NCBI GenBank assembly: GCA_965227305.1
Contig: OZ245740.1
Coordinates: 9,449,524 to 9,513,523 of the forward strand
DNA from: Limisphaerales bacterium
GTDB taxonomy: Bacteria > Verrucomicrobiota > Verrucomicrobiia > Limisphaerales > AAA164-E04
Direction of reading: 5' to 3'
DNA: 64,000 bases
The notes beneath the pieces were generated by a model, which saw nothing but the letters and a program-made list of their open reading frames with translations, had not been told where the DNA came from and ran no database searches. Below, piece after piece: positions 1 through 64,000 of the stretch (positions are counted from its first letter, which is position 1; each line of letters begins with the position of its first letter). The position numbers were made by a program, and so were the translations under genes.

Positions 1-302
1 ACGCTGGCATCGTCGGGAGCTTTTTGGAGAAGTTCCGTAGTGATGTTGAGGGCGTCTTCCCAACGATTCTCTTTCGCGAGCTCAAAGACCTGGGTGATCT
101 CGGTGTCGTACTTTTTGCTATATTTGGGCGCGTCGGCGCTAAGATCGATCCGAGCCGGTTTTGGGGGCGATTTTTTCTTCTCCTTGGAGCCGCTTTGGCA
201 GCCGAGGAGACAAGACAAGGCGACGGTCAGGGGTAGGAGTGACCCTGGGGTGGACCGTCCCCGTATCGTGAAGCATTTGAGCAAGCGCTTACCTAGCAGC
301 AT
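1..302 (-). CDS. Lipoprotein, N-terminal part only (the gene runs off the left edge); possibly TPR-like
   Basis: Not in the ORF track because no stop lies inside the window. I translated the reverse complement by hand from the ATG at 302..300 and it stays open to position 1: MLLGKRLLKCFTIRGRSTPGSLLPLTVALSCLLGCQSGSKEKKKSPPKPARIDLSADAPKYSKKYDTEITQVFELAKENRWEDALNITTELLQKAPDDAS. It has an LLGC lipobox-like motif followed by a Lys/Pro-rich linker. Confidence 0.5.
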   Translation of the reverse strand, partial: MLLGKRLLKCFTIRGRSTPGSLLPLTVALSCLLGCQSGSKEKKKSPPKPARIDLSADAPKYSKKYDTEITQVFELAKENRWEDALNITTELLQKAPDDAS

Positions 303-583
303 TGAGTGAGGATTGACGCGTCGGGTTGCTCGGGCATTCGATATTTCGTGCTAAAAGGATACGACGGATTGCGGACCGGAAGGCAACCCTCCACGACGGG
401 CTCTGTGCAACAGATGTGGGTGCCTATTCATCTTTACGGATTCAAACGAAAACGACTCTGGAGTACGTCAATCGAGACTCACGCGGACAAGGCGAGAGTT
501 TCAGCGTCTAGTATACATCAATTTGAAAACCGCGCTGGAAAAAGTTGCGAGTTTTGGTGGTCCTTTTTGCGGGTGGGTTGGGG

Positions 584-624
584 AAAAAGAAATCCCGCGT
601 CTGCGAGGATCGCAAACGCGGGAT
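584..624 (-). terminator. Rho-independent terminator downstream of the DUF4126 gene
   Basis: Arm atcccgcgt (592-600) pairs with acgcgggat (616-624). An inner tgcga/tcgca pairing extends the stem around a 3-nt loop. On the minus strand the hairpin is followed by ttcttttt (the plus-strand A-tract at 584-591). It lies 28 nt after the stop at 652. Confidence 0.75.
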
Positions 625-651
625 GAAAGAGGAATCTAGTTCGAGCCTGGT

Positions 652-1251
652 CTATTGGGTGCCGACAACCGGACTAGGAGCCGCCAGCGAGCGACGATCG
701 ATGAAGAGTTTCTTGATCGCGAAGGCCAGCAAGCCCATCACGACGAACAGCGTGAGCGCGGGAACCATGATAGCAAGAGCGGATACCGTGGCCGCGCCAC
801 CCATCTCCATGGTGGAGAGGAATGGGTTACCGAGTCCACCCGTGGTGAGGGAGGACCCCCCTCGCAGGATGGCGGTGGCCGCGTGGAAGAATCCGGCAGA
901 GCTGCCCCCGGCAATCACCGCGAAGGTCCATTGGACGAAGGGACTCACGTCACTCACCATAGAGGCGGATAAAACTGTCCCTGCCACGACGGCGGCCGGA
1001 GCTGCGGCGGCATCGAGCATGTTGTCGACCCAGGGAACGTAGTAGCCCACCACTTCACAACCCACTGCGACCGTGAAGGCAATCATCGCGGGCGGGGTGG
1101 CCATCCATTGAAATCCATCGGCCAATTCGAGATGACCCGAATAGGCGGCGAGACTGACGATCAGAGGCGGGACAAACACGCGGAACCCACAGGCCGCGCT
1201 GAGACCGAGTCCTATCATCATTCCGAGAAGGGCTTCTGCAGTTATTTCCAT
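652..1251 (-). CDS. DUF4126-like integral membrane protein
   Basis: Track ORF 652..1257. That start is a TTG; an ATG lies two codons downstream at 1251. The protein is Gly/Ala-rich and polytopic (GLGLSAACGFRVFVPPLIVSLAAY..., AGGSSAGFFHAATAILRGGSSLTTGGLGNP), which resembles the DUF4126 family from memory. Confidence 0.7.
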   Translation of the reverse strand: MEITAEALLGMMIGLGLSAACGFRVFVPPLIVSLAAYSGHLELADGFQWMATPPAMIAFTVAVGCEVVGYYVPWVDNMLDAAAAPAAVVAGTVLSASMVSDVSPFVQWTFAVIAGGSSAGFFHAATAILRGGSSLTTGGLGNPFLSTMEMGGAATVSALAIMVPALTLFVVMGLLAFAIKKLFIDRRSLAAPSPVVGTQ

Positions 1252-1429
1252 AATCAAATCCTCGCTGAAAGGTTAGTTCTGTTCTCAATACCCAACTGGA
1301 TCGGGGAAAGTTTCATTTCGAATCCAGTTTTTTCGTGGGGCCTATCCTACCGAATTCGGCGGGATTGGGAGTATACAAAAAGCGGTGAGCGTTTGGAATG
1401 GGGCTCGTTTTGCCTCAAAACGGCTGTTC

Positions 1430-3844
1430 TTAGGGGAAACTACGCCGAAATGTGAGGAAAAGCCCGTGCGCGGTGTAGTCGTTCGCCCCTTGCGTGAAGG
1501 GCTCACGGTAGTCAAAAAAGCCGTATTGGGCGCGGATTTGACTGTTTTGACTCAGGTTTTTGGTGAATCCGGTGACGATGCCATGCCGATCATAATCCAT
1601 CCCGAGAGGGAGATTGAGAGGCGTATCCGATTGAGCAAAGTCCGCTTTGGAGAAGGAATAGGTGGTTTCCCACGTAAGCGACTTGCTCACAATGTAGTTG
1701 GCAGAGCCGAGCACGGTATAGAGCTGGCCTTCGTAGGGAACGACGATCGCACCATCCGTCACGCCGCTCGTGGTTCGGAGATCGCTGACGGTGGCCGTGG
1801 CCGAGAGGTAGAGTCGATTCCAGGGCTGGGCGGTCGTGGAGATGGTGTAGTGGTGGGCGTCGAAATTGCCGGAATAGATGTCATTCGCGGGAAAGACCGT
1901 TCCAAAGACATCGACGGAATCGGTTGCGGTGCGGAAATCCGTGGCGGTGAGCCGATACGCCAGGCTGGTCCGAACGCGACGATGGGGTTTGAGGGTGAGC
2001 TTGACCTGAAAATCGTCCGTATCCGTATCGCGGGATCGGATGAAGGCGGAAAAACCATTTCCCGGTGGGGCGAAGGTGCCGAGGTCCGTGTCGAGATCGT
2101 GATTGTAGTCGTTTTGGCGAAAACGGCGGCGGTACCAACTCTCAATGGAAGCCCAACTCAAGGGTGAGTAGGTGATCCCGGTTCGGTATTCCTTGTGATC
2201 CATGGTGGCGTCGGTGTCGCGCATGAAATCCGTGGCATCCGGGAATCCATCGTCAATGAATTGATTCTCTCGTTGGCCGATATCCCGTTGCTGGAACTTG
2301 GCATCTAGATACAGGACGGTGTGGCGGAGTTTATCATAGCGCAGGCCAAAGTTTTCCTCGGTGGTGATTTGGTCGATGTTGGAACCGATCCCGGTTGGGG
2401 AGCCGAAGACGAAGATATCGCCATCGCCGCTCTGGCTGGTCCAATCGTTCTGCACGCCGGCGAATAGACTCAGGCCATCCCAGGGGCCGAAGAGCGAATT
2501 GACATTGATGACGTGGGAGTCGCGATCGAGGACGATGCCTTGGCTGGTATCGCCTTGGAACGGGGCGGCGGCCAGGTTGGTGGGGAGGAAGGTTTCGAGG
2601 TTGAAGCCGGCATCGGCGCTGAGATCGGAGTAAAGGTAACCGGCGGAGACGAGCCACCAGGGTTTGAGCTGTTTTTCAGCTCGGATGGTGTTGGAGCCTT
2701 GGAATTGATCGTAGTCTTCTTCGACGCGAGTCGCAGAGGCGGGAGCCGCGTCACCAGCGGTGATGAAGTCGGCGGTAGAACGTCGGGTTTCTAGATTGGT
2801 AAAGGTGCCGCGAAACGATTCATCCAATTGCCATCCCTTCCAGGTGTGCGAGACATCGAGCTTGATGATGTGGGTCTCTTCATCGATGGCTTTGGCGCTG
2901 GGATAGATCCCGCGACCCGTGGCGCCGGGCGGGGTGGCCGGAAAGACTGGGCCCCAGTGGAGCATGGATTTTTCGCCGTCACGGAACTGGTGTTCGTAGC
3001 CGAGCACGATCCGGGGCCAGTTTGGTAGCGTGAGGCCCACGTCGATCCAGGCACGGCCCGTGTCGAGGTAGAGATCGCGATCCAAAGAGATGGCGCCTTG
3101 GCCGACGTCGCTCGCGAAGCCGCCGGTGTTGTCATAGAAGCGTCGGAACTGATCGTAGCCCAACTGAATAAAGCCCAAATCGGGGCGGGTGAAGGTCACG
3201 TCAAATTCGTGATCCTCGGTTTCAAAGATCGAGCGCCCGTTGAGTTCCACTCGCGTGCCGTCTTTCATGCGGTCCTTGAGCGTGAAGCGGGAAATCCCAC
3301 CACTGAATCCGTCTGCTTGCCAATAATGTTCCCGGAAACGGGCTTCGTCTCCGGAGACGGAGATGTAATTGAGAGTCGGTTCGAAAACGTAGGAAAGGGA
3401 GGGTTCTTCGGCTGCGGCATCCCATTCGGCGCCTTGATCGATCCAGGCGCGGAGAACGGCGATTTGATCCGTATTCAAGCGTTCGGCTTTGCCGATGGGT
3501 GGCATTTCCAGATCTTCTTCGAGGTGGGCCACGAAATGGATCAGCGGGCTGTTGGCGCTATCGCCAATCAGAATGTTCTCCCCATAGTCGCCGCCAGCCA
3601 GCGCGGTGTCGCGGTGTCTCAGGTTGAATCCGCCTTTGGGGCGTTCATCGCCATGGCATTGGAAACAGTGGCCTTCGAAAATTGGAAGCACGTCTTGGGA
3701 GTACACCACCGTGCGATCCACGGGCGGTGGGAGTTGCGAGATATCAACATCCTGGGCGCTGAGAGCGTGGTTGAGCGCGAGTGCCCCCAAGAGCCAAGTG
3801 GCGTGGGATCGGAGCTGCGGCGAGCGTCGAGTCGTCATAGCCAT
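1430..3844 (-). CDS. Exported protein: N-terminal Planctomycete-type cytochrome c domain (PSCyt1-like, CFQCH) fused to a ~670-aa putative outer-membrane beta-barrel
   Basis: 804-aa ORF. Signal peptide MAMTTRRSPQLRSHATWLLGALALNHALSAQD. Heme motif VLPIFEGHCFQCHGDERPKGGFNLR...MPP...LRAWIDQGAEW. The rest is aromatic-rich with alternating hydrophobic strands (LVSAGYLYSDLSADAGFNLETF, FQVKLTLKPHRRVRTSLAYRL, YTVLGSANYIVSKSLTWETTYSF) and ends with the terminal strand GLFLTFRRSFP. Confidence 0.75.
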   Translation of the reverse strand: MAMTTRRSPQLRSHATWLLGALALNHALSAQDVDISQLPPPVDRTVVYSQDVLPIFEGHCFQCHGDERPKGGFNLRHRDTALAGGDYGENILIGDSANSPLIHFVAHLEEDLEMPPIGKAERLNTDQIAVLRAWIDQGAEWDAAAEEPSLSYVFEPTLNYISVSGDEARFREHYWQADGFSGGISRFTLKDRMKDGTRVELNGRSIFETEDHEFDVTFTRPDLGFIQLGYDQFRRFYDNTGGFASDVGQGAISLDRDLYLDTGRAWIDVGLTLPNWPRIVLGYEHQFRDGEKSMLHWGPVFPATPPGATGRGIYPSAKAIDEETHIIKLDVSHTWKGWQLDESFRGTFTNLETRRSTADFITAGDAAPASATRVEEDYDQFQGSNTIRAEKQLKPWWLVSAGYLYSDLSADAGFNLETFLPTNLAAAPFQGDTSQGIVLDRDSHVINVNSLFGPWDGLSLFAGVQNDWTSQSGDGDIFVFGSPTGIGSNIDQITTEENFGLRYDKLRHTVLYLDAKFQQRDIGQRENQFIDDGFPDATDFMRDTDATMDHKEYRTGITYSPLSWASIESWYRRRFRQNDYNHDLDTDLGTFAPPGNGFSAFIRSRDTDTDDFQVKLTLKPHRRVRTSLAYRLTATDFRTATDSVDVFGTVFPANDIYSGNFDAHHYTISTTAQPWNRLYLSATATVSDLRTTSGVTDGAIVVPYEGQLYTVLGSANYIVSKSLTWETTYSFSKADFAQSDTPLNLPLGMDYDRHGIVTGFTKNLSQNSQIRAQYGFFDYREPFTQGANDYTAHGLFLTFRRSFP

Positions 3845-3868
3845 TCCGGTTTCTCTACGGTTTGGGGG

Positions 3869-4783
3869 TTAATACAGGAGTCGCGGGTTGACCATGGAAC
3901 CATGCACCGCGGTATGGCAACCGGCCGTCCAGCAGGTGCCCATTTGGAGAAACGCGCTGTGATCGACCTTGCCAACCAGGACTTGGGTGGGATCGAACTG
4001 CATTTGCGAGTGACAACGCAGGCAGAGATGCGCGTCGCGTTGGACGAGCATCTTGTCATTCATGGAGCCGTGGGGTTGGTGACAGGTCGTGCACCCGTCT
4101 CGCATGCCTTCATGGACGAAGACGAAGTTTCGGGTTTGTTCCCGGTGACAGGCGGCGCATTGTTGGTCCTGGCGGGCGAGTCCGAGTCCACCGGGTTGTT
4201 TGAAGATTTCGCGGCCGTGGGGGTCGTGGCAATCCACGCAATTCATTTGGCCTTCGAGCACGGGGTGATGTTGGGGCAGGCGGAACTCGGCATGCTTTTC
4301 TTGGTGACACTCCATGCAGGGTTGGGGATCGCGGCCGGGGTTGTGAATGAAGACACCTTTGCCGCCGCCGGCCGTGATGTGTTTGCTGCCGGGACCGTGG
4401 CACGATTCGCAACCGCTGACGCCGTGGTGACTGGTGTCGTCCTTAAAGAATCGGGCGTGAACACTGGCCGGGAAGGCGCGGGTGATTTCACCGTGGCAAT
4501 CCGCGCATTTCTGGTTCCCGACGAACTCGGCGCCCTCGATTTGCGGCGGGGTGACGAGGGATTGACTCACCGAGGTGCACGAGGATGGTAAGGCGAGGAG
4601 GCAAAGTGCGACACCGAGAGTCAGTAGCGAAAAGGGGAGCCATTGACCGAGGCGGCGAGTGAATCCGGCTTGGGGTGTGGAAGGAGGGGGTTCCATAAGT
4701 GTCAACTTCCAGTGTACGAGGTAGTTAGGGATCTCGTGGGACGGTGAGAGAGTAGGGGGGAGTCGCAGATTGTCAAGGGACAT
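3869..4783 (-). CDS. Multiheme (about 8 heme) c-type cytochrome, exported
   Basis: Seven CXXCH motifs (CADCH, CESCH, CMECH, CVDCH, CAACH, CTTCH, CLRCH) plus one CX4CH (CWTAGCH) in about 260 mature residues. Hydrophobic signal LPFSLLTLGVALCLLALPSSC. The start is uncertain: an alternative ATG lies at 4696. Only 24 nt separate it from the downstream barrel gene. Confidence 0.85.
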   Translation of the reverse strand: MSLDNLRLPPTLSPSHEIPNYLVHWKLTLMEPPPSTPQAGFTRRLGQWLPFSLLTLGVALCLLALPSSCTSVSQSLVTPPQIEGAEFVGNQKCADCHGEITRAFPASVHARFFKDDTSHHGVSGCESCHGPGSKHITAGGGKGVFIHNPGRDPQPCMECHQEKHAEFRLPQHHPVLEGQMNCVDCHDPHGREIFKQPGGLGLARQDQQCAACHREQTRNFVFVHEGMRDGCTTCHQPHGSMNDKMLVQRDAHLCLRCHSQMQFDPTQVLVGKVDHSAFLQMGTCWTAGCHTAVHGSMVNPRLLY

Positions 4784-4841
4784 TCAAGAGCGCCCGGAGG
4801 TTCCCGTGTTGCCCGCTTTTCCAAGCGTTGGCTGGCAAAAT

Positions 4842-5013
4842 GGTGGGGCGAGCGTACCCGCGAGCCGTTGGGCAAGAGCAGGTAACGCACACACCGTCTC
4901 CGTGCGGTCGAAAGTTTTGGTGGTCCTGTCCTCGTGCGCCGGGGATCCTTCGGAATTGGCGTCCATCGTTGTGCCGACGGCTCGCGAGTACGCTCTCCCC
5001 ACCTTCCGGAACC
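4842..5013. repeat. Palindromic intergenic repeat, copy a (long variant, inverted relative to copies b-e)
   Basis: Arm ggtggggcgagcgtacccgcgagccgtt (4842-4869) is complementary, with a few mismatches, to gacggctcgcgagtacgctctccccacc (4986-5013). It lies in the divergent region between the cytochrome gene and leuS. Confidence 0.85.
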
Positions 5014-5092
5014 GAACGTCGCGCGTCTCTTTAAAGACTTCTTCCAGAAGGGGGTTGCGGTCCGGGGCCGATTTTTTCAATATGCCCGGCCT

Positions 5093-7783
5093 ATGTCGAC
5101 TGCACGCAAGTCGTATCCGTTCCATTTGATTGAGCCAAAGTGGCAAGACCGCTGGTTGGAGAACGAAACGTTTCGGGCTTGGAATCCCGGGGAAGACATC
5201 CCCGCCACGCACCCATTCGCCCAACGGCACGGCCTTTCCGGCGCCGTGGATGGCGCGGCGCTCCCGCCGAAATACTACATTTTGGATATGTTCCCGTATC
5301 CCTCGGGCGCCGGGCTTCATGTGGGACATCCCGAAGGTTATACCGCCACCGATATCCTGGCCCGCTACAAGCGTGCGCGCGGGTTCAACGTCTTGCACCC
5401 GATGGGGTGGGACGCGTTTGGGCTACCGGCCGAGCAGTACGCGATTAAGACCGGGAAACACCCAAGGGAAACCACGGAAAAGAATGTAAATGAATTCCGG
5501 CGACAGATCCGGGCTCTGGGTTTCAGCTACGATTGGAGCCGGGAAGTCAACACGACGGATCCAAAATACTACCAGTGGACGCAGTGGATCTTTCTGCAAA
5601 TCTACCATTCCTATTTCGATGCGGAGGCCAACCGGGCCAAGTCGATCGATGAACTAAAGGTTCAAGATGAGGTCAGCGCCGGAGTCAGTGAAGCCGAACA
5701 GATTCGGGACGCGCGCTTGGCTTATGTGGCCGAAGCGCCGGTAAATTGGTGTCCGGAGCTGGGTACCGTGCTGGCCAACGAAGAAGTGATCGATGGAAAG
5801 AGCGAGGTGGGGGGACATCCCGTCGAGCGTCGTCCCATGCGCCAATGGATGATGCGGATTACGGCCTTCGCTGGCCGTTTATTGAAAGACTTGGATGGGA
5901 TTGAATGGAGCCAGTCTTTGAAAGAGATGCAACGGAACTGGATCGGTCGTTCCGAGGGTGCTGAGGTGATCTTTCGCGTGGCTGGAAGCGACGATCAGAT
6001 CACGGTGTTTACGACCCGACCCGACACCTTGTTTGGTGCGACGTACATGGTTTTGGCTCCCGAGCATAGGTTGGTGGAGCGTATCACTAAGCCGGATTGT
6101 GTGGAGGCAGTGAAGGCCTACCAGGCGGCCGCCGGTGCCAAGAGTGATTTGGAACGGACGGATTTGGCGAAAGACAAGTCCGGGGTTTTCACTGGCGCGT
6201 TTGCGGTCAATCCGGTGAATGGCGAGGAAGTCCCGATCTGGATCTCGGACTATGTTTTGGTGACCTATGGCACGGGAGCGATTATGGCCGTGCCGGCGCA
6301 TGATTCGCGCGATCTCGAATTTGCCGAAAAATTCAACCTGCCGGTTAAGAAAGTGGTTCAAGCGCCAGAGGGCGTTGAGTCCATCGGGTTCACAGGCGAA
6401 GGAACGAGCGTGAACTCAGATTTCTTGACGGATCTTCCCACCCCGCAGGCTAAGAAGAAGATCCTGGCTTGGTTGGAAGAGCACGGGCACGGGCGCCGGA
6501 CGATCAACTACAAGTTACGGGACTGGTTGTTTAGCCGACAGCGGTATTGGGGTGAACCTTTTCCGATCGTTTGGCGGGATGGGCAACATGGGGCGATCTC
6601 GGCCGACGAGTTGCCGTTGGTACCGCCCGGTCTGGATGATTATAAGCCGACCCAAGACGGAGAACCGCCGTTGGCCCGAGCAACTGAATGGTGTGCTGTC
6701 GGGGATGGTGGGCGACGGGAGACCAACACCATGCCTCAGTGGGCCGGGAGCTGCTGGTACTATTTGAGGTATTTAGATCCCAAGAATCAGGACGCGCTTT
6801 GCGATCCAGCCGTTGAGAAATACTGGATGGGAAGCGATGGACGCGAGGGCAGCGTGCCGGGTGTCGACTTGTATGTCGGGGGGACTGAGCATGCCGTTCT
6901 TCACCTCCTGTACGCCCGTTTCTGGCACAAGGTTTTGTTTGATCTGGGCCATGTGTCGACTCCCGAGCCGTTTTACAAGCTAGTCAACCAAGGGCTCATC
7001 CTAGGCGAGGATGGGCAGAAGATGTCTAAGTCCCGCGGCAACGTGGTGAATCCCGATGATATCCTCGAGCTTTACGGCGCGGATGCGTTGCGTCTCTACG
7101 AGATGTTCATGGGGCCCTTGGAAATGGTGAAGCCATGGAACACCAAAGGGGTGGAAGGAGTTTACCGTTTCTTGGGACGGGTCTGGCGCTTGTTCGTCGA
7201 TTCGGATAGTGACAAAGCATTCCATCAGGAACTGGCAGTGGCTGTAGGGGACGCGACCGCGTTGTTGGAATCGATTGCATTGGATTCAGCCGTGCAAGAC
7301 GTCGAACCCACTAAGGATCAGTTGAAAGTGTTGCATGCCTGTATCCAAAAGGTGACCGAAGATCTCGACGCGATGCACTTTAATACCGCGATTTCAGCGC
7401 TGATGGTGTTTGCGAACGAAGCGAGTGGTTGGGACGTGCGTCCGAACTCTGTATTGCGCACGTTCCTGCGTCTGTTGGAACCTTTTGCGCCGCACTTGGC
7501 GGAGGAGTTGTTTTCAAAATTGGAAGGGCGCAATGACGGGACCTTGGCCTACGCTGAGTGGCCGAGTTTTGATCCGGCCTTGTTGGTGGAAGACACCTTG
7601 GAAATTCCCGTTCAGGTCAATGGCAAGCTGCGTGCCCGAGTGACCGTAAGCCAGACCGCTTCGAAGGATGAGATTGAGGCGGCCGCGCTGGCCGATCCGA
7701 AGTTGGTGGCGTTCCTGGAAGGGAAGACCATTCGGAACGTGATTGTCGTGCCCAAGAAACTGGTGAATGTGGTAGCCAACTAG
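5093..7783 (+). CDS. leuS: Leucine--tRNA ligase
   Basis: Class I signatures HVGHPEGY (HIGH) and QKMSKSRGN (KMSKS). Typical LeuS blocks are present ([57 protein letters not shown]). I take the start at the ATG at 5093 ([10 protein letters not shown]). The track's 4934 start adds 53 aa read through repeat copy a. Confidence 0.95.
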
Positions 7784-7865
7784 GCTCGCTATCGGAACCA
7801 TTTGCCGCTTGGGGAGATTCGGTTAGAATGCGGCTGTTATAGGTCGTGGAAATGGAGAAGGTATT

Positions 7866-9224
7866 ATGGAGGCGATCGTTTCGGTATTGAATTCCATCAA
7901 CGGGGTGGTGTGGGGGCCGATCATGTTGGCTCTCATTCTCGGAGTGGGGCTGTACTTGCAAGTGGGGTTGGGCTTTCTGCCCGTACGGAAGTTGGGAGGT
8001 GCTTTCCGATTACTTTGGCAGGGACGCAAGGTCTCTGGCAAAGACGATGAGAAAGGCGAAATCTCTCCCTACAACGCACTCATGACGTCGCTCTCTGCCA
8101 CGGTGGGTACGGGGAACATTGCCGGTGTGGCGACGGCCGTTTTTTTAGGGGGACCCGGGGCCCTGTTTTGGATGTGGTGCACGGCTTTCGTGGGCTTGGC
8201 GACGAAGTATTTTGAAGCCCTATTGGCTGTGCGCTATCGCGAGGTGAACGCCAACGGGGACTATGTCGGGGGCCCCATGTATTACATCAAGAATGGGCTG
8301 GGACCGCGCTGGAATTGGTTAGCGGTGACGTTTGCCGTGTTCGGGACGGGGGCCGGGTTTGGCATCGGAAACATGGTGCAGTCGAACTCGATCGCGGACG
8401 TGCTCGCGAGCAATTTTGGTGCGCCGAATTGGTTGACCGGCGTTGTCATCTTCATCGGCGTTGCGGCGATTTTGATTGGTGGCCTGAAACGGATTGCGCA
8501 AGTGGCGGGTGCGCTTGTGCCGTTCATGGCGGGAGCCTATTTGTTGGCTGGTCTGGCCGCCTTGGCGATGAATGCCAGCGCGCTGCCGGGAGCCTTTGCC
8601 TTGGTCTTCAAGCATGCTTTTACGCCGTCTGCTGCGGAAGGCGGATTTGCCGGCGCCGCGGTTTGGTTCGCCATCCGGTATGGCGTGGCTCGTGGGGTGT
8701 TTTCCAATGAGGCCGGATTGGGGAGTGCGCCGATTGCCCATGCCGCGGCCCAAACGAACGATCCGGTGCGTCAGGGACTGATCGCGATGTTGGGGACCTT
8801 TATTGATACGATCATTGTTTGCACCATCACGGGCATGGTGATCCTGACTTCGGGAGTCTGGACGGGTGGCGAGCAAGGGGCGACGTTGACCGCTGCGGCC
8901 TTTGGTCAAGCCTTGCCGGGAATCGGACCGTACCTGGTTGCGATCTCGCTGACGATTTTCGCCTTCACCACCATTCTGGGTTGGAGCGTTTATGGGGAAC
9001 GCTGTGCGCAGTATCTGTTTGGTGCGGGAGCAGCCAAACCGTTTCGAGTCGTGTGGTGTTTGGCGGCGCCGCTGGGGGCCGTGGCTAGCTTGGACTCGGT
9101 GTGGTTGCTCTCGGATACACTGAACGCGTTGATGGCCGTGCCGAATCTCATTGCGTTGGCTTTATTGAGCCCGGTCGGCTTCAAGCTGACGAGGGACTGG
9201 GTGAAATCCCGAGCGTCCGGCTAA
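7866..9224 (+). CDS. Alanine/glycine:cation (sodium) symporter, AGCS family
   Basis: Hallmark block SPYNALMTSLSATVGTGNIAGVATAVFLGGPGALFWMW. About 11 hydrophobic segments. GGAGAAGG lies 6 nt upstream of the ATG. Confidence 0.9.
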   Translation: MEAIVSVLNSINGVVWGPIMLALILGVGLYLQVGLGFLPVRKLGGAFRLLWQGRKVSGKDDEKGEISPYNALMTSLSATVGTGNIAGVATAVFLGGPGALFWMWCTAFVGLATKYFEALLAVRYREVNANGDYVGGPMYYIKNGLGPRWNWLAVTFAVFGTGAGFGIGNMVQSNSIADVLASNFGAPNWLTGVVIFIGVAAILIGGLKRIAQVAGALVPFMAGAYLLAGLAALAMNASALPGAFALVFKHAFTPSAAEGGFAGAAVWFAIRYGVARGVFSNEAGLGSAPIAHAAAQTNDPVRQGLIAMLGTFIDTIIVCTITGMVILTSGVWTGGEQGATLTAAAFGQALPGIGPYLVAISLTIFAFTTILGWSVYGERCAQYLFGAGAAKPFRVVWCLAAPLGAVASLDSVWLLSDTLNALMAVPNLIALALLSPVGFKLTRDWVKSRASG

Positions 9225-9253
9225 CCACCGCCGTTCTGAATTTATTTCCGGAA

Positions 9254-9363
9254 GGTAGGGCGAGCGTACCCGCGAGCCGTTCCTACCCAAAGCGTCCCTC
9301 TGAGCCGATGGCCTTTGCGAACCCTGCTTTTGCCCAACGGCTCGCGGGTACGCTCGCCCTACC
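9254..9363. repeat. Palindromic intergenic repeat, copy b (archetype, 110 bp)
   Basis: Perfect 28-nt inverted arms: ggtagggcgagcgtacccgcgagccgtt (9254-9281) and aacggctcgcgggtacgctcgccctacc (9336-9363), with a 54-nt centre. Confidence 0.9.
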
Positions 9364-9488
9364 TTGGATCCAAGCTTCAGGAACTCGATCGTCTTTTCTG
9401 TTCTGTTCGACTTCGAGTGTGGCTCTGCTTTGCACTTGTTTCGGGGGCAAATCATGCGAGGATCAGGGTTGGTTTTTCTGGTCTGCAC

Positions 9489-11783
9489 ATGAAAGAATTA
9501 TCCTATCTTCGCAAGACGTTCGTGCGAGTCCCGTTGGCTTGGAGTGGGCTCCTGCTGGCAAGCTTCTTCGCATTCCCATTCTCGACGCAGAGCGAGGAAC
9601 CGGTTCAAGGCTATCTGCATATTTGGGGCTCGGCTTGGTTGAATAGTCTGCCCACGGGGAGAGGTGGGCCACTCCCGGAGGAACTCGGACCCGCGCTTGA
9701 CTACGCCAGCGGGCGCTATCATCAAACCGCGTTGTTAGCCGACGGCCGGGTCGTGACCTGGGGGATTGCGGGACCGGATGAGTTTCGGCCGGCGGATGGC
9801 GAACCGAAGTTTGTCTCGGTCGAGGCTTCCTGGAAAGCGGGCTATGCCGTTCGGGATGACGGGAGTGTGATCGACTGGCCCCTCCGCAATGAGCCGGACT
9901 ATCGAGCCCCGGAAGGCGGGGCGCCTATCCAACAGATCGCGTCGGGCTCGACCCATTTCCTCGCTCGCCGGGCCGATGGAACTATGACCGCTTGGGGCGG
10001 CTTCGATGATCCGGTTCTCACGCTTCCGGCGCTAGCGAATGTGAAACAGATCGCCCTTGGGCGGTCGCACGGGATCGCGCTGTTGGAGGACGGGACGCTT
10101 CGTGCGTGGGGGAGTTCCGAGTTTGGGCAGACCGCGATTCCGGAAGACTTGGGCGGCGTTGTGGCCGTTGCGGCCGGATTCGCGCACTCAGTAGTACTGA
10201 CAGCGGATGGTAGGCTTCATGTCTTTGGCAAACCGGATGCGATTGAAGGCATTCCGACCGACCAACCGGACTATGTGGATATCGCAGCGTTCGGTCATCA
10301 TACTATGGGGTTGACGCGGACGGGCCGGGTGGAGGTCTGGAACGCGCCGCCGGAGTTGACACCAACGATTCCTCCGGATGTGCGAGTGGCCGCCATTTTT
10401 GCCGGGGACTCCCATATTGCGGTACTGGCGGATAAGCCCTTTCCGATGATTAGCCAGCCCTTGGAACCGCTCACCGTCCACCCCGGGCATACCGCTACTC
10501 TGACCGTTGCCGCAACCTATCCCGAGGCGGTGAGCTATCAATGGTACCGGGACGGCGAGATCCTTCCCGGCGCGACCGGACGCCGCTTGGAGCTGGTCGA
10601 TGTCTCCACTACGGATGCGGGAACATACACGGTGGAGCTGCGTGATGCTCAGGGGAGCGTAAACGCAACGTCAACGACTCTAAGCGTTGTCTCTTCGGGG
10701 GAGTCGCCCTCGCAGGGCGAGCTCCGAGCCTGGGGCTATCTATTGCCGGACTCCGTGCGGGGCGAGGACGATATTGTGACCGTGGCGGCAGGACTCTATC
10801 ACGCTCTGTTGCTCCACGCTGATGGATCGGTGACGGGAATTGGCGATAACGAGCATGGGCAGATTGAGGTGCCGGCGGATCTCCCTCCCATCGTTGATAT
10901 CGCCGCCGGTTATCATCATTCCCTGGCGCTCACGGAAACCGGCCGGGTGGTTGCGTGGGGGGACAATGATGCCGGGAAAGCTACGCCACCCGATGGGCTG
11001 GCCAATGTCGTTTCGATTGCGGCTGGTTCCCGGCATTCCGTTGCCGCGCTGAAGGATGGTTCTGTGGTCGCGTGGGGGGATCGGCGAGCAGGGTTGATCG
11101 ATGTCCCCGCCTCGCTTAGGGATGTGGTTCAAGTGACGGCCGGGGATCTCCACACCCTGGCACTCCGGCGTGACGGAACGGTTGTGGCTTGGGGCCGAAA
11201 CTTGGCGGGACAAACCGACGTGCCTTCCGGGTTGGAGGATGTGATCGGTATTGCTGCCGGGGCGCGGGTCTCTTTGGCTCTCACGGCGAATGGCCGGATC
11301 GTTGCTTGGGGGGAGACGCCGATGACAGAATCGCTGCACGCCGAGAGCCTGAATGGGGTTACGGCCATTTCTGCGATCGAGGATCAGATTGCTTTTGTTC
11401 GGGCTGATGGGCAGGTAGGAGGTATTCCTGCGTTTCCGGATTTCTCGAATCGAGCCGATGCCTCTGTGCTGTCGCTGGCGGCTGGGGTCGGGCGGGTATA
11501 CTTCGTCGAAGGTGCCGTCTTCGAGTCCTCCCTGAGACTCTCTTTAGCGGGAGTGAGCGATACGGATCGTTCCACTCTCCGGCTCGTGATTACTGGGGCT
11601 GATGGCGTCCCGCTTTCCCCGGCGGACCATCCGAACCTGGTCATCGAATCGAGGTCTGTTTTTCACCCTGAAAGCGCTTGGCACAGGATTGTGCCGGCTC
11701 TGGAGCCGGGGACGGATTCTATTCGGATCGAAATCGGTCGTTCTCAAGAATTTTATCGAGCTCGTCTTGAGTTGGTTCGATAG
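9489..11783 (+). CDS. Exported RCC1-repeat (two beta-propeller blocks) protein with a central Ig-like domain
   Basis: RCC1-like blades recur (GRVVTWG, GTLRAWGSSEFGQTAIP, GRVVAWGDNDAGKATPP, GSVVAWGDRRAGLIDVP, GTVVAWGRNLAGQTDVP). The Ig I-set-like segment is YQWYRDGEILPGATGRRLELVDVSTTDAGTYTVEL. The start is taken at the ATG at 9489 (MKELSYLRKTF..., followed by a hydrophobic signal). The track start at 9315 reads through repeat copy b. Confidence 0.85.
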   Translation: MKELSYLRKTFVRVPLAWSGLLLASFFAFPFSTQSEEPVQGYLHIWGSAWLNSLPTGRGGPLPEELGPALDYASGRYHQTALLADGRVVTWGIAGPDEFRPADGEPKFVSVEASWKAGYAVRDDGSVIDWPLRNEPDYRAPEGGAPIQQIASGSTHFLARRADGTMTAWGGFDDPVLTLPALANVKQIALGRSHGIALLEDGTLRAWGSSEFGQTAIPEDLGGVVAVAAGFAHSVVLTADGRLHVFGKPDAIEGIPTDQPDYVDIAAFGHHTMGLTRTGRVEVWNAPPELTPTIPPDVRVAAIFAGDSHIAVLADKPFPMISQPLEPLTVHPGHTATLTVAATYPEAVSYQWYRDGEILPGATGRRLELVDVSTTDAGTYTVELRDAQGSVNATSTTLSVVSSGESPSQGELRAWGYLLPDSVRGEDDIVTVAAGLYHALLLHADGSVTGIGDNEHGQIEVPADLPPIVDIAAGYHHSLALTETGRVVAWGDNDAGKATPPDGLANVVSIAAGSRHSVAALKDGSVVAWGDRRAGLIDVPASLRDVVQVTAGDLHTLALRRDGTVVAWGRNLAGQTDVPSGLEDVIGIAAGARVSLALTANGRIVAWGETPMTESLHAESLNGVTAISAIEDQIAFVRADGQVGGIPAFPDFSNRADASVLSLAAGVGRVYFVEGAVFESSLRLSLAGVSDTDRSTLRLVITGADGVPLSPADHPNLVIESRSVFHPESAWHRIVPALEPGTDSIRIEIGRSQEFYRARLELVR

Positions 11784-11811
11784 GGCCGGGGCCTAGGGCC
11801 GTTTTTCCCCT

Positions 11812-11921
11812 GGTAGGGCGAGCGTACTCGCGAGCCGTTCCTACCCGGAGCGTCCATCTGAGCCGATGGCCTTTGCGGACCCTGCTTTTGCCCAACGGCT
11901 CGCGGGTACGCTCGCCCTACC
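11812..11921. repeat. Palindromic intergenic repeat, copy c
   Basis: Same orientation and length as copy b. By hand alignment I count 5 differences in 110 nt. The arms at 11812-11839 and 11894-11921 have one mismatch. Confidence 0.9.
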
Positions 11922-12041
11922 AGGGGAATTCGTTACTCCTGTCTCGGTTGTACTTTAATCGTTCGCTTCGCATGAAATGGGCTTGAAATGTAGGGGGCTT
12001 CAGGTCGATTCTTCGGAACGAAAGAACGAGAATTCAAGACG

Positions 12042-12890
12042 ATGGTAAGGCAAACTATTATTCCGGTGCTAGGGGCTTTGGGGCTTGTTGCGATGGGTAA
12101 CCTCGATGCTGAAGAGATTACGTTTCGCTTTACCGGGAGTGTAAATCAGGTGGATGTGCCGCTCGGGAATACGGTTCAGATCGGCGACGCTTGCACGGTC
12201 GACGTCATTTTTGATCCCGACGCAGGCCCGGTGTTTGCCGGGCTTTCGCGGTATCCCGTCGTGCGTTCTTCCTTCACGATTCACGCCGCCAGCGGTGACT
12301 TAACGGCAAGTGTGGAGGCAGGGCCGCAGGAATGGATTATTATCAATGATCGCATGGGGGCTTTCCAAAGCGATCAATGGTTGTGGAGCGCGCCCTTGGG
12401 GGATGGGTTTGGTGGCAAACTAGCGAGTGCCCAATTCTTCTCAATCGGTGAGCACGAAATCCGCGACTACAACATTCACCTTACGGATAACAACGCCTCC
12501 GCCTTTTCCAACGATGCCTTACCGTTGACGCTGGATCTCAGCGCGTTTTCTTTGCGTCAGGGCTTTTCTCAGTTTGGCCAAGCTGGCCACGATGTTCGGT
12601 TCAACGTCGAAGCGCTAGAGGTTCTCGGGGGCGGAGCGGCGCCTCCGGATGGGGGTGGGGATGTGGCTCGGCCGCAGATTCAATCCTATGCTCTCCTGGA
12701 GGATGGGCGCTTTGAGATCCAATGGGACAGCGAAGCGGGCGCGACGTATGAGGCGCGTTGGTCGCTTGATTTGGAGACCTGGACGGTTGCGGGTGAGGCT
12801 ACTGCGGATGGCGAGCTCACCGCTTATACATTTCCCGCTCCGGACTCGGCTGCGGCCGCGCTGTTTTTTGACGTGCGGGTCCGCGAATAG
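12042..12890 (+). CDS. Hypothetical exported protein with a C-terminal beta-sandwich-like tail
   Basis: 282-aa ORF with an ATG start and signal-like N-terminus MVRQTIIPVLGALGLVAMGNLDA. I recognise no family. The tail is FEIQWDSEAGATYEARWSLDLETWTVAG...LFFDVRVRE. Confidence 0.6.
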   Translation: MVRQTIIPVLGALGLVAMGNLDAEEITFRFTGSVNQVDVPLGNTVQIGDACTVDVIFDPDAGPVFAGLSRYPVVRSSFTIHAASGDLTASVEAGPQEWIIINDRMGAFQSDQWLWSAPLGDGFGGKLASAQFFSIGEHEIRDYNIHLTDNNASAFSNDALPLTLDLSAFSLRQGFSQFGQAGHDVRFNVEALEVLGGGAAPPDGGGDVARPQIQSYALLEDGRFEIQWDSEAGATYEARWSLDLETWTVAGEATADGELTAYTFPAPDSAAAALFFDVRVRE

Positions 12891-12897
12891 CGCAGGA

Positions 12898-14790
12898 CTA
12901 AAGGTTGGGCTTCTTCCGGGATTCCCGTCGGGAGTTTGCTTCGATCGTCGAGCGAGGACGCGGAATGGCGGCTTCGCCGAGGTCGTGATAGCGATGGCTA
13001 GAGAGGGCTTTCAATCGTTCCTCAGTCACGGATTGGCCGTCGGCGGGCGTGCTCATGACTCGTGGAGTGATGAGTAGCACGAGCTCGGTTTTCGTGTTCT
13101 CTCGAACATCCCGCCGGAAGATCGAACCCAACACGGGAAGATCGCCGAGTAATGGGACTTTTTGCCGGTTTTCACTTTGTCGCTGCCGAATCAAACCACC
13201 GATCGCGATGGTGAGGTTGTTCGTGGCGATGATGGTGCCTTGGATCCGAGCCGTGTTCACGGTATCGACATTGAAGCCTTGAACGTTTCCGGCACCCGCT
13301 GCGACCGGAATGATGGCGGCTCCGGTGGCCACGGAGGAGGAATCTTGAGTGATGGTCAGGGTGACCGTTTTGTCTTCATTGATTCGCGGCAGGATTTCGA
13401 CCGTGTTGCCGATATCCCGTACCTCGGTTTGCGGCTCGACAGTCGCTGTGGTGGCTCCGTTGCCGGGGGTGACGAGGCTCGTATTTACTCCGGTGGTGAG
13501 GACGCGTTCTTCCCCGATGAAGATCCGGGCCGTTTGGTTGTTGGCTGCCAGGATCATCGGGGTGGCGAGTTCTTGGATGCGGTTCTCCCCAGCCATGAGT
13601 TGGATGCGGGCACGGACGCGGTCGTTGAGGAATTGATACACGAAGCGGTTGTCTTCGAGTGGGAAGCGGCCTAGAGCGGTGACGTTTCGGGCGACCTGAG
13701 CGCTGCCGGGACTTAACGGGTTGAGAATCTGGGTGCTAGGTGTGCCCAGGGTGTCCGGGCCGTTGACGAGCTCGTAGTCGAACGCGGATCGGAACGTGTC
13801 TCCGAGGTTGAGTTCGAGGATCTTCATTTCCAACAACACTTGGGGAATGGGGCGGTCGACTTCCAGGATCAAGGTTTCGATATCGAGCATGGCTTCGGGA
13901 TCACTCGTCCGGGCGATCAGCAAATTGTGCTGTCGGTTGACGGTGATGTAGATATCGGGTTCCCGACCGGTGACCTGTTGGAGGGACGCGCTGTCGACCG
14001 TGGCGTTGGCGTTGCTGTCCTGAGTGAGGGTTTCCAGGTGAGCGATTTGATTGGAGGTCAACGTGGGCGTGCGTGGCCCGCCGATCGGTGCGGAGGAGAG
14101 TCCCCCGCTGTTGGCGGTTCCGATGGCACGCGACAGACCCCCGCCAGCCCCGCCTCCGAATAGGGCACCGCGATTGGGCTGGCCCGATCCGGTTGCGGTA
14201 TTCCCATTGCCGGCCGTGGGTGTGTTCGTGCCGGTATTCCCTGCAGTGGCTCCGGCGCCACCGGTTGCGGCAGTGGTGCCCCCTTGGTCAAAGCCCAAGG
14301 AGAGGACGACGCGCTGCCCATAGAGATCGGCAATGGCCGTGGCGGCGCTCAGGACATTCTCATGCTGGAGAGTAAAGACTCGGGTGCGTTCTTCTTTGTA
14401 CACCACGATATCCCGCTCGTATTCCTCGGTGGTCATGATCCGGTAAATATCGGCATCCGGATCTTTGCGATACCAGAGTCCGGAGATGCGGCACATGACT
14501 TCGATGGCTTTCGCCGTCGTGATGTTTTGAAGATAGAGCGAGACGGTTCGTTGTCCTGCAGACTCCGTTGCCACGATGTTGGCACCGGAGAGTTCGGCGA
14601 GGAGTTGGGCCGCATCGACGATGGTGCTCTGCTTGAGCTGGAACTTGTCGAGGGCGTGCTGGCTTCCGCGATAGGCGATCGGGGTAGTCGTGGGGGCACT
14701 GGGTTGAGCTAGGAGCGGGGATGAATGGAGACCCCAGGCAAGACCCGAGAGGATTGCGAATGTGCCGAGGCGGGGCTGACGACGTTTCAT
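12898..14790 (-). CDS. Secretin (GspD/PilQ family outer-membrane channel)
   Basis: C-terminal secretin signature NRQKVPLLGDLPVLGSIFRRDVRENTKTELVLLITPRVM. N-domain-like repeats are present. It has a signal peptide. It is the last gene of the operon. Confidence 0.9.
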   Translation of the reverse strand: MKRRQPRLGTFAILSGLAWGLHSSPLLAQPSAPTTTPIAYRGSQHALDKFQLKQSTIVDAAQLLAELSGANIVATESAGQRTVSLYLQNITTAKAIEVMCRISGLWYRKDPDADIYRIMTTEEYERDIVVYKEERTRVFTLQHENVLSAATAIADLYGQRVVLSLGFDQGGTTAATGGAGATAGNTGTNTPTAGNGNTATGSGQPNRGALFGGGAGGGLSRAIGTANSGGLSSAPIGGPRTPTLTSNQIAHLETLTQDSNANATVDSASLQQVTGREPDIYITVNRQHNLLIARTSDPEAMLDIETLILEVDRPIPQVLLEMKILELNLGDTFRSAFDYELVNGPDTLGTPSTQILNPLSPGSAQVARNVTALGRFPLEDNRFVYQFLNDRVRARIQLMAGENRIQELATPMILAANNQTARIFIGEERVLTTGVNTSLVTPGNGATTATVEPQTEVRDIGNTVEILPRINEDKTVTLTITQDSSSVATGAAIIPVAAGAGNVQGFNVDTVNTARIQGTIIATNNLTIAIGGLIRQRQSENRQKVPLLGDLPVLGSIFRRDVRENTKTELVLLITPRVMSTPADGQSVTEERLKALSSHRYHDLGEAAIPRPRSTIEANSRRESRKKPNL

Positions 14791-14793
14791 GAT

Positions 14794-15270
14794 TTACCTC
14801 ACGATGATATAGCTTTCGTGTTCTCCGAATTCCACTTCCACGCTCTGCCTGTGGATCGCCATGATCTTGACGCTGGAGTTGTGGCCGTGGGTTTTGAGCG
14901 AGAGTGAATCGCCGACTTGTACGACGTGCACCGCTCCCTTGTCGACTTCCAGCAGGGCGAAGGAATTGCCCTCCTTGTCAATCACCGCACCGCGGAGGCG
15001 TAGGTTCATCGAGCCCGTGATGGCCGAGATGGTATTGGAGAGGGGATTGTTTTCGGAAACCTTGCGAATCATGGCGACGGTGTTCGCGAAGGGATCGTTG
15101 GTTTTCTTGATCCTAACGGGACCGGCATCGGTGATTTCTGTTTCGGGCGTGCTCACGGGCTCCGGGGCGTTGCTGGATTCCGAAACGGCCGTGGAATGGA
15201 AACCCGCCGGTAGGGTGATGAGCGCGAGACAAAGGGCGATTCGTTGAGTCAGGGAGTTTTTGAGTTTCAT
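14794..15270 (-). CDS. Small exported protein, PilP / GspC-HR-domain-like (putative secretin-interacting component)
   Basis: 158 aa. Signal peptide MKLKNSLTQRIALCLALITLPAGF. C-terminal beta-rich segment GAVIDKEGNSFALLEVDKGAVHVVQVGDSLS...VKIMAIHRQSVEVEF. It sits 3 nt upstream of the secretin gene. The family assignment rests on position and pattern only. Confidence 0.5.
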   Translation of the reverse strand: MKLKNSLTQRIALCLALITLPAGFHSTAVSESSNAPEPVSTPETEITDAGPVRIKKTNDPFANTVAMIRKVSENNPLSNTISAITGSMNLRLRGAVIDKEGNSFALLEVDKGAVHVVQVGDSLSLKTHGHNSSVKIMAIHRQSVEVEFGEHESYIIVR

Positions 15271-15290
15271 GGTTTTACTTGGGTGTTGGT

Positions 15291-16547
15291 TTAGCCTGAG
15301 GCGGCAATTTGGAAGACGGCTTTGAAGAAAGCGAAGTAGACAAAGCCGACCATGCCGCCGATGAAAAAGAGAATGGCGGGCTCAATGAGCACGGTCATTC
15401 TCTGGATTCGTGTTTGGAGTTCGCTTTCGTAAAAATTGCCCATTTGTTGGAGCGCGAGCGAGAGTTCGCCGGTCTGTTCTCCAACGGCGATCATTTGTTT
15501 CACCAATGGGGGGAAATCCTCCTGATTGAGGCTGTCGGAAAGGGAGCGGCCTTTCAGAATGTCGGACACGGACAGGGATAGGCCGTTGCGGTAGGCGGGG
15601 TTCCCGGTGGTGGCCGCCGTGACCTGCAGCGATTCGGTGACGGTGAGTCCACTCCCGAGAAGGAGGGAAAGCGTCTTGCCCATTTGGGCCATGGAGGACA
15701 CCTCAAGCACTTTGCCCACCACAGGAACTTGAGTGGCTCTGCGACTAAGAAAGAGGCGTCCGGCGGTGTTGCGCCAGACAAAACCGATCCCGATGAACCC
15801 GATGATGCCGAGGAGTAGAAGCCAGGGTCCGTATTGTTGGAGGAGGCCGGAGGTTTGCAACAACAGCTCCGTGGATGCCGGAAGTTCGATTTTCCGTTTG
15901 GCAAAGTATTCGGCAAATTTGGGAATCACCGTCCAGGTGAGGAACAGGACTACGGCAACGGCGGCAAAGATCACGATGGACGGATAGGTGAGGCTGGTGA
16001 GGAGCTTGGACTTGAGGCTGACCTTCATCTCCAGGTGCCGGGCGACGCGTTCCAGGACGTGGTCAAGCTCGCCGCTGGCTTCGCCCGTTTCAATGAGTCG
16101 AATTGCGGTATAAGGAAAAACGTTCCGCAGCTTGTTGAGACACTGAGAAAAGCGGGCTCCGCCCTGAATCCCTTCGATGACTTCCCCGATGTTTTTTTGG
16201 AGTCGGTGGTTCTTGCCTTGAAAGCGGCAGACTTCGAGGGACTGTAGGAGCGGGAGACCGGAGCGGAGCATCACGGCGAGTTGGCGGAAAAAGAAGATTT
16301 GCTCGTGCGCCGAGATGGGTTGGTACTTTTCGAGGAATCGCGCGATATACCCCTTCCGCGCTAGAGGCGTTCCGTTTGTGCCGCCCACGGAGAGCCCGGG
16401 TTGTGCGGTAGCGTTGGGGGCAATTTCCAAGACGTAGAGTGAATCCGACCGTAGTTTGGCGACGGCGTTGTGGATGGTAGGCGCATCGATACAACCGTCG
16501 AGGGTTTTGCCGGACTGATTGAGGGCTTGGTAGCGGAATTGAGCCAT
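15291..16547 (-). CDS. Type II secretion / type IV pilus platform protein (GspF/PilC family)
   Basis: 418 aa with a duplicated T2SSF-like architecture, three TM segments, and typical blocks FFRQLAVMLRSGLPLLQSLEV and LIETGEASGELDHVLERVA / VGEQTGELSLALQQMGNFY. Confidence 0.9.
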   Translation of the reverse strand: MAQFRYQALNQSGKTLDGCIDAPTIHNAVAKLRSDSLYVLEIAPNATAQPGLSVGGTNGTPLARKGYIARFLEKYQPISAHEQIFFFRQLAVMLRSGLPLLQSLEVCRFQGKNHRLQKNIGEVIEGIQGGARFSQCLNKLRNVFPYTAIRLIETGEASGELDHVLERVARHLEMKVSLKSKLLTSLTYPSIVIFAAVAVVLFLTWTVIPKFAEYFAKRKIELPASTELLLQTSGLLQQYGPWLLLLGIIGFIGIGFVWRNTAGRLFLSRRATQVPVVGKVLEVSSMAQMGKTLSLLLGSGLTVTESLQVTAATTGNPAYRNGLSLSVSDILKGRSLSDSLNQEDFPPLVKQMIAVGEQTGELSLALQQMGNFYESELQTRIQRMTVLIEPAILFFIGGMVGFVYFAFFKAVFQIAASG

Positions 16548-16559
16548 GGCACTGAGGGG

Positions 16560-18188
16560 TTATGAGGCGGCAACGCCTTTGATTTCTTCGATCGTGGTGA
16601 GCCCTTCGATGACCTTCTGACAACCATCCCGTTTGAGTTCGGTCATTCGGGAGGCGATGGCTCTTTCCCAACTCTCACGGCTCTGTTGGTCGGCGATCAG
16701 ACGCTGCAGTTCCTTGTCAATCCGGAGCACTTCAAAGACACCGACCCGACCTTGAAAACCGGTGCCCACGCATCGCGAGCAGCCTTGGGCGCTGGGGCCG
16801 AAGAGGCTGGCCTTGGGTGTGTCTAGGCCGAGGTAGTGCCGTTCGGCGTCCGTGGCGGGGCGCTCCACCTTGCACTCCGGACAGAGCCGTCGGACGAGTC
16901 GTTGCGCCACGACACAGGCTAGGGTTGAGGCGATGAGGTAAGACTGACAGCCGATGTCCATGAGGCGACTGACGGCTGACGGGGCGTCGTTGGTGTGGAG
17001 AGTTGAGAAAATCAGATGGCCGGTCATGGCGGCGCGTAGCGCGACTTCGGCGGTTTCTTGGTCCCGAATCTCACCCACCATCAGAACGTCCGGATCGTGT
17101 CGCAGCATCGATCGAAGCCCTTTGGCGAAAGTCATTTTTTCGCTCCGCGATACCGAGACCTGCGAGATGCCATCGATGTGAGATTCAATCGGGTCTTCAA
17201 GGGTCATGATGTTGACGTCAGGACGGCAAAGCGAGCGCAGGGCAGCGTAAAGGGTGGTGGATTTGCCACTTCCCGTAGGGCCTGTGATGAGGATCATTCC
17301 GTGGGGAAGGTCCAGGGCTTCCTGAAAGGTGGCGAGTGAGTCCGCCGGCATGCCGGTTTCTTTCAGCGAGAAGGCCTTGTTCTCGGTGGCCAAGACTCGA
17401 ATGGTGACTCGTTCGCCCCAGCGGGTGGCCAGGGTGGCGATGCGCAGGTCTACGGCGGTATCGGGCAAGCCGGGGATTTCGTAGCTGAAGCCGCCGTCTT
17501 GAGCCGAGCGTTGTTCGGCGATGTCCAGTCCAGCGAGAACCTTGATGCGAGAAACCAACCCTTGGGCTTGATCCGTGTCGATGTGGCAACGCAAGGGTTC
17601 GAGTCGGCCATCGACGCGGATGCGGGCGACGAGCCCGTTCTTCTGCGGGTCGAGGTGAATGTCCGAGGCGCGTCGCAAGTAAGCTTCTTTCATGATGCGA
17701 TCGAAGGCTTCGACCGGGGTAGGCGTCTCGAGGGGAACTTCTCGCGGATACAGTTCGGTTAGAATCTGGGAGGCGGCGGCTCGTAGGGCTTGAGGTTCCG
17801 CCAGGGCCAAGTCGGTTTCGAAACCGGTGCGGCGTTCGATCTCGGCGACCAAGAGGTGGTCGTCCGGACAACCCGAGGCGACCAAGAGCCTATTGCCTTC
17901 CCGTGAGACAGGAATCGCCGCGCCGCGTCGCATGACACTGACCGGGAATTCCCGCGCCAAGTCCGTGCTGGGTTGGACGCGGTGGTAGTCGATGAACGGT
18001 ATGCCTCGAACTTCCGCGGCCGCGCAGTAGACGGCTGAAGCTGGAAAACGACCCCGGGCGGTGATGAGATCGATCAGCTCGACCCGCGTTCGACGAGCCT
18101 GGCGTTTGAGTTCCTCGACTTCTTGGCCACTGAGCAGCGCTCGGTCGACGACCGCACTCGATAGTTGTTCCGGTGTCAGAGCTCTCAT
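16560..18188 (-). CDS. Assembly ATPase of the GspE/PilB family
   Basis: N-terminal T2SSE_N/MshEN-like domain. Walker A ILITGPTGSGKSTTLYAAL. Asp box LEDPIE. Walker B MVGEIRD. Tetracysteine CPECK...CSRCVGTGFQGRVGVFEV. Confidence 0.92.
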   Translation of the reverse strand: MRALTPEQLSSAVVDRALLSGQEVEELKRQARRTRVELIDLITARGRFPASAVYCAAAEVRGIPFIDYHRVQPSTDLAREFPVSVMRRGAAIPVSREGNRLLVASGCPDDHLLVAEIERRTGFETDLALAEPQALRAAASQILTELYPREVPLETPTPVEAFDRIMKEAYLRRASDIHLDPQKNGLVARIRVDGRLEPLRCHIDTDQAQGLVSRIKVLAGLDIAEQRSAQDGGFSYEIPGLPDTAVDLRIATLATRWGERVTIRVLATENKAFSLKETGMPADSLATFQEALDLPHGMILITGPTGSGKSTTLYAALRSLCRPDVNIMTLEDPIESHIDGISQVSVSRSEKMTFAKGLRSMLRHDPDVLMVGEIRDQETAEVALRAAMTGHLIFSTLHTNDAPSAVSRLMDIGCQSYLIASTLACVVAQRLVRRLCPECKVERPATDAERHYLGLDTPKASLFGPSAQGCSRCVGTGFQGRVGVFEVLRIDKELQRLIADQQSRESWERAIASRMTELKRDGCQKVIEGLTTIEEIKGVAAS

Positions 18189-19363
18189 GGTTGCATTTGA
18201 AGCGGTTCAGGATGGGAGGCGCCGGTTCCGACGGCGTCGGCGGATTCAAGCTCGGCTACTTCGAAGGCGTTCGACTCACCGGCTTGCTTCTCGCGAGCCC
18301 GTAAGAGATCGACCAACACGTTGGGATCTTTGGCGAGGCGGAGAGCTTCATCGAGGCTGATCGATTCGGCTTGAACGTGCTGAGCGAGGGATTGTTCCCG
18401 CGTCATCATGCCGTGTTGGGAGCCGGATTCCATCAAGGTATAGATTTGTTCCAAGCGTCCCGTGCGGATGTGGTTGCAGACCGCTTTGGTGCCCCAGAGG
18501 ATTTCGACCACGGGGACGCGGCTGTCTTCGGTGCGGGTCATGACCAAGCGTTGGGACACGACGGCCCGGAGGACCATGGAAAGCTGGTGGCGGATGGAGG
18601 TTTGCTCCGCGGCGCTGAATCCGCCCAGGATTCGGTTGATGGCGCCGACGGCGTCGGATGTATGTAAGGTGGAGTAAACCGCGTGGCCGGTCTCGGCGGC
18701 GGCGATGACGGTTCGCATGGTGTCCGGATCCCGCATTTCACCGACGAGGATGATATCGGGATCTTCCCGGAGCGCGTCTTTGATCCCGCGAGCGTAGGAG
18801 GGAACGTCCGTGTAGAGTTCTCTTTGGTGAATGAGGCTCTTGGCTTCGTCATGCACCTGCTCAATGGGATCTTCGATGGTGATAATGTGCTGAGGTTCCT
18901 TTTGGTTGACTCGATCCAGGATGGCATTGAGCGTGGTGGATTTTCCGCTGCCCGTCGGCCCGGTAATCAGCACGAGACCGTCGTGAAGGGTCGTGAGTTT
19001 GTCCAGTGACGCCGGGAGGCGGAGCGTTTCAAAGTTGGCGATCTCTTCGGCGATGCGTCGAATCGCCAAGGACAGCCGTTGGCGCTCGTGGTAGATGTTG
19101 AGTCGGAAGCGGGGGCCGATTTCCGAGCTATAGGCTAGGTCTACGGAATGTTCCGAGCGGAGGCACTCTTGTTGTGGCGGAGCGAGCAGACTCTCCGTGA
19201 GCGCGTGGAGCGCCGCCTCGGTCCAGGTGGCTTGTTTGGAGTGAATCAAACGTCCGTATTGCCGCAGGTAAATCGGCTTGCCGGCAGAAAGGTGGATATC
19301 CGAAGCTTCCAGGTTGACGGATTCTTGGAGGAGCGATTCGAACCGAGTGAGACAGGCATTCAT
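18185..19363 (-). CDS. pilT: PilT/PilU-family (retraction-type) hexameric ATPase
   Basis: DIHLSAGKPIYLRQYG, LVLITGPTGSGKSTTLNAILD, IITIEDPIE, ILVGEMRD, GHAVYSTLHT. It lacks the GspE N-domain and the Cys4 motif. Its stop overlaps the gspE/pilB-like ATG by 4 nt (ATGA). Confidence 0.85.
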   Translation of the reverse strand: MNACLTRFESLLQESVNLEASDIHLSAGKPIYLRQYGRLIHSKQATWTEAALHALTESLLAPPQQECLRSEHSVDLAYSSEIGPRFRLNIYHERQRLSLAIRRIAEEIANFETLRLPASLDKLTTLHDGLVLITGPTGSGKSTTLNAILDRVNQKEPQHIITIEDPIEQVHDEAKSLIHQRELYTDVPSYARGIKDALREDPDIILVGEMRDPDTMRTVIAAAETGHAVYSTLHTSDAVGAINRILGGFSAAEQTSIRHQLSMVLRAVVSQRLVMTRTEDSRVPVVEILWGTKAVCNHIRTGRLEQIYTLMESGSQHGMMTREQSLAQHVQAESISLDEALRLAKDPNVLVDLLRAREKQAGESNAFEVAELESADAVGTGASHPEPLQMQP

Positions 19364-19377
19364 GGGATGGCTTTGGG

Positions 19378-20058
19378 TTAGAGGGCCAGGACGAGTTCGC
19401 TGTGGAGTCGTGGTTCGGCGACGGCGTCCGGATCATCGTTCATCTTGATGCGAAAGGAGGCCACGTGGACTCGATGATCGAGTTCGGCCAGGGCGGCGAT
19501 GAATTGTTGTAGGGCCGAGTAAGTGGCGCGCAGTTCCAGTCTTTGGAGCGGGCGGGCGTAGGCGAGTTGAAAGTATTCTTGAATAAAGGGGGCGTGCTCC
19601 TGTTGGGGCTGACTGGGGGCGTCATCGAGTCGGAGTCGGAGTCGGAGGGGGGAGCGGGAATCCTCCTCCCGGCCGCCATCGGCCGGAACGTTTTTGATCA
19701 CGGTCAGATTATGTTGGCGAGCTAGAGCAGAGATTTGAATCCGGAGACTCTGTAGCTCTGTGCTGTTGCTGAGACTCGCCAAAGAGTCTTCGTTTTCGGC
19801 CAGGGTGGTGAGCAGGTTTTTTCGTTGCGTTTCCAATTTCTGAATCTCCGCGCGCAGTCGGCTGACGTCGGAAGGACTCTGCGTGGGCCAGGTCAAGGTC
19901 TCGCGACCCTGGACGGCTTTGCTCAGGTCGGCTCGCAGGGATTCGATCTGCTTGAGCCCGGGGCGTAGCCGGAAGGCGCCGTAGAGGACCAAGACGATTA
20001 CGGCCACCGCCATGGGTAAGAGGAGCTTCTCACGTTGAGAGAGGGATTGGGATTTCAT
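19378..20058 (-). CDS. GspM/PilO-like bitopic inner-membrane assembly protein
   Basis: The start is taken at the ATG at 20058 (MKSQSLSQREKLLLPMAVAVIVLVLYGAF). It has one TM segment, a coiled-coil stretch, then a roughly 90-aa C-terminal domain. The track start at 20196 would overlap the upstream gene by 130 nt. The family call rests on architecture and position only. Confidence 0.55.
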   Translation of the reverse strand: MKSQSLSQREKLLLPMAVAVIVLVLYGAFRLRPGLKQIESLRADLSKAVQGRETLTWPTQSPSDVSRLRAEIQKLETQRKNLLTTLAENEDSLASLSNSTELQSLRIQISALARQHNLTVIKNVPADGGREEDSRSPLRLRLRLDDAPSQPQQEHAPFIQEYFQLAYARPLQRLELRATYSALQQFIAALAELDHRVHVASFRIKMNDDPDAVAEPRLHSELVLAL

Positions 20059-20066
20059 GCGCACGC

Positions 20067-21803
20067 CTATTCGGTTCGGTGGGTTAAGAGGGCGCGGGAT
20101 TGCGTGGGGACGAGGTCGAAACTCATGGCGTAGCCCATGAGGCCGAGTCGACCAGCTTCGACCTGCACTTCTTGGTGGGCGATGCCCAAGCCCCAATCGG
20201 CGGTTCGTTCCGCCAAGGAGTGAATGAACGTCTGCGCCTCGGTTTCCGTCAGGGCCCAGGCGTTGATGGTGAGGCTGTGATCGCTGTGTTCTTCGAGGTC
20301 GTTGATCGCGATGCCGGGCGTGACGGCTTCGGCGAGTTGCACGAAGAGGTCCGTCACGTAGGCCTGTCGCAGGTCGAGACCGATACCGATGAGGTTCGCG
20401 GCTTGTTCGGTGACCCCGATGGTCTCTTGAAGTTCCTCGCGCGTTTGGAGGAGTTGTTCCGCGGTCTGGTGCTCTTGTTGCACCTTGGCGATTTCACCTT
20501 GGACGCTCTTAGTTTGCTGATGGATTTCCTGGGTGGCCAGGGTGACGGAGTGGCGTTTGAAACCGAGATAGATCTCGGACAACCCGACGAGCACCGCTAA
20601 GAGGATTCCCAAGATTCCCCACCAACGGGTGGATTGCTGCCACCAAGGGGGAGGCGGTGGTGCTCCCTCGACCCAGGGAGTTTGCAAGGGGGTGAGGGCG
20701 GTTTGGAAGCGGAGAGCTCCGAGGGCGTCGGCAGAACAGCGGATCGTAAAGGCGGTGCCGTCCGAGGCAGAATGGATAGGCCGTTGGGACGGTAAGGCGT
20801 GAGTGGGGATGCGGGTCGATTCATGCAGAACGGTTTGTACGCCATCGACGATTCGTGCCGGGCCGGCTAACCAAAGCGCGTCGAGAGATTCTTCCCCAAT
20901 CAGGGCCGCGAGTGCTTCCGGATTGCGGGGGGAGAGCGGTGCCGGGCCGGAGCGAAGGGCTTGAATCTGTCCGCTTTCGAAACTGGCATAGCAATCCATT
21001 CCATCCAGCAGCGTGATCACACCGTTCTTTCCATCTGGCGCTGGCGACGGTAGCGAGGCTCCACAGGTGAATCCCAACGGGAAGATGCGTTCGAGGTGCA
21101 AGCCAAGGGCCGCGAAGCGTTGAATCCATTGGCCCTGGGATTGGCGTCCCATCCCGCAGACGAGCCAGGGAAAGCCTTCGTTGCCCAGTCCGGGAGCGAT
21201 GGATTCCATGGGGAAGATGCGGCAGATCGGGGCATCATCAGGTGAGCTGAATCCTTCTAGAAGTTCGCGGCAGATCTCGACCTCTTCTTCATCCGTGTAG
21301 CCCATTTTGACGGCCTGTTGGCCGAACTGTTTGGGGGCGATGCTGAGGCATGAGGTGGTGGCTTTCTCCTGGCCAATGGCGATGCGGACATCGTCGATCT
21401 CATCTTCGGTCATCGCGCCGCGACCCACGAGGATGGTTTCCAGGGAGAGCGAAGCGGCTTGTTCTTGAAGGATTTGTTCGAACTCCCACTGGACGAGTTC
21501 TTGCAACTGTTCCTGTTTGCACGGGACCGCTGGGTTGATCGGTAGATTGACGACGCTTGCTGCGGCTTGGCTGGTTAGGAGAATGGCGCGCTCGGGAAGC
21601 GATTCTTCGCCTTGGCCGAGGTCGCTCAGCACGGTTTGAAGGGCTTTGTCCGGAGCGGCCTCGGTGGAGATCGCAGTGCGCTGGATGTGGACGGTATCGT
21701 CCTCGTGCATGGCCAATACACCCGTGGTGCGATACCCATTGTACTCGAAGACGAGCCAGGATTGCGGGCGCTTGCGCAGGAGTTTTTGGGCCAGGTGTTT
21801 CAT
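20067..21803 (-). CDS. GspL-like (PilM-PilN fusion-like) bitopic assembly protein
   Basis: 578 aa. About 385 aa of cytoplasmic region, one TM segment (WWGILGILLAVLVGLSEIYLGF), a coiled coil, then a roughly 100-aa periplasmic domain. The topology and the position between the pilin genes and the GspM-like gene fit GspL. I saw no strong motif. Confidence 0.5.
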   Translation of the reverse strand: MKHLAQKLLRKRPQSWLVFEYNGYRTTGVLAMHEDDTVHIQRTAISTEAAPDKALQTVLSDLGQGEESLPERAILLTSQAAASVVNLPINPAVPCKQEQLQELVQWEFEQILQEQAASLSLETILVGRGAMTEDEIDDVRIAIGQEKATTSCLSIAPKQFGQQAVKMGYTDEEEVEICRELLEGFSSPDDAPICRIFPMESIAPGLGNEGFPWLVCGMGRQSQGQWIQRFAALGLHLERIFPLGFTCGASLPSPAPDGKNGVITLLDGMDCYASFESGQIQALRSGPAPLSPRNPEALAALIGEESLDALWLAGPARIVDGVQTVLHESTRIPTHALPSQRPIHSASDGTAFTIRCSADALGALRFQTALTPLQTPWVEGAPPPPPWWQQSTRWWGILGILLAVLVGLSEIYLGFKRHSVTLATQEIHQQTKSVQGEIAKVQQEHQTAEQLLQTREELQETIGVTEQAANLIGIGLDLRQAYVTDLFVQLAEAVTPGIAINDLEEHSDHSLTINAWALTETEAQTFIHSLAERTADWGLGIAHQEVQVEAGRLGLMGYAMSFDLVPTQSRALLTHRTE

Positions 21804-21805
21804 GG

Positions 21806-23026
21806 CTATTCCAGGGACCAGACAAAGCTGGCGGATTCCGTGGTGACTTGAGGACGGAGCATGATCTCGAAGGGATGATTGCCGGATCCGATGGTGGCGC
21901 CGGTTTCATCTTCGACCACCGAGAGGGATCGAACGCCGAAAGGAACGCGTTTGCTAGTCTCTCCAAAGTCGAATTCGAGTTGATAGAGACTCCCGTCAAT
22001 CACGGCGCCGGCCGGAACGGTTACCGCCTTGCTGAGGTAGGGGGCCGCGTCGCGTTCGGCGGACGTGGAGGGCCAGGTAGCAGGCCAATCAAGTGATCCG
22101 GATTGTGGGTAGTGGAGTCGTACTCGGACGGATAATTCAGAGGCCGGGAGGTCTGTTCCCGGGTCCGGGACGATGTCTTCTTCGTCGCAAGCGCCGAGGG
22201 TATCGCCGTGGGCCAGATGGCCTTGGAGGGCAGAGGTGGGGATGATCATGGTTTGTTGCGCTGGCGTGCCCGGGTGGTGACAGATCGTGACGGTATCCCC
22301 TGCTTCATCGTCCCCGCTGCTATCGTCATCGTCGTCATCATCATCATCGTCGTCGTCATCATCGTCACCAGGGCCCGAGCCGCTAGCCTGAGGGTTCTTC
22401 AGGAAGACGGTCACGCGCCAGCGGGCGATATCAAGCAGTCCTTCATGCGGGTGAACCAGAATTCCGGACGTGGGATAGTCTTGTTCGAAGGGCGTGGTGC
22501 CACCGACGATGCCGTTCGAGCCGTAGGTTTGAACGACGACCTGGCCGGTGACTTGATTCGGCTCGAAGCGCCAGCCGAAGTTGTTGGTGTTGCCCAGATT
22601 GCCCCAACCATCGTGAAAGATTCGGAGTCCGTTTTCCTCCGTGCCGCTGTAGATGTAGGGGCCCCGCCAGCCAGCCCAGATGCCGGCGTTTGCGTGATAG
22701 CTCCAGGTGGGGAGGTTGCCTGGGTTGAGGAGTTCGGAAACGTTGTTTGGGAGCCGCCCCATGTCGGCGAGAAAACCGCTCACCGTGGGAGGATCGGCTA
22801 TGTGGGTGGCGAGGTCGCCAATGATCCCTTGCCGCATTTGCTCCAAGCGGATCTTGCAGTCGTCGTAGCGCAGTTGCTCGTCCGTCTCATCTACCAAAGC
22901 GATACTTCCGACCGCCAAGGCACTCAGGATCGCGACGACCAGGAGCAGTTCCAAGAGGGTGAATCCCGCTTCGAGTACCCAATAGGGCCGGGCACAGTAC
23001 GGGGGTTTGGCGTGAGACGCTTTCAT
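21806..23026 (-). CDS. Large prepilin-type (pseudo)pilin with a poly-Asp tract and a Cys/His-rich module
   Basis: Class III signal EAG|FTLLELLLVVAILSALAVGSI. There are 15 consecutive Asp codons at 22322-22366, followed by VTICHHPGTPAQQTMIIPTSALQGHLAHGDTLGAC. Confidence 0.85.
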   Translation of the reverse strand: MKASHAKPPYCARPYWVLEAGFTLLELLLVVAILSALAVGSIALVDETDEQLRYDDCKIRLEQMRQGIIGDLATHIADPPTVSGFLADMGRLPNNVSELLNPGNLPTWSYHANAGIWAGWRGPYIYSGTEENGLRIFHDGWGNLGNTNNFGWRFEPNQVTGQVVVQTYGSNGIVGGTTPFEQDYPTSGILVHPHEGLLDIARWRVTVFLKNPQASGSGPGDDDDDDDDDDDDDDDSSGDDEAGDTVTICHHPGTPAQQTMIIPTSALQGHLAHGDTLGACDEEDIVPDPGTDLPASELSVRVRLHYPQSGSLDWPATWPSTSAERDAAPYLSKAVTVPAGAVIDGSLYQLEFDFGETSKRVPFGVRSLSVVEDETGATIGSGNHPFEIMLRPQVTTESASFVWSLE

Positions 23027-23071
23027 GCTCGGGGTAGGGTTGAGGGGTGGGGATGCTGAGGCTCGCTCGAC

Positions 23072-23773
23072 TTAGCGAAAGAGGTAGAACACCACGTCGT
23101 CTCCCGAGCCGGCTTCATAGGTCCGATTGGGGCCCATGCCGACGATGCGCGCCAGATTGGCGTCGTGAAGATCGAAGAACAGATAGGGCCGTCCGAGGCG
23201 GCTCATCGGTGTCCCGTCGGGGTTCTTCTTCCAGAGAAAGAAGCTCCCTTCGGCCGGAGCCATGAAGGGATCGGCGATTGCCGGCACATCGGTCAGGACA
23301 TCGCCCGAGGTGGGACTGCCTAAACCGGTCGTATCCAAATCATCGCCCAAGTCAACGTAGCCTTCACCGGAGGAACTCAGATAGGGGCCGCGCCAGCCGC
23401 GTTTGGTATCGGGGTTCCAAGTGGCCAAGGGGTGGCCGGTACCGGCGAGCGGGTTTTCCAAGAGTTGGGCCATGTTCGCCGGGCTGGCGAACCAATCCGA
23501 TCCGTCTTCGGGCACGGGAACAAAACCGCCCTCGGTCGTGAGTCGGAACGGGCCTTGTTTGGGCAGGAAACCGGTATCCTTTTTGAATTGGATCAAGGCT
23601 TCCCGAACCTCGCTCATTTCTGTCAGACCAATCTGGCCTTGGGCGAGCTCTTCCGTCTGTCCGACCATTAGGATGGCGCCGCCAGCGATGGTGCTGAGAA
23701 CAGCCGTGACGATCATTAACTCAAGGAGCGTAAAGGCGGAATGGGTGGACGGCCGAAATTTAGAAACACTCAT
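23072..23773 (-). CDS. Prepilin-type (pseudo)pilin
   Basis: The start is taken at the ATG at 23773. MSVSKFRPSTHSA|FTLLELMIVTAVLSTIAGGAI carries the prepilin N-terminal methylation motif with Glu5. Confidence 0.85.
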   Translation of the reverse strand: MSVSKFRPSTHSAFTLLELMIVTAVLSTIAGGAILMVGQTEELAQGQIGLTEMSEVREALIQFKKDTGFLPKQGPFRLTTEGGFVPVPEDGSDWFASPANMAQLLENPLAGTGHPLATWNPDTKRGWRGPYLSSSGEGYVDLGDDLDTTGLGSPTSGDVLTDVPAIADPFMAPAEGSFFLWKKNPDGTPMSRLGRPYLFFDLHDANLARIVGMGPNRTYEAGSGDDVVFYLFR

Positions 23774-23851
23774 GGCTAGCAAGGGGTAACAGAGTTGCAC
23801 TTTCCGGGGAAAATCGACGGGGATGAACCGTGTTTTTTGGCTTACCAGGGA

Positions 23852-23879
23852 CCGGGGGAACGGCGGGGCGTTCCCCCGG
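23852..23879 (-). terminator. GC-rich hairpin downstream of the first pilin gene (possible attenuator or partial terminator)
   Basis: Perfect 11-bp stem: ccgggggaacg (23852-23862) pairs with cgttcccccgg (23869-23879), with a 6-nt loop. It lies in the 272-nt gap between pilin genes. No U-tract follows on the minus strand, so function is uncertain. Confidence 0.35.
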
Positions 23880-24045
23880 AAGCCCTTGTGGATTTTTTCA
23901 GAACGATTCGGTGGGGCGCTGGCTGTAGCGCGACTAGAATCGTTGGGGAGGGGAGCTCAGGTCGTCCTTGCTTTGTAGTACGGCGCCTGTTAAGTTGCCG
24001 CTGCGTCACTACTGAGCTGGATCAGGCTCCTCTCGCTACTGGTTA

Positions 24046-24957
24046 TCAAGATTTGGTGCCAACAGCGTCAGCGACTTCCTGATCCAGCCAGTTTCCTTCC
24101 GCATCCAGCACGCCGATGAACTTGGCTTGGCTGAACACTTCTCCGTCCTCGATCTCGTCATTGGCATCCGCGTCCGAAGCCACGTGGAACAGCAGCAAGA
24201 AGCGGCCGTATTCCGTGCTGGCGACATCGCTGTAGAACGGCGCTTCCGAGAAGTTGGCCGAATTCACATTCACGTTGTCCGAAACAATCGTGCTGTTGTT
24301 GCCCAATCCCAGGGCGACGACCAGGTGGGTGGTCTCCGAGGCGAGTCCGGTGATGTTTTCCAGCAGGCTGGAATCCGCGGCACCGAGGTTTTTGGCTTTC
24401 ACGATGGGTAAGACCAGTCCGGCGGAGATAGCGACGTTGGCGCCGACCCCTGAGGTGGCGTCGTCGTAGGCCCGATTGGCAATGTTGACGGCGTCGGTAT
24501 CACTGGCGTTGGGAATTCCCCGAACGTTTTCGATTCCGACCTCGGCAAACGCGTCCGCGATAGCGGCCGTGGTGCTGAAGAAGTGTAGCGAACCATCGGA
24601 AGTAGCCTTATTTCCATCGGCGCCTTCCAGATCCCGAGTCAATCGGGTAAAGAAGCCGCCTGCAGTGGCCGTAACGGCTGCGTTGCCGGTGACATCAGCG
24701 ACCGTGGTGTCGCTGACCGTGAGTAGATCCAGCGCATCCGGATAATCGCCGGTAACGACCTTAAACAACCGAACGCCTTTATCGATGGCGGCGAGGTTAA
24801 AGGTTGCTTGGCTCTTGGCTGCTTTCTGATCCAATCCATCATAGGAGACCAGAGCGGCACCACCGATGACGGCGAGGATTGCGATGACAATCACCAGTTC
24901 TAGGAGTGTAAAACCTTGATTGCGTGAGGTTTTTGAGGGCTTGTTTTGTGTCTTCAT
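24046..24957 (-). CDS. Prepilin-type pilin, first gene of the operon (candidate major subunit, unusually large at 304 aa)
   Basis: The start is taken at the ATG at 24957. MKTQNKPSKTSRNQG|FTLLELVIVIAILAVIGGAALVSY. The track start at 25041 reads through an A/C-rich leader. Confidence 0.85.
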   Translation of the reverse strand: MKTQNKPSKTSRNQGFTLLELVIVIAILAVIGGAALVSYDGLDQKAAKSQATFNLAAIDKGVRLFKVVTGDYPDALDLLTVSDTTVADVTGNAAVTATAGGFFTRLTRDLEGADGNKATSDGSLHFFSTTAAIADAFAEVGIENVRGIPNASDTDAVNIANRAYDDATSGVGANVAISAGLVLPIVKAKNLGAADSSLLENITGLASETTHLVVALGLGNNSTIVSDNVNVNSANFSEAPFYSDVASTEYGRFLLLFHVASDADANDEIEDGEVFSQAKFIGVLDAEGNWLDQEVADAVGTKS

Positions 24958-25159
24958 GGTTTTCTTGGTTTGTTTTTCTTGTGTTTGTTTTGCGGTGATC
25001 TTCCGGCACTGGTTGTTGGAGCAGTGTCGGCTTTTTTGCACCGCAGTGGAGTTTTAGCAGAGAGGATGCCAGCCAGATTTGCGATCCAAGATGGATCGTC
25101 GTAAGTTGCTGCAACGAAGCGGCTTAGCCTTTGGGGGTTATTTGTCGTGTTTTAGTCTG

Positions 25160-25208
25160 AAATGACATTTTCTGTCATTTTTGAAAATGCAATCGAATGC
25201 GATTCGAT
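25160..25208. promoter_or_regulatory. Two adjacent perfect palindromes in the divergent pilin-operon / LamG-gene control region (candidate operators)
   Basis: aaatgaca(25160-25167)-N5-tgtcattt(25173-25180) and atcgaat(25192-25198)-gcg-attcgat(25202-25208), in the most AT-rich stretch of this intergenic region. Confidence 0.35.
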
Positions 25209-25340
25209 GCTCATGGCGTCTATTCCAAAGTCTGAGAAGGTATGGAGTCGAACAGGAGTCATCAGAGTCATGATGACACGGGTGGTTGCTGTCTTTCTGG
25301 GGCGTCCGCTAGAATGGACGTGTCGCCGCGAGGCACCTTT

Positions 25341-27767
25341 ATGAGTTTGAGGACGGACAGATTCGATTTGAGAAACACTCGGAGTTGGTTCCCGGGTTGT
25401 TGGCTTTTGGGGATGACCTTCTTGCTAGTCGGGGGGGGCTTTTCGTTGGCCGAGTTGCAGGGGCAGGGTGAGCCGTTAGTGCGAGCTTCGTTTGAGGCGG
25501 GAGTGGCGAAGAAGGCCTCCACCCGCGCATGGGAGGCTACCGGCGGGGTGGTGTGGGGGGACGGCTTTACGGGGCGGGCACCGCAGTTTTCGGTTCCGGG
25601 TGCGAGTTTGGTTTTCCCTTTAGGTCAGGACGGTTTGGATCCCTGGCTGTCCCCGACGGAAGGCAGTATCCGGTTTCGGTTTCGCCCCGAGTGGCGATCG
25701 GGGAAGGGACCGGGACATTATGCGAGTTTCTTTTCCATCGGAGAGTGGGCTCCAGAGCCTACGGTGGGTTACTGGGCGTTGACGACGAATCCGGACGGGA
25801 CTCAGATCATTTTCTCCGGACAATCAGCTGAAGGCGGAACGACGTTTCTGGCGGCACCGGTGTTGTTTGAACCGGATCGATGGTATGACCTGATGCTGGT
25901 GTATTCCGGAGCCGCGTCTCGGTTAAGCCTGGATGGTGCCGTGATTGGAAATGGGAAAGGGGTTGTGACCCCGCCTCCCCTGTCGGCCTTGAAGCAATAC
26001 GGGCTTCGAATCGGGAACAATCATCGGGGGCATCAACCCATCCGTGGGCGCTTGGACGAGTTTGAGTATTTCGGTGGCCCGCGGAGCAGTTTTTTGCAAC
26101 GGCGCGACGCGTATGCGCTGTCCGCCACCGTCACGGAAGATCCGTGGCGGGTGCAGTTGGTATGGCGATCTCGATCGAAGCGGCGGGATTCGGTGCGGCG
26201 ACGAAAGTTAGGCGACTCGGAGTGGACGCTGAAAAACGGCTCCTTGAAGGGAAATCGATACACCGACTCGGATCCAGGGTTTGCGGCGGGGCAGCGTTAT
26301 GAATATGCCGTTGGGTCTCGGCGGGTCGTGGTTGGGTTGGGACGTCAGCCTGCAACGGAACGACGGGGCCGTGTCCTGCTAGTCGTGACTAAGGATTTGG
26401 GGCGCCGGATTGCTGGAGAACTCGGTCGTTTTAGTTTGGACCTGGTGGGAGACGGCTGGGAGATCGAACAGGCTTGGGTTTCCGAGCACCGGTCTTCGAT
26501 TCGCAGTCGCTACCGTCGATTGGTGGGAGAGGTGAAAGATCGGATCCGGGCCTTTTATCAGAAAGCGCCTAGCGATGATAACGTCGTGCTCTTGATTGGC
26601 AATGTGCCCATCCCGTATTCCGGCGCCTACGCTGAAGATGGGCATGAAGGGGTTCGAGACGATCACCGGGGGGGCTGGCCTTGCGATGCCTTCTATGGGG
26701 ACATGGATGGGAGATGGACGGATACTTCCGTGGATCACACGAATCGAACGCACGGGTCCAATACCAATCGACCGGGCGATGGACGGTTCGACCAAGACTT
26801 CCTCCCTTCCGCTTTGGAACTCGCGGTGAGTCGAATTGATTTCTCCAATCTCCCGAGCATCACAGGAGCTTCATTACCTGGGAAACCCACGCGGGCCAGC
26901 CGGATCGAGGCGGGATTGATGCAGCGTTATTTTGAGAAGAACCATGCGTATCGGCATGGCGAATGGAATGTGGCCCTTCGGAGTGTGGCACAGAACTATT
27001 TGCCTCAGAAGTTGTGGGCGAACATGGATCAGAATGCGTTTCGAAATGGCGCCGCTTTATTTGGGACGGCGCCGAACTCGGTGATGGAGGCGGATTGTTT
27101 TCAGGTGCAGCAGCCGGTTTCTTGGGCGTTTTTTGCCGGCTATGGCGGGAGTCAATCCGTGGGGTCCGGACGCTATCAAACGGCATTTTTGAACCGGCCC
27201 GACTTTGGTGCGCACGCGGTATTTATCATGCTTTACGCTTCGTGGAGTGCCGATTGGAACCTGCGCGATAGTTTTACCAAGTCGTTGTTGGTTTCCCCGA
27301 TGTCGGGCTTGGTGGCCATGAGCTCGCTGCATGGGCAGTGGCAATTGGGACCGATGGCCTTGGGCGAACCTCTGTCGTTCTGCTATCTACAGACGGCCAA
27401 TCGCGAACGAGCCGGAAAGGGGGTTCGGCGTTCGATGGGAGTGTTGGGAGATGCCACGTTGCGTTTGCATGTCGCGCCGCCAGTGTCGTCCGTGCGAGGC
27501 CGGGTTGACGGTGCCGGGGTGGAATTGACCTGGCAGTATGGGGAGGCATTAACCGGGGATTTGGGGGTGTATGTGTATCGAGCCGCGTCCGTCTTAGGAC
27601 CTTACTCTCGGGTGTCGGGTGCCGTGCCGGTGGCGGGAACGACCTTTCGGGATACTAGGCCGCCAGCGGGTGAACCGTTTTACTTGATTCGACGAGCCGT
27701 GGAGACCAGCAGTCCGGCAGGGCGATACGTGAATTTGAGCCAGGGCCGTTTCTGGAAACTGCCCTAG
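25341..27767 (+). CDS. Exported LamG (concanavalin-A-like) + FN3-like + unknown C-terminal domain protein
   Basis: The start is taken at the ATG at 25341 (MSLRTDRFDLRNTRSWFPGCWLLGMTFLLVGGGFSLA). The LamG-like block is GSIRFRFRPEW...WYDLMLVYSGAASRLSLDGAVIG. The later block VVLLIGNVPIPYSGAYAEDGHEGVRDDHRGGWPCDAFYGDMDGRWTD belongs to no family I can name. Confidence 0.7.
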   Translation: MSLRTDRFDLRNTRSWFPGCWLLGMTFLLVGGGFSLAELQGQGEPLVRASFEAGVAKKASTRAWEATGGVVWGDGFTGRAPQFSVPGASLVFPLGQDGLDPWLSPTEGSIRFRFRPEWRSGKGPGHYASFFSIGEWAPEPTVGYWALTTNPDGTQIIFSGQSAEGGTTFLAAPVLFEPDRWYDLMLVYSGAASRLSLDGAVIGNGKGVVTPPPLSALKQYGLRIGNNHRGHQPIRGRLDEFEYFGGPRSSFLQRRDAYALSATVTEDPWRVQLVWRSRSKRRDSVRRRKLGDSEWTLKNGSLKGNRYTDSDPGFAAGQRYEYAVGSRRVVVGLGRQPATERRGRVLLVVTKDLGRRIAGELGRFSLDLVGDGWEIEQAWVSEHRSSIRSRYRRLVGEVKDRIRAFYQKAPSDDNVVLLIGNVPIPYSGAYAEDGHEGVRDDHRGGWPCDAFYGDMDGRWTDTSVDHTNRTHGSNTNRPGDGRFDQDFLPSALELAVSRIDFSNLPSITGASLPGKPTRASRIEAGLMQRYFEKNHAYRHGEWNVALRSVAQNYLPQKLWANMDQNAFRNGAALFGTAPNSVMEADCFQVQQPVSWAFFAGYGGSQSVGSGRYQTAFLNRPDFGAHAVFIMLYASWSADWNLRDSFTKSLLVSPMSGLVAMSSLHGQWQLGPMALGEPLSFCYLQTANRERAGKGVRRSMGVLGDATLRLHVAPPVSSVRGRVDGAGVELTWQYGEALTGDLGVYVYRAASVLGPYSRVSGAVPVAGTTFRDTRPPAGEPFYLIRRAVETSSPAGRYVNLSQGRFWKLP

Positions 27768-27810
27768 CTCTCTGCCGGTTGCGCCCAATGGGCGATAAGC
27801 ATCCCAGGTC

Positions 27811-30800
27811 CTAGAGCGAGTTCAGGAAGGCGAGCAGGTCTTTGATCGCTTCTTCCGAGGCGTGTTCGAGCAGTCCGGCGGGCATGAGCGAACTGGCCAA
27901 AGGTTGCAGGGTGGCAATATCTGCTTTGGGCAAGGTGACGATCTGAGTTTGGGTGGCGATCACCACCGTGTCCCCGCTTTGTTCAGTGACGAAGCCGTTG
28001 TAGACATCGCCGTCCTGGGTTTCGATCTCCGTGGCGCGGAAACGCTCGGCGACTTCTTTTGATGGTTCGAGGATGGCGTCCGCCAGTTGGTCCCGGGTGA
28101 GCCGGCGAGTCACACCAGCCAGATCCGGACCGAAGACCTGCCCAGGAATTTCTGGTACGCCCTGGTGACAGGTATGGCATTGGAGTTGCAAGTAGAGGGT
28201 GCGGCCATCGGCACTGGATCCGGCGTCGAGAGCGGTTTCCGTGAGAATCCGACGGCGTTGCTCGGCGGTGAGTGTGGGGGCGGTAGCGGGTGTTGGAGTT
28301 TCGGTCGGTAGAGCTTGATCCGTGTGTTGAGCGTGCCAGTTGGACCAATAGGTGGCGATGATGCCCTGCTCAAGTGGGTTTGTGGTGGAATCATCGAACA
28401 CGTCACCCCAAGGAGAAACACCTTCGGCGCCGAGATCCCGGGCCGGGCTCCAGGACGGATCAGATTCATCCGTCTGAGGCCAGTCAGCGGGACGACTCGG
28501 TCGAGCTTGCCAGGCAACGTTGGAGATTAGACGTTTCACCGTATGGCCGTCTGCACTCGGCCAAGTCAGGCTGGCTAAGAGGCCGGCGGTTGGGTCCCAG
28601 GATTTGGCTTCGATGACCAGCTCGTGGTTTCCCTCGCTCAGCGAGAGTGGCTCGGAATGCGGGGATTGCCAATCGTCTCCGTCGGCGATGGCTTCGCCGT
28701 TCAGATACGCCTTAAAGGTATTGTCTCCGGAGATTTGGAGTACGCCTGTCGTGGCGTGTTCCACCTGAAACTGGCGGCGGAAGAAGGCCTCGGGCTCGGA
28801 TGCGGATTTTTCCCGGGCCCAGATCCAGCGCGGTTTGGGGAGTTGGGATTGGCGCGAGTGTCCGGTGATCAGAGTGGCGAGTTGATCGAGTGTGGTGGCG
28901 GCGCGGGGATGTTGCCGGAGTTGATTCAAGGTCGTGGCGAGCGCCGTGGGTTGGCTCTCCGCAGTATTGAGCCTAAGAGCTTGAAGGGTAGCGTCACGGC
29001 CGCTCTGGAGGCCGACTTGAAGGATGGGTTGGAGACTTTGCTCTAGGGCTTCGTGGTTGGTGGCATCACGGGCGGCCTGCCAGAGTAGCGAGAGGTCCTG
29101 CAATTCCGCTCCTTGGGTGATGAGGAGCTCGGTCAGACGGGTGCGGAGTAGTGGGGAGCCGCTCGTGTCAGCGAGTTGTTCGCGGGCCAGTGCTTTGGCC
29201 GCGGGCATGGGACGGCGCTTCAAGGCTTCCAGTAATACCAGCCGCTCGGGTTCGCTCTCGGACCGGTGGTAGAGGGCGATGAGTTGGTCGGGGTTCTCAT
29301 GCTGTTTGACCAGCGCATCGATGGTAAGCTTGCCCAATTGGCTCGTGGGGAGGAGCTGGTCAAAGCTTTGCTCTAGTGCCTGCAGGTGTTGTTGGGTAAA
29401 CCGGCTGAGCACCGTGCCCCAGAAACTCGGGAACTGCAGGCCTTTACCGGAGAACTCGGTAAACCACCCGGATTGATTCTGGATGAGCCATTGGACCAGT
29501 CCGTCTCTTAGCTCAGGTGTCCAGCCGGTATTGAGATAGGAGAGTGCGGATGCTAGGTGGAACTGCGTCACGGGATCGCTTTCCGTAACGAGGGCTTCCA
29601 AGAGTTTGGGAACAGCGGCATCGACTTGGTATTGGCCCAAGAGTCGCGCTTGTTCCCAACGGATCTCGGGATCGGTGTGGGGAAAATTCTGGCTCAAGTG
29701 TTGGTGGATTCGCGCGCGGGCGTCCGGCGAATTGCTCAACGCCTCCTCATAGATGCCGAGAACGCGGAGGAAATCCAACTGCTGCGAGCGTTCGCTGGGG
29801 AGCACGTTGAACAGCCGTTCGATGGCTGAGACGAGTCGGTTCGTTTCGGGGTGCTCACGACGGACGTCGGCTGCCACCAGGGCGCGCATGAGGCGTTGTG
29901 GGGCGTCTGAATTGAGGGCGGAGTCGATCCAGCTTTCGGTTGGTAGGTGGGCGAGGGCCTGCATCGCTGCATAACGGACGGAACGATCCTCATCCTCCAA
30001 CGCGGTCAGGAGGTAGGGGATGTTTCGTGGGGTGGCCACCCGCGTGAGTGCTTCGGCGGAACGACGTCGGACGAAGGCTGAGGAATCCTCCAGTAGCGGA
30101 TACAAGATCTGGGGCGCGTAGCGGGCGCGTTGCAGTCCGGTGATCCAGGCGGCTTGCGCCCGCAGTTCCTCGTGGGGAGACTTCGCGAGCCGGAGATAGA
30201 AGCTGCCGGAGATCCGCTTGTATTCTGGGGACAAGAGGCGGAGTGCCCGCAGCCGGTCTTCCAGTGGGATGCCCTCGTTGAGCACGTAGCGCTGGAGTGC
30301 GGGGCGCCAGGAGAAACGAAGCTGCTTTTTGGCTTCGAGGATCTGGAGGCGCGTCCACTCGGATTGGGGCTGAGGGAGTTGGAGGACTTGCTTAATGACA
30401 CGGTCACGGGCTTTCTCAAGGGTGATTCGTGGCGGAAGGATGGCGGGAATCTCTACACTCGAATCCGATTCGTTGGCGTAAAAGAGACGCCAGACTCCCT
30501 GGTTGTGGTCGGTGATAAAGAGACTGCCGTCCGGCGCCACGGTGACGTCGACGACCGCAAAGTCGATGGGGGTTCCATCCGGCATGCGAGCTTCCGCTTT
30601 TGGGATCGCCAATACTTCCATGGCGGAACTCCAGGTGGCTCCGGAGCGTTCGAGCGGGAATGACAACACGCGACCGCTGGAGTTGTAGTTGCCGGCCGTT
30701 GCCGATTTCCACCGGTAGTCGCAGACGATGAAGGCGTTTTGATAATGATCGGGCAGTTGGTGGTGTTCGTAGAACGTGCCCCATGTGGGGGAACCTCTTC

Positions 30801-31611
30801 CGGCGTCGGCGATGCCCGGGATGGTGTCGATGTAGTACGGCGGGTAGGCGCCCACGCCTTGCCAGCCGAGATCCGCGCCGACCGCCCAATGGTTGAGACG
30901 CACGGGGCGGTACCACGGCACATCCACGTGCCACTCCATGTCGCTATCGAGGCTGAAGAGTTCTCCGAGGTAATTCATTCCCAGGTTGGGAGGATTGCGC
31001 CCGCCGGCGCTGACGCATTCCCATTGGTCGCCTGCGAGATTGAAGCGAAAGACCGAGGCGTTCCGTTCGCGAAGTACGGGTGAGCTTACTTCGGTGATGT
31101 GCATGCGGTCCCGCGTGCCGCCGCCGTCTCCCGTGACGAAGTAGATCCAGTCATCGTGACCTCGTAGCAACGTGTGCGCCGCATGGTCGCCACCGGTGTG
31201 AAACGGTTCGCCAATGCGTCCCTGGTGTTGGGGGTTTTCCGGATAGCCGGTGTAGAGTTGGACGCCATCGCCGCCCACGGCATAGAGCTGATCGTCGTGA
31301 ACCAGGATTCCTTGGGGACCTCGAGGTCCGAGGCCGCCAACGACGGGCTCGGCTTGCTCGTAGACGCCGTCTTGGTCTGAATCCAGGAGTCGGTGAATGG
31401 CGTTACCCGTGCCCACGAGGAGGGTGCCTTGTCCATCGAAGCTCAGAACGTAGGAGCCTCCGGTCAGTTCGGGCTGAGCTGCTTTGTAGATGTGGAAGCC
31501 GTCGGGCAGTTCGAATTGGTCATCCAAAAGCACCGGTGCGCCGAGGCAGAGGGTTGCCTTAATGATTCCGGTGATGGCGAGCAGGATGAAGGGATGGGAC
31601 GTCGGTCTCAT
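27811..31611 (-). CDS. PVC-type 'membrane-bound dehydrogenase domain' / HEAT-repeat / C-terminal heme-binding (CXXCH) protein
   Basis: 1266 aa with a signal peptide. The N-terminal beta-propeller-like region contains DGSLFITDHNQGVWRL. HEAT-like repeats are present (VRRRSAEALTRV, VRYAAMQALAHL). The C-terminal module LQCHTCHQG...GPDLAGV...ILEPSKEV...GFVTEQSGDTVVI...LLAFLNSL matches, from memory, the Pirellula/Verrucomicrobium-type heme-binding domain. Confidence 0.8.
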   Translation of the reverse strand: MRPTSHPFILLAITGIIKATLCLGAPVLLDDQFELPDGFHIYKAAQPELTGGSYVLSFDGQGTLLVGTGNAIHRLLDSDQDGVYEQAEPVVGGLGPRGPQGILVHDDQLYAVGGDGVQLYTGYPENPQHQGRIGEPFHTGGDHAAHTLLRGHDDWIYFVTGDGGGTRDRMHITEVSSPVLRERNASVFRFNLAGDQWECVSAGGRNPPNLGMNYLGELFSLDSDMEWHVDVPWYRPVRLNHWAVGADLGWQGVGAYPPYYIDTIPGIADAGRGSPTWGTFYEHHQLPDHYQNAFIVCDYRWKSATAGNYNSSGRVLSFPLERSGATWSSAMEVLAIPKAEARMPDGTPIDFAVVDVTVAPDGSLFITDHNQGVWRLFYANESDSSVEIPAILPPRITLEKARDRVIKQVLQLPQPQSEWTRLQILEAKKQLRFSWRPALQRYVLNEGIPLEDRLRALRLLSPEYKRISGSFYLRLAKSPHEELRAQAAWITGLQRARYAPQILYPLLEDSSAFVRRRSAEALTRVATPRNIPYLLTALEDEDRSVRYAAMQALAHLPTESWIDSALNSDAPQRLMRALVAADVRREHPETNRLVSAIERLFNVLPSERSQQLDFLRVLGIYEEALSNSPDARARIHQHLSQNFPHTDPEIRWEQARLLGQYQVDAAVPKLLEALVTESDPVTQFHLASALSYLNTGWTPELRDGLVQWLIQNQSGWFTEFSGKGLQFPSFWGTVLSRFTQQHLQALEQSFDQLLPTSQLGKLTIDALVKQHENPDQLIALYHRSESEPERLVLLEALKRRPMPAAKALAREQLADTSGSPLLRTRLTELLITQGAELQDLSLLWQAARDATNHEALEQSLQPILQVGLQSGRDATLQALRLNTAESQPTALATTLNQLRQHPRAATTLDQLATLITGHSRQSQLPKPRWIWAREKSASEPEAFFRRQFQVEHATTGVLQISGDNTFKAYLNGEAIADGDDWQSPHSEPLSLSEGNHELVIEAKSWDPTAGLLASLTWPSADGHTVKRLISNVAWQARPSRPADWPQTDESDPSWSPARDLGAEGVSPWGDVFDDSTTNPLEQGIIATYWSNWHAQHTDQALPTETPTPATAPTLTAEQRRRILTETALDAGSSADGRTLYLQLQCHTCHQGVPEIPGQVFGPDLAGVTRRLTRDQLADAILEPSKEVAERFRATEIETQDGDVYNGFVTEQSGDTVVIATQTQIVTLPKADIATLQPLASSLMPAGLLEHASEEAIKDLLAFLNSL

Positions 31612-31617
31612 AGTGTT

Positions 31618-32682
31618 TTACAACTTGGTGCCCGAGGGCGTGGGATCCAGGGGGAGGTCGATGGCTTGACCCGTGGTTTGACTCTGGTGGACGGCTTCGG
31701 TGAATTCCATATAACGAACGCCGTCTTCGAAACGCGTATGGGAGATGGTCTCTTGGCCGCGGATGGCGCGGATGAATTCTTCTTCGACTCGCCATCCGCC
31801 TTGTTCTTCGGGCTGAACGGTTACCGAGTGCCAATCCGAATCGCCGCGACGGGCTTGTCTCAGCGTGCCGTCGTGAAAATGAAGCACGGCTTGATCGCCG
31901 GTGAGCCGGATGCCGTCATCGGTGCGGAACGGCGAGACGGCGGATTCCTGCAAATGGAGTTGGACGTTGTCGGCCATGGTGGCGAGCACGTCCAAGTGTT
32001 CTGGAACTTCGATCGCGTGGTTTTGACCGGATTCGTCTTTGCGATGGGGAGTAAAGATTTTGCCCAGGGCCACGACGCGTTCCGCGGGGCCGACCCAGCG
32101 CATGATGGCCTCGTAGTAGATGCCCATGGTCATCACATTCAAGCCGCTCCGGGTGCGGTCCTGCCGCCAATGGAGCGGTGCCTCGGAATCAAGGAAGGCG
32201 CCGCCGTGGCGACACTCGATAGTGAGGAGTCGACCTAAAGTGCCTTCACGGAGGAAGCGGCGGATGGTTTGGTCAACGCCGAGCGTCATGGGGGAGGGGA
32301 CGACTTGAGTGATGAGGTGCGGGCGTTGTTTCGCGGCCGCGAGCATTTGATGGGCCTCGCTCGCATCCATCGCCATGCGGGCTTCGGTGAGCACGTGCTT
32401 GTCGTTCGCTAGGGCGGCTAGGGTGACGGGACAATGTAGATTGGGCCAGGTCCCGATGACGACCGCGTCCACATTGGGATCGCTGACGGCGTCCTCCCGA
32501 CTCGGGTAAACGGTCGGGATGGAAAAGGTTTCAGCGACCTTGCGGGCGGATGCTTCGGAACGGTTGACGACGCCTTGGATGACCACGCCGGGGATTGCTT
32601 GGAGAAGCGGGAGGTGCTTGGCGCGGGTGTTGGCACCAGCTCCAACCACACTGATGCGGATGGGGTCGTTGGACGAACTCAT
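31618..32682 (-). CDS. Gfo/Idh/MocA-family NAD(P)-dependent oxidoreductase
   Basis: Rossmann N-terminus IRISVVGAGANTRAKHLPLLQAIPGVVIQGVVNRS...KHVLTEARMA. The start is taken at the ATG at 32682 (MSSSNDPIRISVVG). It lies 6 nt upstream of the dehydrogenase gene. Confidence 0.85.
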   Translation of the reverse strand: MSSSNDPIRISVVGAGANTRAKHLPLLQAIPGVVIQGVVNRSEASARKVAETFSIPTVYPSREDAVSDPNVDAVVIGTWPNLHCPVTLAALANDKHVLTEARMAMDASEAHQMLAAAKQRPHLITQVVPSPMTLGVDQTIRRFLREGTLGRLLTIECRHGGAFLDSEAPLHWRQDRTRSGLNVMTMGIYYEAIMRWVGPAERVVALGKIFTPHRKDESGQNHAIEVPEHLDVLATMADNVQLHLQESAVSPFRTDDGIRLTGDQAVLHFHDGTLRQARRGDSDWHSVTVQPEEQGGWRVEEEFIRAIRGQETISHTRFEDGVRYMEFTEAVHQSQTTGQAIDLPLDPTPSGTKL

Positions 32683-33114
32683 GACTTCGGGCGAGGGGAG
32701 GTTGGCTGATGTGGGCGAAACTTTCAATCCTCGCTTCTGGGAGTTGGGGGAGGGTGATTTAGTGTGCGGGGGCATCGGATCGGAAGGATGCGGTAGGTTT
32801 CCCATTGGAGCAGGAGAAAGAAAGAGTCCACCAAAGGGAAAGCGGCAGCCCTGCTCCCGCACTCCATAAGAGAGGGCTGACTCCGAAGGAGCGGTTGACC
32901 TGTTATTGGAGCTGGTGAAGTAAGGAGACCCACAAGGTGAAGCTGAATGCCGACTTGAGAGAGTTTATCGAATTTTTCCACTCAAGGGGAGCTAGGTTGA
33001 TCGGGCAAACTCCTGTGGATTGGATTTGCTGAATTTCTGGTCATCTCGATCCGACTCAATCCTGTTGGTTGCCGTTGCATCGACTTCGGATTCAATCTAT
33101 GCTGGCGATCGTCC

Positions 33115-35658
33115 ATGAACGATTCCGTGTACTTTCGGTATGGCCTTCGATCGTTGTTCGTCTTCGTCGGAGTGTTATTGTTCTTTAGTGTTGCTGCTCC
33201 TGTCTCGACGGAGGCGGTGGAGCCAACCGTAGACTTCGAATCCCAGATTCTCCCGATCCTTAGCGAAAACTGTTTTCAATGTCACGGTCCGGACAAGCGC
33301 CAACGCAAGGCGGGGCTGCGGCTCGACCAGCGCGCCGCGGCTTTGTCGGTGTTGGATTCCGGGGAACGGGCTTTGGTGCCGGGGCAGGCTGAGGCGAGTG
33401 GTTTGATCCAGCGGATTCGGACTGAGGATCCGGATGATCGCATGCCGCCGGAGGATTCTGGAAAGTCGTTGACGACTGATGAAATCGAGGTCTTGGCCCA
33501 ATGGGTGAATCAAGGCGCGCCGTATCCCAAGCATTGGGCCTATCGGCCGCTCATGGACCCATCGATTCCGACGACGAGTTATCCCGGCAGTGAACATCCC
33601 GTCGATGCCTTCGTCGCGGCCCGGTTGGAATCCGAGGGTGTGGTGCCTTCACCAGAGGCGGATCGGCATACCTTGATTAAGCGTTTGTACTACGACCTCT
33701 TGGGCTTGATCCCGGATCCCGATGAGGTCGCCGCGTTTGTCGGGGATCGTTCTGATTCGGCCTATGATCGTCTCGTTGATCGACTCTTGGACTCGAAACA
33801 CTTTGGCGAGCGATGGGGGCGACACTGGTTGGATAAGGCGCGCTATGCGGATTCCGATGGGTATGAGAAGGATAATGCGCGGCCGAACGCGTGGCGGTAC
33901 CGGGATTGGGTGATCGATGCGATCAATGAGGATCTGCCCTTTGACGTATTCACGATGGAGCAATTGGCGGGCGATCTTTTACCGGCCGCTACCGATGAGC
34001 AACGATTGGCGACGGCCTTCCATCGTCAAACCCTAACCAACACCGAGGGGGGAACGGATCGCGAGCAGTGGCGGGTTGCGGCAGTGATGGATCGTTTGGA
34101 AACCACAGGTTCCGTTTGGCTCGGATTGACGGTGGGTTGTGCGCGCTGTCATACCCACAAGTATGATGCTATCACCCATGAGGAGTATTATCAGATGTAC
34201 GCATTCTTCAACAATGGGGATGAAACCACCACGGAACTCGTTAAGTCGCCGCAGGCGCTCCGGGCCTATCAGCGTGCTTATCCGGCTTATCGAGTGAAAG
34301 AGCAGGCTTTGGAAGAAGCCATTCAGGAACGAGAGGCCGCCTTGGCTGAGGGGCAAGCCGAGTGGGAAGCCGCGACCCGGAAGGCTCTGGAAGCCGGAGG
34401 GGCTCTGGATCTGTCCGATGCGGTTAAAGAGGCGTTGGATGTGGCTGTTGCCGAGCGAAACGAGAAACAGAAGAAAACGATTCGCACGCAGATCCAATCG
34501 GAGGACGAACCCTTGAAGGGGTTGAAGAAGTCTTTAGGGGAGCTCAAAAAGACGGCTCCGGCTCCACCGCATCTGAAGGTTCGGGTGGTGACCCAGCGTC
34601 TTAAGGATGCGCGGGATACCCGTGTGCTTGAGCGTGGAGAATTTACCAAGCCACAGCAAGCGGTCGAGCCGGGGGTGCTGGCGGTCTTGCCTGAGCTTGT
34701 GGGAAGGGAGCCCAAGCAACGTCCGGATCGATTGGATTTTGCCCAGTGGCTCGTCCGTGAGGACAATCCCTTGCCGGCTCGCGTGGCGGTGAATCATGTT
34801 TGGGCGAACTTGTTCGGTCAGGGGTTAGTGGCGACTCGAAATGATTTTGGGGTGCGCGGAGAACGACCTAGCCATCCCGAGTTGTTGGATCATTTAGCGC
34901 GGAAGTTCATGGCGCTTGGTTGGTCCCGCAAGGCGCTGATTCGGTATATCGTATCGTCGGCGACGTACCGGCGGAGTTCCGATCACCGGCCGGAACTCAT
35001 GGATCGTGATCCGAAGAACCAACTACTAGCCCGGCAGAATCGGTTTCGGGTAGAAGCGGAGATTGTCCGCGACTTGTATCTCGGGGTTGCCGGGTTGCTG
35101 TCGTCCAAGGTTGGTGGTCCCAGTGTGTTTCCACCTACGAGCAAAGATGTGGTGGCCTTGACATACAACAGTAGTGTGAAGTGGAACTTGAGTCCGGGAG
35201 AGGACCGGTATCGTCGCGGGATGTATACATTCTTCAAACGAACGGCGCCGCATCCCAATTTGATGACCTTTGATTGTCCGGATTCGAACACGACGTGCAT
35301 TGAACGCAATCGCTCCAATACCCCTTTGGCGGCCCTGGCAACCCTGAACAACAAAGTCTTTGTGGAGGCGGCCAGAGCCTTCGCTCAGCGTGTTCTGGCA
35401 TGGGACGATTTGAAGGACGAGGACCGGCTGAATCGGGCCTTCTTGACGGCTGCCGTGCGGTTGCCGCAACCCGATGAACTCGCGAGTCTGGTCGAATTAT
35501 TGACTGAGGCCCGGGCCCACTATCAGGCGAATCCAGAGGACGCATCCCTGTGGTTGGCTCAGCAGGATGGGGATGCCTCCGAGACCGCTGAATTGGCGGC
35601 GTGGGGGGTGTGTTTACGAGTGATCCTCAATCTTGATGAAGTGATTAATCGAAGCTGA
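33115..35658 (+). CDS. PSCyt1 + DUF1549 + DUF1553 (PSD1-type) protein
   Basis: CFQCHGPDKRQRKAGLRLD (Planctomycete cytochrome c domain), FGERWGRHWLDKARYADSDGYEKD (DUF1549-like), GCARCHTHKYDAITHEEYYQMYAFFN (DUF1553-like). Confidence 0.88.
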   Translation: MNDSVYFRYGLRSLFVFVGVLLFFSVAAPVSTEAVEPTVDFESQILPILSENCFQCHGPDKRQRKAGLRLDQRAAALSVLDSGERALVPGQAEASGLIQRIRTEDPDDRMPPEDSGKSLTTDEIEVLAQWVNQGAPYPKHWAYRPLMDPSIPTTSYPGSEHPVDAFVAARLESEGVVPSPEADRHTLIKRLYYDLLGLIPDPDEVAAFVGDRSDSAYDRLVDRLLDSKHFGERWGRHWLDKARYADSDGYEKDNARPNAWRYRDWVIDAINEDLPFDVFTMEQLAGDLLPAATDEQRLATAFHRQTLTNTEGGTDREQWRVAAVMDRLETTGSVWLGLTVGCARCHTHKYDAITHEEYYQMYAFFNNGDETTTELVKSPQALRAYQRAYPAYRVKEQALEEAIQEREAALAEGQAEWEAATRKALEAGGALDLSDAVKEALDVAVAERNEKQKKTIRTQIQSEDEPLKGLKKSLGELKKTAPAPPHLKVRVVTQRLKDARDTRVLERGEFTKPQQAVEPGVLAVLPELVGREPKQRPDRLDFAQWLVREDNPLPARVAVNHVWANLFGQGLVATRNDFGVRGERPSHPELLDHLARKFMALGWSRKALIRYIVSSATYRRSSDHRPELMDRDPKNQLLARQNRFRVEAEIVRDLYLGVAGLLSSKVGGPSVFPPTSKDVVALTYNSSVKWNLSPGEDRYRRGMYTFFKRTAPHPNLMTFDCPDSNTTCIERNRSNTPLAALATLNNKVFVEAARAFAQRVLAWDDLKDEDRLNRAFLTAAVRLPQPDELASLVELLTEARAHYQANPEDASLWLAQQDGDASETAELAAWGVCLRVILNLDEVINRS

Positions 35659-35661
35659 TTC

Positions 35662-37179
35662 ATGAAACGGAATAAACCCCCTGTGCCCGACGCGATCGGG
35701 AAGCGAATACTCGATCGCCGAGAATTCCTCACCACGACGGCTTCCGGCATTGGCGCCTTGGGATTGGGTGCGTTGCTCTCGGAGGAAGGTGTTTTGGGCG
35801 CGCCGAGTCAAGGCAGGGTGGCCGACGTCAATCCGTTGGCCCCGCGGCCGTCCCATTTTGAGCCGCAGGCCAAGGCGTGTATCTCGATCTTCATGGCCGG
35901 AGCGCCGTCGCAGTTGGACCTGTTTGACCCCAAACCGCGGTTGAACGCGCTCCACGGGGAATCCTTACCGAAGTCGATACTCGATCAGGCTCGCTTCGCT
36001 TTCATCAAACCCGATACCGCCACTCTCATGGGCACTCAGCGGACCTTCAAGCCACATGGCCAGTGTGGCATGGAGTTTAGTGATCTGCTCCCGCATCTCG
36101 GATCCTGCGCCGATGATCTGTTGATGATTCGCTCCATGCAGTCCGAGGAGTTCAATCACCACCCCGGACAGTTGGCGATGCAATGTGGCGTTTCTCGCTT
36201 TGGCATGCCGTCGATGGGGGCGTGGACGACCTATGCCCTGGGCAGTGAGTCGGAGAATTTACCCGGCTATGTGGTGCTCACGGCGGGTCGCGGTTCCAGC
36301 GGAGGTGCAACGCTGTGGCAGAGCGGTTTTCTCCCATCGACCTACGGCGGCGTGCTCTTTAGGAATCAAGGGGAACCGGTGCTGAATCTGAAGTCTCCGG
36401 ACGGCTTGCCACCAAGCTTGCAGCGGCGTGGGTTGGATGTGCTGAAACAGATCAATCAGAACCGATATCAAGAAGTGCATGATCCGGAGATTGCGGCGCG
36501 GATCGCGAACTACGAGTTGGCGGCACGGATGCAGTTAGCGGCGCCCGAGTTAATTGATCTTTCGAGCGAATCTGAGAAGACCTTGGAACAATACGGTGTG
36601 GGACGTCCCGAGCCCGAGGGGAAGAACTATCGCGGTACCTTGCCGCATCTGAAAACCTACGACGCCTTTGCTCGCAATTGCCTGCTGGCGCGTCGGCTGG
36701 TGGAGCGCGGCGTGCGTTTTGTGAACATCGTTCATGCTTCTTGGGACCAGCACAGTGAGCTGGACAAGAATATCACTTATAACGCGGGTGCTGTGGATCA
36801 ACCCATCGCGGCTTTGATTCGAGATCTGAAGGATCGCGGGATGTTGGATAGCACGATGGTGGCTTGGGCTGCTGAGTTTGGTCGCACGCCGTTGGGTGAG
36901 AATCGGCCGGGACGGGACAGCAATACCGGGCGTGATCACCATCCGCTCGCCTACACGACCCTGTTGGCGGGTGGTGGTATCCGAGGGGGGCAGATTTATG
37001 GCGAGACGGATGAGATCGGTTGGGGGGTGGCGGACAAACCGGTCCATGTGAACGATTATCATGCGACCATGCTGCATTGCTTTGGCTTGGATCACTTGCG
37101 GTTGACGCATCGATTCCAGGGCCGCGATTTCCGGCTCACCGATGTCGGCGGGCGGGTTATTGAAGACTGGTTGGCCTGA
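35662..37179 (+). CDS. DUF1501 (sulfatase/alkaline-phosphatase-like) protein with a Tat signal
   Basis: Twin-arginine motif DRREFLTTTASGIGALGLGAL. DUF1501-like blocks SIFMAGAPSQLDLFDPKP and GRDHHPLAYTTLLAGGGIRGGQIYGETDE. It starts 4 nt after the PSD1 stop, the classic PSD1-DUF1501 pairing. Confidence 0.88.
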   Translation: MKRNKPPVPDAIGKRILDRREFLTTTASGIGALGLGALLSEEGVLGAPSQGRVADVNPLAPRPSHFEPQAKACISIFMAGAPSQLDLFDPKPRLNALHGESLPKSILDQARFAFIKPDTATLMGTQRTFKPHGQCGMEFSDLLPHLGSCADDLLMIRSMQSEEFNHHPGQLAMQCGVSRFGMPSMGAWTTYALGSESENLPGYVVLTAGRGSSGGATLWQSGFLPSTYGGVLFRNQGEPVLNLKSPDGLPPSLQRRGLDVLKQINQNRYQEVHDPEIAARIANYELAARMQLAAPELIDLSSESEKTLEQYGVGRPEPEGKNYRGTLPHLKTYDAFARNCLLARRLVERGVRFVNIVHASWDQHSELDKNITYNAGAVDQPIAALIRDLKDRGMLDSTMVAWAAEFGRTPLGENRPGRDSNTGRDHHPLAYTTLLAGGGIRGGQIYGETDEIGWGVADKPVHVNDYHATMLHCFGLDHLRLTHRFQGRDFRLTDVGGRVIEDWLA

Positions 37180-37195
37180 GCGGGGATAAGCGATT

Positions 37196-37951
37196 TTGGA
37201 CCAAGCTTATTGGGATGCCCTGGCCCCGACGTTCGGGGATGACGTGATGGAGGTTGGGAGCCTCGATCTTCAGGGGCGCTTGGTGGCGGCCTTGGATCGA
37301 GTGGCTTCTCCGCGGCGTTCGGTTGCTGATCTGGGTTGCGGCCGAGGGGTGATGATACCGGCGCTTCTGAAACGCTTTCGATCGGTGACCGCCGTTGATT
37401 TTTCTGCGGAGCTTTTGGCCCTGGCTCGGAAGCAATTTTCGGAATCCAAGCAACTGCGTTACCGCCAACTCAACCTAGCGAGCGAGAAGGGGTGGGGGTG
37501 GACGGCCGATGTGGTCTTGTGTGTGAGCGTGTTGATTGTGGCCAATCGAGCGCGGTTGCGACGCTTTGGCGATACCATTGCCCGGACGGTTCGCCGGGGC
37601 GGGACGCTAATTCTTACCGTGCCGGCGCTTGAGTCCCACCTGCATGTTTATCATACGCTGGTGCACTTGCGGGAGACGTTGGGTGGGGATCAAGGAATGT
37701 CAATGGCAGTGGCGCGGCGCTGGGTGGCTCGGGAAGTGCCCTCCGTATTGGACGGTGCCGTGGCGATTGACGGGGTGCCGACCAAGCATTGGATGCGGGA
37801 AGAGATCGTGCGCTTCGTGCAGCAGGCGGGATTGCGGGTTACAGATGTCGAGCGGGTGGAGTATCCCTGGACCTCTGAGCTTATCGATCCACCGAAGTCA
37901 TTGGGTGGGCCCTATCCCTGGGATTGGTTGGTTGTGGCCCGCCGCCGGTGA
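37196..37951 (+). CDS. Class I SAM-dependent methyltransferase
   Basis: Motif I VADLGCGRGVMIPALL. TTG start at 37196, with an alternative ATG at 37247. It lies 17 nt after the DUF1501 gene. Confidence 0.7.
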   Translation: MDQAYWDALAPTFGDDVMEVGSLDLQGRLVAALDRVASPRRSVADLGCGRGVMIPALLKRFRSVTAVDFSAELLALARKQFSESKQLRYRQLNLASEKGWGWTADVVLCVSVLIVANRARLRRFGDTIARTVRRGGTLILTVPALESHLHVYHTLVHLRETLGGDQGMSMAVARRWVAREVPSVLDGAVAIDGVPTKHWMREEIVRFVQQAGLRVTDVERVEYPWTSELIDPPKSLGGPYPWDWLVVARRR

Positions 37952-37970
37952 CGGGAATCTCGTTGGTCTG

Positions 37971-40199
37971 TCAGTTGCTTTCGGTTAGGTGTTCCGAACG
38001 GCCCCGAATACTGGCGATCGCTTTCTGTGCCCGCGGGCGAAGATAGGGGGACCGACTCTCGCTGATAGTTTCGAGGTATGGAAGGGCTGAACTGGCAATC
38101 GGTCCCAGTATGCCGAGCGCTTCAATCGCATACCCCTGAACGTTGTCCCGTGTCGTCTGAGCCAGGTGAAGTAGGAGTGTAACCGTCTTTTCGCTGGGTG
38201 GTTCGATCAGGCTAATAGCAATCGTTGCTGCTTGGGAGCGCCGGTCGAGGTAGTTGATCTCCATCTCGCGCAGAAGGGGTAGAGCGTCACGAGCGGCACT
38301 TCGGTAGGCTCCGAGTGAGATTGCGGCGGATTCTTGCAGGCTTTCATGGGAATCGCTGATCGCACGGGTGAGGGCCGGGATCGCGATATCTGGGTGTCGG
38401 GCAATTTTGCCGATCGCGGTCGCCGTGGTGGTTCGCACCGCGTTGGGACGAGTAAAGGTGAGTTCGACTCCGCCGAAACCCTGAGGTTTCCGAGTCTTAG
38501 CAAGAATGGCTTGGCGGCGATCGACATCCGCCAGATCGAGAAGGATCTCTGTTAGGCGTGGCACGGTCGATTCCGCTTTGGGACCATAGTGAGCGAGTCC
38601 TCGGATGGCTGCATCGCGGATCTCATCGTCGGGATCATCGAGATACGAGTAAAGCAATGGGATGCCGGACGCTGCGGGTTCGCCGAGTTGAGGGATCGCG
38701 TGGAGTGCGGCCGCGCGGACTTTGGGGTTCGGTTTCTGGAGAGCTTGGTGGACCTTGGGGAGTGCTCTCCGGGCAGCCCGTCCCAGATCGCCGAGGGCAG
38801 AGACGACGTACTGCGGGACGAAGTGTGGTTCGTGCTCAAGAAGAGCTGTGAGGGCATCGATCAATCGATCGGATGGCTCGGGGAGTTGAGTGTGAGCGAG
38901 CGCCGCCACTACTTGGATTTGCCCTCTCAGATCGGCGCCGGATAAAATCTGAAGGAACGTGGGTTCGTAGGCTTGTTCCTCCGACGGGGCAATCGCGGAG
39001 AGTGCCACCGCGAGCTGGACACGGAGTGATTCCATTGAAGGTTCATCTAAAAGCGTTTTCAGCGGTTCGGTTGCTGCGTGTCCCACGGTTCCCATTCGTT
39101 GGATCGTTTCGAGGGCTGCGGCTCGCCGGATGGAATTGGGATCTTGGATGATAGCGAGCAGTCCTGGGACGGCGGCTGCACCCAGGTTCTCAAGTGCGTG
39201 CCGATACTGGATGCTGAGTGACGATGAGGGATTGTTGACCCGCTGCCAACACGCAAGGAGCAACTGGCTGTGGTCCCTGGGCTCCATTCCGATGGCTGAA
39301 ATGGCTTCGATAACTCCGATGCTGCGATCGTCGGCCGGGTAGCGTGTTAACATCTTCACCAGGATCGGAAGGCACGGTTTTGCTAGGGGACCGATGGAGG
39401 CGATGGCTTCGACGGCGCTGCCCATGAGCGGTTGCGGCGGGTTTTCTTGGATAATCGCTTGGCATTCGGGAACTGCGGCGGCGGCCGCGGGGCCGATTTC
39501 TACGATCAGATCGAGTGCGTGACGGCGTAGCGGTTCCTCGCGATTGCGTAGCAGGATCCTCACTTGCGGGACGCATGGGGCGGCTTCGCGCTTGAGTTCG
39601 CGGAGGATTTCAAGGGCGAGTTCTCGAATGTTTTCGGCCACCGTCGGGTCGGAAAACAGGGCTGTGAATTGCGGGAGGATGGTTCGGATACAGGGACCCA
39701 AATGGTGGAAAGCTTCTAGAGCCGTGGTCGCGACGTCGGGGTCGGGATCACGGCCGAGCGCAATGAGACGAGGCGCGGCATGACCGGCAGGGTATCCGAT
39801 TCGACCCAGCGCGCGGGCGCTTGCTTGACGCACGACCGGGCTGGGATGGCTCAGGCCTGGCAACAGATGCTCGCTGGTCGGGGCGGCAATGGTTCCCGCC
39901 CGCTCGTAGACGCGCAGGGCAAATTCCCTTTGGTCGGGGACTGGTTTCGTATCGTTTCGGTTTCCGAGAATCAATGATGGGAGGAAGCTGGGCGCATGCT
40001 TGATGTGCGGTTCCAAGGCCGGGCGACTCCGGTGGCGTTCAACCTGGGTGTGTGAACGGAGTAGTGTTTCGCAGGCTTCGAGAAATTCGCTGTTGGATCC
40101 GGCTGTGAGCGCAGTGGCTCCGATAATGAAGAGAAGCAAGGCGAGCAGTTGCCGGCTGGGGTTTGGCGACCGGAGCGGGATAACTAGGAGCGAGCGCAT
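37971..40199 (-). CDS. HEAT/PBS-lyase-repeat protein with an N-terminal signal or anchor
   Basis: 742 aa with many HEAT-like units (VRQASARALGRIG, VRAAALHAIPQLG, IRDAAIRGLAHYG, LRPRAQKAIASI). The N-terminus is LLALLLFIIGATALTAG. Confidence 0.75.
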   Translation of the reverse strand: MRSLLVIPLRSPNPSRQLLALLLFIIGATALTAGSNSEFLEACETLLRSHTQVERHRSRPALEPHIKHAPSFLPSLILGNRNDTKPVPDQREFALRVYERAGTIAAPTSEHLLPGLSHPSPVVRQASARALGRIGYPAGHAAPRLIALGRDPDPDVATTALEAFHHLGPCIRTILPQFTALFSDPTVAENIRELALEILRELKREAAPCVPQVRILLRNREEPLRRHALDLIVEIGPAAAAAVPECQAIIQENPPQPLMGSAVEAIASIGPLAKPCLPILVKMLTRYPADDRSIGVIEAISAIGMEPRDHSQLLLACWQRVNNPSSSLSIQYRHALENLGAAAVPGLLAIIQDPNSIRRAAALETIQRMGTVGHAATEPLKTLLDEPSMESLRVQLAVALSAIAPSEEQAYEPTFLQILSGADLRGQIQVVAALAHTQLPEPSDRLIDALTALLEHEPHFVPQYVVSALGDLGRAARRALPKVHQALQKPNPKVRAAALHAIPQLGEPAASGIPLLYSYLDDPDDEIRDAAIRGLAHYGPKAESTVPRLTEILLDLADVDRRQAILAKTRKPQGFGGVELTFTRPNAVRTTTATAIGKIARHPDIAIPALTRAISDSHESLQESAAISLGAYRSAARDALPLLREMEINYLDRRSQAATIAISLIEPPSEKTVTLLLHLAQTTRDNVQGYAIEALGILGPIASSALPYLETISESRSPYLRPRAQKAIASIRGRSEHLTESN

Positions 40200-40297
40200 G
40201 GGTTTGAATCGGGTTCAATTCTGTCTGAGCTATCTTAGCAACGTTGGCTGGCAGAGTTCCTTAGTTATTTGTGGTGCGTGCATCCACACTGTGGGCT

Positions 40298-40408
40298 GGT
40301 GGGGCGAGCGTACCCGCGAGCCGTTCCAACCCGGCGCATTCTTCGGAGCCGGTGGCGTTTTGCGGACGCTTCTCTTGCCCAACGGCTCGCGGGTACGCTC
40401 GCCCCACC
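40298..40408. repeat. Palindromic intergenic repeat, copy d
   Basis: Perfect 28-nt arms: ggtggggcgagcgtacccgcgagccgtt (40298-40325) and aacggctcgcgggtacgctcgccccacc (40381-40408). It lies in the divergent HEAT / DUF1559 region. Confidence 0.9.
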
Positions 40409-40466
40409 GGGGCTCGCCCGACCTTTTCTTGACATTCATTTGGGGTGTCGGGAGATTGGTTTCCTC

Positions 40467-41297
40467 ATGAAAGCTACCCGTGTTCCCACCAGCCGCTTGG
40501 GCTTTACGTTGATTGAGTTGTTGGTTGTGATTGCCATCATCGCGATCCTGGCCGGTATGTTGTTGCCGGCGTTGGGCAAAGCCAAGGCCAAGGGGCAGGG
40601 GATCGCCTGCTTGAACAATTTGAAGCAGTTGCAGCTGGCGCACCTCATGTATCCGGACGATAACAATGACTTTTTGACCAAACCGGGTAATAGCGGGGAC
40701 GAACTTTATGCCTGGGTTGGCGGGTGGATCGACTACAACGCCGGCAACACGGATAACACGAATATCCAAGATCTGCTGGATCCCGAACGGGCGATGTTTG
40801 CTCCCTACCTGCCTTCCGTGAAGGTGTATCACTGTCCGGCCGATAAGAGCTACGTGACGATCCGTGGAAAGCGGCACAGTCGAATCCGAAGCATGGGGAT
40901 GAGTCAGGCGATGGGTGGTCCTGGAGTTTGGCTCTCGCCCGGTGCCACGAAGTATCGGGCATTTATCAAAAGCTCGGATATCAACATCGCGGGACCTTCC
41001 AATATGTATGTCTTGTTGGATGAGCATCCGGATAGCATTAACGCCGGCGGTTTTGCAAACCAGATGGTGGAAAGTCCGGGCAGTGCCCGCATCATCGATT
41101 ATCCGGCGAGTTACCACAATGGGGCGGCGGGACTCTCGTTTGCGGACGGGCATGCCGAGATCAAAAAGTGGCTGGATCCGCGGACGGTCTTGCCCGTGCA
41201 AAACAAATTGATGCCGCTCAACGTCGCCTCAGCCAACAATCGAGATATGATTTGGTTGGCGGAACGGACGACGATTCCCGTCAATGCCAACAACTGA
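40467..41297 (+). CDS. DUF1559-type prepilin-like protein (N-terminal cleavage/methylation domain, H-X9-DG motif)
   Basis: The start is taken at the ATG at 40467. [12 protein letters not shown]|[43 protein letters not shown]. The C-terminal [16 protein letters not shown] is H-X9-DG. The antisense track ORF 40230..41201 is rejected. Confidence 0.88.
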
Positions 41298-42513
41298 TCG
41301 TGGTGTGAGTGCGTCGAACGCTGCTGCTCCGGATGCGGAGCTGAGTCGCGCGGGGGATCGGTGCCGGGACGCGCTGGTAAGCGATGTCATTCCGTTTTGG
41401 TTTCCGCGGTGCCTGGATCGTGAGCACGGTGGGTTTCTACACTCACTGGATCGGGATGGGAGCGTGCTCGACACGGACAAATCCGTTTGGGCGCAGGGGA
41501 GGATGTCCTGGATGTTGCTGACGCTGTTTGCCGAGCTTGAGCCGCGTTCCGAGTGGTTGGAGGCGGCCGAACGCGGTTTGGCGTTCCTGGATCAGCATTG
41601 TTTTGACACAGATGGTCGGATGTTTTTCCACGTCGCGCGCGATGGAACCGCAATTCGGAAACGCCGCTATGCCTTCAGCGAATCCTTTGCCGCCATTGCG
41701 TATGCGGCGCACTACGGCGTGACGAAGAACGAGGCCTCGGCCGCTCAAGCGCGAGTGCTTTTCGATAGTTTTGTGCGTTGGCATTTTACTCCTGGGCTCA
41801 TTCCCCCGAAGTTTACGGATGCGCGTCCTATGGCCGGGCTCGGGCCGTACATGATAGCCTTGGTGACCGCTCAGGAGTTGCGCAAGCACTTGGGGGAGGA
41901 TTTGACCCTAGAGAGTTGGATCGATCGATGCCTCAATGAGATCGAAACGCTCTTCGTGCGCGAGGACCTTGAAGTGGTGATGGAGACCGTTGGGGCGGAT
42001 GGTGAGCTGTTGGACCACTTTGACGGGCGTCTCTTAAACCCGGGACACGCAATCGAAGCGGCGTGGTTTATTATGGAAGAAGGCCGAGTTCGCCGTGCGG
42101 ATGCCCTGGTGAAGCTCGGAACGCAGATGTTGGATTGGATGTGGACCCGTGGCTGGGATTCAGAGTACGGGGGGCTTTTCTACTTCCGGGATCTGCACGG
42201 AAAGCCCGTCCAGGAATACTGGCACGACATGAAATTCTGGTGGCCGCATAACGAGGCCATGATTGCCACCTTGATGGCCTACCGACTGTCCGGGGAAGGA
42301 CGGTTTCGAGAGCGATTTCTGACCGTGTGTGACTGGAGTTTCGAGCATTTTTCCGATCCGACCCACGGAGAATGGTATGGATACCTCCGCCGGGACGGGG
42401 CGGTTTCGCTGAGTTTGAAAGGGAATCTGTGGAAAAGTTGCTTTCATCTTCCCCGAAGTCTTCTCCTGTGTTCGCAGCTGGCCGGAGCGAGTCAAACGTC
42501 TGATTCGGTCTAA
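41284..42513 (+). CDS. N-acylglucosamine 2-epimerase (AGE / renin-binding-protein family)
   Basis: AGE blocks are present: [95 protein letters not shown]. It overlaps the DUF1559 gene by 14 nt. Confidence 0.88.
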
Positions 42514-42642
42514 ATTCGCCACTCTTCCGTAACCTATCCGTCGCAGCGTGCGTCTGCTCCGTTGAATGGTCCCATCGCCGCCGTTGAATCGGCTGTTCCG
42601 AGCGGAAATCCGCAGGGACCGGTTTGAGAAAGGTTCAATTTG

Positions 42643-44613
42643 ATGAAAAACAGCATTTTCGTTCACTTGCTACTCGGTGCCGCCCTGGTGGGAGTGAGCT
42701 TGGACGTGTCGGCGCAACGAGGCGGGCGTGGTGGCCGTGGAGGTTTTCCTGGGGGCGGTGAGGGTAGCGGAAAACGGATCGAACCCGAGGATCTGACCTT
42801 CGACTTGGGCATGGCCGCGATCCCGGATCGAGAGACTTTTGAGAAGCTCTCCTACCAGGGCCCGGACGTGATGCGGGATTCGTATTTGGCGGATCTTGAG
42901 TTCGTCAAATTCATCATCGAGAATTTTGATACCCCCAAGGCCAAGGTGTATTTCATGAACACCAACAACCACCGGGCCCACCCGCGTTTCATGCCCGAAG
43001 TTGGGATTGATCGCCAAGGTGCGGTGCGCGGAGCGATTACCTATCTCCCAAGACTGACGGCGCCGGATAAGAGCCCGGGACTCTACATCATCGATTTTCA
43101 GCCCAACGATTCCTACACCTTTGAAGAGATTCAGAAAGTCGTGGGCTATCTGTCCGCCAAAATGCCGATTCTCAATGGGAAGGTAGCCTTCCACCCCTTG
43201 CGCGGCAATCTAGACCAAGCGGAGCGTGATCGCGCCAAATACAAGGCCGCGAATCTGGCGGTGCATTATGACGAGGATCTCTATACGAATATTTCCTACC
43301 TCCCGTTGAACATGGCGGAATCGTTTGGGCGCTTGCGAGTCATGGAAAACGAAGCGCGACCCTCGCCGCGCGATGTCGTGATCTATAAGACTCTGCCGAA
43401 CCAGATGCCGCGCGTGGCTGGCGTGATCACGGAAGTGCGTCAGACGCCGCTTTCTCACGTGAATCTCCGGGCGGTGCAGGACAAGATTCCGAACGCCTTT
43501 ATCAATGGTGCCTTGGGGTTGAGCGATGTGAAGTCGCTGATCGGTAAATGGGTGCACTACAAAGTGACGCCGCAGGGTTATTCGCTGAAGGAAGCCAAGC
43601 CGGATCAAGTGGATGCGTATTTTGCTAAGTTGCGCCCGAGCGAAGGGCAGAAACCGAAGCGCGATTTGAGTGTCAAAAACGCTCGCCCTCTCAGCCAGGT
43701 TGCGTTCAAAGATGCCGGCGCCTTCGGGGTGAAAGCTGCCAACCTCGGCACCATGTTGACTTTCGATTTGCCGGAAGGCACGGTGCCGACCGGGCAAGCG
43801 ATTCCGTTTCACTTCTACGATGCTTTCATGAAGCACAACGACTTCTATGATCGTGTGGATGCGCTCTTGGAGGATGATTCCGTCCGGTCGGACCCGGACG
43901 AGTTGCGCAAGGCGTTGAAGAAGCTGCGGAAAAAGATGCGTGAAGCGGACATGCCGGCTTGGATGGAAACCGCGTTGACTGCGGCTCAGAAATCATTCGA
44001 TGAGGGGGCTTCGATCCGGTGCCGGTCCAGCACAAACAATGAAGACTTGCCGGGCTTCAGCGGAGCTGGGCTCTATGACTCGTTTACCCATCGCGCAGAT
44101 GAGGGACCGCTTTCGAAATCCATCAAGCAAGTTTTTGCCAGCCTCTGGAATTTCCGTGCCTTTGAAGAGCGGGAGTTTTATCGGATCGATCACAAGTTGG
44201 CTGCCATGGGTGTGTTGCTGCATCCGAACTACAAAGACGAGCAGGCCAATGGTGTGGCGGTGACGGATGACATTCTCTATGAGAGCCAAGGGAACTACTA
44301 CCTCAACACTCAGGTTGGGGAAGACTTGGTGACCAACCCGGATGAGGCCTCGTCACCCGAAGAAGTCTTGTTAGGCTGGTGGCAGGAAGATGGGCACGAA
44401 GTCGTGCGGCGCTCGCTTGCTGCGAAAGGAGACGACACGTTGCTGAAGCCGCAGCACTTGGCGAGCCTTCGGGATCACCTGGCAACGATTCATGCTCGCT
44501 TTCGCGACTTGTATGGGCACAGCAAAGAGGATCAGTTTGCCATGGAAATCGAATACAAGATTTCCAAAGAGGGCACCTTGGTGATCAAGCAAGCCCGTCC
44601 TTGGGTGTTCTAG
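42643..44613 (+). CDS. PEP/pyruvate-binding (PPDK_N, ATP-grasp) domain protein with an apparent Sec signal peptide
   Basis: ATG at 42643 (a TTG lies at 42640). MKNSIFVHLLLGAALVGVSLDVSAQ is followed by RGGRGGRGGFPGGGEGSG. C-terminal half PPDK_N hallmarks: FGVKAANLGTM and IRCRSSTNNEDLPGFSGAGLYDS. Confidence 0.8.
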   Translation: MKNSIFVHLLLGAALVGVSLDVSAQRGGRGGRGGFPGGGEGSGKRIEPEDLTFDLGMAAIPDRETFEKLSYQGPDVMRDSYLADLEFVKFIIENFDTPKAKVYFMNTNNHRAHPRFMPEVGIDRQGAVRGAITYLPRLTAPDKSPGLYIIDFQPNDSYTFEEIQKVVGYLSAKMPILNGKVAFHPLRGNLDQAERDRAKYKAANLAVHYDEDLYTNISYLPLNMAESFGRLRVMENEARPSPRDVVIYKTLPNQMPRVAGVITEVRQTPLSHVNLRAVQDKIPNAFINGALGLSDVKSLIGKWVHYKVTPQGYSLKEAKPDQVDAYFAKLRPSEGQKPKRDLSVKNARPLSQVAFKDAGAFGVKAANLGTMLTFDLPEGTVPTGQAIPFHFYDAFMKHNDFYDRVDALLEDDSVRSDPDELRKALKKLRKKMREADMPAWMETALTAAQKSFDEGASIRCRSSTNNEDLPGFSGAGLYDSFTHRADEGPLSKSIKQVFASLWNFRAFEEREFYRIDHKLAAMGVLLHPNYKDEQANGVAVTDDILYESQGNYYLNTQVGEDLVTNPDEASSPEEVLLGWWQEDGHEVVRRSLAAKGDDTLLKPQHLASLRDHLATIHARFRDLYGHSKEDQFAMEIEYKISKEGTLVIKQARPWVF

Positions 44614-44632
44614 TCCCTTTGAATCCGAATGT

Positions 44633-44684
44633 CGGCAGGAAGATGGGAGCGCGAAACCGTTAGAATCGATCTGTCTTCCTGCCG
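44633..44684. terminator. Hairpin between convergent genes (weak bidirectional terminator candidate)
   Basis: Perfect 11-bp stem: cggcaggaaga (44633-44643) pairs with tcttcctgccg (44674-44684), with a 30-nt loop. There is no U-tract on either strand. Confidence 0.3.
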
Positions 44685-44708
44685 CTCGCCTTCCGCCCAA
44701 TCTCATCG

Positions 44709-45476
44709 CTAGCGGCGTGAGCTTGAGGTCGGGTTGCGAGACAGGATCTGAAAGAGGAATTCGACCTCGGCATTGATCTCTGAGGTGGTTTCCACCGTGT
44801 GGGCGATTTGTGACTCCAAAATGGCGCGGAACTTCTGACGCATCCGGAACACGGTCAGTCGTGCCGCGCTGACACTACATGCGAGCTTGGCGGCGATTTC
44901 TTCGTAGGGGATTCCGGCATTCTTGCCGTAGAGGTGCTCGCTGACTAAGTCGAAGACGTCCGATTTGCCTGCGCTCCGATAGTTGGTCCGCAGACTTTCT
45001 ATTGATCCGTCAATGAGCGTGGATGCCCAAGCGCGAAGGTAGAGGGTTTCCGGGTCTTGACCGGTTTCACTTAACGTCGCTCGATAGTTTTGTTCCCGCT
45101 GTTCGTCGTCGAGTGGGGCAAACTGGATGCCGCCCCCGCGTTTGAGGGCGGATTGTCTCCGAGTCTCGTCGGCGATGAAGTTCTTCAGATCCGTGAGTAG
45201 GAAGGTCCGCAGGCGTCCCCGGTCCGCATCCACCCGGTTTAAGGCTTCTCGCTCCAGTAGGCTGGTGAAGAATCCTTGTGCCAGATCCTCGGCGTCGGCC
45301 GGTGCGTATCCCTTTCGCCGAATGTAGACGTAGATGGGATACCAGTAAGCGCGACAGAGTTCTTCTAAGGCCATCTTGGCATCCTCATCGGGACCTTCCG
45401 TTGCCTGGAGCACCAGGTTCCAACGGGTGGTGGGAAAGGTTGCGGTTCGTTCCGGATGCTGGGGATCGGATGGCAT
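44709..45476 (-). CDS. ECF-type sigma-70 family RNA polymerase sigma factor (PVC type with an N-terminal TxW motif)
   Basis: FPTTRWNLVLQA..., sigma-2 region LCRAYWYPIYVYIRRKGYAPADAEDLAQGFFTSLL, sigma-4 HTH YEEIAAKLACSVSAARLTVFRMRQKFRAIL. Confidence 0.85.
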   Translation of the reverse strand: MPSDPQHPERTATFPTTRWNLVLQATEGPDEDAKMALEELCRAYWYPIYVYIRRKGYAPADAEDLAQGFFTSLLEREALNRVDADRGRLRTFLLTDLKNFIADETRRQSALKRGGGIQFAPLDDEQREQNYRATLSETGQDPETLYLRAWASTLIDGSIESLRTNYRSAGKSDVFDLVSEHLYGKNAGIPYEEIAAKLACSVSAARLTVFRMRQKFRAILESQIAHTVETTSEINAEVEFLFQILSRNPTSSSRR

Positions 45477-45547
45477 GGGGGATTTCGTTTCCCCATAAGT
45501 GCCATATCGAAGCGCAGTCGTGAAGCGGGAATTGTACGTGCCGGTGC

Positions 45548-45659
45548 GGTGGGGCGAGCGTACTCGCGAGCCGTTCTTGATTCGAGCGATTGGGGGACAC
45601 TGTGGTGTTTTTTAGGTCGCTGCTTTTGCCCAGCGGCTCGCGGGTACGCTCGCCCTACC
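45548..45659. repeat. Palindromic intergenic repeat, copy e
   Basis: Arms ggtggggcgagcgtactcgcgagccgtt (45548-45575) and agcggctcgcgggtacgctcgccctacc (45632-45659), with a few mismatches. It lies between the giant gene's stop and the sigma-factor start. Confidence 0.85.
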
Positions 45660-45702
45660 ATTTTTCCCGTTCCCGATGCGGTTGCTGTCTCCTTGGCGAG
45701 GC

Positions 45703-48700
45703 CTATTCGGCAAGTAAATCGATCAGCCGGAAGAAGCCGTATCCTTCGATAAACGGGGTTTGTCCGGGGGGTGCTACGATGGTGGGGCCGACTCGGCTGT
45801 CGATGATGAGTGGGGATCGTTCTCCTGGTGTGCGTCTCGGTGCGAGGACGGGGAACCAGGGACCATCGAAGCGACTCGCCGCTTGTAGTTGGAGACGGAT
45901 CGAATCTTCCCACTCCAACTGAATGAGTCCCGTGTCTGTGATGCTTACGGCTAAGGTCCGATTCCCGAGAGGAGGGAGGTCGATTGCTGGCGTTTCCCGC
46001 AGACGGAAGGGGCTGGTCGGGAGCGAGGGCGGTGGGAGCAATACATCCGGTGCGTTCAGCGTGAGTTCGACGATCCCTGATTCCCCTCTTAGCGGGGCGT
46101 CCGCGCGTTCGACCGCTCCGCTCCAGGCCCGCAATTGTACGAATGCGGTCGTCCCCACAAAGGGTAGCTCCACAACGCCGCCGGCAAACGTGCCCAGGGC
46201 AAATACCGTGATCGGCTCACAGACCGGCTGCAACTGAGTCCGGGTTGGTCCGGCCCAGATTTGTCCGATGACGTTGTTTCCGGCGAGACTGCCATCGGGA
46301 TTCATCACGGCTCCCTGGGTGTTGAGAAAGTTCAGGAGACCTCCTCGCCCAGGCTTCGGACAGTCGGCCATTGTTGGGGGGAGCCCGATACCGGGATCCG
46401 GGGTTGGGTTCACGGGTGGTTCCACCACGGGAGGTTCTGGAGTTGGCGGCTCTGCTAGAGCCAGGCCCATGACCCAAGTCGGGTTCTCGCGGAGCGCTCC
46501 GTGCGAAGCACTCGATGCGCCGGGCACGGTATTCCGAGTTTCGGCAGCGTCGGGTCCTTCGTCGAAGGGATAGTAGGCGACCAAACCTTCCTCGTCGCCA
46601 TTGAGTCGGCGAGTGCGATGCTCGGCGATATCCGCCAAGCTCCGGTCGGTGGCCCAGATTCTGAGCTCATCAATCCCACCTTGCCAAAACTCCCCTCCAC
46701 CGAATTGTTGTCCGATGTCTGTCCACAGCTCACGAGACGGGTTGGGAATCGCTCGACCCAGGGTTGCGCCCCCAGACGCGTCGAGAAATACGTGCGTGTT
46801 CTGGGAGCTTCGGACCAAGGCCACATGGTGCCACTGCCCGTCCGTTGGGAGTCGGACTCCGGTGTCCGACCACGCATCGCCCGCTCGGATATTTCCCTCG
46901 GGGGTCATGCCGACGTAGAAGCGGGGGAATCGGGCTTCGTTTGCTTGGCTGAGTGCTTCTCGAAAGATTCCGAGGGCGCTCTCGTCCATCCGATACCAAA
47001 ACTCGATGGTGAAATTTCCTTCGGTGGGAATGATGCTTTGGGGGATACGCACGTAGTCGTCATTCCCATCGAATTCGAGCGCGTAGTTGAGCGCGGGATC
47101 GCTGGGTGAGGGATTGGGGTCCGTAGGCTCAGGATCGGTCGGATCCGTCGGAGGGGGGGGGAGATTGCCGGACCCCCCGGAGATGCCAAAGAAGCCGTTA
47201 CGCCGACCACCCGTGGTGGGGGCATTCTCAGGGTCGAGGGGATTGTAGTGTTGGGCGACTTCTTCTCCGTCCGAGGCATCGTCCCCGTCGGTGTCCCATT
47301 CGTGAGGATCGGTTCCGGTGTGTTGCGGGTCGATGAAGAATCTGGTGTTGGTTTCGTAGCCGTCGAGTAGTCCGTCATCATCCGAATCCGGGTCCAACGG
47401 ATCCGTCCCTGTTACGGAGGCAGCGATCCATATGCCGGTGTTGGTTTCCTGATGGTCGAGCAGACCATCGCCGTCCGTATCGGCGTTTCGCGGATCCGTG
47501 CCTCGTTCGAATTCTTGCAGATTCGTCAGCTGATCGCCGTCCCAGTTTTTATCTGCGTCCGAGGGAGCCGGGCGAGTGGTGAGTTCATGATCGATGCCTC
47601 CGAGTGGGCGTAAGAAGGTGTTGTGAATGGGAGCGGACTGGTTGTTGGGCAAGGGGTCTCCGGGGCGTTGCCAGGCAATCGTCAGCGTCTCGTTGTTACT
47701 CTGCTCCCGCATGACCGCCTCGTAGAAGTAGCGTTGTCCGGCTTCCATCCAGATCGGATCGGAGAGTGGTTGAGTGGGGGTGGCGGCCACCATTCGGGTC
47801 CCGGTGGGCGATGGGTCGAGGCTCAAGTGGAACTCAGCCGGGTTCGGGGAGTTGAGCCGGAAGGTATGGAACCCGGTCTCGGTCGGAACGATGAATCCCG
47901 TCAGAACGAGTCCGTAGCCGCGGCCGTTTCCGGGAGTGTTGGTGAGATGGGGCAAGGTCTCTGTTCGAAGATTGGGGTGAGACGCCGGGAAGGAGCCGAA
48001 CCCTCTCGGTGCCGGATAGAATCCCTCCAGGCCTTGGCCGCCCGCATTGGGGAACACAATGCGCGTGGTGCCGCGGGCATCGGGATCCGAGTCCAGTTCC
48101 CAGGGAGCGAGAACGGCCGGCGAGAAACGCAGACGATCGAGATCTCCATTGAACTTGAACCCTTCTCGAAACTCGGCGGGCGCGCCGCCGCCCGGACGGA
48201 ATCGGGTGACTTCCACGCCCACGTTGGCCGTTGCGGATTGGCCCAGCGTGAGGCCCAATTCTGCGGTGCTTAGACTCATGGGCTTGGTGCCGGCGGGTTG
48301 GCCGTCAATGTAGAACCGAATATCACCGCGCACCGGGGATACTTGGGCAATGTGGTGCCACTGACCGTCGTTGGGAATCGACTGGTCGGAGAGAAAGCGA
48401 CCTTCAACAGAGTAAAACATGCCGAGGCGCCCATCCTCGGTAAGATAGAATCGATACCAGCGATCGGCGCTGTTCGATCCGCTGACGATCGTGCCAAACC
48501 TGGAGGCCGTGTTGGTCGGGTGACGAACCCAAGCCTCAATGCTGAAGCCGTCGAAGCCCGCGCGCACGATCGCTGGAGCGTTATCGAATCGAAGCGTTCG
48601 GTTGCCGTCAAACGAGACGTAGCGGTCCCCGCGGAGTCCACTGGGGCCATCGCCGATTCTAAACTCAGGTCGGTTCTCCGATTCATTGCGGAATGAGCCG

Positions 48701-51700
48701 GCTTGGTAGGCCATCCTCGGATCATCGAAATCGAATGCTTCGGCGAGAAAACGAGCGGGTAGGCTGGGCTCGGGGCGATCGGACTTATCTTGGCATTCGC
48801 AGTATGCCTCCCAGCGCTCGCGATCGAGGACGCGATTGGGGACTAAGTAGTCCACGACGAAGAATCGATGTTCGTAGCCCAAATTCGACTGCGAGGACAC
48901 TTCGTAAAGATAAGGAATGTAATTATACTTACAGATCTCTTTGTCGAGGGAAGCGAAGTTACTGACGGATCCCGCAATTTCGAGACTCTTGCCGTAGGTG
49001 GTGGTGGTCGTGGATTCCTCATCGATGCCCGTGGAGAATTCGTAGCCGCCGCCGAATTCCACGTCGATGCCGAAGGCTCCGGTGGCGAGATCCAGCTCGG
49101 CGCCGATGCGGACGGCTGAGGAGGTTGTGCTCCCTTCGAATCGGGACGTGTCCGTATCTTGTTGGAGGCTCCAGCCAACGGAGCCATTCCCGACACTGAC
49201 GATTTCGTTTGCCAAACCTGGATCCTGGGTTCCGTCCCATTGGACGCGGCCGCGGGTCTCCACCCAGCGAAAGCTTCCCTTGGGGTCATAGAGCTGGACC
49301 TCAAAGAGGTCGTTTGGGCGGCGGAAACTGCGGCGGAGGGCGGTGGGGTAGCGGTGCGGATCGACGTGGGTAGGACCAAAGACTTGCGCTTCGGTGAGGC
49401 TCAGTGTGCCGGTTCCTTCGCGTTGTACGCGTACGAAGCGGCCGACCACGTCCGCCTTGTTCTTCTGGGTCAGGAAATGCAGCGTCTCCAAGCCATTGCC
49501 CCGGTGAAAGAAACTAGCAACGTTGCCATCCCGTTTTAGCTCGCTCAGGGTTTTGCTTCCGAACGGTGTGGGGGAGACAAACACCCACACGTCCTTGAGT
49601 TCGTCGCGGATGTGGTCGGTTCGATTGTAGAGGCGGACATGCCGAATGGTGGTTTGTTCTCCGAGGTCTACCTGCCACCACGGTTCGAGTTCGGAACGGG
49701 TGGCGGATACGGAATTGCCTTCGAATCGGGGATCCAGTTTGCCATCGATCGCCCGATCGGCGGTGGCATTTAAGAGCGTGCTGGATTGGGAAGCGAATTG
49801 CTCCCGGAACAAGGCGAGGTTGGCCCAATCCCGAAGGACGGGAGCCCAACTGGGGACGCTGTTCGTCGCGACGAGTTGATCCCAGTCATTGAGGCTGAAT
49901 CCGGCATTGTTGGCGGACTTGAATTCGGAGAACCGCATTTGCCCATCGAGCAAGTTGCCGTCCGTGCTCATTTGGTAGTTGAATGCCTGGTACTCCGTTT
50001 CAGAGTAGCGAACGAGTGCCTCGCCGACCTCGATCGCATTGCTGCTCGAAACGCTCTGTGTTTCGCTGCGTTCCGTTCCGGTTTGCGTGCTGTTGCCGAG
50101 ATCTAAGCCGCCCGTCACGCGCATGGTTGCTTCAAGCTCGAAGAGTCCCAGGATATCGATGTCTTGTGTGTTCCCGACATATGCCGAGATGGAGTGACCG
50201 TGGGATACCGTCAGAGCGTCGCTCGTGCTACTGCCGGCAGAGTTCCCGCGAGCGATCTCGGCGGAGCGATCCAGGTCTCCCTGTAGATGTTCCCAATACG
50301 GCGGGACAAACGCGACGGCCGTGAGTTGGCGCTCGGTGACGGTCCTGCATGCGAGGCCTTCGTTCACGGGCTCGAAGGTGGCGACCAACGAGTCAAAGTT
50401 TCGATCCCCCAACGCAATGACGGGAGATTCTGTGAACTGGCCCGGTTCCAGGTTGGCGAAGGTGGTGTTTTCGATGAGTTGTGGATTCGGGGAGAAGACT
50501 TCGCGTAGGTGGACGAGGCGAAGCTGGTTCCGATTGTCGACGATCGCTACGACGATGTCATGAAAGCCGTCGCCATCCAGATCGCCGACTTGGGAGTGGA
50601 GTTTGGCGATGTTGCTATTGGAGAGATTGCCATTGGGGCCGTTAAACAGGCTTTGAGCAACGATATTGCGAGTGGCACTCAGGGTGCGAACCTGCCAGCG
50701 GCTTTGCGAACTGTTGAAGTAGGTGAGCACGATTTCGCGCAGCCCGTCACCGTCGGTATCGCCGAGGGCCAGGTTGAGCCCTTTAGTGGAATCGTTCGAG
50801 GCTTGGGCTAGGGTCCACTCGGTTTGGCTGGTGATGGATGCGGCGGCTGTCCCGTCGGTTGCTGGAGTCACGCGCAGGACTTCGACGGTCAGGCTGACGT
50901 TTTGGAGGGGATCTCCCGACGCGGGCGTGCCGGTGGCGAGGACGATTTCGTTGCCGGGGCGTTCGCCCACTGGGCCAATGGCTAGTTGGATGCGCTCGGG
51001 GAGTTGCGGGGTGGTGCGGCGTCGGGCGACTTCGCGAAGATTGGAATCACCGTCGGGGGTGCGTTCGCGGTGCCACTCAAGAACAATGATCTCCAGAAAC
51101 CCATCGCGAGTCAGCGCGAGGACGATGTTGTCGCGCGCATCCCCGGTCACGTCGCCGACCGCCATCGCCATGTGGTTGACGCGAGAACGTTCGTTGGGGG
51201 GCAAGCGCCAGTGGGCGTTGGCCAACTGAGGGTCCGCGGCGATGGAGCCGTCGGTTTCATTGGTATCCAAGACGTAGACGACGGGAGTAGGGACCGGGCC
51301 CTGTTCCAGTCCCCCCAGGATGACACTGTTGGGTTTGCCACCGTTTTCGAGAAGGATGCCGTCGAGGTTGCCGGTGGCCACGTGAAGATCCGGAATCGAG
51401 ATCGCGCCATGCCACCGGAGATTGGTGATGGGGGGCGTGGTGCGGTAGTTGGTGGTGGCGACTTGAGTGATGGTCTGGCCGGAGTTATCGGTGGTGTTCC
51501 AGGCTTGGATGAATTCGTCGTAGCCGTCGGCGTTGAGATCGGCGGCCGTTGCTCGGTGAGAATCGGTGAATCGGGTTTGGGCGACTTCCGCTTGGAACGG
51601 GCCGGGTTGGTAATTGACCAAGCGTTTGGGGGCGGTGGGGGTGTCTTGCAGTTGGTCTAGCGTGCGCCAGAAGAGGCTGTGGCGGGTCGCCCCGATGCTC

Positions 51701-51849
51701 CCGCGAGAGAGGCCACCAAGATAAATCTCGTGTTCGCCTCCGAGTTCGAAGGTTTTTCCGAAGGGCGACAGCAGGCAGTCTTGGGCGAGGGCGGACTGGC
51801 TGAACCAGAGAGCCAAAACTGTGATGAAGAGCTGTTTTTTTGTTCTCAT
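45703..51849 (-). CDS. Giant exported adhesin-like protein: FG-GAP/VCBS repeats, F5/8 type C (discoidin), two LamG, PA14 and thrombospondin type-3 Ca-binding repeats
   Basis: 2048 aa. Signal MRTKKQLFITVLALWFSQSALAQ. FG-GAP-like repeats: GDVTGDARDNIVLA, GDTDGDGLREIVL, GDLDGDGFHDIVVA. Discoidin-like block EPWWQVDLGEQTTIRHVRLYNR. LamG-like blocks DGQWHHIAQV and DGQWHHVALV...GGIDELRIW. PA14-like block GLVLTGFIVPTETGFHTFRLNS...LTIAWQRPG. TSP3-like repeats DTDGDGLLDHQE, DSDDDGLLDGYE, DTDGDDASDGEE. Confidence 0.85.
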   Translation of the reverse strand: MRTKKQLFITVLALWFSQSALAQDCLLSPFGKTFELGGEHEIYLGGLSRGSIGATRHSLFWRTLDQLQDTPTAPKRLVNYQPGPFQAEVAQTRFTDSHRATAADLNADGYDEFIQAWNTTDNSGQTITQVATTNYRTTPPITNLRWHGAISIPDLHVATGNLDGILLENGGKPNSVILGGLEQGPVPTPVVYVLDTNETDGSIAADPQLANAHWRLPPNERSRVNHMAMAVGDVTGDARDNIVLALTRDGFLEIIVLEWHRERTPDGDSNLREVARRRTTPQLPERIQLAIGPVGERPGNEIVLATGTPASGDPLQNVSLTVEVLRVTPATDGTAAASITSQTEWTLAQASNDSTKGLNLALGDTDGDGLREIVLTYFNSSQSRWQVRTLSATRNIVAQSLFNGPNGNLSNSNIAKLHSQVGDLDGDGFHDIVVAIVDNRNQLRLVHLREVFSPNPQLIENTTFANLEPGQFTESPVIALGDRNFDSLVATFEPVNEGLACRTVTERQLTAVAFVPPYWEHLQGDLDRSAEIARGNSAGSSTSDALTVSHGHSISAYVGNTQDIDILGLFELEATMRVTGGLDLGNSTQTGTERSETQSVSSSNAIEVGEALVRYSETEYQAFNYQMSTDGNLLDGQMRFSEFKSANNAGFSLNDWDQLVATNSVPSWAPVLRDWANLALFREQFASQSSTLLNATADRAIDGKLDPRFEGNSVSATRSELEPWWQVDLGEQTTIRHVRLYNRTDHIRDELKDVWVFVSPTPFGSKTLSELKRDGNVASFFHRGNGLETLHFLTQKNKADVVGRFVRVQREGTGTLSLTEAQVFGPTHVDPHRYPTALRRSFRRPNDLFEVQLYDPKGSFRWVETRGRVQWDGTQDPGLANEIVSVGNGSVGWSLQQDTDTSRFEGSTTSSAVRIGAELDLATGAFGIDVEFGGGYEFSTGIDEESTTTTTYGKSLEIAGSVSNFASLDKEICKYNYIPYLYEVSSQSNLGYEHRFFVVDYLVPNRVLDRERWEAYCECQDKSDRPEPSLPARFLAEAFDFDDPRMAYQAGSFRNESENRPEFRIGDGPSGLRGDRYVSFDGNRTLRFDNAPAIVRAGFDGFSIEAWVRHPTNTASRFGTIVSGSNSADRWYRFYLTEDGRLGMFYSVEGRFLSDQSIPNDGQWHHIAQVSPVRGDIRFYIDGQPAGTKPMSLSTAELGLTLGQSATANVGVEVTRFRPGGGAPAEFREGFKFNGDLDRLRFSPAVLAPWELDSDPDARGTTRIVFPNAGGQGLEGFYPAPRGFGSFPASHPNLRTETLPHLTNTPGNGRGYGLVLTGFIVPTETGFHTFRLNSPNPAEFHLSLDPSPTGTRMVAATPTQPLSDPIWMEAGQRYFYEAVMREQSNNETLTIAWQRPGDPLPNNQSAPIHNTFLRPLGGIDHELTTRPAPSDADKNWDGDQLTNLQEFERGTDPRNADTDGDGLLDHQETNTGIWIAASVTGTDPLDPDSDDDGLLDGYETNTRFFIDPQHTGTDPHEWDTDGDDASDGEEVAQHYNPLDPENAPTTGGRRNGFFGISGGSGNLPPPPTDPTDPEPTDPNPSPSDPALNYALEFDGNDDYVRIPQSIIPTEGNFTIEFWYRMDESALGIFREALSQANEARFPRFYVGMTPEGNIRAGDAWSDTGVRLPTDGQWHHVALVRSSQNTHVFLDASGGATLGRAIPNPSRELWTDIGQQFGGGEFWQGGIDELRIWATDRSLADIAEHRTRRLNGDEEGLVAYYPFDEGPDAAETRNTVPGASSASHGALRENPTWVMGLALAEPPTPEPPVVEPPVNPTPDPGIGLPPTMADCPKPGRGGLLNFLNTQGAVMNPDGSLAGNNVIGQIWAGPTRTQLQPVCEPITVFALGTFAGGVVELPFVGTTAFVQLRAWSGAVERADAPLRGESGIVELTLNAPDVLLPPPSLPTSPFRLRETPAIDLPPLGNRTLAVSITDTGLIQLEWEDSIRLQLQAASRFDGPWFPVLAPRRTPGERSPLIIDSRVGPTIVAPPGQTPFIEGYGFFRLIDLLAE

Positions 51850-51920
51850 AGAATTCCGTTCGGGGGTGCTATCGGAATTTCTTGGGAAACGTTTCGGGTT
51901 TATTTTTATTTTTTTTGAAC

Positions 51921-51946
51921 CGCAGATTTCGCAGATGGACGCAGAT
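51921..51946. promoter_or_regulatory. Three direct CGCAGAT repeats at about one-helical-turn spacing in the divergent giant-gene / kinase-gene region
   Basis: cgcagat occurs at 51921, 51930 and 51940, flanked by T8 runs at 51909-51916 and 51949-51956. Confidence 0.3.
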
Positions 51947-51973
51947 TCTTTTTTTTCTGGGGCTGGCGGGGCT

Positions 51974-52037
51974 GGTAGGGCGAGCGTACTCGCGAGCCGT
52001 TGGGCAAGAGACGGGATCGTCTGCTCTAGGCCCTACC
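51974..52037. repeat. Palindromic intergenic repeat, copy f (solo arm / truncated)
   Basis: ggtagggcgagcgtactcgcgagccgttgggcaagag matches the arm plus flank of copy a. The second arm is missing; only ccctacc (52031-52037) is left to pair with the first 7 nt. Confidence 0.75.
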
Positions 52038-52086
52038 GGGTGCGAATCCGGTTCTCGTTGGGATCGAAGTATGCTTAACTCACGCC

Positions 52087-55000
52087 GTGGCTGAGGCTTA
52101 TAAGCGATATGAGCTGGGCGAATCTCTTGCTTCTGGGGGCATGGGGGAGATTCTTCTCGCGCGTGATATCGAGCTCAATCGCGAGGTGGCGCTCAAGCGC
52201 ATGTTGTTTGTGCCGGATGAGTCCGAAGGACCGGAAGCGGTACGCTATTTCGAACGGTTTTTGGAGGAGGCGCAGATCACTGCCCAGTTGGATCACCCTT
52301 CGATTGTGCCGATTCATAGCATTGGGTTTGAAGAGGACGGACGGGCTTTTTACACCATGCGGCTCGTGCGTGGCCGGGAGTTGGGGACGATTTTTCGCCT
52401 CGTGCGCGAAGGCGACGGGGGGTGGAATCAGTCTCGCGTGATCGGCATTTTGGTCAAAGTGTGTCAGGCGGTGGCCTATGCCCATGCCAAGGGGATTGCG
52501 CATCGCGATCTAAAGCCGAGCAACATCATGGTGGGGGAGTTGGGTGAGGTGTACGTCATGGATTGGGGGTTGGCTAAGGCGTTCGAATGCCTGCGCCGAG
52601 AGGCGTTGCGGGCGGAGATTCCCGGCGAGTCGAGTGGCGTTGATACGATTGCCGTGGTTCGCTCGCTGGATTCTGAAATTCATCGAGGCGATACGAAGAC
52701 GGGCAATATTGTCGGGACCCCGGCGTATTTGGCTCCGGAGTTGGCGATGGGGACTTCACACGCGGCGGCTCCGCAGGGGGATGTGTATGCGTTGGGTGCC
52801 GTGCTGTATCATTTGCTGTCCGGACACGCGCCTTACATGGGGAACGGACAGAGCACGACCGCCGAAGAAGTCATCCGTTCGTTGCAACGGGAAGCGCCAG
52901 TTGCGATTCCGCGACGAACGGGGGTTCCTGCCGAGTTGATAGCGATCTGCGAGCAGGCGATGGCACGGGAACCGAACCAACGGTACGCGACGTGCGCCCA
53001 GATGGCAGAGGATCTTCAGGCTTACCTGGATGGGCGCGTGGTTCGGGCATACGAATCCGGTAAAATCGCTCGGTTTCGAAAATGGGTGTTGCGGAACCGG
53101 TTTCTTGCGGTGGCGGCAACGATCGCGCTATTGGCCTTGGTGGCCGTGGCCTGGATTTCGACCTGGTCGAGTGTGAGGCTTACGGATGCGTTGGAGGAAA
53201 CCGAGCAAGAGCGGGAGCGCGCTGTGCAAGTGTTAGCGGAGTCTTTTTTCCTTCAAGGCGGGCAGTATTATCAGCAGCGCGATGTGCGGTCGGGGCTGGC
53301 CTATTGGGCCCAGGCTTTGGAGCAAGATCTCGAACACCATGCCGCAGCGGCTCGGATTGCGGCGATTTGCCTGCAGGAACGAATCCCGCTCCCCGCGAGC
53401 GCCCCGTTGCGAAGTAAGGGGCGCTTGAATGTGTTGGGGGTCGATCCTGCAGGACGCTACATCGCGTTAAGTGAGGTCGACTTTGGCGTGCGGGTTTGGG
53501 ATTCCTTGGAGAGCGCTTGGGTGGGGAACTGGCAGTTTGGCTCGGCGCCGCGAAGGCTCACTTTCTTGCCGCGGCAACGGCTTGTGGTGGTCTCCGTCGT
53601 TCATCCCAACTGGCAATCGGGCGAGCTACATTGGTTGGATCTCGACACGGGGGGGCATCGTTGGCCGCCCTATACCTTCGAGGGAAGCGTGACGGGGTTG
53701 AGCGTGACTGTCAGCGAAGACGAACGATTGCTAGCGGCGGGAGGTGTCGTTTGGTCATTGGAGGATGGCCGGGTCGTCTTGGCGCCCAACCCGGAGCCCG
53801 TGGCGGCGAAGCGGGCCAACTTTGGTCCGAGAACGGCGCTCAGTCCAGATGGGCGTTGGCTCTTGCTCGGAGCGGCGGATGGAACGGTGTTGGTCTATGA
53901 CGTTGCGGGGCGACGTGAGGTGGGGCGGATCCGGCTTCGTGTCGACAACGGGAACTTGGCGAGTGTGGCGTGGGGCCCCAAGGCAGTGGAGTTTCTGGTG
54001 TCCTTTGACGGGGGGCGAGGGTTCGTGCTGCGGCGGGAGACGATGGAGACTCAAGGGACGTTCACGGCGGCCGGCACGGCTTACGAGTCGTTTGCCCTGG
54101 ATGCAACGGACCGGAGCGTCTTCTTGGGGAGCGACGGAAGTATTCAATTCTGGGATCATGCGGCCAATCGACTCGATTCGCTCGAAATGGACCATGGGAG
54201 TTCGATTGTCACCGGGGCGCTTCGGGCTGATGAACGCCACTTGCTCACGGTTGGCGCAGACAATTTGTTGCGCGTTTGGGATACCACCTCGGGCCGGGCT
54301 GTTTGTGAACCCATTCCTTTCAGCGTAGGGGGCGGCTTTCATCGCGATCGGATCCTTTCGCTGAACGCGGATGGTTCTCTTGAGCAGTGGCGAGTCCCGG
54401 GTCGGGTAGCCGAGCCTGTGGTGCATCGTTTTGATACGTCTCAATGGGAATATGGACATTCGGCGGTTACGCCCGACGGTCAGTATCTTATTGGTCCCGG
54501 CGCCCGCGCGGTTGAACTCGCCACGGAAAAGCTGCTCTATGAAGAGACCGTGCCGGGGGCTTACGGGCGCGTGCTGGTTGCTGTGGCGCCGGATTCGGAG
54601 CAGTACGCGGTTACTTTGGACTCCCAGCGGCTGTCATTGCGGGTGGTTTCCACGGGCGAGATCGTTTGGGAGTCTGGTGAAGGCCCGGCATCCATAGTGG
54701 GCTTGAACTTCTCTCCTTCTGGGAAGTATTTGGCGGCAGTGGGGGCAGAGGGAGATCTTGCGGTATGGCGGGTTGAGGATGCCGAGGCGAAACCGACTCG
54801 TATCCGTTTTCAACAACCGATTGGGAAGCCGGCCACGATTCGATTCGATGCGAGTGAAACCCGAGTTTGCCTGTCTGAATGGGGCGGCGGTCACTTTGCT
54901 TGGAATATCGAATCGGGCGAGTTGATTGGCGACTATCCTCAGGGTGATCATGCGGTTTATTCTTTCTTTGCCGAAGGGACGAGTTTGCAGGCGTTGGTGG

Positions 55001-55677
55001 GGCGATCTCAGTTTGGTCTCTGGGAAGAGCGCTCTAGAAACAGTCGCGAGGGATTTGGGCTTTTCCATGCTTCGACGATCGTAGGGCTCGATTTCAGTCG
55101 CGATGGGCGGTTTGTGGCCACGGCTTCTCATGACAGTACGGCTCAGGTTTGGGATTTGCTGAGCGGGCAGCCGGTAGGGGGGCGATTGCGGCATTCTGGC
55201 CCTTGTTATTCCTTGCACTTTGATGCTACCGGCGATCGGATTGCCACCAGTTCAGCCGGCCAGACGGCGAATCTGTGGGACCGACAAACCGGCGTTCGGT
55301 TGATGGAACTCCCGGCGGGTGCCGAGGGGGACGTGATTGCGTTGGCGTTTACCAAACGGGGGGATCAACTGTTTGGAACTGGGCACCAGTTTTTCACGCT
55401 GTGGGATCTTCCTCCCGGACCTCGGGAAGCGATACCGGCTTGGTGGCGCCTCTTTGCCGAGTCGTTGGCGGGCTTTCGTATCCGACGGGTGACGGCCAGC
55501 GAAGGGCAGGAACAAATCGCATCTGAGCCGGTGGGCTACGAGGAACAGCAGACTTTGTGGCGAGAGATTGCCGCTGCAGATGAAGGCAACCGATATGTTC
55601 AGATTGCTCGTTGGGTCTTGGCTGCGGGGGCGCAGCGGGCGGCTTCGCCTTTTCGGAAACGTTCCGGTGCAGAGTGA
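52087..55677 (+). CDS. Transmembrane Ser/Thr protein kinase with a large WD40/beta-propeller-like extracytoplasmic region
   Basis: GTG start. Hanks kinase motifs LASGGMGEILLA, VALKRM, HRDLKPSNIMV, DWGLAK, GTPAYLAPE. One TM segment FLAVAATIALLALVAVAWIS at about aa 339-358. About 800 aa follow with WD40-like units (SPDGRWLLLGAADGTVLVYDV, HDSTAQVWDLLSG, AGQTANLWD). Confidence 0.88.
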   Translation: MAEAYKRYELGESLASGGMGEILLARDIELNREVALKRMLFVPDESEGPEAVRYFERFLEEAQITAQLDHPSIVPIHSIGFEEDGRAFYTMRLVRGRELGTIFRLVREGDGGWNQSRVIGILVKVCQAVAYAHAKGIAHRDLKPSNIMVGELGEVYVMDWGLAKAFECLRREALRAEIPGESSGVDTIAVVRSLDSEIHRGDTKTGNIVGTPAYLAPELAMGTSHAAAPQGDVYALGAVLYHLLSGHAPYMGNGQSTTAEEVIRSLQREAPVAIPRRTGVPAELIAICEQAMAREPNQRYATCAQMAEDLQAYLDGRVVRAYESGKIARFRKWVLRNRFLAVAATIALLALVAVAWISTWSSVRLTDALEETEQERERAVQVLAESFFLQGGQYYQQRDVRSGLAYWAQALEQDLEHHAAAARIAAICLQERIPLPASAPLRSKGRLNVLGVDPAGRYIALSEVDFGVRVWDSLESAWVGNWQFGSAPRRLTFLPRQRLVVVSVVHPNWQSGELHWLDLDTGGHRWPPYTFEGSVTGLSVTVSEDERLLAAGGVVWSLEDGRVVLAPNPEPVAAKRANFGPRTALSPDGRWLLLGAADGTVLVYDVAGRREVGRIRLRVDNGNLASVAWGPKAVEFLVSFDGGRGFVLRRETMETQGTFTAAGTAYESFALDATDRSVFLGSDGSIQFWDHAANRLDSLEMDHGSSIVTGALRADERHLLTVGADNLLRVWDTTSGRAVCEPIPFSVGGGFHRDRILSLNADGSLEQWRVPGRVAEPVVHRFDTSQWEYGHSAVTPDGQYLIGPGARAVELATEKLLYEETVPGAYGRVLVAVAPDSEQYAVTLDSQRLSLRVVSTGEIVWESGEGPASIVGLNFSPSGKYLAAVGAEGDLAVWRVEDAEAKPTRIRFQQPIGKPATIRFDASETRVCLSEWGGGHFAWNIESGELIGDYPQGDHAVYSFFAEGTSLQALVGRSQFGLWEERSRNSREGFGLFHASTIVGLDFSRDGRFVATASHDSTAQVWDLLSGQPVGGRLRHSGPCYSLHFDATGDRIATSSAGQTANLWDRQTGVRLMELPAGAEGDVIALAFTKRGDQLFGTGHQFFTLWDLPPGPREAIPAWWRLFAESLAGFRIRRVTASEGQEQIASEPVGYEEQQTLWREIAAADEGNRYVQIARWVLAAGAQRAASPFRKRSGAE

Positions 55678-55712
55678 CGCGTTGGAATAACTCCCCCGCG
55701 AAGCGTTCGTGG

Positions 55713-56435
55713 TTACTTGAGGCGATCGAACATCCGTCGAGGTGGGCCATCGAACTCGGCATCGGTAGGCAGCCAGAAGCGGCGGAGTTCGGCCTTGGCG
55801 TCAAATTCCACCGTCTCCCATTTGCTGATGTGCAGGTCGGCGAAGATGAGGTGGCCTCGTTTATTGTGCCGGAAGGCAAGGGAACGCGAGGCGAATTGGG
55901 GGCCGACTTGGCCACTGTAATCCTTGGGACCGAGATTGCCCTCCATGTAGAGCATGGTCGAGGTCGGTTCGAGGAAGCTGGATATTTTGGTGCTATGGCA
56001 AATGCCGCAGTTCATCCCGAAACTGTAGTTGCGATCGTGGGGACTGTTGTTGCGACCGCCTCTGGCGCGCCCGACTGTGGACGTCCGGCGTTTGGTAGCG
56101 AGTTCAATACGGTCGGTCGGGCAACTGTAGACTTTCTCTGAGTTGAGGTAGGGGTAAAGGGTGCCGGTAGTGAGGTCGCCCTGGCGCGAGTAGAGCCAGC
56201 CGCGAAATGAGGGGAAATGTTCGTCGTTGTCGTCCGCATAGATCCAAGAGCCTTGGCCGAGTTGACGCAGGTTGTTGAGGCAAGCGATGGTGCGACCGGC
56301 TTCCTTGGCAGTCGCCAAAGCGGGGAGCAACATCCCGGCGAGGATGGCGATTATGGCTGCCACGACCAGGAGCTCGATGAGGGTAAAGGCGGCCCTTGGC
56401 CACCTTACGAGAGTATCATTTCGAGCGAATGCCAT
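55713..56435 (-). CDS. DUF1559-type prepilin-like protein (variant H-X9-D motif)
   Basis: WPRAA|[44 protein letters not shown]. The C-terminal [17 protein letters not shown] is H-X9-DL rather than H-X9-DG. Confidence 0.85.
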
Positions 56436-56738
56436 TTCACTTAGACTTCAGGTATTGAATGACCCGTTCCGGACGTGATGGCGGCCGGTTGGGATCGTTG
56501 GCTTTGGGACTACTAGGAATGTGCCGAAGCTCTCGTCGGTTTGCGAGGCCTTTTTTGGGGGCAACCTTGCGTCACTTCCCATGCTCGTGGCTGAGGATTC
56601 GGTGTTACTGTCGCATTTAGATGTATGGATCTTTCCCTCTAAATGGTCTTTCACAGATACTTTTCCTGGCAATCGTGTTCGCACTGGGTGATGATGAGTT
56701 TGGTAGGTCTTTCATTTGGGCTCACTCTGGAGGTTTAC

Positions 56739-59700
56739 ATGTGTGTTAAGAGTAAGAAGACTTTGTTGGAGAAGATCTGTTACGGTATGGGGTGCTGGTT
56801 TCTGCGGATTGTACTCTTCGTGGTAGCGGGGGCGGCGAGTTTTCCTGATATTCTTTGGGCGGAATCCGTTTCGATTGGCCGCGTTGAAATACAGGTGGTT
56901 CACCGAGAGCATGGCAATCCGGTGCCGGGTGCTGAGCTGGTTTTCCGAATTTTGCCGGCAGAGGGGGATGCATTCACCGAGTCAGTTATGACTGGTGACG
57001 ACGGCATCGGTGGTTTGAATCTGGCGAATCGTCGAGTGCGCGAGATTGATTGTCGGGTCACGCGTTCCGGATTTATGTCCGTCGCGACGCACTGGGATCT
57101 GGCGCATTACAGTCGCAGCTTTGCCGATCCGGAACCAGTGATTCGGTCTCAGGTCCAATTGATGCCGCGGACTCGGCGAATCAGCGGGACTGTGGTGGAT
57201 GCGCAGATGCGGGGGATTCCGGGGGTTACGGTGCTATTGGATTATTATCACAGAGGAACCTCTGATCAACGGAAGCGCGAGGTTGGATTTCGAGGTTTTA
57301 CTGAAGCCGTACAAGCGATCACGGATGAGGACGGGCGTTGGGAAATGGTGGCTTGGGTCTCGCGTCGCGATCGGTCGCCGCGCCTTCGGTTCCAGCATCC
57401 CGAATTCCCGGATCACGGCGACCCCTCTGAGTCCGAAGATCCACTCAGGCGGGACCATCCCTGGTGGAGTTGGGACCCTCGGGGAAACTTTCGTTCGTGG
57501 GATCTTGCGGAGTTGCTCACCAGGGGGGATGCGGTGACGGTGATGAGTGGCGGGTTTACGTGTTCGGGGCAAGTGAACGACGCCGATGGGCAGCCCGTTG
57601 CTGGAGCCGATGTGGCTCTGTTGGCGCCGTTTGTTGGACGCGGTGGGCGAATGACGCAATCATGGAGCAATGGCATCCTGAAGCTTCAGTCGGATGATGC
57701 GGGCCGATTTGAAATTCGGGATCGGGTGGTTCGATTCGTATTGATGGATCGCGAATCCGCCGAGATCGCCCTCGCGGACTATGAGGTCTCGCTCGTTGTG
57801 GGGCAGGCGGGATTGCAGTTGGCGCATCAGGCCTTTCCCTACTTTCAGACTGGCGTTCATAAAGCGGTGTTTCAATTGAAGCCCGGGCCTTTGTTTGAGG
57901 GTCAGGTGGTTGACGTCGCGGGTAACCCGGTGCCGGAGGTTTCCGTGCGGCTCGAAAGTTGGAGGCAGCCGAGCGGTGCCGTGTTTGGCGCACAGGCTTT
58001 TTCCGGTGACGATGGTCGCTTCGCTTGGCCCTATCCATTGGATGGTTGGTATACAGTGCATTTCGGATGGATGGTCGATAAGGCCGGTTCTTTTGTGAGG
58101 CGATCGAGGTTGACGGATTTCCGCGGGATCGAGGCGCGAGATGCGGAGTATGAGGTGGAGCTGCCGGAGTCGTCGTCTCGCGTATTCCGGCTGGGTGAGC
58201 CGGTGAAACTAAGCGGAACAGTGACGCATAGCGAAACGGCGGCGCCGCTGGCGGAGTTTCTGGTCCGAGTCGTTGATGAAGCCGATTCGGATGTTGAGTC
58301 GGATATCGAGTTGGGACGAGCCCTTGGGCGTGACGGGAGTTATGTGGTTGAGATTCCGCAGGGATATGATCACCAGACGCTGTCCGTGTTAATCAGTGCC
58401 GATGGGTTTCTCACGGCGCGGGCGGGGCCAAATAATCTGCCGAATATCCCGAATCCGTTGGTGGTAGAGCTGTGGCCATTCGATCCGATTGAAGGTTCCG
58501 TGTCTGATGCGGAGGGGCAGCCGGTGTCTGGCGCAACCGTGCAACGGATCGTTCGGGAAGAGCGAGACCGGAACCAACCGGTGGTATTGCCGGTGATTGC
58601 GGAGGCGGACGCAGAACCTCGTGGGCTATTAAACATGGATCACCGACATGCGTTCCCTTTCCGCCGTGCCTACACGCGGACGAGAACGGGGACGGACGGG
58701 AAGTTTGTCATTGGGGATCAGCCGATCCAGTACGATGAGCGGCCAGAATGGGCCAAACCGTCACCCTTTGAGGGGCTGCCGGATGCGATTCGAAGGTCGA
58801 TGGAAGCCAAGCCGAAAGCAGAAAAGAAGGAGTATCTTTTGGTGCTGGCGGCTGAAGGATTTGCGTGCGTGCCTGTGGCGGAAATGGATGATCGCGGGCA
58901 CATCCAGTTGCAAGCCCTCTCTGAAGTTACGGTCCGACTTCCGGAGAGTGGTGAACCGGCGGCCTTTCGGCGCGTCCAATTGAGTCATATTGGCAACCCT
59001 GAGGACGTCGCGCTGCAAGTCAGTTTTCCGGGACGGACGAACGCCGACGGCGAGGCCCGGTTTGAAGGACTGATTCCGGGCCGGTACGAGGTTGCCGTGG
59101 CTTTGAAGTCCGGTTCCGGAATGCTGGATCGCCGTGGCGAAGTGGTTGCTGAGGCCGGGCAATCCCGGACCCTTGAAATAGGGGGCGCCGGCTATGCGGT
59201 CCTAGGAAGATTGGTCGCGGATCCAGGTGTCCCGGCAATCGACTGGAGTACGGGGCGGCTGAAATTCTCCGATTCCGAGAACCGAATTCCACACAGTATC
59301 CAATCCGGACTCTATTTGGTATCGGGAAATTCGGGGGGGGACGCGGACACTCCGAGTTCGAAAGCAGGCGAATCGAGACGCCAGCCGCGGGCGATTTGGC
59401 CGGATGCGGAGGGACGTTTCTCGGTGGCGGGCGTGCCGCCCGGGCGCTACCGTCTGCGTTATGTGGTAACGGATGATTTGCCGGGACCGGCTCAGCATCC
59501 CTTCGGAGTCATCGGCAAGCCGAACAAGCTGAACCGAATTTTTGGTGGAATGATTGAGATGCGGGAGGCGGTCCTTCCAATGCTTGGAGTTGGGCGTTCC
59601 GTACGGGGGCTCTTGAATCGAGGGGTCTTGCTCGGATATGCCGAAGAAGAATTTGTAGTGCCCGCGGAGTCAGGAGGAAATGCGGTTGAACTTGGAGACT

Positions 59701-60170
59701 TGGCGCTCCATTGGGCCAAGCACCCCGCGGTCGGGGAACCAGCGCCTTTGTTTGCGGGCGCGGTCGACGAAGGCGAGACGCTCTTTCATTCACAAAGCTT
59801 GGTCGGTCAAAGGGTCGTGCTGGCCTTCGGAAATGGCGGGCCGGCCTCCGACCGAGCCACCCAGGTGCTGGGAAATGCCCTGCACCAGGAACTTGAGGAA
59901 GCGGTTCGGCCCGTCTTGATTTCCCCACTCTTGGTGGACTCGAAGCGGGGTTTTCGTTTTCCGCGTGCGCCGAGAGGGGCGAACCGGCATTGGCGTGAGG
60001 TCTATGTAGGGCAATGGGAACAGTCGGAAGTGGCTGAGGCTTTTGGTATCTTTTGCATCCCGTATTTCTTTGTCATTGGGCCGGGTGGTTTGGTGGAGTT
60101 GGAAACCCCGAGTGCGGAAGCGGTCTATCGCTGGCTGGTGCAGGGAGACGAGAATGAGCCTCAGCGCTAG
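56739..60170 (+). CDS. Large exported protein with carboxypeptidase-regulatory-like (CarboxypepD_reg) repeats and a C-terminal degenerate thioredoxin-fold domain
   Basis: The start is taken at the ATG at 56739, with GGAGG (56729-56733) 5 nt upstream. The track start is 56643. Repeated GTVVDAQMRGIPGVTVLL / GQVNDADGQPVAGADVALL / GQVVDVAGNPVPEVSVRL / GSVSDAEGQPVSGATVQ units. The tail is VGEPAPLFAG...GQRVVLAFGNGGPASDRA...FGIFCIPYFFVIGPGGLV. Confidence 0.75.
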   Translation: MCVKSKKTLLEKICYGMGCWFLRIVLFVVAGAASFPDILWAESVSIGRVEIQVVHREHGNPVPGAELVFRILPAEGDAFTESVMTGDDGIGGLNLANRRVREIDCRVTRSGFMSVATHWDLAHYSRSFADPEPVIRSQVQLMPRTRRISGTVVDAQMRGIPGVTVLLDYYHRGTSDQRKREVGFRGFTEAVQAITDEDGRWEMVAWVSRRDRSPRLRFQHPEFPDHGDPSESEDPLRRDHPWWSWDPRGNFRSWDLAELLTRGDAVTVMSGGFTCSGQVNDADGQPVAGADVALLAPFVGRGGRMTQSWSNGILKLQSDDAGRFEIRDRVVRFVLMDRESAEIALADYEVSLVVGQAGLQLAHQAFPYFQTGVHKAVFQLKPGPLFEGQVVDVAGNPVPEVSVRLESWRQPSGAVFGAQAFSGDDGRFAWPYPLDGWYTVHFGWMVDKAGSFVRRSRLTDFRGIEARDAEYEVELPESSSRVFRLGEPVKLSGTVTHSETAAPLAEFLVRVVDEADSDVESDIELGRALGRDGSYVVEIPQGYDHQTLSVLISADGFLTARAGPNNLPNIPNPLVVELWPFDPIEGSVSDAEGQPVSGATVQRIVREERDRNQPVVLPVIAEADAEPRGLLNMDHRHAFPFRRAYTRTRTGTDGKFVIGDQPIQYDERPEWAKPSPFEGLPDAIRRSMEAKPKAEKKEYLLVLAAEGFACVPVAEMDDRGHIQLQALSEVTVRLPESGEPAAFRRVQLSHIGNPEDVALQVSFPGRTNADGEARFEGLIPGRYEVAVALKSGSGMLDRRGEVVAEAGQSRTLEIGGAGYAVLGRLVADPGVPAIDWSTGRLKFSDSENRIPHSIQSGLYLVSGNSGGDADTPSSKAGESRRQPRAIWPDAEGRFSVAGVPPGRYRLRYVVTDDLPGPAQHPFGVIGKPNKLNRIFGGMIEMREAVLPMLGVGRSVRGLLNRGVLLGYAEEEFVVPAESGGNAVELGDLALHWAKHPAVGEPAPLFAGAVDEGETLFHSQSLVGQRVVLAFGNGGPASDRATQVLGNALHQELEEAVRPVLISPLLVDSKRGFRFPRAPRGANRHWREVYVGQWEQSEVAEAFGIFCIPYFFVIGPGGLVELETPSAEAVYRWLVQGDENEPQR

Positions 60171-60179
60171 CCGACCTTC

Positions 60180-62564
60180 TTACCGTGGCTGAGAGGCGGG
60201 GATCTTGGCGAACAGTTGGTTGATGACTCCGTCCGGCTGCTGGATGAAGCGCCGGAATTCGGCATAGAACGCTTCCGGGGTTCTTTTCATGTGTTTGATG
60301 AAGGCGGCTCTTTTGCCAAGCTGCGGGACGTCGAAGTACCAGTCGCGCAGCACCGTACGTTCGTCTATGCCCAAGCCGTGGATGAGATAGGCCGTCGCCC
60401 AGGCGCCGAGCATGTAGTAAACCTGAGGGGCATCACCGCTTTCCCAATAACTTTCTTCCTCCAGGCGCCATTCAGGGTTTTGGGCGATGAAAGTCTTGAT
60501 CCCCGGTCGCCCAATGTTGGCTCCGCTCATGTAGAGGGATTGAAAGTATTCGACCGAGTTGACGAGTCCCAATCGTTGCATGAATAGCGCTGAGCTGTAA
60601 GTCGCACCGCCTTCCAGCATCCAGGAGTTGAGACTCCGGTCGGAATCCCGGTCGTGATCCGAGCCTTGGTGGGCGATTTGAAAAACGTGATGGTATTCAT
60701 GCAAGGCGCCCCAGGTGTTTTCTTTGGGATCTCCCGCACGTTCGGTGGCGTTGGTGGTGACATCCTCGTAAAGCCGGTGGGGGCGTTGCGTCCAGGTGAG
60801 CCCTCCGGTGGCCTCCCCTTTGAGCACGGCTTGGATTTCTTCGGTTACGTTCGGTTGGGCTAGAAAGTCACTGATCTGCTGGGCTTCGGCCCGGTCCGTG
60901 TCCGCGCGAACTCGGGTGCATGCGCGGGCTTGGTAGATGGAACGAATCGAAGCTTCATCCGAGGGGCCAAGGAGGTAGATGTTATAGGGACCATAATTGC
61001 CGAAGTAGTCGATCGCATAGTCAAGTCCGCGGCGATAGTAGCGAACGAGGGATCCATCCGGGTCTAACCCGGGCGCGACGAAGAATCGCGGCGGAATCTG
61101 AGTCTCGCTTGGTCCCTGGGTCTTTGCTTGGGACGGCGTGACAGAGCCGGACGGTGGGGCGTTTGGTAATAATCTGAAAACCCAATCGGGTTGGTTCAAG
61201 ACGACATAGAGCGCGCCATCGGGGCCGGTTTTCAAATCTCGAACACGGCCATAGTTTTTCAAGATGAGTTCTTGGGCGACCACCCGTTGGTCCTCGATTT
61301 CCAGGCGGCGGAGTTCTTCATAGGCCAGTGCGCCCACGAAGAGGTCATGCTTCCAGTCCGGAAACAGCGATCCGGTGTAGAACTCCGCCGGGCAAACGGC
61401 GATGGACGGTGTCCAATGAATCACCGGAGCCACGATACCGTCTTGCTCCGTCAGTTCGGAGACGGTCGTGCCATTGTACTCCTTGCCAAATGTAACGAGC
61501 GGCCAGCCGTAGTTGGCTCCTTTTTGGAGGATGTTCAATTCGTCGCCCCCCATGGGACCATGTTCCGTGGCCCAGATCTCACCCGTGACGGGGTGTTGGG
61601 CAAGTCCTTGGGCATTGCGGTTGCCGATCGTGTAGATCGCGGGGAGTGCGGCCGGATCTTGAACGAACGGATTGTCCGCAGGAATGGAACCGTCTCTATT
61701 AATTCGATAGATCTTGCCGCTGGGCTTCGACAGGTCCTGGACGTGGTCGTTGCGAGCGTGGTCGCCTACGGAGAAGTAGAGGTATCCCTCGCGATCGAAT
61801 AGAAGGCGGCAGCCCCAGCGATAGACGTTGGCCAGGTAGTCCTCCGGTGGGAGGGTGAAAAGGATTTCTTCATCAACCCATTGGTAGTCTCGGATCCGGC
61901 CTCGAATGACTCGGGTCATGCCTGAGCTGGGTTTGTCTGTTCCGGGCCCGAGTGCGTGACTGAATCCTAGATAGACCCATCCGTTGGAAAGGTAGTCCGG
62001 GTCCAGAGCCAGATCAAGGAGCCCGGCATCGGCGTGTTGAATCGTCTTGGGAAGTCCCTCGATGGGTCTCGGGTCTAGGCGCCCATTCACGAACCAGCGG
62101 AGATTGCCGGTGCGTTCTGAAATGATTACTCGATTCGGACTGATAAATTCGATGCCCCAGGGCGTTTGGAGTCCTTGATCGATGAGGAGCTCGACGCGGA
62201 GTTCACCGGCCGACGTGGAAATCGTTTTTGGCAACTCGCGCAAGGCATCGGGAGGGGTGTCTTGTTGTTCGATAACAAAGTCGCGAACGCGAACCGCTTG
62301 CTCTCGTGTGAGGACCTGACTCCACGCAGCCATCTCTGTTCCGGGGAGTCCGTAGAGGATAGTTTGCAGCATGGTGTTCGGTGCGCGGCCATGGATCCAG
62401 TCCGACTTGCGAAGCGGGTGTAGGCCGTTGACCCCCTCGAGGTTTCTTCCGTGACACCCCGCGCAATAGGTTTGGTAGAGGGCCTTTCCGGAGGGCGATG
62501 CGGCGTACAGCGGTGCCATTGGAAGTAACCCACTGAGGCAACAGAGTAGGAGGAACCGGGGCAT
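60180..62564 (-). CDS. Fusion protein: cytochrome c domain + PQQ-dependent sugar (glucose/sorbosone) dehydrogenase beta-propeller + C-terminal HExxH (gluzincin-like) domain
   Basis: Signal peptide. YCAGCHGRNLEG...LYGLPGTEMAAW (class I cytochrome c). GSDH blocks GIEFISPNRVIISERTGNLR, GNRNAQGLAQHPVTGEIWATEHGPMGGDELNILQKGANYGWP. C-terminal ~320 aa contain LHEYHHVFQ...NSWMLEGGATYSS. Confidence 0.82.
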   Translation of the reverse strand: MPRFLLLCCLSGLLPMAPLYAASPSGKALYQTYCAGCHGRNLEGVNGLHPLRKSDWIHGRAPNTMLQTILYGLPGTEMAAWSQVLTREQAVRVRDFVIEQQDTPPDALRELPKTISTSAGELRVELLIDQGLQTPWGIEFISPNRVIISERTGNLRWFVNGRLDPRPIEGLPKTIQHADAGLLDLALDPDYLSNGWVYLGFSHALGPGTDKPSSGMTRVIRGRIRDYQWVDEEILFTLPPEDYLANVYRWGCRLLFDREGYLYFSVGDHARNDHVQDLSKPSGKIYRINRDGSIPADNPFVQDPAALPAIYTIGNRNAQGLAQHPVTGEIWATEHGPMGGDELNILQKGANYGWPLVTFGKEYNGTTVSELTEQDGIVAPVIHWTPSIAVCPAEFYTGSLFPDWKHDLFVGALAYEELRRLEIEDQRVVAQELILKNYGRVRDLKTGPDGALYVVLNQPDWVFRLLPNAPPSGSVTPSQAKTQGPSETQIPPRFFVAPGLDPDGSLVRYYRRGLDYAIDYFGNYGPYNIYLLGPSDEASIRSIYQARACTRVRADTDRAEAQQISDFLAQPNVTEEIQAVLKGEATGGLTWTQRPHRLYEDVTTNATERAGDPKENTWGALHEYHHVFQIAHQGSDHDRDSDRSLNSWMLEGGATYSSALFMQRLGLVNSVEYFQSLYMSGANIGRPGIKTFIAQNPEWRLEEESYWESGDAPQVYYMLGAWATAYLIHGLGIDERTVLRDWYFDVPQLGKRAAFIKHMKRTPEAFYAEFRRFIQQPDGVINQLFAKIPASQPR

Positions 62565-62595
62565 GGCGGTATTCTCCCTGAGGAAACGGACGCGA

Positions 62596-63999
62596 TCAAG
62601 CAGAGGAATGGTTCAGAGGGAGGTTGGCGTGTTGATTGCCGACCCCATCGGAGACACGGAAGCCGCCAGCTAGGGCCCCGTCGTGGAGTCGGATCCCCAG
62701 TTCTCGCTCCGAAACGCGGGCGATATGAGCAGCGGTAAGGCACATCCAGATTTGCCAGAAGAACAGGCCAAAGGCAAATGTGCCTGGTCCGGCATGGAGG
62801 CCGATTACAGAGCCCAGCAGCACCATGATCCCGATCCACGAGAATCCGAAGGGCGGAAGCACGACGCTGGCAAAGGCCCGGGCGGTGCTTGAATTACGGA
62901 GTCCCGCTACCAGACCGGCCCAGATGAAGGCGTTGAGGTCCCGGTGGAGGAGAATCATGCCTCCAATCACGGCCAGCAAAGCCGGAAATAGCTCGACCCG
63001 AGAGCGCGGGCCAGAGAGTTCGATAAATTGGACGCCGATTTTCCAGGTGACGATCATGTTGATAAGCATGAGGATCGCTGCAGGATACCGGAAATGGTAG
63101 CGAAGTTCGCGGAACAGGGCTGCGGCCAGTAAGGGTAATGGCGTGGGTGTTGTTGCAAGGAGTTCCAAGGCTCCGGATTGCATGTGTCGTTTAAGTGTAC
63201 GGACGGCGGTATAGGCCACGATCATTTTGAAAAGGATGTGAACCGGGTAGAGGCACAATGCGAACTCCGTCAGGTCATTGGCGCCGAATGCCTCGATCCC
63301 TTGGATACTAAATATCAGAACGGCTATGGCTGTCAGAGAGAGCCATTTTGAGGGTGGCGTAGTACGGCGCGCGAGCCAGTCGAAAGGAAATTCACGATCG
63401 GGCCCTCGCCGGAGTTTGGGAGAAGTTGCCGGGGCTGTTTGCGAATCTTTCCCGAGTGATTCGGGAGTGGTGGTTCTTACTTCCGGTTGCAACGCCAGCC
63501 CCAGGAGCCGGCACGTGGCGATGCCAAGCGCGCCAACTCCCACGAGGACATTCCCCCCGAGCAGTGTGGGAAACTGGGGCTGAGGCCATCCACTACAAGC
63601 ATCTAGTAGCAACCAATAGAGACTGAATGAGGCGATGCCATCGAAGGGAGTGGGCGCTCGGTTCATGGCGTCGATGAATGGGAATGGGACGATCAAGACT
63701 GCCAGAAAAATCAGGGAGACCGAAAGGGCTTGCTCGGGCTCCCGACAAAGCACGGACGCTGCGAGGCCCACGCACGACGCCTGAAAGAGGGTGGTGAATA
63801 ACACGGCTACAACGAGTCCAACCTGGGTGTTGGAAACACCGCCGACGAGCATGGGGAGAGCGATGATGGGAATCGCCGCTACGAGACCGTAGCACGGTGC
63901 GAGTCCGGCCGCGGTTAGCTTGCCGAGGGTGATGTCGTAACTCCGGAGCGGAGTGAGAAAGAGGAGTCCCAAAGTGCCTTCAGAACGTTCCCGAGCCAA
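62596..63999 (-). CDS. Polytopic membrane protein, ABC-2-type permease-like (5' end lies outside the window)
   Basis: The ORF is open to the window edge. It contains ARERSEGTLGLLFLTPL, which resembles the ABC-2 permease motif, and at least 10 hydrophobic segments. The product call is tentative. Confidence 0.55.
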   Translation of the reverse strand: MARERSEGTLGLLFLTPLRSYDITLGKLTAAGLAPCYGLVAAIPIIALPMLVGGVSNTQVGLVVAVLFTTLFQASCVGLAASVLCREPEQALSVSLIFLAVLIVPFPFIDAMNRAPTPFDGIASFSLYWLLLDACSGWPQPQFPTLLGGNVLVGVGALGIATCRLLGLALQPEVRTTTPESLGKDSQTAPATSPKLRRGPDREFPFDWLARRTTPPSKWLSLTAIAVLIFSIQGIEAFGANDLTEFALCLYPVHILFKMIVAYTAVRTLKRHMQSGALELLATTPTPLPLLAAALFRELRYHFRYPAAILMLINMIVTWKIGVQFIELSGPRSRVELFPALLAVIGGMILLHRDLNAFIWAGLVAGLRNSSTARAFASVVLPPFGFSWIGIMVLLGSVIGLHAGPGTFAFGLFFWQIWMCLTAAHIARVSERELGIRLHDGALAGGFRVSDGVGNQHANLPLNHSSA

Positions 64000-64000
64000 A

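Follow-up and report, generated by a model that had tools for sequence, protein, structure and literature searches.

In the MtrCAB complex of Shewanella (PDB 6R2Q), the decaheme cytochrome MtrA resides inside the 26-strand barrel MtrB and MtrC is located at the surface, and MtrA and MtrB work in the outward direction. The MtrAB homologues MtoAB of Sideroxydans and PioAB of Rhodopseudomonas palustris serve Fe(II) oxidation, together with the soluble carriers MtoD and PioC, respectively. Cyc2, a fusion of a monoheme cytochrome and a porin in iron oxidisers, has a small barrel of ~16 predicted strands and its heme directly follows the signal peptide, and the rus operon of Acidithiobacillus ferrooxidans has the order cyc2-cyc1-cox genes-rusticyanin. 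The Verrucomicrobiota are not mentioned in a survey of the distribution of Mtr (mBio 2022). For this phylum, a porin of more than 20 strands encoded beside a periplasmic cytochrome with eight heme sites has been described, and extracellular electron transfer in anaerobic respiration was proposed (He et al. 2017, mSphere, PMC5615132). Several of these clusters contain an extracellular multiheme gene; the study states that the clusters lack homology to Mtr, and it does not refer to a PSCyt1 domain of the porin or to Pedosphaera parvula as a carrier (He et al. 2017). Recently, Limisphaera isolates were reported to grow by the reduction of ferric citrate and ferrihydrite, and their genomes encode multiheme cytochromes associated with porins, one of these porins bearing a single heme motif at its N-terminus (2026, PMC13608581). 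The literature on Verrucomicrobia porin-multiheme pairs that an earlier note on this DNA had mentioned exists. The remark of this note that no such pair had been tested biochemically holds for the proteins, although Fe(III) reduction by the Limisphaera isolates has been reported.

Here, we analysed a gene pair in a window of 64,000 nt, which is the whole stretch of DNA that was studied. For this pair, the homology to MtrA, the fold and strand number of the barrel, the domain fusion, the lipobox, the conservation of ligands, the synteny and two architectures among relatives were computed (Table 1). Both ORFs are present where the earlier note had placed them, as two closely spaced minus-strand genes. 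They are in the same frame, the cytochrome gene precedes the barrel gene and a consensus scan found no terminator-like site between them. The 24-nt spacer is consistent with co-transcription of the two genes. The DUF4126 gene does follow on the same strand and probably ends the transcription unit; a terminator-like hairpin begins 28 nt past its stop codon. However, this neighbourhood is kept only in the closest clade, where DUF4126 lies 3' of the barrel gene (L081, L082, L083 and L090; barrels at least 57% identical), and DUF4126 is absent within 6 kb of the pair in 59 more distant loci. The cytochrome and barrel genes themselves stayed adjacent in all 54 related loci with room upstream in a first scan and in 74 of 77 loci in a second one.

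Table 1 Features of the locus (positions in the window)
Feature	Position	Strand	Basis
Octaheme cytochrome, longest ORF	3869..4783	minus	Longest ORF, 304 aa
Octaheme c-type cytochrome, MtrA homologue by sequence, predicted lipoprotein	3869..4696	minus	275 aa from Met30
Cytochrome: putative signal peptide and lipobox (…LLALPSSC)	4577..4696	minus	Conservation of S39 and C40
Cytochrome: heme-binding region, first CADCH to terminal CWTAGCH	3914..4507	minus	Motif positions
Spacer between cytochrome and barrel genes	3845..3868	minus	24 nt, read from sequence
804-aa outer-membrane protein (signal peptide, PSCyt1 monoheme domain, 26-strand barrel), as modelled	1430..3844	minus	ORF, AF2 model
804-aa protein: signal peptide, residues 1-30 (…NHALSA before, QD after the site)	3755..3844	minus	Translation; cleavage site inferred
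804-aa protein: PSCyt1 (Planctomycete cytochrome c) monoheme domain, residues ~38-141	3422..3733	minus	PF07635, 53.4 bits
804-aa protein: modelled 26-strand beta-barrel, MtrB-like, residues 150-803	1436..3397	minus	DSSP on AF2 model, Foldseek
DUF4126 inner-membrane protein	652..1257	minus	PF13548, E=1e-46
Terminator-like hairpin	592..624	minus	15-bp stem, 9 GC pairs, T-rich tail; consensus scan

The upstream product indeed contains seven CXXCH motifs (residues 93, 125, 156, 182, 209, 231 and 254 of the long ORF) and one CX4CH (residue 284), but its supposed size of ~300 aa and its plain export had to be amended. The homologues are 261-275 aa long, their alignment begins at Met30 and a TTGACA is located within the first codons of the long ORF; therefore, the true start is probably at position 4696 and the product has ~275 instead of 304 aa. 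The putative lipidated cysteine is residue 69 of the long ORF, that is residue 40 from Met30. Conservation in the alignment reaches at least 90% for S39 and C40, and a lipobox-like x-x-[SAG]-C occurs in 53 of 54 locus-encoded homologues, at a median of 24 aa ahead of the heme-1 cysteine. Because the lipobox (LALPSSC) is conserved, we regard the cytochrome as a probable lipoprotein instead of a simply exported protein. A lipid-anchored cytochrome could also be surface-exposed, in the reverse orientation. Besides the eight proximal histidines, eight further histidines are invariant among the homologues, which would fit bis-His ligation of all eight hemes. The terminal motif is CX4CH in 52 and CXXCH in 2 of 54 relatives, and it aligns with the last CXXCH (CLNCH) of MtrA. 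In the match to MtrA (6R2Q chain A; E=3.5e-23), the C-terminal six hemes align with the last six motifs and the first two with the first two. Among the family models, the decaheme ones of DmsE and GSU2203 match best (E=3e-40 and 2e-46), with TIGR03508 (138 bits, cut-off 192) and NF041028 (159 bits) both remaining under their cut-offs. Judged from these alignments, the cytochrome is a homologue of MtrA and of the MtrA class, as had been supposed. An NrfB-type identity was rejected, with NrfB models matching far more poorly (7e-6). The structure prediction for the cytochrome reached a pLDDT of 47.

The 804-aa protein was correctly divided in the earlier note into a signal peptide, a CFQCH heme domain and a putative barrel. 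Its AF2 model has a mean pLDDT of 86.7 and a pTM of 0.76, with low pLDDT for residues 1-31 and a helical N-terminal domain, and DSSP assigned 26 long strands to the stretch from residue 150 to residue 803. The loops after odd-numbered strands are long and the turns after even-numbered strands are short. The first-ranked Foldseek match in the PDB is MtrB (6r2q_B; E=6e-16, target-normalised TM-score 0.70); according to the model, the protein is an MtrB-like outer-membrane barrel. At the sequence level, profile searches did not reach MtrB. The MtrB-type model PF11854 matched 2 of 41 fused and 5 of 39 non-fused relatives, of which P0110 and P0116 scored 28 and 31 bits (cut-off 23), but not the protein of the window. 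None of the findings that the earlier note had set against its own reading, namely a soluble propeller or solenoid, loss of synteny and an NrfB/c3-type cytochrome, emerged from the analysis.

As remarked before, a covalent-heme domain on the barrel itself departs from the classical layout. PF07635 matches the N-terminal domain above its cut-off of 22 bits, and nearly all of the 542 homologues of the protein have ~770-850 aa and contain PF07635. The protein has a single CFQCH (residue 60; 3653..3667) and a Met114-Pro-Pro from position 3505, and C60, C63, H64, M114, P115 and P116 are invariant across 41 sequences. In Pseudomonas cytochrome c551, the motif Met-Pro-Pro supplies the Met ligand. Since CXXCH and the invariant Met-Pro-Pro predict His/Met ligation, the PSCyt1 heme is predicted to have a high potential. 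The domain shares 41% identity with the PSCyt1 of a PSCyt1-PSCyt2-PSD1 protein that is also encoded in the window, and it is weakly similar to the C-terminal domain of hydrazine synthase alpha, to PccH and to FoxE, the FoxE alignment covering the Met114-Pro-Pro motif. From the topology of the modelled barrel, the domain is predicted to be periplasmic.

Comparative genomics revealed two architectures, type A with a non-fused barrel and type B with a PSCyt1-fused barrel, the latter being that of the window. Type A is found in Verrucomicrobiia of bogs and groundwater and in Desulfobacterota. Here, an MtrC-like gene, typically for an 800-950-aa nonaheme protein with PF22113 (MtrC/MtrF domains), is located directly upstream, which gives the order mtrC-mtrA-mtrB. 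In the second scan, a further multiheme gene accompanied the non-fused barrels in 33 of 47 loci and the fused ones in 0 of 30, whereas a cupredoxin (PF00127 and Big_7) was present in 0 of 47 and 17 of 30 loci, respectively (Fisher tests ignoring phylogenetic relatedness, p=6e-11 and p=2e-9). In the first scan, no other ORF with at least three CXXCH was found near the pair in 59 loci, and a cupredoxin was present in 20 of the 38 loci in which the sequence extends for 1.5 kb or more to both sides. The cupredoxin-Ig protein thus adjoins the pair in about half of the type B loci; SCO1/CusF neighbours occur in 7 loci. In the cultured P. parvula Ellin514, the genes are arranged on one strand as COX2(cyt c)-COX1/3-CtaG-Rieske-cyt b/c-octaheme-PSCyt1 barrel-cupredoxin. 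This linkage to a caa3 oxidase and a bc complex is a single case among ~135 loci, and no cupredoxin, oxidase or quinol-oxidoreductase gene lies beside the pair in the window. Compared by description only, the clusters of He et al. (2017), which share the phylum and the combination of a porin with an eight-heme cytochrome, fit type A better than type B.

We consider it likely that the pair is a two-component MtrAB-type outer-membrane electron conduit, a statement that covers its identity and architecture only. The octaheme cytochrome would correspond to MtrA minus one internal di-heme unit and, threaded through the lumen of the 26-strand barrel, would form a heme wire; we infer this insertion by analogy to 6R2Q, and the topology and the electron path are likewise inferred. 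The lipid anchor, ~24 residues before heme 1, would fix the wire by its periplasmic end to the inner leaflet of the outer membrane, and the PSCyt1 domain would act as a small class-I cytochrome c at the periplasmic mouth of the barrel, bridging heme 1 and periplasmic carriers. In this variant lacking an MtrC-like surface cytochrome, the terminal CX4CH heme could have Fe chelates, humic quinones or other soluble or colloidal species outside the cell as direct partners in electron exchange, or alternatively the secreted cupredoxin-Ig protein of about half of the related genomes. The pair resembles MtrCAB in its MtrA-homologous, presumably bis-His cytochrome, in a barrel whose strand number and best structural match are those of MtrB, and in the adjacency and order of the genes, the sister type A loci having even the mtrCAB order. 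However, it differs from MtrCAB by eight instead of ten hemes, the last motif, the predicted lipidation, the fused heme domain, the missing MtrC-like gene and scores under the curated family cut-offs. With MtoAB and PioAB, it has in common the two components, the lack of a surface cytochrome and the high-potential carriers, here the fused PSCyt1 heme and the cupredoxin of about half of the loci. Unlike in these systems, the carrier-like heme is fused to the barrel and the cytochrome is octaheme and, as predicted, lipid-anchored. Fe(II) oxidation is the function of MtoAB and PioAB, and only a putative one in the carriers of the pair.

As to the direction of electron flow, we lean tentatively towards inward over outward, each of which takes less than half of the total probability. 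By analogy to MtoAB and PioAB, inward flow may oxidise extracellular Fe(II) or reduced humics and feed high-potential carriers and an oxidase. Outward flow, which we rate slightly below it as a serious possibility, would differ in direction only, with electrons passing from the quinol pool via PSCyt1 and the octaheme cytochrome to extracellular Fe(III), Mn(IV) or humic quinones; this would serve anaerobic respiration or, in oxic water poor in iron, iron uptake by assimilatory ferric reduction. The closest homologues MtrA and MtrB run outward in Shewanella, and the sister type A loci have an MtrC-like cytochrome. However, such a partner is present in 0/30 and 0/59 fused loci, with cupredoxin and SCO1/CusF associating instead, and a His/Met heme where electrons enter from the periplasm would trap them energetically before the eight bis-His hemes. 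From the bc complex that directly precedes the pair in P. parvula, electrons could just as well be fed outward, but this organism is an aerobe and the carriers also include surface-ocean Tara metagenome contigs. The Fe(III)-reducing Limisphaera isolates, with their heme-motif porin, suggest outward flow in at least some hosts, but Limisphaera has several cytochrome loci, any of which may be the iron-reducing one (PMC13608581).

It is improbable that the 804-aa protein is a self-contained Cyc2-like cytochrome-porin that acts alone on an extracellular substrate, by oxidation or reduction, and the octaheme lipoprotein a periplasmic relay outside the barrel. Both Cyc2 and the 804-aa protein combine an N-terminal c-type heme and an outer-membrane barrel in one polypeptide, the PSCyt1 profile is weakly similar to the iron oxidase FoxE and to PccH, and the lipid anchor could merely tether a relay beneath the outer membrane. 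However, the modelled barrel is MtrB-like with 26 instead of ~16 strands, its wide lumen needs a filler, its obligate partner is an MtrA homologue and its heme sits in a ~110-aa folded domain of the PVC-specific PSCyt1 family, which by topology would be periplasmic, out of reach of an external substrate. Moreover, the non-fused family members, which have no heme of their own, retain the octaheme partner; therefore, the conserved role of the barrel is tied to the cytochrome and not to the PSCyt1 heme. A transport or uptake channel (a large porin or like a TonB-dependent receptor) with accessory or sensory heme proteins and no trans-membrane electron transfer is hardly credible: although many TonB-dependent receptors are among the Foldseek matches (E down to 4.5e-12), the Limisphaera porins are placed in the OMR family (PMC13608581) and ECF sigma and anti-sigma genes lie beside the pair in 21 of 38 loci, as in some receptor systems, neither Plug nor TonB_dep_Rec of Pfam matches the protein, the receptors that follow MtrB have 22 strands and TM-scores of 0.35-0.47, and the strict coupling to an MtrA homologue across more than 130 loci would be left unexplained.

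At the system level, P. parvula resembles the rus operon in that genes for a cytochrome-porin module of the outer membrane, for a cupredoxin and for a heme-copper oxidase lie together on one strand, but the components are non-homologous save for the oxidase and the cupredoxin fold, and the linkage was seen in this genome alone and not in the window. Returning to the MtrAB-type conduit, the pair would be a Verrucomicrobia-specific form of the bacterial outer-membrane "heme wire", which is most likely coupled to high-potential periplasmic carriers.

Both the gene of the octaheme cytochrome and that of the 804-aa barrel protein are real open reading frames, which lie in the same frame on the minus strand with a gap of 24 nt in the window sequence (see the table). 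An earlier note, made from the sequence alone, had claimed a porin-cytochrome pair at this place; the pair is real and its interpretation was essentially right. The next gene on the same strand indeed encodes a DUF4126 protein. Just behind it lies a hairpin, and no other strong terminator-like site follows the three genes. The position of the hairpin suggests that the cytochrome, barrel and DUF4126 genes likely constitute one transcription unit. A promoter scan gave no signal above chance, Rfam families and tRNAs were not detected in the 64-kb window, and the window contains no copper genes of the cupredoxin or SCO1/CusF kind. A cluster resembling type II secretion and type IV pilus systems, which comprises a secretin, GspF, GspE/MshEN and a PilT-like ATPase, is located about 8 kb from the pair. 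In a relative whose barrel protein is 60% identical (L083), a secretin and T2SSE cluster immediately follows the DUF4126 gene. The window also encodes a 1266-aa HEAT-repeat protein and a PQQ-type glucose/sorbosone dehydrogenase, the N-terminal part of which is a cbb3-type cytochrome c domain.

Coordinates of features in the window and in related genome loci (L numbers)
Sequence	Feature	Position	Strand	Basis or remark
Window	Octaheme cytochrome ORF, 304 aa in its longest form	3869..4783	-	ORF reading
Window	C-terminus of the cytochrome	3869..3880		
Window	804-aa barrel protein	1430..3844	-	ORF reading
Window	First extracellular barrel loop	3310..3350		After strand 1
Window	DUF4126 protein	652..1257	-	Pfam, E=1e-46
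Window	Terminator-like hairpin	592..624	-	15-bp GC-rich stem, T-rich tail, 28 nt past the DUF4126 stop
Window	Type II secretion/type IV pilus-like cluster	12898..19363	-	
Window	HEAT-repeat protein	27811..31611	-	One CXXCH
Window	PSCyt1-PSCyt2-PSD1 protein, 847 aa	33115..35658	+	Domain matches
Window	The same, then DUF1501 protein, 505 aa	33115..37179	+	Domain matches
Window	PQQ-type dehydrogenase	60180..62564	-	Single heme
L083	Secretin and T2SSE cluster	11417..18397		
L091	Region behind non-fused barrel with P460-family protein and multicopper oxidase	4037..6076		
L096	P460-family protein behind non-fused barrel	1883..2437		
L100 (Pedosphaera parvula Ellin514, ABOX02000023.1)	Nine co-directional genes	2745..13400		
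L102	mtrC-mtrA-mtrB-like gene order	1202..7028		

As the earlier note had counted, the cytochrome contains seven CXXCH motifs (at residues 93, 125, 156, 182, 209, 231 and 254) and one CX4CH motif (CWTAGCH at residue 284). This count recurs in 52 of 54 relatives and does not reach the ten CXXCH motifs of the MtrA/DmsE family. The Paired_CXXCH, c7 and c3-type models of Pfam match the protein. Its homologues have 261-275 aa, their alignments begin at Met30, and the first few codons of the long ORF include a TTGACA sequence; because of these two features, translation probably starts at 4696 rather than at 4783. The proposed export as a protein of about 300 aa thus stands as regards the export signal, but the protein is probably shorter and predicted to be a lipoprotein rather than plainly exported. 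Indeed, a Ser-Cys pair behind the hydrophobic signal segment is at least 90% conserved in a 36-sequence alignment, and x-x-[S/A/G]-C is present in 53 of the 54 locus-encoded cytochromes, at a median distance of 24 residues from the first heme cysteine. This conserved lipobox cysteine points to a lipid anchor that would hold heme 1 near the membrane. MtrA, in contrast, is not a lipoprotein, and the lipobox, as predicted from the sequence, would contradict the soluble, signal-peptidase-I-cleaved state expected of the MtrA/DmsE family.

The best match of the cytochrome among solved structures is chain 6r2q_A of the Mtr complex 6R2Q (E=3.5e-23), which is MtrA; the depositor label displayed for this chain is wrong. 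The six C-terminal heme motifs, CX4CH included, align with the last six of MtrA, and the first heme motif or motifs align with the first of MtrA. By this alignment, the cytochrome looks like MtrA less one internal di-heme unit. Among the NCBIfam models, NF041028 (GSU2203 decaheme), the sole match with a Geobacter connection, ranks first with 159 bits, below its cut-off of 325, followed by the MtrA/DmsE decaheme model TIGR03508 with 138.1 bits (E=3.4e-40), below its curated cut-off of 192.2. NrfB models reach only E values of about 1e-5 as compared with these MtrA-class matches, so that, of the MtrA/OmaB class named in the earlier note, the MtrA part applies to the cytochrome, which does not side with the NrfB-type shuttles. 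In the 36-sequence alignment, the eight histidines of the heme motifs and eight further histidines are all invariant, which is the pattern expected of eight bis-His hemes. The C-terminal residue is Tyr or Phe in 53 of 54 relatives and could serve as a contact or assembly signal. An AlphaFold2 model of the cytochrome alone, built from the same alignment, was unusable (mean pLDDT 47, pTM 0.24).

The 804-aa protein could be modelled with AlphaFold2 using 41 homologues (mean pLDDT 86.7, pTM 0.76). The model combines a helical N-terminal domain (residues about 38-141) with 26 long beta-strands, which span residues 150-803 and form a giant barrel, as had been read from the sequence, and neither a propeller nor a solenoid. 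Long loops follow the odd strands and turns of two to five residues the even strands; since this alternation is the usual outer-membrane topology, the model places the N-terminal domain in the periplasm. A Foldseek search against the PDB ranked MtrB first (6r2q_B, E=6e-16, TM-score normalised on the target 0.70), and all later matches were 22-strand TonB-dependent receptors with TM-scores of 0.35-0.47. A TonB-dependent receptor, i.e. an OMR-type protein, was rejected as an identity of the barrel because of its 26 strands, the target-normalised TM-scores of 0.35-0.47 and the lack of a match to PF07715 or PF00593. The HMM comparison with MtrB/PioB that the earlier note had proposed had a divided outcome: the window protein does not match PF11854 at E<=1 (the gathering score is 23 bits), but two of its relatives, P0110 and P0116, exceed this score with 28 and 31 bits. 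Altogether, PF11854 is matched by two of 41 fused and five of 39 non-fused relatives. Profiles of the fused family, the non-fused family and P0110 did not match 6r2q_B in a PDB sequence search. The sequence-level link to MtrB is thus thin, and the families are tied together solely by PF11854, which matches a minority of the members, and by the comparison of folds. In the first extracellular barrel loop, a GDE.[KR]FREH.W motif is near-invariant (G165, F170, R171 and E172 fully so), and it could likewise be a contact or assembly signal. A scan for the motif returned only 15 genomes, too narrow a set for a census, and exposed non-fused pairs in Desulfobacterota and Omnitrophota bins.

The single CFQCH motif of the 804-aa protein, at residue 60, opens a match to PF07635 (PSCyt1) over residues 60-116 (53.4 bits, cut-off 22), in agreement with the proposed Planctomycete-type heme domain. 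The domain is 41% identical over 103 residues to that of the PSCyt1-PSCyt2-PSD1 protein of the window and is, by these matches, a typical PSCyt1 domain, which hence occurs in two unrelated architectures inside one 64-kb window. C60, C63, H64 and Met114-Pro-Pro are invariant in the fused family. Met-Pro-Pro is the ligand motif in Pseudomonas cytochrome c551, and a weak alignment to the iron oxidase FoxE spans the same motif. On these grounds, the PSCyt1 heme is predicted to be His/Met-ligated and of high potential.

A genome scan with the family alignment, of which the top 80 loci were listed, revealed that the octaheme gene lies immediately upstream in all 54 listed loci with a full-length barrel gene and upstream room; five listed loci lacking it start less than 200 nt from a contig end. 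Other ORFs with three or more CXXCH motifs were found within 6 kb in none of 59 listed loci. Neighbours were counted at the 38 loci that are flanked on each side by 1.5 kb of sequence or more. An ECF sigma factor with an anti-sigma gene was present at 21 of these loci, a secreted cupredoxin with a Big_7 Ig domain (PF00127, 30.7 bits) at 20, a divergent leuS gene, which is also found in the window, at 16 and a SCO1/SenC-CusF protein at six. The synteny of the pair recurred at 74 of the 77 loci of a second scan, so that the adjacency for which the earlier note had suggested a test in relatives holds for the pair but not for the DUF4126 gene, whose place behind the barrel gene is limited to the closest clade (L081/L082, 72% identity; L083, 60%; L090, 57%).

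The barrel occurs in two architectures. At E<=1e-3, an exhaustive phmmer search with the barrel part alone yielded 784 cluster representatives, of which 240 remained at E<=1e-30. The best 150 matches include 59 full-length fused and 37 full-length non-fused proteins, the latter running from the signal peptide straight into the barrel with no CXXCH motif. The second genome scan, seeded with non-fused members, yielded 47 non-fused and 30 fused loci. The octaheme gene is adjacent in 45 of the former and 29 of the latter, whereas a further multiheme gene is nearby in 33/47 as against 0/30 (Fisher, p=6e-11) and a cupredoxin in 0/47 as against 17/30 (p=2e-9), both tests ignoring kinship among the loci. 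The idea that PSCyt1 compensates for missing hemes was dismissed since non-fused barrels have the same octaheme partner. The non-fused loci derive mainly from Verrucomicrobiia of peat, bog and groundwater and also from Desulfobacterota, Lentisphaerales and Planctomycetota bins. Their extra multiheme gene typically lies directly upstream of the octaheme gene and encodes 800-950 aa with nine CXXCH motifs; the nonaheme protein matches PF22113 (MtrC/MtrF domains II/IV) with 43 and 53 bits at a cut-off of 30. An mtrC-mtrA-mtrB-like order is exemplified by L102, one of the loci L101-L145 from Verrucomicrobiia and Desulfobacterota bins. Judged by the PF22113 match and the gene order, the non-fused form (type A) is a distant MtrC-MtrA-MtrB system in canonical order. 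The PSCyt1-fused form (type B), to which the window belongs, is an MtrAB-only derivative to which a periplasmic heme domain has been added, together with a copper protein in roughly every second genome.

In 'Desulfohalobiaceae' bins, the non-fused barrel gene is followed by the gene of a cytochrome P460-family monoheme protein (L091 and L096, also L139 and L141), next to which a Tat-exported multicopper oxidase is encoded in L091; extra 7- to 8-heme cytochromes are encoded nearby. The Rosetta-stone idea that this monoheme protein is a free PSCyt1 was abandoned because it is a cytochrome P460. Moreover, seven loci (L001, L002, L011, L018, L026, L029 and L128) are titled Akkermansia muciniphila, Bifidobacterium/Bifidobacteriaceae or Pedobacter despite a Verrucomicrobia-type locus. 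These MAG titles look like binning or automatic-naming errors, and title-based taxon counts are therefore unreliable.

The locus of the cultured aerobe Pedosphaera parvula Ellin514 encodes, in this order, COX2 with a cytochrome c domain, COX1/COX3, CtaG, a small ORF, a Rieske protein and cytochrome b/c, and the row ends with the type B pair, i.e. octaheme cytochrome and PSCyt1 barrel, and the cupredoxin-Big_7 protein. The row resembles the logic of the A. ferrooxidans rus operon. The linkage to oxidase and bc genes is confined to P. parvula and absent from every other related locus examined.

The octaheme cytochrome, the 26-strand barrel and the PSCyt1 domain are identified as parts, and we consider it likely that the pair is an MtrAB-type porin-cytochrome conduit across the outer membrane; like the genes of MtrB systems, the barrel gene adjoins an MtrA-type multiheme gene. 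By analogy with 6R2Q, the lipid-anchored octaheme cytochrome would fill the 26-strand barrel as a heme wire, and the fused PSCyt1 heme would be the periplasmic port of this wire, through which the electrons would pass. Inward electron flow, as in a MtoAB/PioAB-like role, is suggested by several features: the MtrC-like partner is lost, a predicted His/Met heme precedes bis-His hemes, cupredoxin and SCO1/CusF genes occur as neighbours, oxidase and bc genes are linked to the pair in P. parvula, and some carriers come from oxic habitats, Tara Oceans metagenome contigs among them; by analogy, it may be tentatively adopted at somewhat less than even confidence. Outward flow through the same conduit is also conceivable, if rather short of probable: the closest homologues work that way in Shewanella, and Limisphaera isolates respire ferric citrate and ferrihydrite, with several candidate cytochrome loci (2026, PMC13608581). 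That the 804-aa protein works autonomously like Cyc2 is unlikely, and a Cyc2-type fusion, with a small barrel, a heme motif right behind the signal peptide and no multiheme partner, was rejected in view of the 26 strands, the folded heme domain of about 110 aa and the obligate octaheme neighbour. It is likewise unlikely that the barrel is a non-redox channel. A more elaborate version of the inward reading describes type B as a device for aerobic extracellular electron uptake, in which an MtrAB-derived wire minus the MtrC-like surface cytochrome and plus a high-potential His/Met entry heme would take up electrons outside the cell, from Fe(II), reduced humic substances or comparable donors, and pass them via the cupredoxin to a caa3-type oxidase. 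The route from cupredoxin to oxidase is suggested by the P. parvula gene order, and this scheme as a whole must be regarded as doubtful.

Verrucomicrobial porin-multiheme pairs, which the earlier note had mentioned, have been described. He and co-workers reported putative porin-cytochrome clusters whose periplasmic cytochrome has eight hemes and several of which include an extracellular multiheme gene, and called them non-homologous to the Shewanella and Geobacter systems (He et al. 2017, PMC5615132). PSCyt domains are discussed elsewhere in that paper and not mentioned on the porin (He et al. 2017). These clusters are probably the type A system; the genomes named there (Opitutus, Udaeobacter) are absent from our top-80 locus lists. 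The Limisphaera paper describes porin-associated cytochromes and one porin with a single N-terminal heme motif, assigns the porins to the OMR family and calls them unrelated to MtrB (PMC13608581). The predicted fold and the gene neighbourhoods presented here argue otherwise. Verrucomicrobia go unmentioned in the main survey of how Mtr systems are distributed (mBio 2022). For a Pedosphaeraceae genome that was enriched in an iron-fed reactor, FeGenie reported no iron genes (PMC7914226). We found no publication that joins "Planctomycete cytochrome" with porin and multiheme.

Porin-cytochrome conduits serve diderm bacteria for exchanging electrons with minerals, humic matter and electrodes. To our knowledge, Proteobacteria and Geobacter are the sources of all characterised conduits. 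Mtr homologues that are distant and yet recognisable also exist in Verrucomicrobia, where they take two forms. Type B does not amount to a new kind of system and is rather a distinct and widespread variant of the MtrAB conduit, defined by the PSCyt1 fusion, the octaheme cytochrome as a predicted lipoprotein and the cupredoxin replacing the surface multiheme partner. Unlike the known systems, it has a class-I cytochrome domain on the barrel itself. The recurrent third partner in type B is a copper protein and not a multiheme protein. Many genomes from soil, lakes, wastewater and the sea carry type B, as does at least one cultured strain, which makes it testable. The outcome would change the attribution of iron and humic redox cycling to a phylum that is among the most abundant in soil and freshwater, and one architecture of the enigmatic PSCyt1 domain would for the first time be assigned a function. 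If the uptake reading were true, the plentiful subdivision-3 Verrucomicrobia of soils, lakes and surface seawater that count as "heterotrophic" would in fact be lithoheterotrophs, which tap extracellular reductants via a pathway left unflagged by the marker-gene tool FeGenie in one enriched genome of the Pedosphaeraceae.

Follow-up and report, generated by a model that had tools for sequence, protein, structure and literature searches.

A conserved verrucomicrobial module of a receptor Ser/Thr kinase, a giant secreted protein and a kinase-linked ECF sigma factor

Genes of the locus and their products

The window, a stretch of 64,000 nucleotides from the genome of a Limisphaerales bacterium, harbors three neighboring genes, and the positions originally assigned to their open reading frames all match:

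44709-45476, minus strand: sigma gene, encoding an ECF-type sigma factor of 255 aa
45703-51849, minus strand: giant gene, encoding a secreted multidomain protein of 2048 aa
52087-55677, plus strand: kinase gene, encoding a receptor Hanks-type Ser/Thr kinase of 1196 aa

The layout is as described in the original prediction. The giant gene lies upstream of the sigma gene on the same strand with a gap of 226 nt (45477-45702), the kinase gene diverges from the giant gene across 237 nt (51850-52086), and the downstream neighbor of the sigma gene (42640-44613, plus strand, PPDK_N-like) is convergent. The claim that the sigma gene has no adjacent anti-sigma gene was upheld as well, since no candidate adjoining it was found among the ORFs of the locus; the sole ORF past its stop codon (44371-44706, minus strand) is an Arg-rich antisense sequence over the convergent gene.

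The sigma factor belongs to the ECF (group 4) sigma-70 proteins. It matched the Pfam families Sigma70_ECF with 27 bits (cut-off 21.1) and Sigma70_r2 with 25.3 bits (cut-off 24), with a weak match to r4_2 and a score against TIGR02937 (39.5 bits) slightly below the cut-off of 42.9. The profile of its family retrieved M. tuberculosis SigE from the PDB at 1e-7 with both domains covered, and the top fold matches of the AF2 model (pLDDT 82.9, pTM 0.76) were ECF sigma factors. An N-terminal signature (F14-P-T-T17-x-W19-x-x-V22) and a C-terminal extension signature (I-A-H-T227-V...E237...L241) mark the family, and the linker between sigma2 and sigma4 is long (about residues 112-142) and includes D141-P142. 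Residues 61-67 of region 2.2 read DAEDLAQ (family form DAEDL(A/T)Q) and align with DAEDLTQ of M. tuberculosis SigE. The DAED motif (61-64) is intact, and across the family D61 is conserved in 96%, A62 in 99%, E63 in 76% (Gln in 21%) and D64 in 100% of the sequences.

Two threonines stand out by their conservation. Thr17 is part of FPTTxW, at the N-terminal end of the first helix of sigma-2. All 101 genomic family members have it, as do 118/120 database members, the remaining two being gapped there. Thr227, in IAxTV where the C-terminal extension begins, is present in 101/101 and 120/120 members, respectively. Being family-invariant and situated in family-specific extensions, these two would be the most likely phospho-acceptors. 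N20, D141 and, in the window only, A66 are non-phosphorylatable in the small clade around the window (the window clade), at positions that are Ser/Thr-rich family-wide. Because of these replacements and the retained DAED motif, the sigma factor of this clade could be less dependent on the kinase.

The kinase matched Pkinase with E = 3e-36 over residues 8-315 (52108-53031). The motifs VALK at 34, HRDLK at 139, DWG at 159 and APE at 216 provide the catalytic Lys (K37), HRD loop, DFG and APE elements of a Hanks-type Ser/Thr kinase. A single TM helix at about residues 339-361 (53101-53169), within a hydrophobic segment at about 334-364, separates this domain from a periplasmic part of about 835 residues. 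The latter includes a WD40 beta-propeller region (approximately 53404-55416), for which PF00400 scored 88 bits and many propeller families matched residues ~633-1108. The protein therefore has the topology of a single-pass receptor, in agreement with the one TM helix and WD40 exterior proposed earlier. Its GTG start codon is conserved among orthologues. Whereas 48 of 54 cognate kinases of the sigma family carry an N-terminal zinc-ribbon motif, the window kinase and its orthologues do not, and sigma-kinase coupling in the window clade may be altered if the zinc ribbon docks the sigma factor. The L006 pair is among the family members that have the ribbon. In this clade the kinase gene is divergent from the sigma gene, which means that the two are not co-transcribed.

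The giant protein has the following regions (residues):

1-22: signal peptide
~100-500: FG-GAP propeller region
~680-825: F-type-lectin-like F5/8-type-C (F5/8C) domain
~1100-1205: first LamG_3 domain
~1310-1400: weak PA14-like region
~1450-1545: TSP3-like Ca-binding repeats
1594-1742: second LamG_3 domain
~1800-2048: conserved C-terminal domain without family match

No anchor (TM, PEP-CTERM or other) was seen on this protein. Sequence similarity related the F5/8C domain to FBP32 (E = 5e-15) and Sm-hPAF (E = 9e-13). At the His/Arg/Arg triad of the fucose site of F-type lectins, the alignment has Ala for His (SVSAT vs SVTHT) and Glu for the second Arg (DEL vs NRL). Judged from this alignment, the domain has the F-type lectin fold and the canonical site is not conserved. 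The AF2 model of residues 480-1060, built from 5 sequences, had a pLDDT of 35.8, too low for use. The best conserved part of the protein is the region of about 1570-2048, comprising the second LamG_3 domain and the C-terminal domain of ~250 aa without family, with 55-57% identity. The full-length giant gene was found in the small window clade only and always beside the kinase-sigma pair. A homologue of its N-terminal half occurs elsewhere with no kinase or sigma gene nearby, and is fused to cadherin-like/Big_9 domains. The signal peptide, the lectin-like domains and the fusion partners of this homologue are at most suggestive of an adhesin role.

Conservation of the module and kinase linkage of the sigma family

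The order kinase, giant, sigma is kept in four distinct loci (L001/L002, L003, L004/L005 and L020/L021), with identities to the window of 54-63% for the sigma factor and 70-76% for the kinase domain. The genes flanking these three-gene loci are entirely different between loci. Because the same genes are syntenic in four distinct relatives, their grouping is not due to chance; the kinase/giant/sigma module of Verrucomicrobiota is real and conserved. In a further locus (L022), a WD40 kinase orthologue of 1197 aa (66% identity over the kinase domain) and the sigma factor (55%) are encoded by directly divergent genes, with no giant gene between them; the L022 contig stops 40 nt past the sigma gene. 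Sigma and WD40-kinase orthologues thus occur together in every orthologous locus found, L022 included, and the expected synteny and co-occurrence of these genes were both borne out. Genome and metagenome scans gave no further orthologues: relatives had at most 46% identity over near-full-length matches, and two short fragments matched with 57-58% identity.

The wider sigma family spans Verrucomicrobiota, Planctomycetota (e.g. L029, L039, L063 and L074) and Acidobacteriota. Linkage was counted in 80 sigma-family loci, each from a different species genome. In 54/80 (68%) the sigma gene is followed immediately by a same-strand kinase gene, typically after a gap of 30-250 nt, and a kinase gene is adjacent in 55/80. 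No kinase was present within the flanks in 9/80 loci, 4 of which have incomplete flanks. The same sigma-kinase linkage pattern was seen in loci L009-L017. The family is overwhelmingly kinase-linked and without co-encoded anti-sigma genes, so that the tie between sigma factor and Ser/Thr kinase first noticed in the window extends to the family as a whole. Outside the orthologues, sigma similarity and kinase similarity did not correlate (rho = 0.05). Three anti-sigma candidates in related loci were discarded. In L004 an ORF of 60 aa follows the sigma gene, and L001/L020 encode a Tat-signal protein of 511 aa; the window has no equivalent of either. The 62-aa "gene" of L023 proved to be part of a truncated kinase, namely its N-terminal zinc ribbon.

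Promoter candidates and repeats in the intergenic regions

The two intergenic regions of the module contain the following elements:

51869-51895, minus strand: candidate ECF-type promoter of the giant gene, GAAACG-N15-CGATAG (= GAAAC-N16-CGATA)
45493-45535, minus strand: conserved block upstream of the sigma gene, AATTC..CTTC..TTCGATATGGCAC
45548-45659, no strand assigned: REP/MITE-like repeat, inverted pair between the giant and sigma genes
51974-52001, no strand assigned: REP-like repeat, single copy in the kinase/giant intergenic region

An A-tract (51899-51919) lies in front of the candidate giant-gene promoter, and 19 nt separate the promoter from the ATG. In the window and the four orthologous loci the giant gene is preceded, at a distance of 15-24 nt, by the motif GAAAYG-N15-CGRTAG, which was derived with L020 and L022 left out. 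It is exact in the window, L003, L004 and L020/L021 and has 2 mismatches in L001. An exact copy precedes the sigma gene itself in L022, and there were no other exact matches in 103 loci or in the window. Promoters of the sigW/sigE type have AAC in the -35 element and CGT in the -10 element, and the B. subtilis sigW consensus is TGAAAC-N16-CGTA. The architecture of the candidate, AAC / CG(A/T), is therefore ECF-like and more specifically sigW-like. From the single L022 locus and this resemblance we infer that the candidate promoter would be read by the window sigma factor.

Since the motif precedes the giant gene, and in L022 the sigma gene itself, the giant-sigma operon is suggested to be autoregulated. 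As in autoregulated ECF operons with sigW/sigE-type promoters, GAAAC-N16-CGATA stands right before an operon that ends in the sigma gene. In classical operons of this kind the sigma gene comes first and the anti-sigma gene next, whereas here a 6-kb cargo comes first and there is no anti-sigma gene. A conserved ECF-type promoter at the giant gene fits the original idea that the sigma factor drives this gene. Bipartite word counting in 104 upstream regions gave no motif common to the whole family. Upstream of other family members the window-clade motif was not enriched (8 matches vs 11 on the control strand), and a search of the window for further regulon members gave 13 matches at ≤2 mismatches vs 16 expected.

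The block at 45493-45535, whose sequence is distinct from the ECF-type motif, is kept in the window, L001, L003, L004 and L020 and is a candidate for a second, possibly housekeeping, promoter or for an operator of the sigma gene. Upstream of the sigma gene, TGGCA-N3-TTGC was considered as a sigma-54 promoter and rejected; the GG-to-GC spacing is 8, not 10.

An ECF motif common to regions 51850-52086 and 45477-45702 had been anticipated, but all that they share is a genome-wide REP-like repeat. This 28-nt match, present in 11 copies in the window, was dismissed as a promoter. On the transcript the inverted pair between the giant and sigma genes would fold into a strong hairpin (-62.9 kcal/mol, z = -5.1) whose stem spans ~26 bp and which lacks a U-tract; this hairpin could limit read-through in the window genome. 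The inverted pair at 45548-45659 is absent from the orthologous loci. None of the RNA runs searched for sequence of the locus had a match.

Relation to known kinase-linked sigma factors and possible modes of control

Kinase-linked ECF groups (ECF43, ECF59-62, ECF217 and others) are typically without anti-sigma genes (PMC7826278), and direct phosphorylation is proven for the ECF43 members EcfP and EcfK (PMC8999054, PMC13147305). The pairs EcfP-PknT of Vibrio parahaemolyticus and EcfK-PknS of Xanthomonas citri resemble the window locus in lacking an anti-sigma gene and in having a linked transmembrane Hanks kinase with a variable extracytoplasmic sensor; they control a neighboring envelope or surface function (PMC8999054, PMC13147305), as the window pair may do. 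EcfP and PknT have been reported to be co-expressed in E. coli (PMC13147305). The original prediction of a PVC version of the ECF43-type arrangement stood as far as the conserved kinase linkage and the missing anti-sigma are concerned and failed for the mechanism. In ECF43 proteins STTA or QTTA replaces DAED and the Thr inside it acts as switch, whereas the window sigma factor has the intact, canonical DAED aligned with that of M. tuberculosis SigE, and the phospho-acceptor Thr expected in its sigma-2 region is absent. Because DAED is intact, the switch cannot be the charge restoration of ECF43. The possible analogue of the ECF43 linker site EcfK T106 is position 141, which is Asp in the window clade. 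The window sigma family further differs from ECF43 in its own N-terminal and C-terminal signature motifs and in taxonomy, with PVC bacteria and Acidobacteriota on one side and Proteobacteria on the other.

Closer relatives are found among the PVC bacteria. The kinase-linked groups ECFSTK1-4 correspond to ECF59-ECF62 (Jogler et al. 2012, as cited in PMC4937300), and ECF217 is a kinase-linked group of Planctomycetes (Casas-Pastor et al. 2021, PMC7826278). The window sigma factor shares with these groups the PVC taxonomy, the conserved Ser/Thr kinase context, usually co-transcribed, and the lack of an anti-sigma gene. Kinase-linked groups other than ECF43 were reported to have a DAED-like motif (PMC8999054), yet ECF59 and ECF60 were reported with Ser replacing DAED (PMC8103513), which is not the case in the window sigma factor. 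Compared by described traits, it most likely belongs to the PVC kinase-linked groups. The module differs from ECF59-62 and ECF217 by the divergent kinase gene, the giant target between promoter and sigma gene, and the missing zinc ribbon; we regard it as a rearranged version of the kinase-linked ECF sigma factors that had been predicted for PVC bacteria. Planctomycetota Ser/Thr kinases with periplasmic WD40 arrays have the same layout of Pkinase domain, one TM helix and WD40 repeats (PMC11032199). That survey tied WD40 kinases to no sigma factor or target gene, whereas here the kinase comes with a partner sigma factor and a candidate target promoter.

We give an even chance to a module in which the kinase activates the sigma factor by phosphorylation and the sigma factor drives the giant gene and itself. 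The membrane kinase, with its cytoplasmic Hanks domain, single TM helix and periplasmic WD40 propeller, would sense an envelope or external cue and activate the partner ECF sigma factor via Ser/Thr phosphorylation; both this phosphorylation and its site are presumed. The active sigma factor would bring RNA polymerase to the sigW-like GAAACG-N15-CGATAG at 51869-51895. Transcription of the giant gene from there, with read-through into the sigma gene, would give positive feedback. Basal expression would probably come from the other conserved block, the one in front of the sigma gene.

Predictions of DAED-keeping kinase-linked ECF sigma factors in PVC bacteria date back to 2012, and none of these factors has been characterized experimentally; their switch must differ from that of ECF43, the only known one. 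With a single sigma factor, kinase and target, a precisely placed candidate promoter and two invariant Thr residues, the locus is a compact test case. What it teaches would bear on the control of a large class of regulators that is abundant in the environment and spans Verrucomicrobiota, Planctomycetota and Acidobacteriota, but would not amount to a new kind of system.

Activation by phosphorylation has to be weighed against other readings. The sigma factor and kinase may be paired without sigma phosphorylation: the target of the kinase may be a different protein, the kinase may affect the stability of the sigma factor, or the sigma factor of this clade may be constitutively competent and controlled solely through its own transcription. 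This is what the intact DAED, the residues D141, N20 and A66 at positions that are Ser/Thr-rich in the family, the divergent, separately transcribed kinase gene without the family zinc ribbon, and the separate conserved block upstream of the sigma gene would lead one to expect. We still regard it as rather unlikely: the kinase orthologue stands beside the sigma orthologue in every orthologous locus, even in L022 where no giant gene intervenes, Thr17 and Thr227 are retained, and all characterized kinase-linked ECF sigma factors are directly phosphorylated (PMC8999054, PMC13147305). An improbable variant of the phosphorylation reading has a phospho-switch of a different type, in which the cognate kinase docks the sigma factor via its N-terminal CPxCG...CPxCL zinc ribbon, phosphorylates Thr17 or Thr227 and thereby lifts an intramolecular block. 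In the window clade, which lacks the ribbon, a rare giant lectin-like exoprotein would have come under the sigma factor's own promoter and be read by the propeller, giving a closed sense-and-stick circuit.

An autocrine loop, with the giant protein as ligand or co-sensor of the WD40 propeller so that its expression would respond to whether it is bound, stretched or shed at the surface, is distinctly unlikely. WD40 propellers are protein-interaction platforms, the full-length giant gene occurs only in a small clade and always by the kinase-sigma pair, and its product is best conserved in the C-terminal region (~1570-2048, 55-57% identity). These points are countered by the L022 pair without an intervening giant gene, although its contig ends 40 nt past the sigma gene, and by the N-terminal-half homologue without kinase or sigma gene nearby. 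PVC genomes are rich in kinase and ECF genes and chance adjacency is to be expected in them (PMC11032199), which could make the kinase and giant genes unrelated neighbors of a sigma factor with an anti-sigma or other regulator encoded elsewhere. Such incidental adjacency is very improbable and already disfavored, since a kinase is the next gene downstream in 68% of family members, the gene order is kept at 54-63% sigma identity amid wholly different flanks, and the promoter is conserved.

Conservation of the module and of the sigma-kinase linkage

The three genes of the module lie exactly where the original prediction placed them, with intergenic gaps of 226 nt (sigma/giant) and 237 nt (giant/kinase).

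Genes of the module and the neighbour of the sigma gene (window coordinates)
42640-44613, + strand, PPDK_N-like gene beyond the sigma gene, convergent with it
44709-45476, - strand, ECF sigma factor gene (sigma gene), 255 aa
45703-51849, - strand, gene of the secreted lectin-like protein (giant gene), 2048 aa
52087-55677, + strand, WD40 Hanks Ser/Thr kinase gene, 1196 aa

As predicted, the sigma gene faces a convergent neighbour and has no anti-sigma candidate beside it. The sole ORF past the sigma stop codon was rejected as an anti-sigma gene; it is Arg-rich and antisense and overlaps the convergent gene. The surroundings are PVC-typical, with PSCyt1/PSCyt2/PSD1 plus DUF1501 and prepilin-type N-methyl genes at 33115-37179, 40269-41297 and 55713-56435 (the prepilin-type N-methyl protein at 55713-56435 has a weak DUF1559 match). 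These genes appear functionally unrelated to the module; together with the best database matches they assign the organism to Verrucomicrobiota.

A database search returned 2476 relatives of the window sigma factor, and the five closest (54-63% identity) were traced to contigs. The kinase/giant/sigma order is kept at four distinct loci (L001/L002, L003, L004/L005 and L020/L021; sigma identity 54-63%), each with a WD40 kinase of 1194-1198 aa divergent from the gene of an FG-GAP/F5-8C/LamG/PA14 protein of 2262-2662 aa, which is followed by the sigma gene. At locus L022 (sigma identity 55%) the giant gene is missing between the other two: the genes of an orthologous 1197-aa WD40 kinase (kinase domain 66%) and of the sigma factor are immediate divergent neighbours, and the contig stops 40 nt past the sigma gene. 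Since the flanking genes differ at every orthologous locus, conservation is confined to the module, with the kinase-sigma pair at its core. At L001 (10998-12533) and L020 (10853-12391) the sigma gene is followed by a conserved 511-512-aa protein with a twin-arginine-like signal (MDLNNRRTFLK...), no Pfam match and no window counterpart, and then by an AraC-type regulator.

The linkage was followed further by an alignment-based scan of one genome per species, which gave 80 loci from Verrucomicrobiota, Planctomycetota and Acidobacteriota. At 54 of them the sigma gene is followed within 600 nt by the start of a Hanks kinase gene in the same orientation (adjacent kinase genes, 55/80). Nine loci, four of them with truncated flanks, show no kinase within the flanks, and in only four is the nearest one more than 3 kb off. 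Few kinase matches occur elsewhere in these ~12-kb loci, so the enrichment is very large. No small membrane-protein gene was found between the sigma and kinase genes of the family loci. The cognate kinases are 250-1411 aa long as called ORFs (401-1411 aa except one 250-aa call), and their sensor parts are diverse: RDD, WD40-like in ~15 of the 80 loci, mostly without a Pfam match. Sigma/kinase pairs are also multiplied within genomes. Besides its ribbon-less WD40 kinase/sigma pair, the L022 contig carries a second, divergent pair at 2660-5448, consisting of a 644-aa kinase (weak RCC1/WD40_RLD-like region) and a 255-aa gene without a Pfam match; a second sigma-family tblastn match on L022 is 40.5% identical to the window sigma factor, with a kinase ~1 kb away.

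The sigma factor and kinase in relation to known ECF groups

The window sigma protein has Pfam matches to Sigma70_ECF and Sigma70_r2, and the family profile aligns with M. tuberculosis SigE across both domains. The best fold matches of its AF2 model (pLDDT 82.9, pTM 0.76) are ECF sigma factors. The kinase-associated groups ECF43, ECF59-62 (formerly ECFSTK1-4 of Planctomycetes), ECF217 and others typically lack anti-sigma genes (PMC7826278, PMC8999054, PMC4937300). The window family shares this pattern of kinase linkage without an anti-sigma gene; therefore neither of the first two outcomes that the original prediction had named against itself, a group with a standard anti-sigma and an absence of co-occurrence, was found.

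The ECF43-type (EcfP/PknT) mechanism that had been suggested did not hold. ECF43 proteins have STTA/QTTA in place of the acidic DAED of region 2.2, and a phosphorylated Thr within it restores the charge for beta-prime clamp binding (PMC8999054, PMC13147305), whereas residues 61-67 of the window protein read DAEDLAQ at the site of the expected phospho-acceptor Thr and pair residue for residue with DAEDLTQ of SigE. Among 120 family members D61, A62 and D64 are conserved at 96-100% and E63 at 76% (Gln in 21%). Judged by this motif, the module is outside ECF43. The intact DAED also excludes ECF59 and ECF60, for which Ser is reported at this site (PMC8103513).

Candidate switch residues lie elsewhere. 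The family has an N-terminal signature F-P-T-T-x-W-[ST]-x-V (F14, T17 and W19 invariant), a long sigma2-sigma4 linker with K-R-G-G-G and an invariant P142, and a C-terminal extension I-A-x-T-V-x-x-P-x-E-V-x-x-E-L (T227 and E237 invariant). We propose Thr17 and Thr227, kept in 101 of 101 genomic members, as the likeliest phosphoacceptors. Ser/Thr precedes P142 in 53-59% of members and Asp/Glu in 17-41%, with the figures varying by sample. This residue resembles the linker phosphosite T106 of the ECF43 protein EcfK, a site occupied by Ser/Thr or Asp/Glu in 77% of ECF43 (PMC13147305), but is Asp in the window and every orthologue. Two positions that are mostly Ser/Thr across the family are N20 and A66 in the window protein. 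T/S91, aligned to "FEGWL" of SigE, is not distinctive because canonical ECF sigma factors often have a small residue there. A single Cys, C41 (window 45354-45356), is invariant in 120/120 members, in the first long sigma-2 helix (ALEELCRAYWYP); the family has no invariant partner cysteine.

The kinase carries VALK, HRDLK, DWG and APE motifs. Its topology agrees with that first described: with one hydrophobic segment (~residues 339-361) and strong WD40/propeller matches in the C-terminal part, ~835 residues are predicted to be periplasmic. An N-terminal CPxCGxxLPxxAPxGLCPxCL motif, which Pfam does not recognise, stands ~25-40 residues ahead of the kinase domain in 48 of the 54 kinases whose genes directly follow a family sigma gene.

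Examples of the motif in relatives
L063, 6820-6990
L036, 6782-6950
L006, ~5580-5750, - strand

The motif looks like a zinc ribbon. A role as a sigma-docking module is plausible, and it may alternatively be anti-sigma-like. Neither the window kinase nor any orthologue has the motif, their sequences beginning directly with the kinase domain; it is present in the kinase of L006, the nearest outside the orthologues (49% identity), which is encoded in a sigma-kinase operon. The lost ribbon and the divergent gene order together set the window clade apart as a derived form.

The module would work like kinase-linked ECF systems and most probably belongs to the PVC groups predicted in 2012 and 2021. 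We rate it as a derived arrangement of this already predicted type, new in detail: a defined target promoter and cargo gene, a rearranged order, a ribbon-less kinase and family-invariant threonines.

A conserved candidate promoter and an intergenic repeat

An ECF motif shared by 51850-52086 and 45477-45702 had been expected, but the 28-nt sequence common to both regions is a REP/MITE-like repeat and was rejected as a promoter. Its core, GGTAGGGCGAGCGTACTCGCGAGCCGTT, occurs 11 times in the 64-kb window (0 expected), mostly as intergenic inverted pairs, spaced 60-110 nt and folding into long hairpins. Two such sites fall in the intergenic regions of the module and imitate a shared motif.

Repeat cores and candidate promoter element (window coordinates)
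4846-4867, 4978-4999, 9258-9279, 9338-9359, 11816-11837, 11896-11917, repeat cores
40302-40323, 40383-40404, 45552-45573, 45634-45655, 51978-51999, repeat cores
51869-51895, - strand, GAAAYG-N15-CGRTAG upstream of the giant gene

The pair at 45548-45659 forms a hairpin (26-bp stem, -62.9 kcal/mol, z = -5.1) without a U-tract, and is absent at the orthologous loci.

Phylogenetic footprinting of the orthologous loci gave GAAAYG-N15-CGRTAG, with an A-tract ahead and ending 15-24 nt before the giant ATG. The pattern, derived without L020 and L022, is exact in L003, L004 and L020/L021 and has two mismatches in L001; in L022 an exact copy lies upstream of the sigma gene. No further exact match occurs in the window or the 103 loci (~1.1 Mb). 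In L020 (1791-1940) the giant start was called ~150 nt too far upstream, placing the promoter inside the called ORF; the true N-terminus is MRTKKR, matching MRTKKQ of the window.

Read as GAAAC-N16-CGATA, the element has the classical ECF architecture; for comparison, the consensus of sigW promoters is TGAAAC-N16-CGTA. On its simplest reading it would be the sigma factor's own autoregulated promoter. As the 6-kb giant gene lies between promoter and sigma gene in the window clade, the sigma-dependent operon would yield the giant protein first and as its main product. Basal sigma expression may come from a distinct conserved block at 45493-45535, immediately ahead of the sigma gene. The promoter element is clade-specific: the upstream regions of other family members show no enrichment for it. 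A family-wide motif did not emerge either, as is expected if paralogous pairs are orthogonal.

Proposed regulation and the giant protein

We consider it highly probable that kinase and sigma factor form a functional pair, and fairly likely that the conserved promoter places the giant gene under this sigma factor's control. The full chain, in which the kinase would phosphorylate the sigma factor directly, has about an even chance. Coincidental adjacency of the three genes is improbable; the four syntenic loci with differing flanks and the family-wide linkage argue against it. Non-phosphorylation or transcription-only control of the sigma factor, a less likely reading, would be consistent with the intact DAED and the separate conserved block ahead of the sigma gene, and ribbon loss is a caveat for the phosphorylation model; the retained invariant threonines speak against this reading. 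An autocrine loop through the giant protein, also less likely, would fit the finding of full-length giant genes only beside this kinase-sigma pair; L022, where the pair has no giant gene between, counts against it. The main point of interest is that the locus offers a tractable test case for kinase switching of DAED-retaining ECF sigma factors.

Besides a signal peptide and a conserved C-terminal domain that matches no family, the giant protein contains FG-GAP repeats, an F5/8C domain, two LamG_3 domains, a weak PA14-like region and TSP3 repeats. It is rare (12 proteins at E <= 1e-20 among 5.8 billion), and every full-length orthologue lies inside the module; elsewhere, a homologue of its N-terminal half is joined to cadherin-like domains, without a kinase or sigma gene nearby. 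The F5/8C domain (~residues 671-830, window 49360-49839) is clearly related to F-type lectins (FBP32, 5e-15), and in its fucose-binding triad His is replaced by Ala and the second Arg by Glu; the ligand is probably not canonical fucose. The AF2 model of residues 480-1060 reached a pLDDT of only 35.8. No membrane or surface anchor was found in the protein, and a putative adhesin, as first named, is a reasonable guess. At L001 the C-terminal domain, with 57% identity to window residues 1809-2046, has been called as a 216-aa gene of its own (9263-9913) behind one of 2304 aa, reflecting either a frameshift or a truly separable module.
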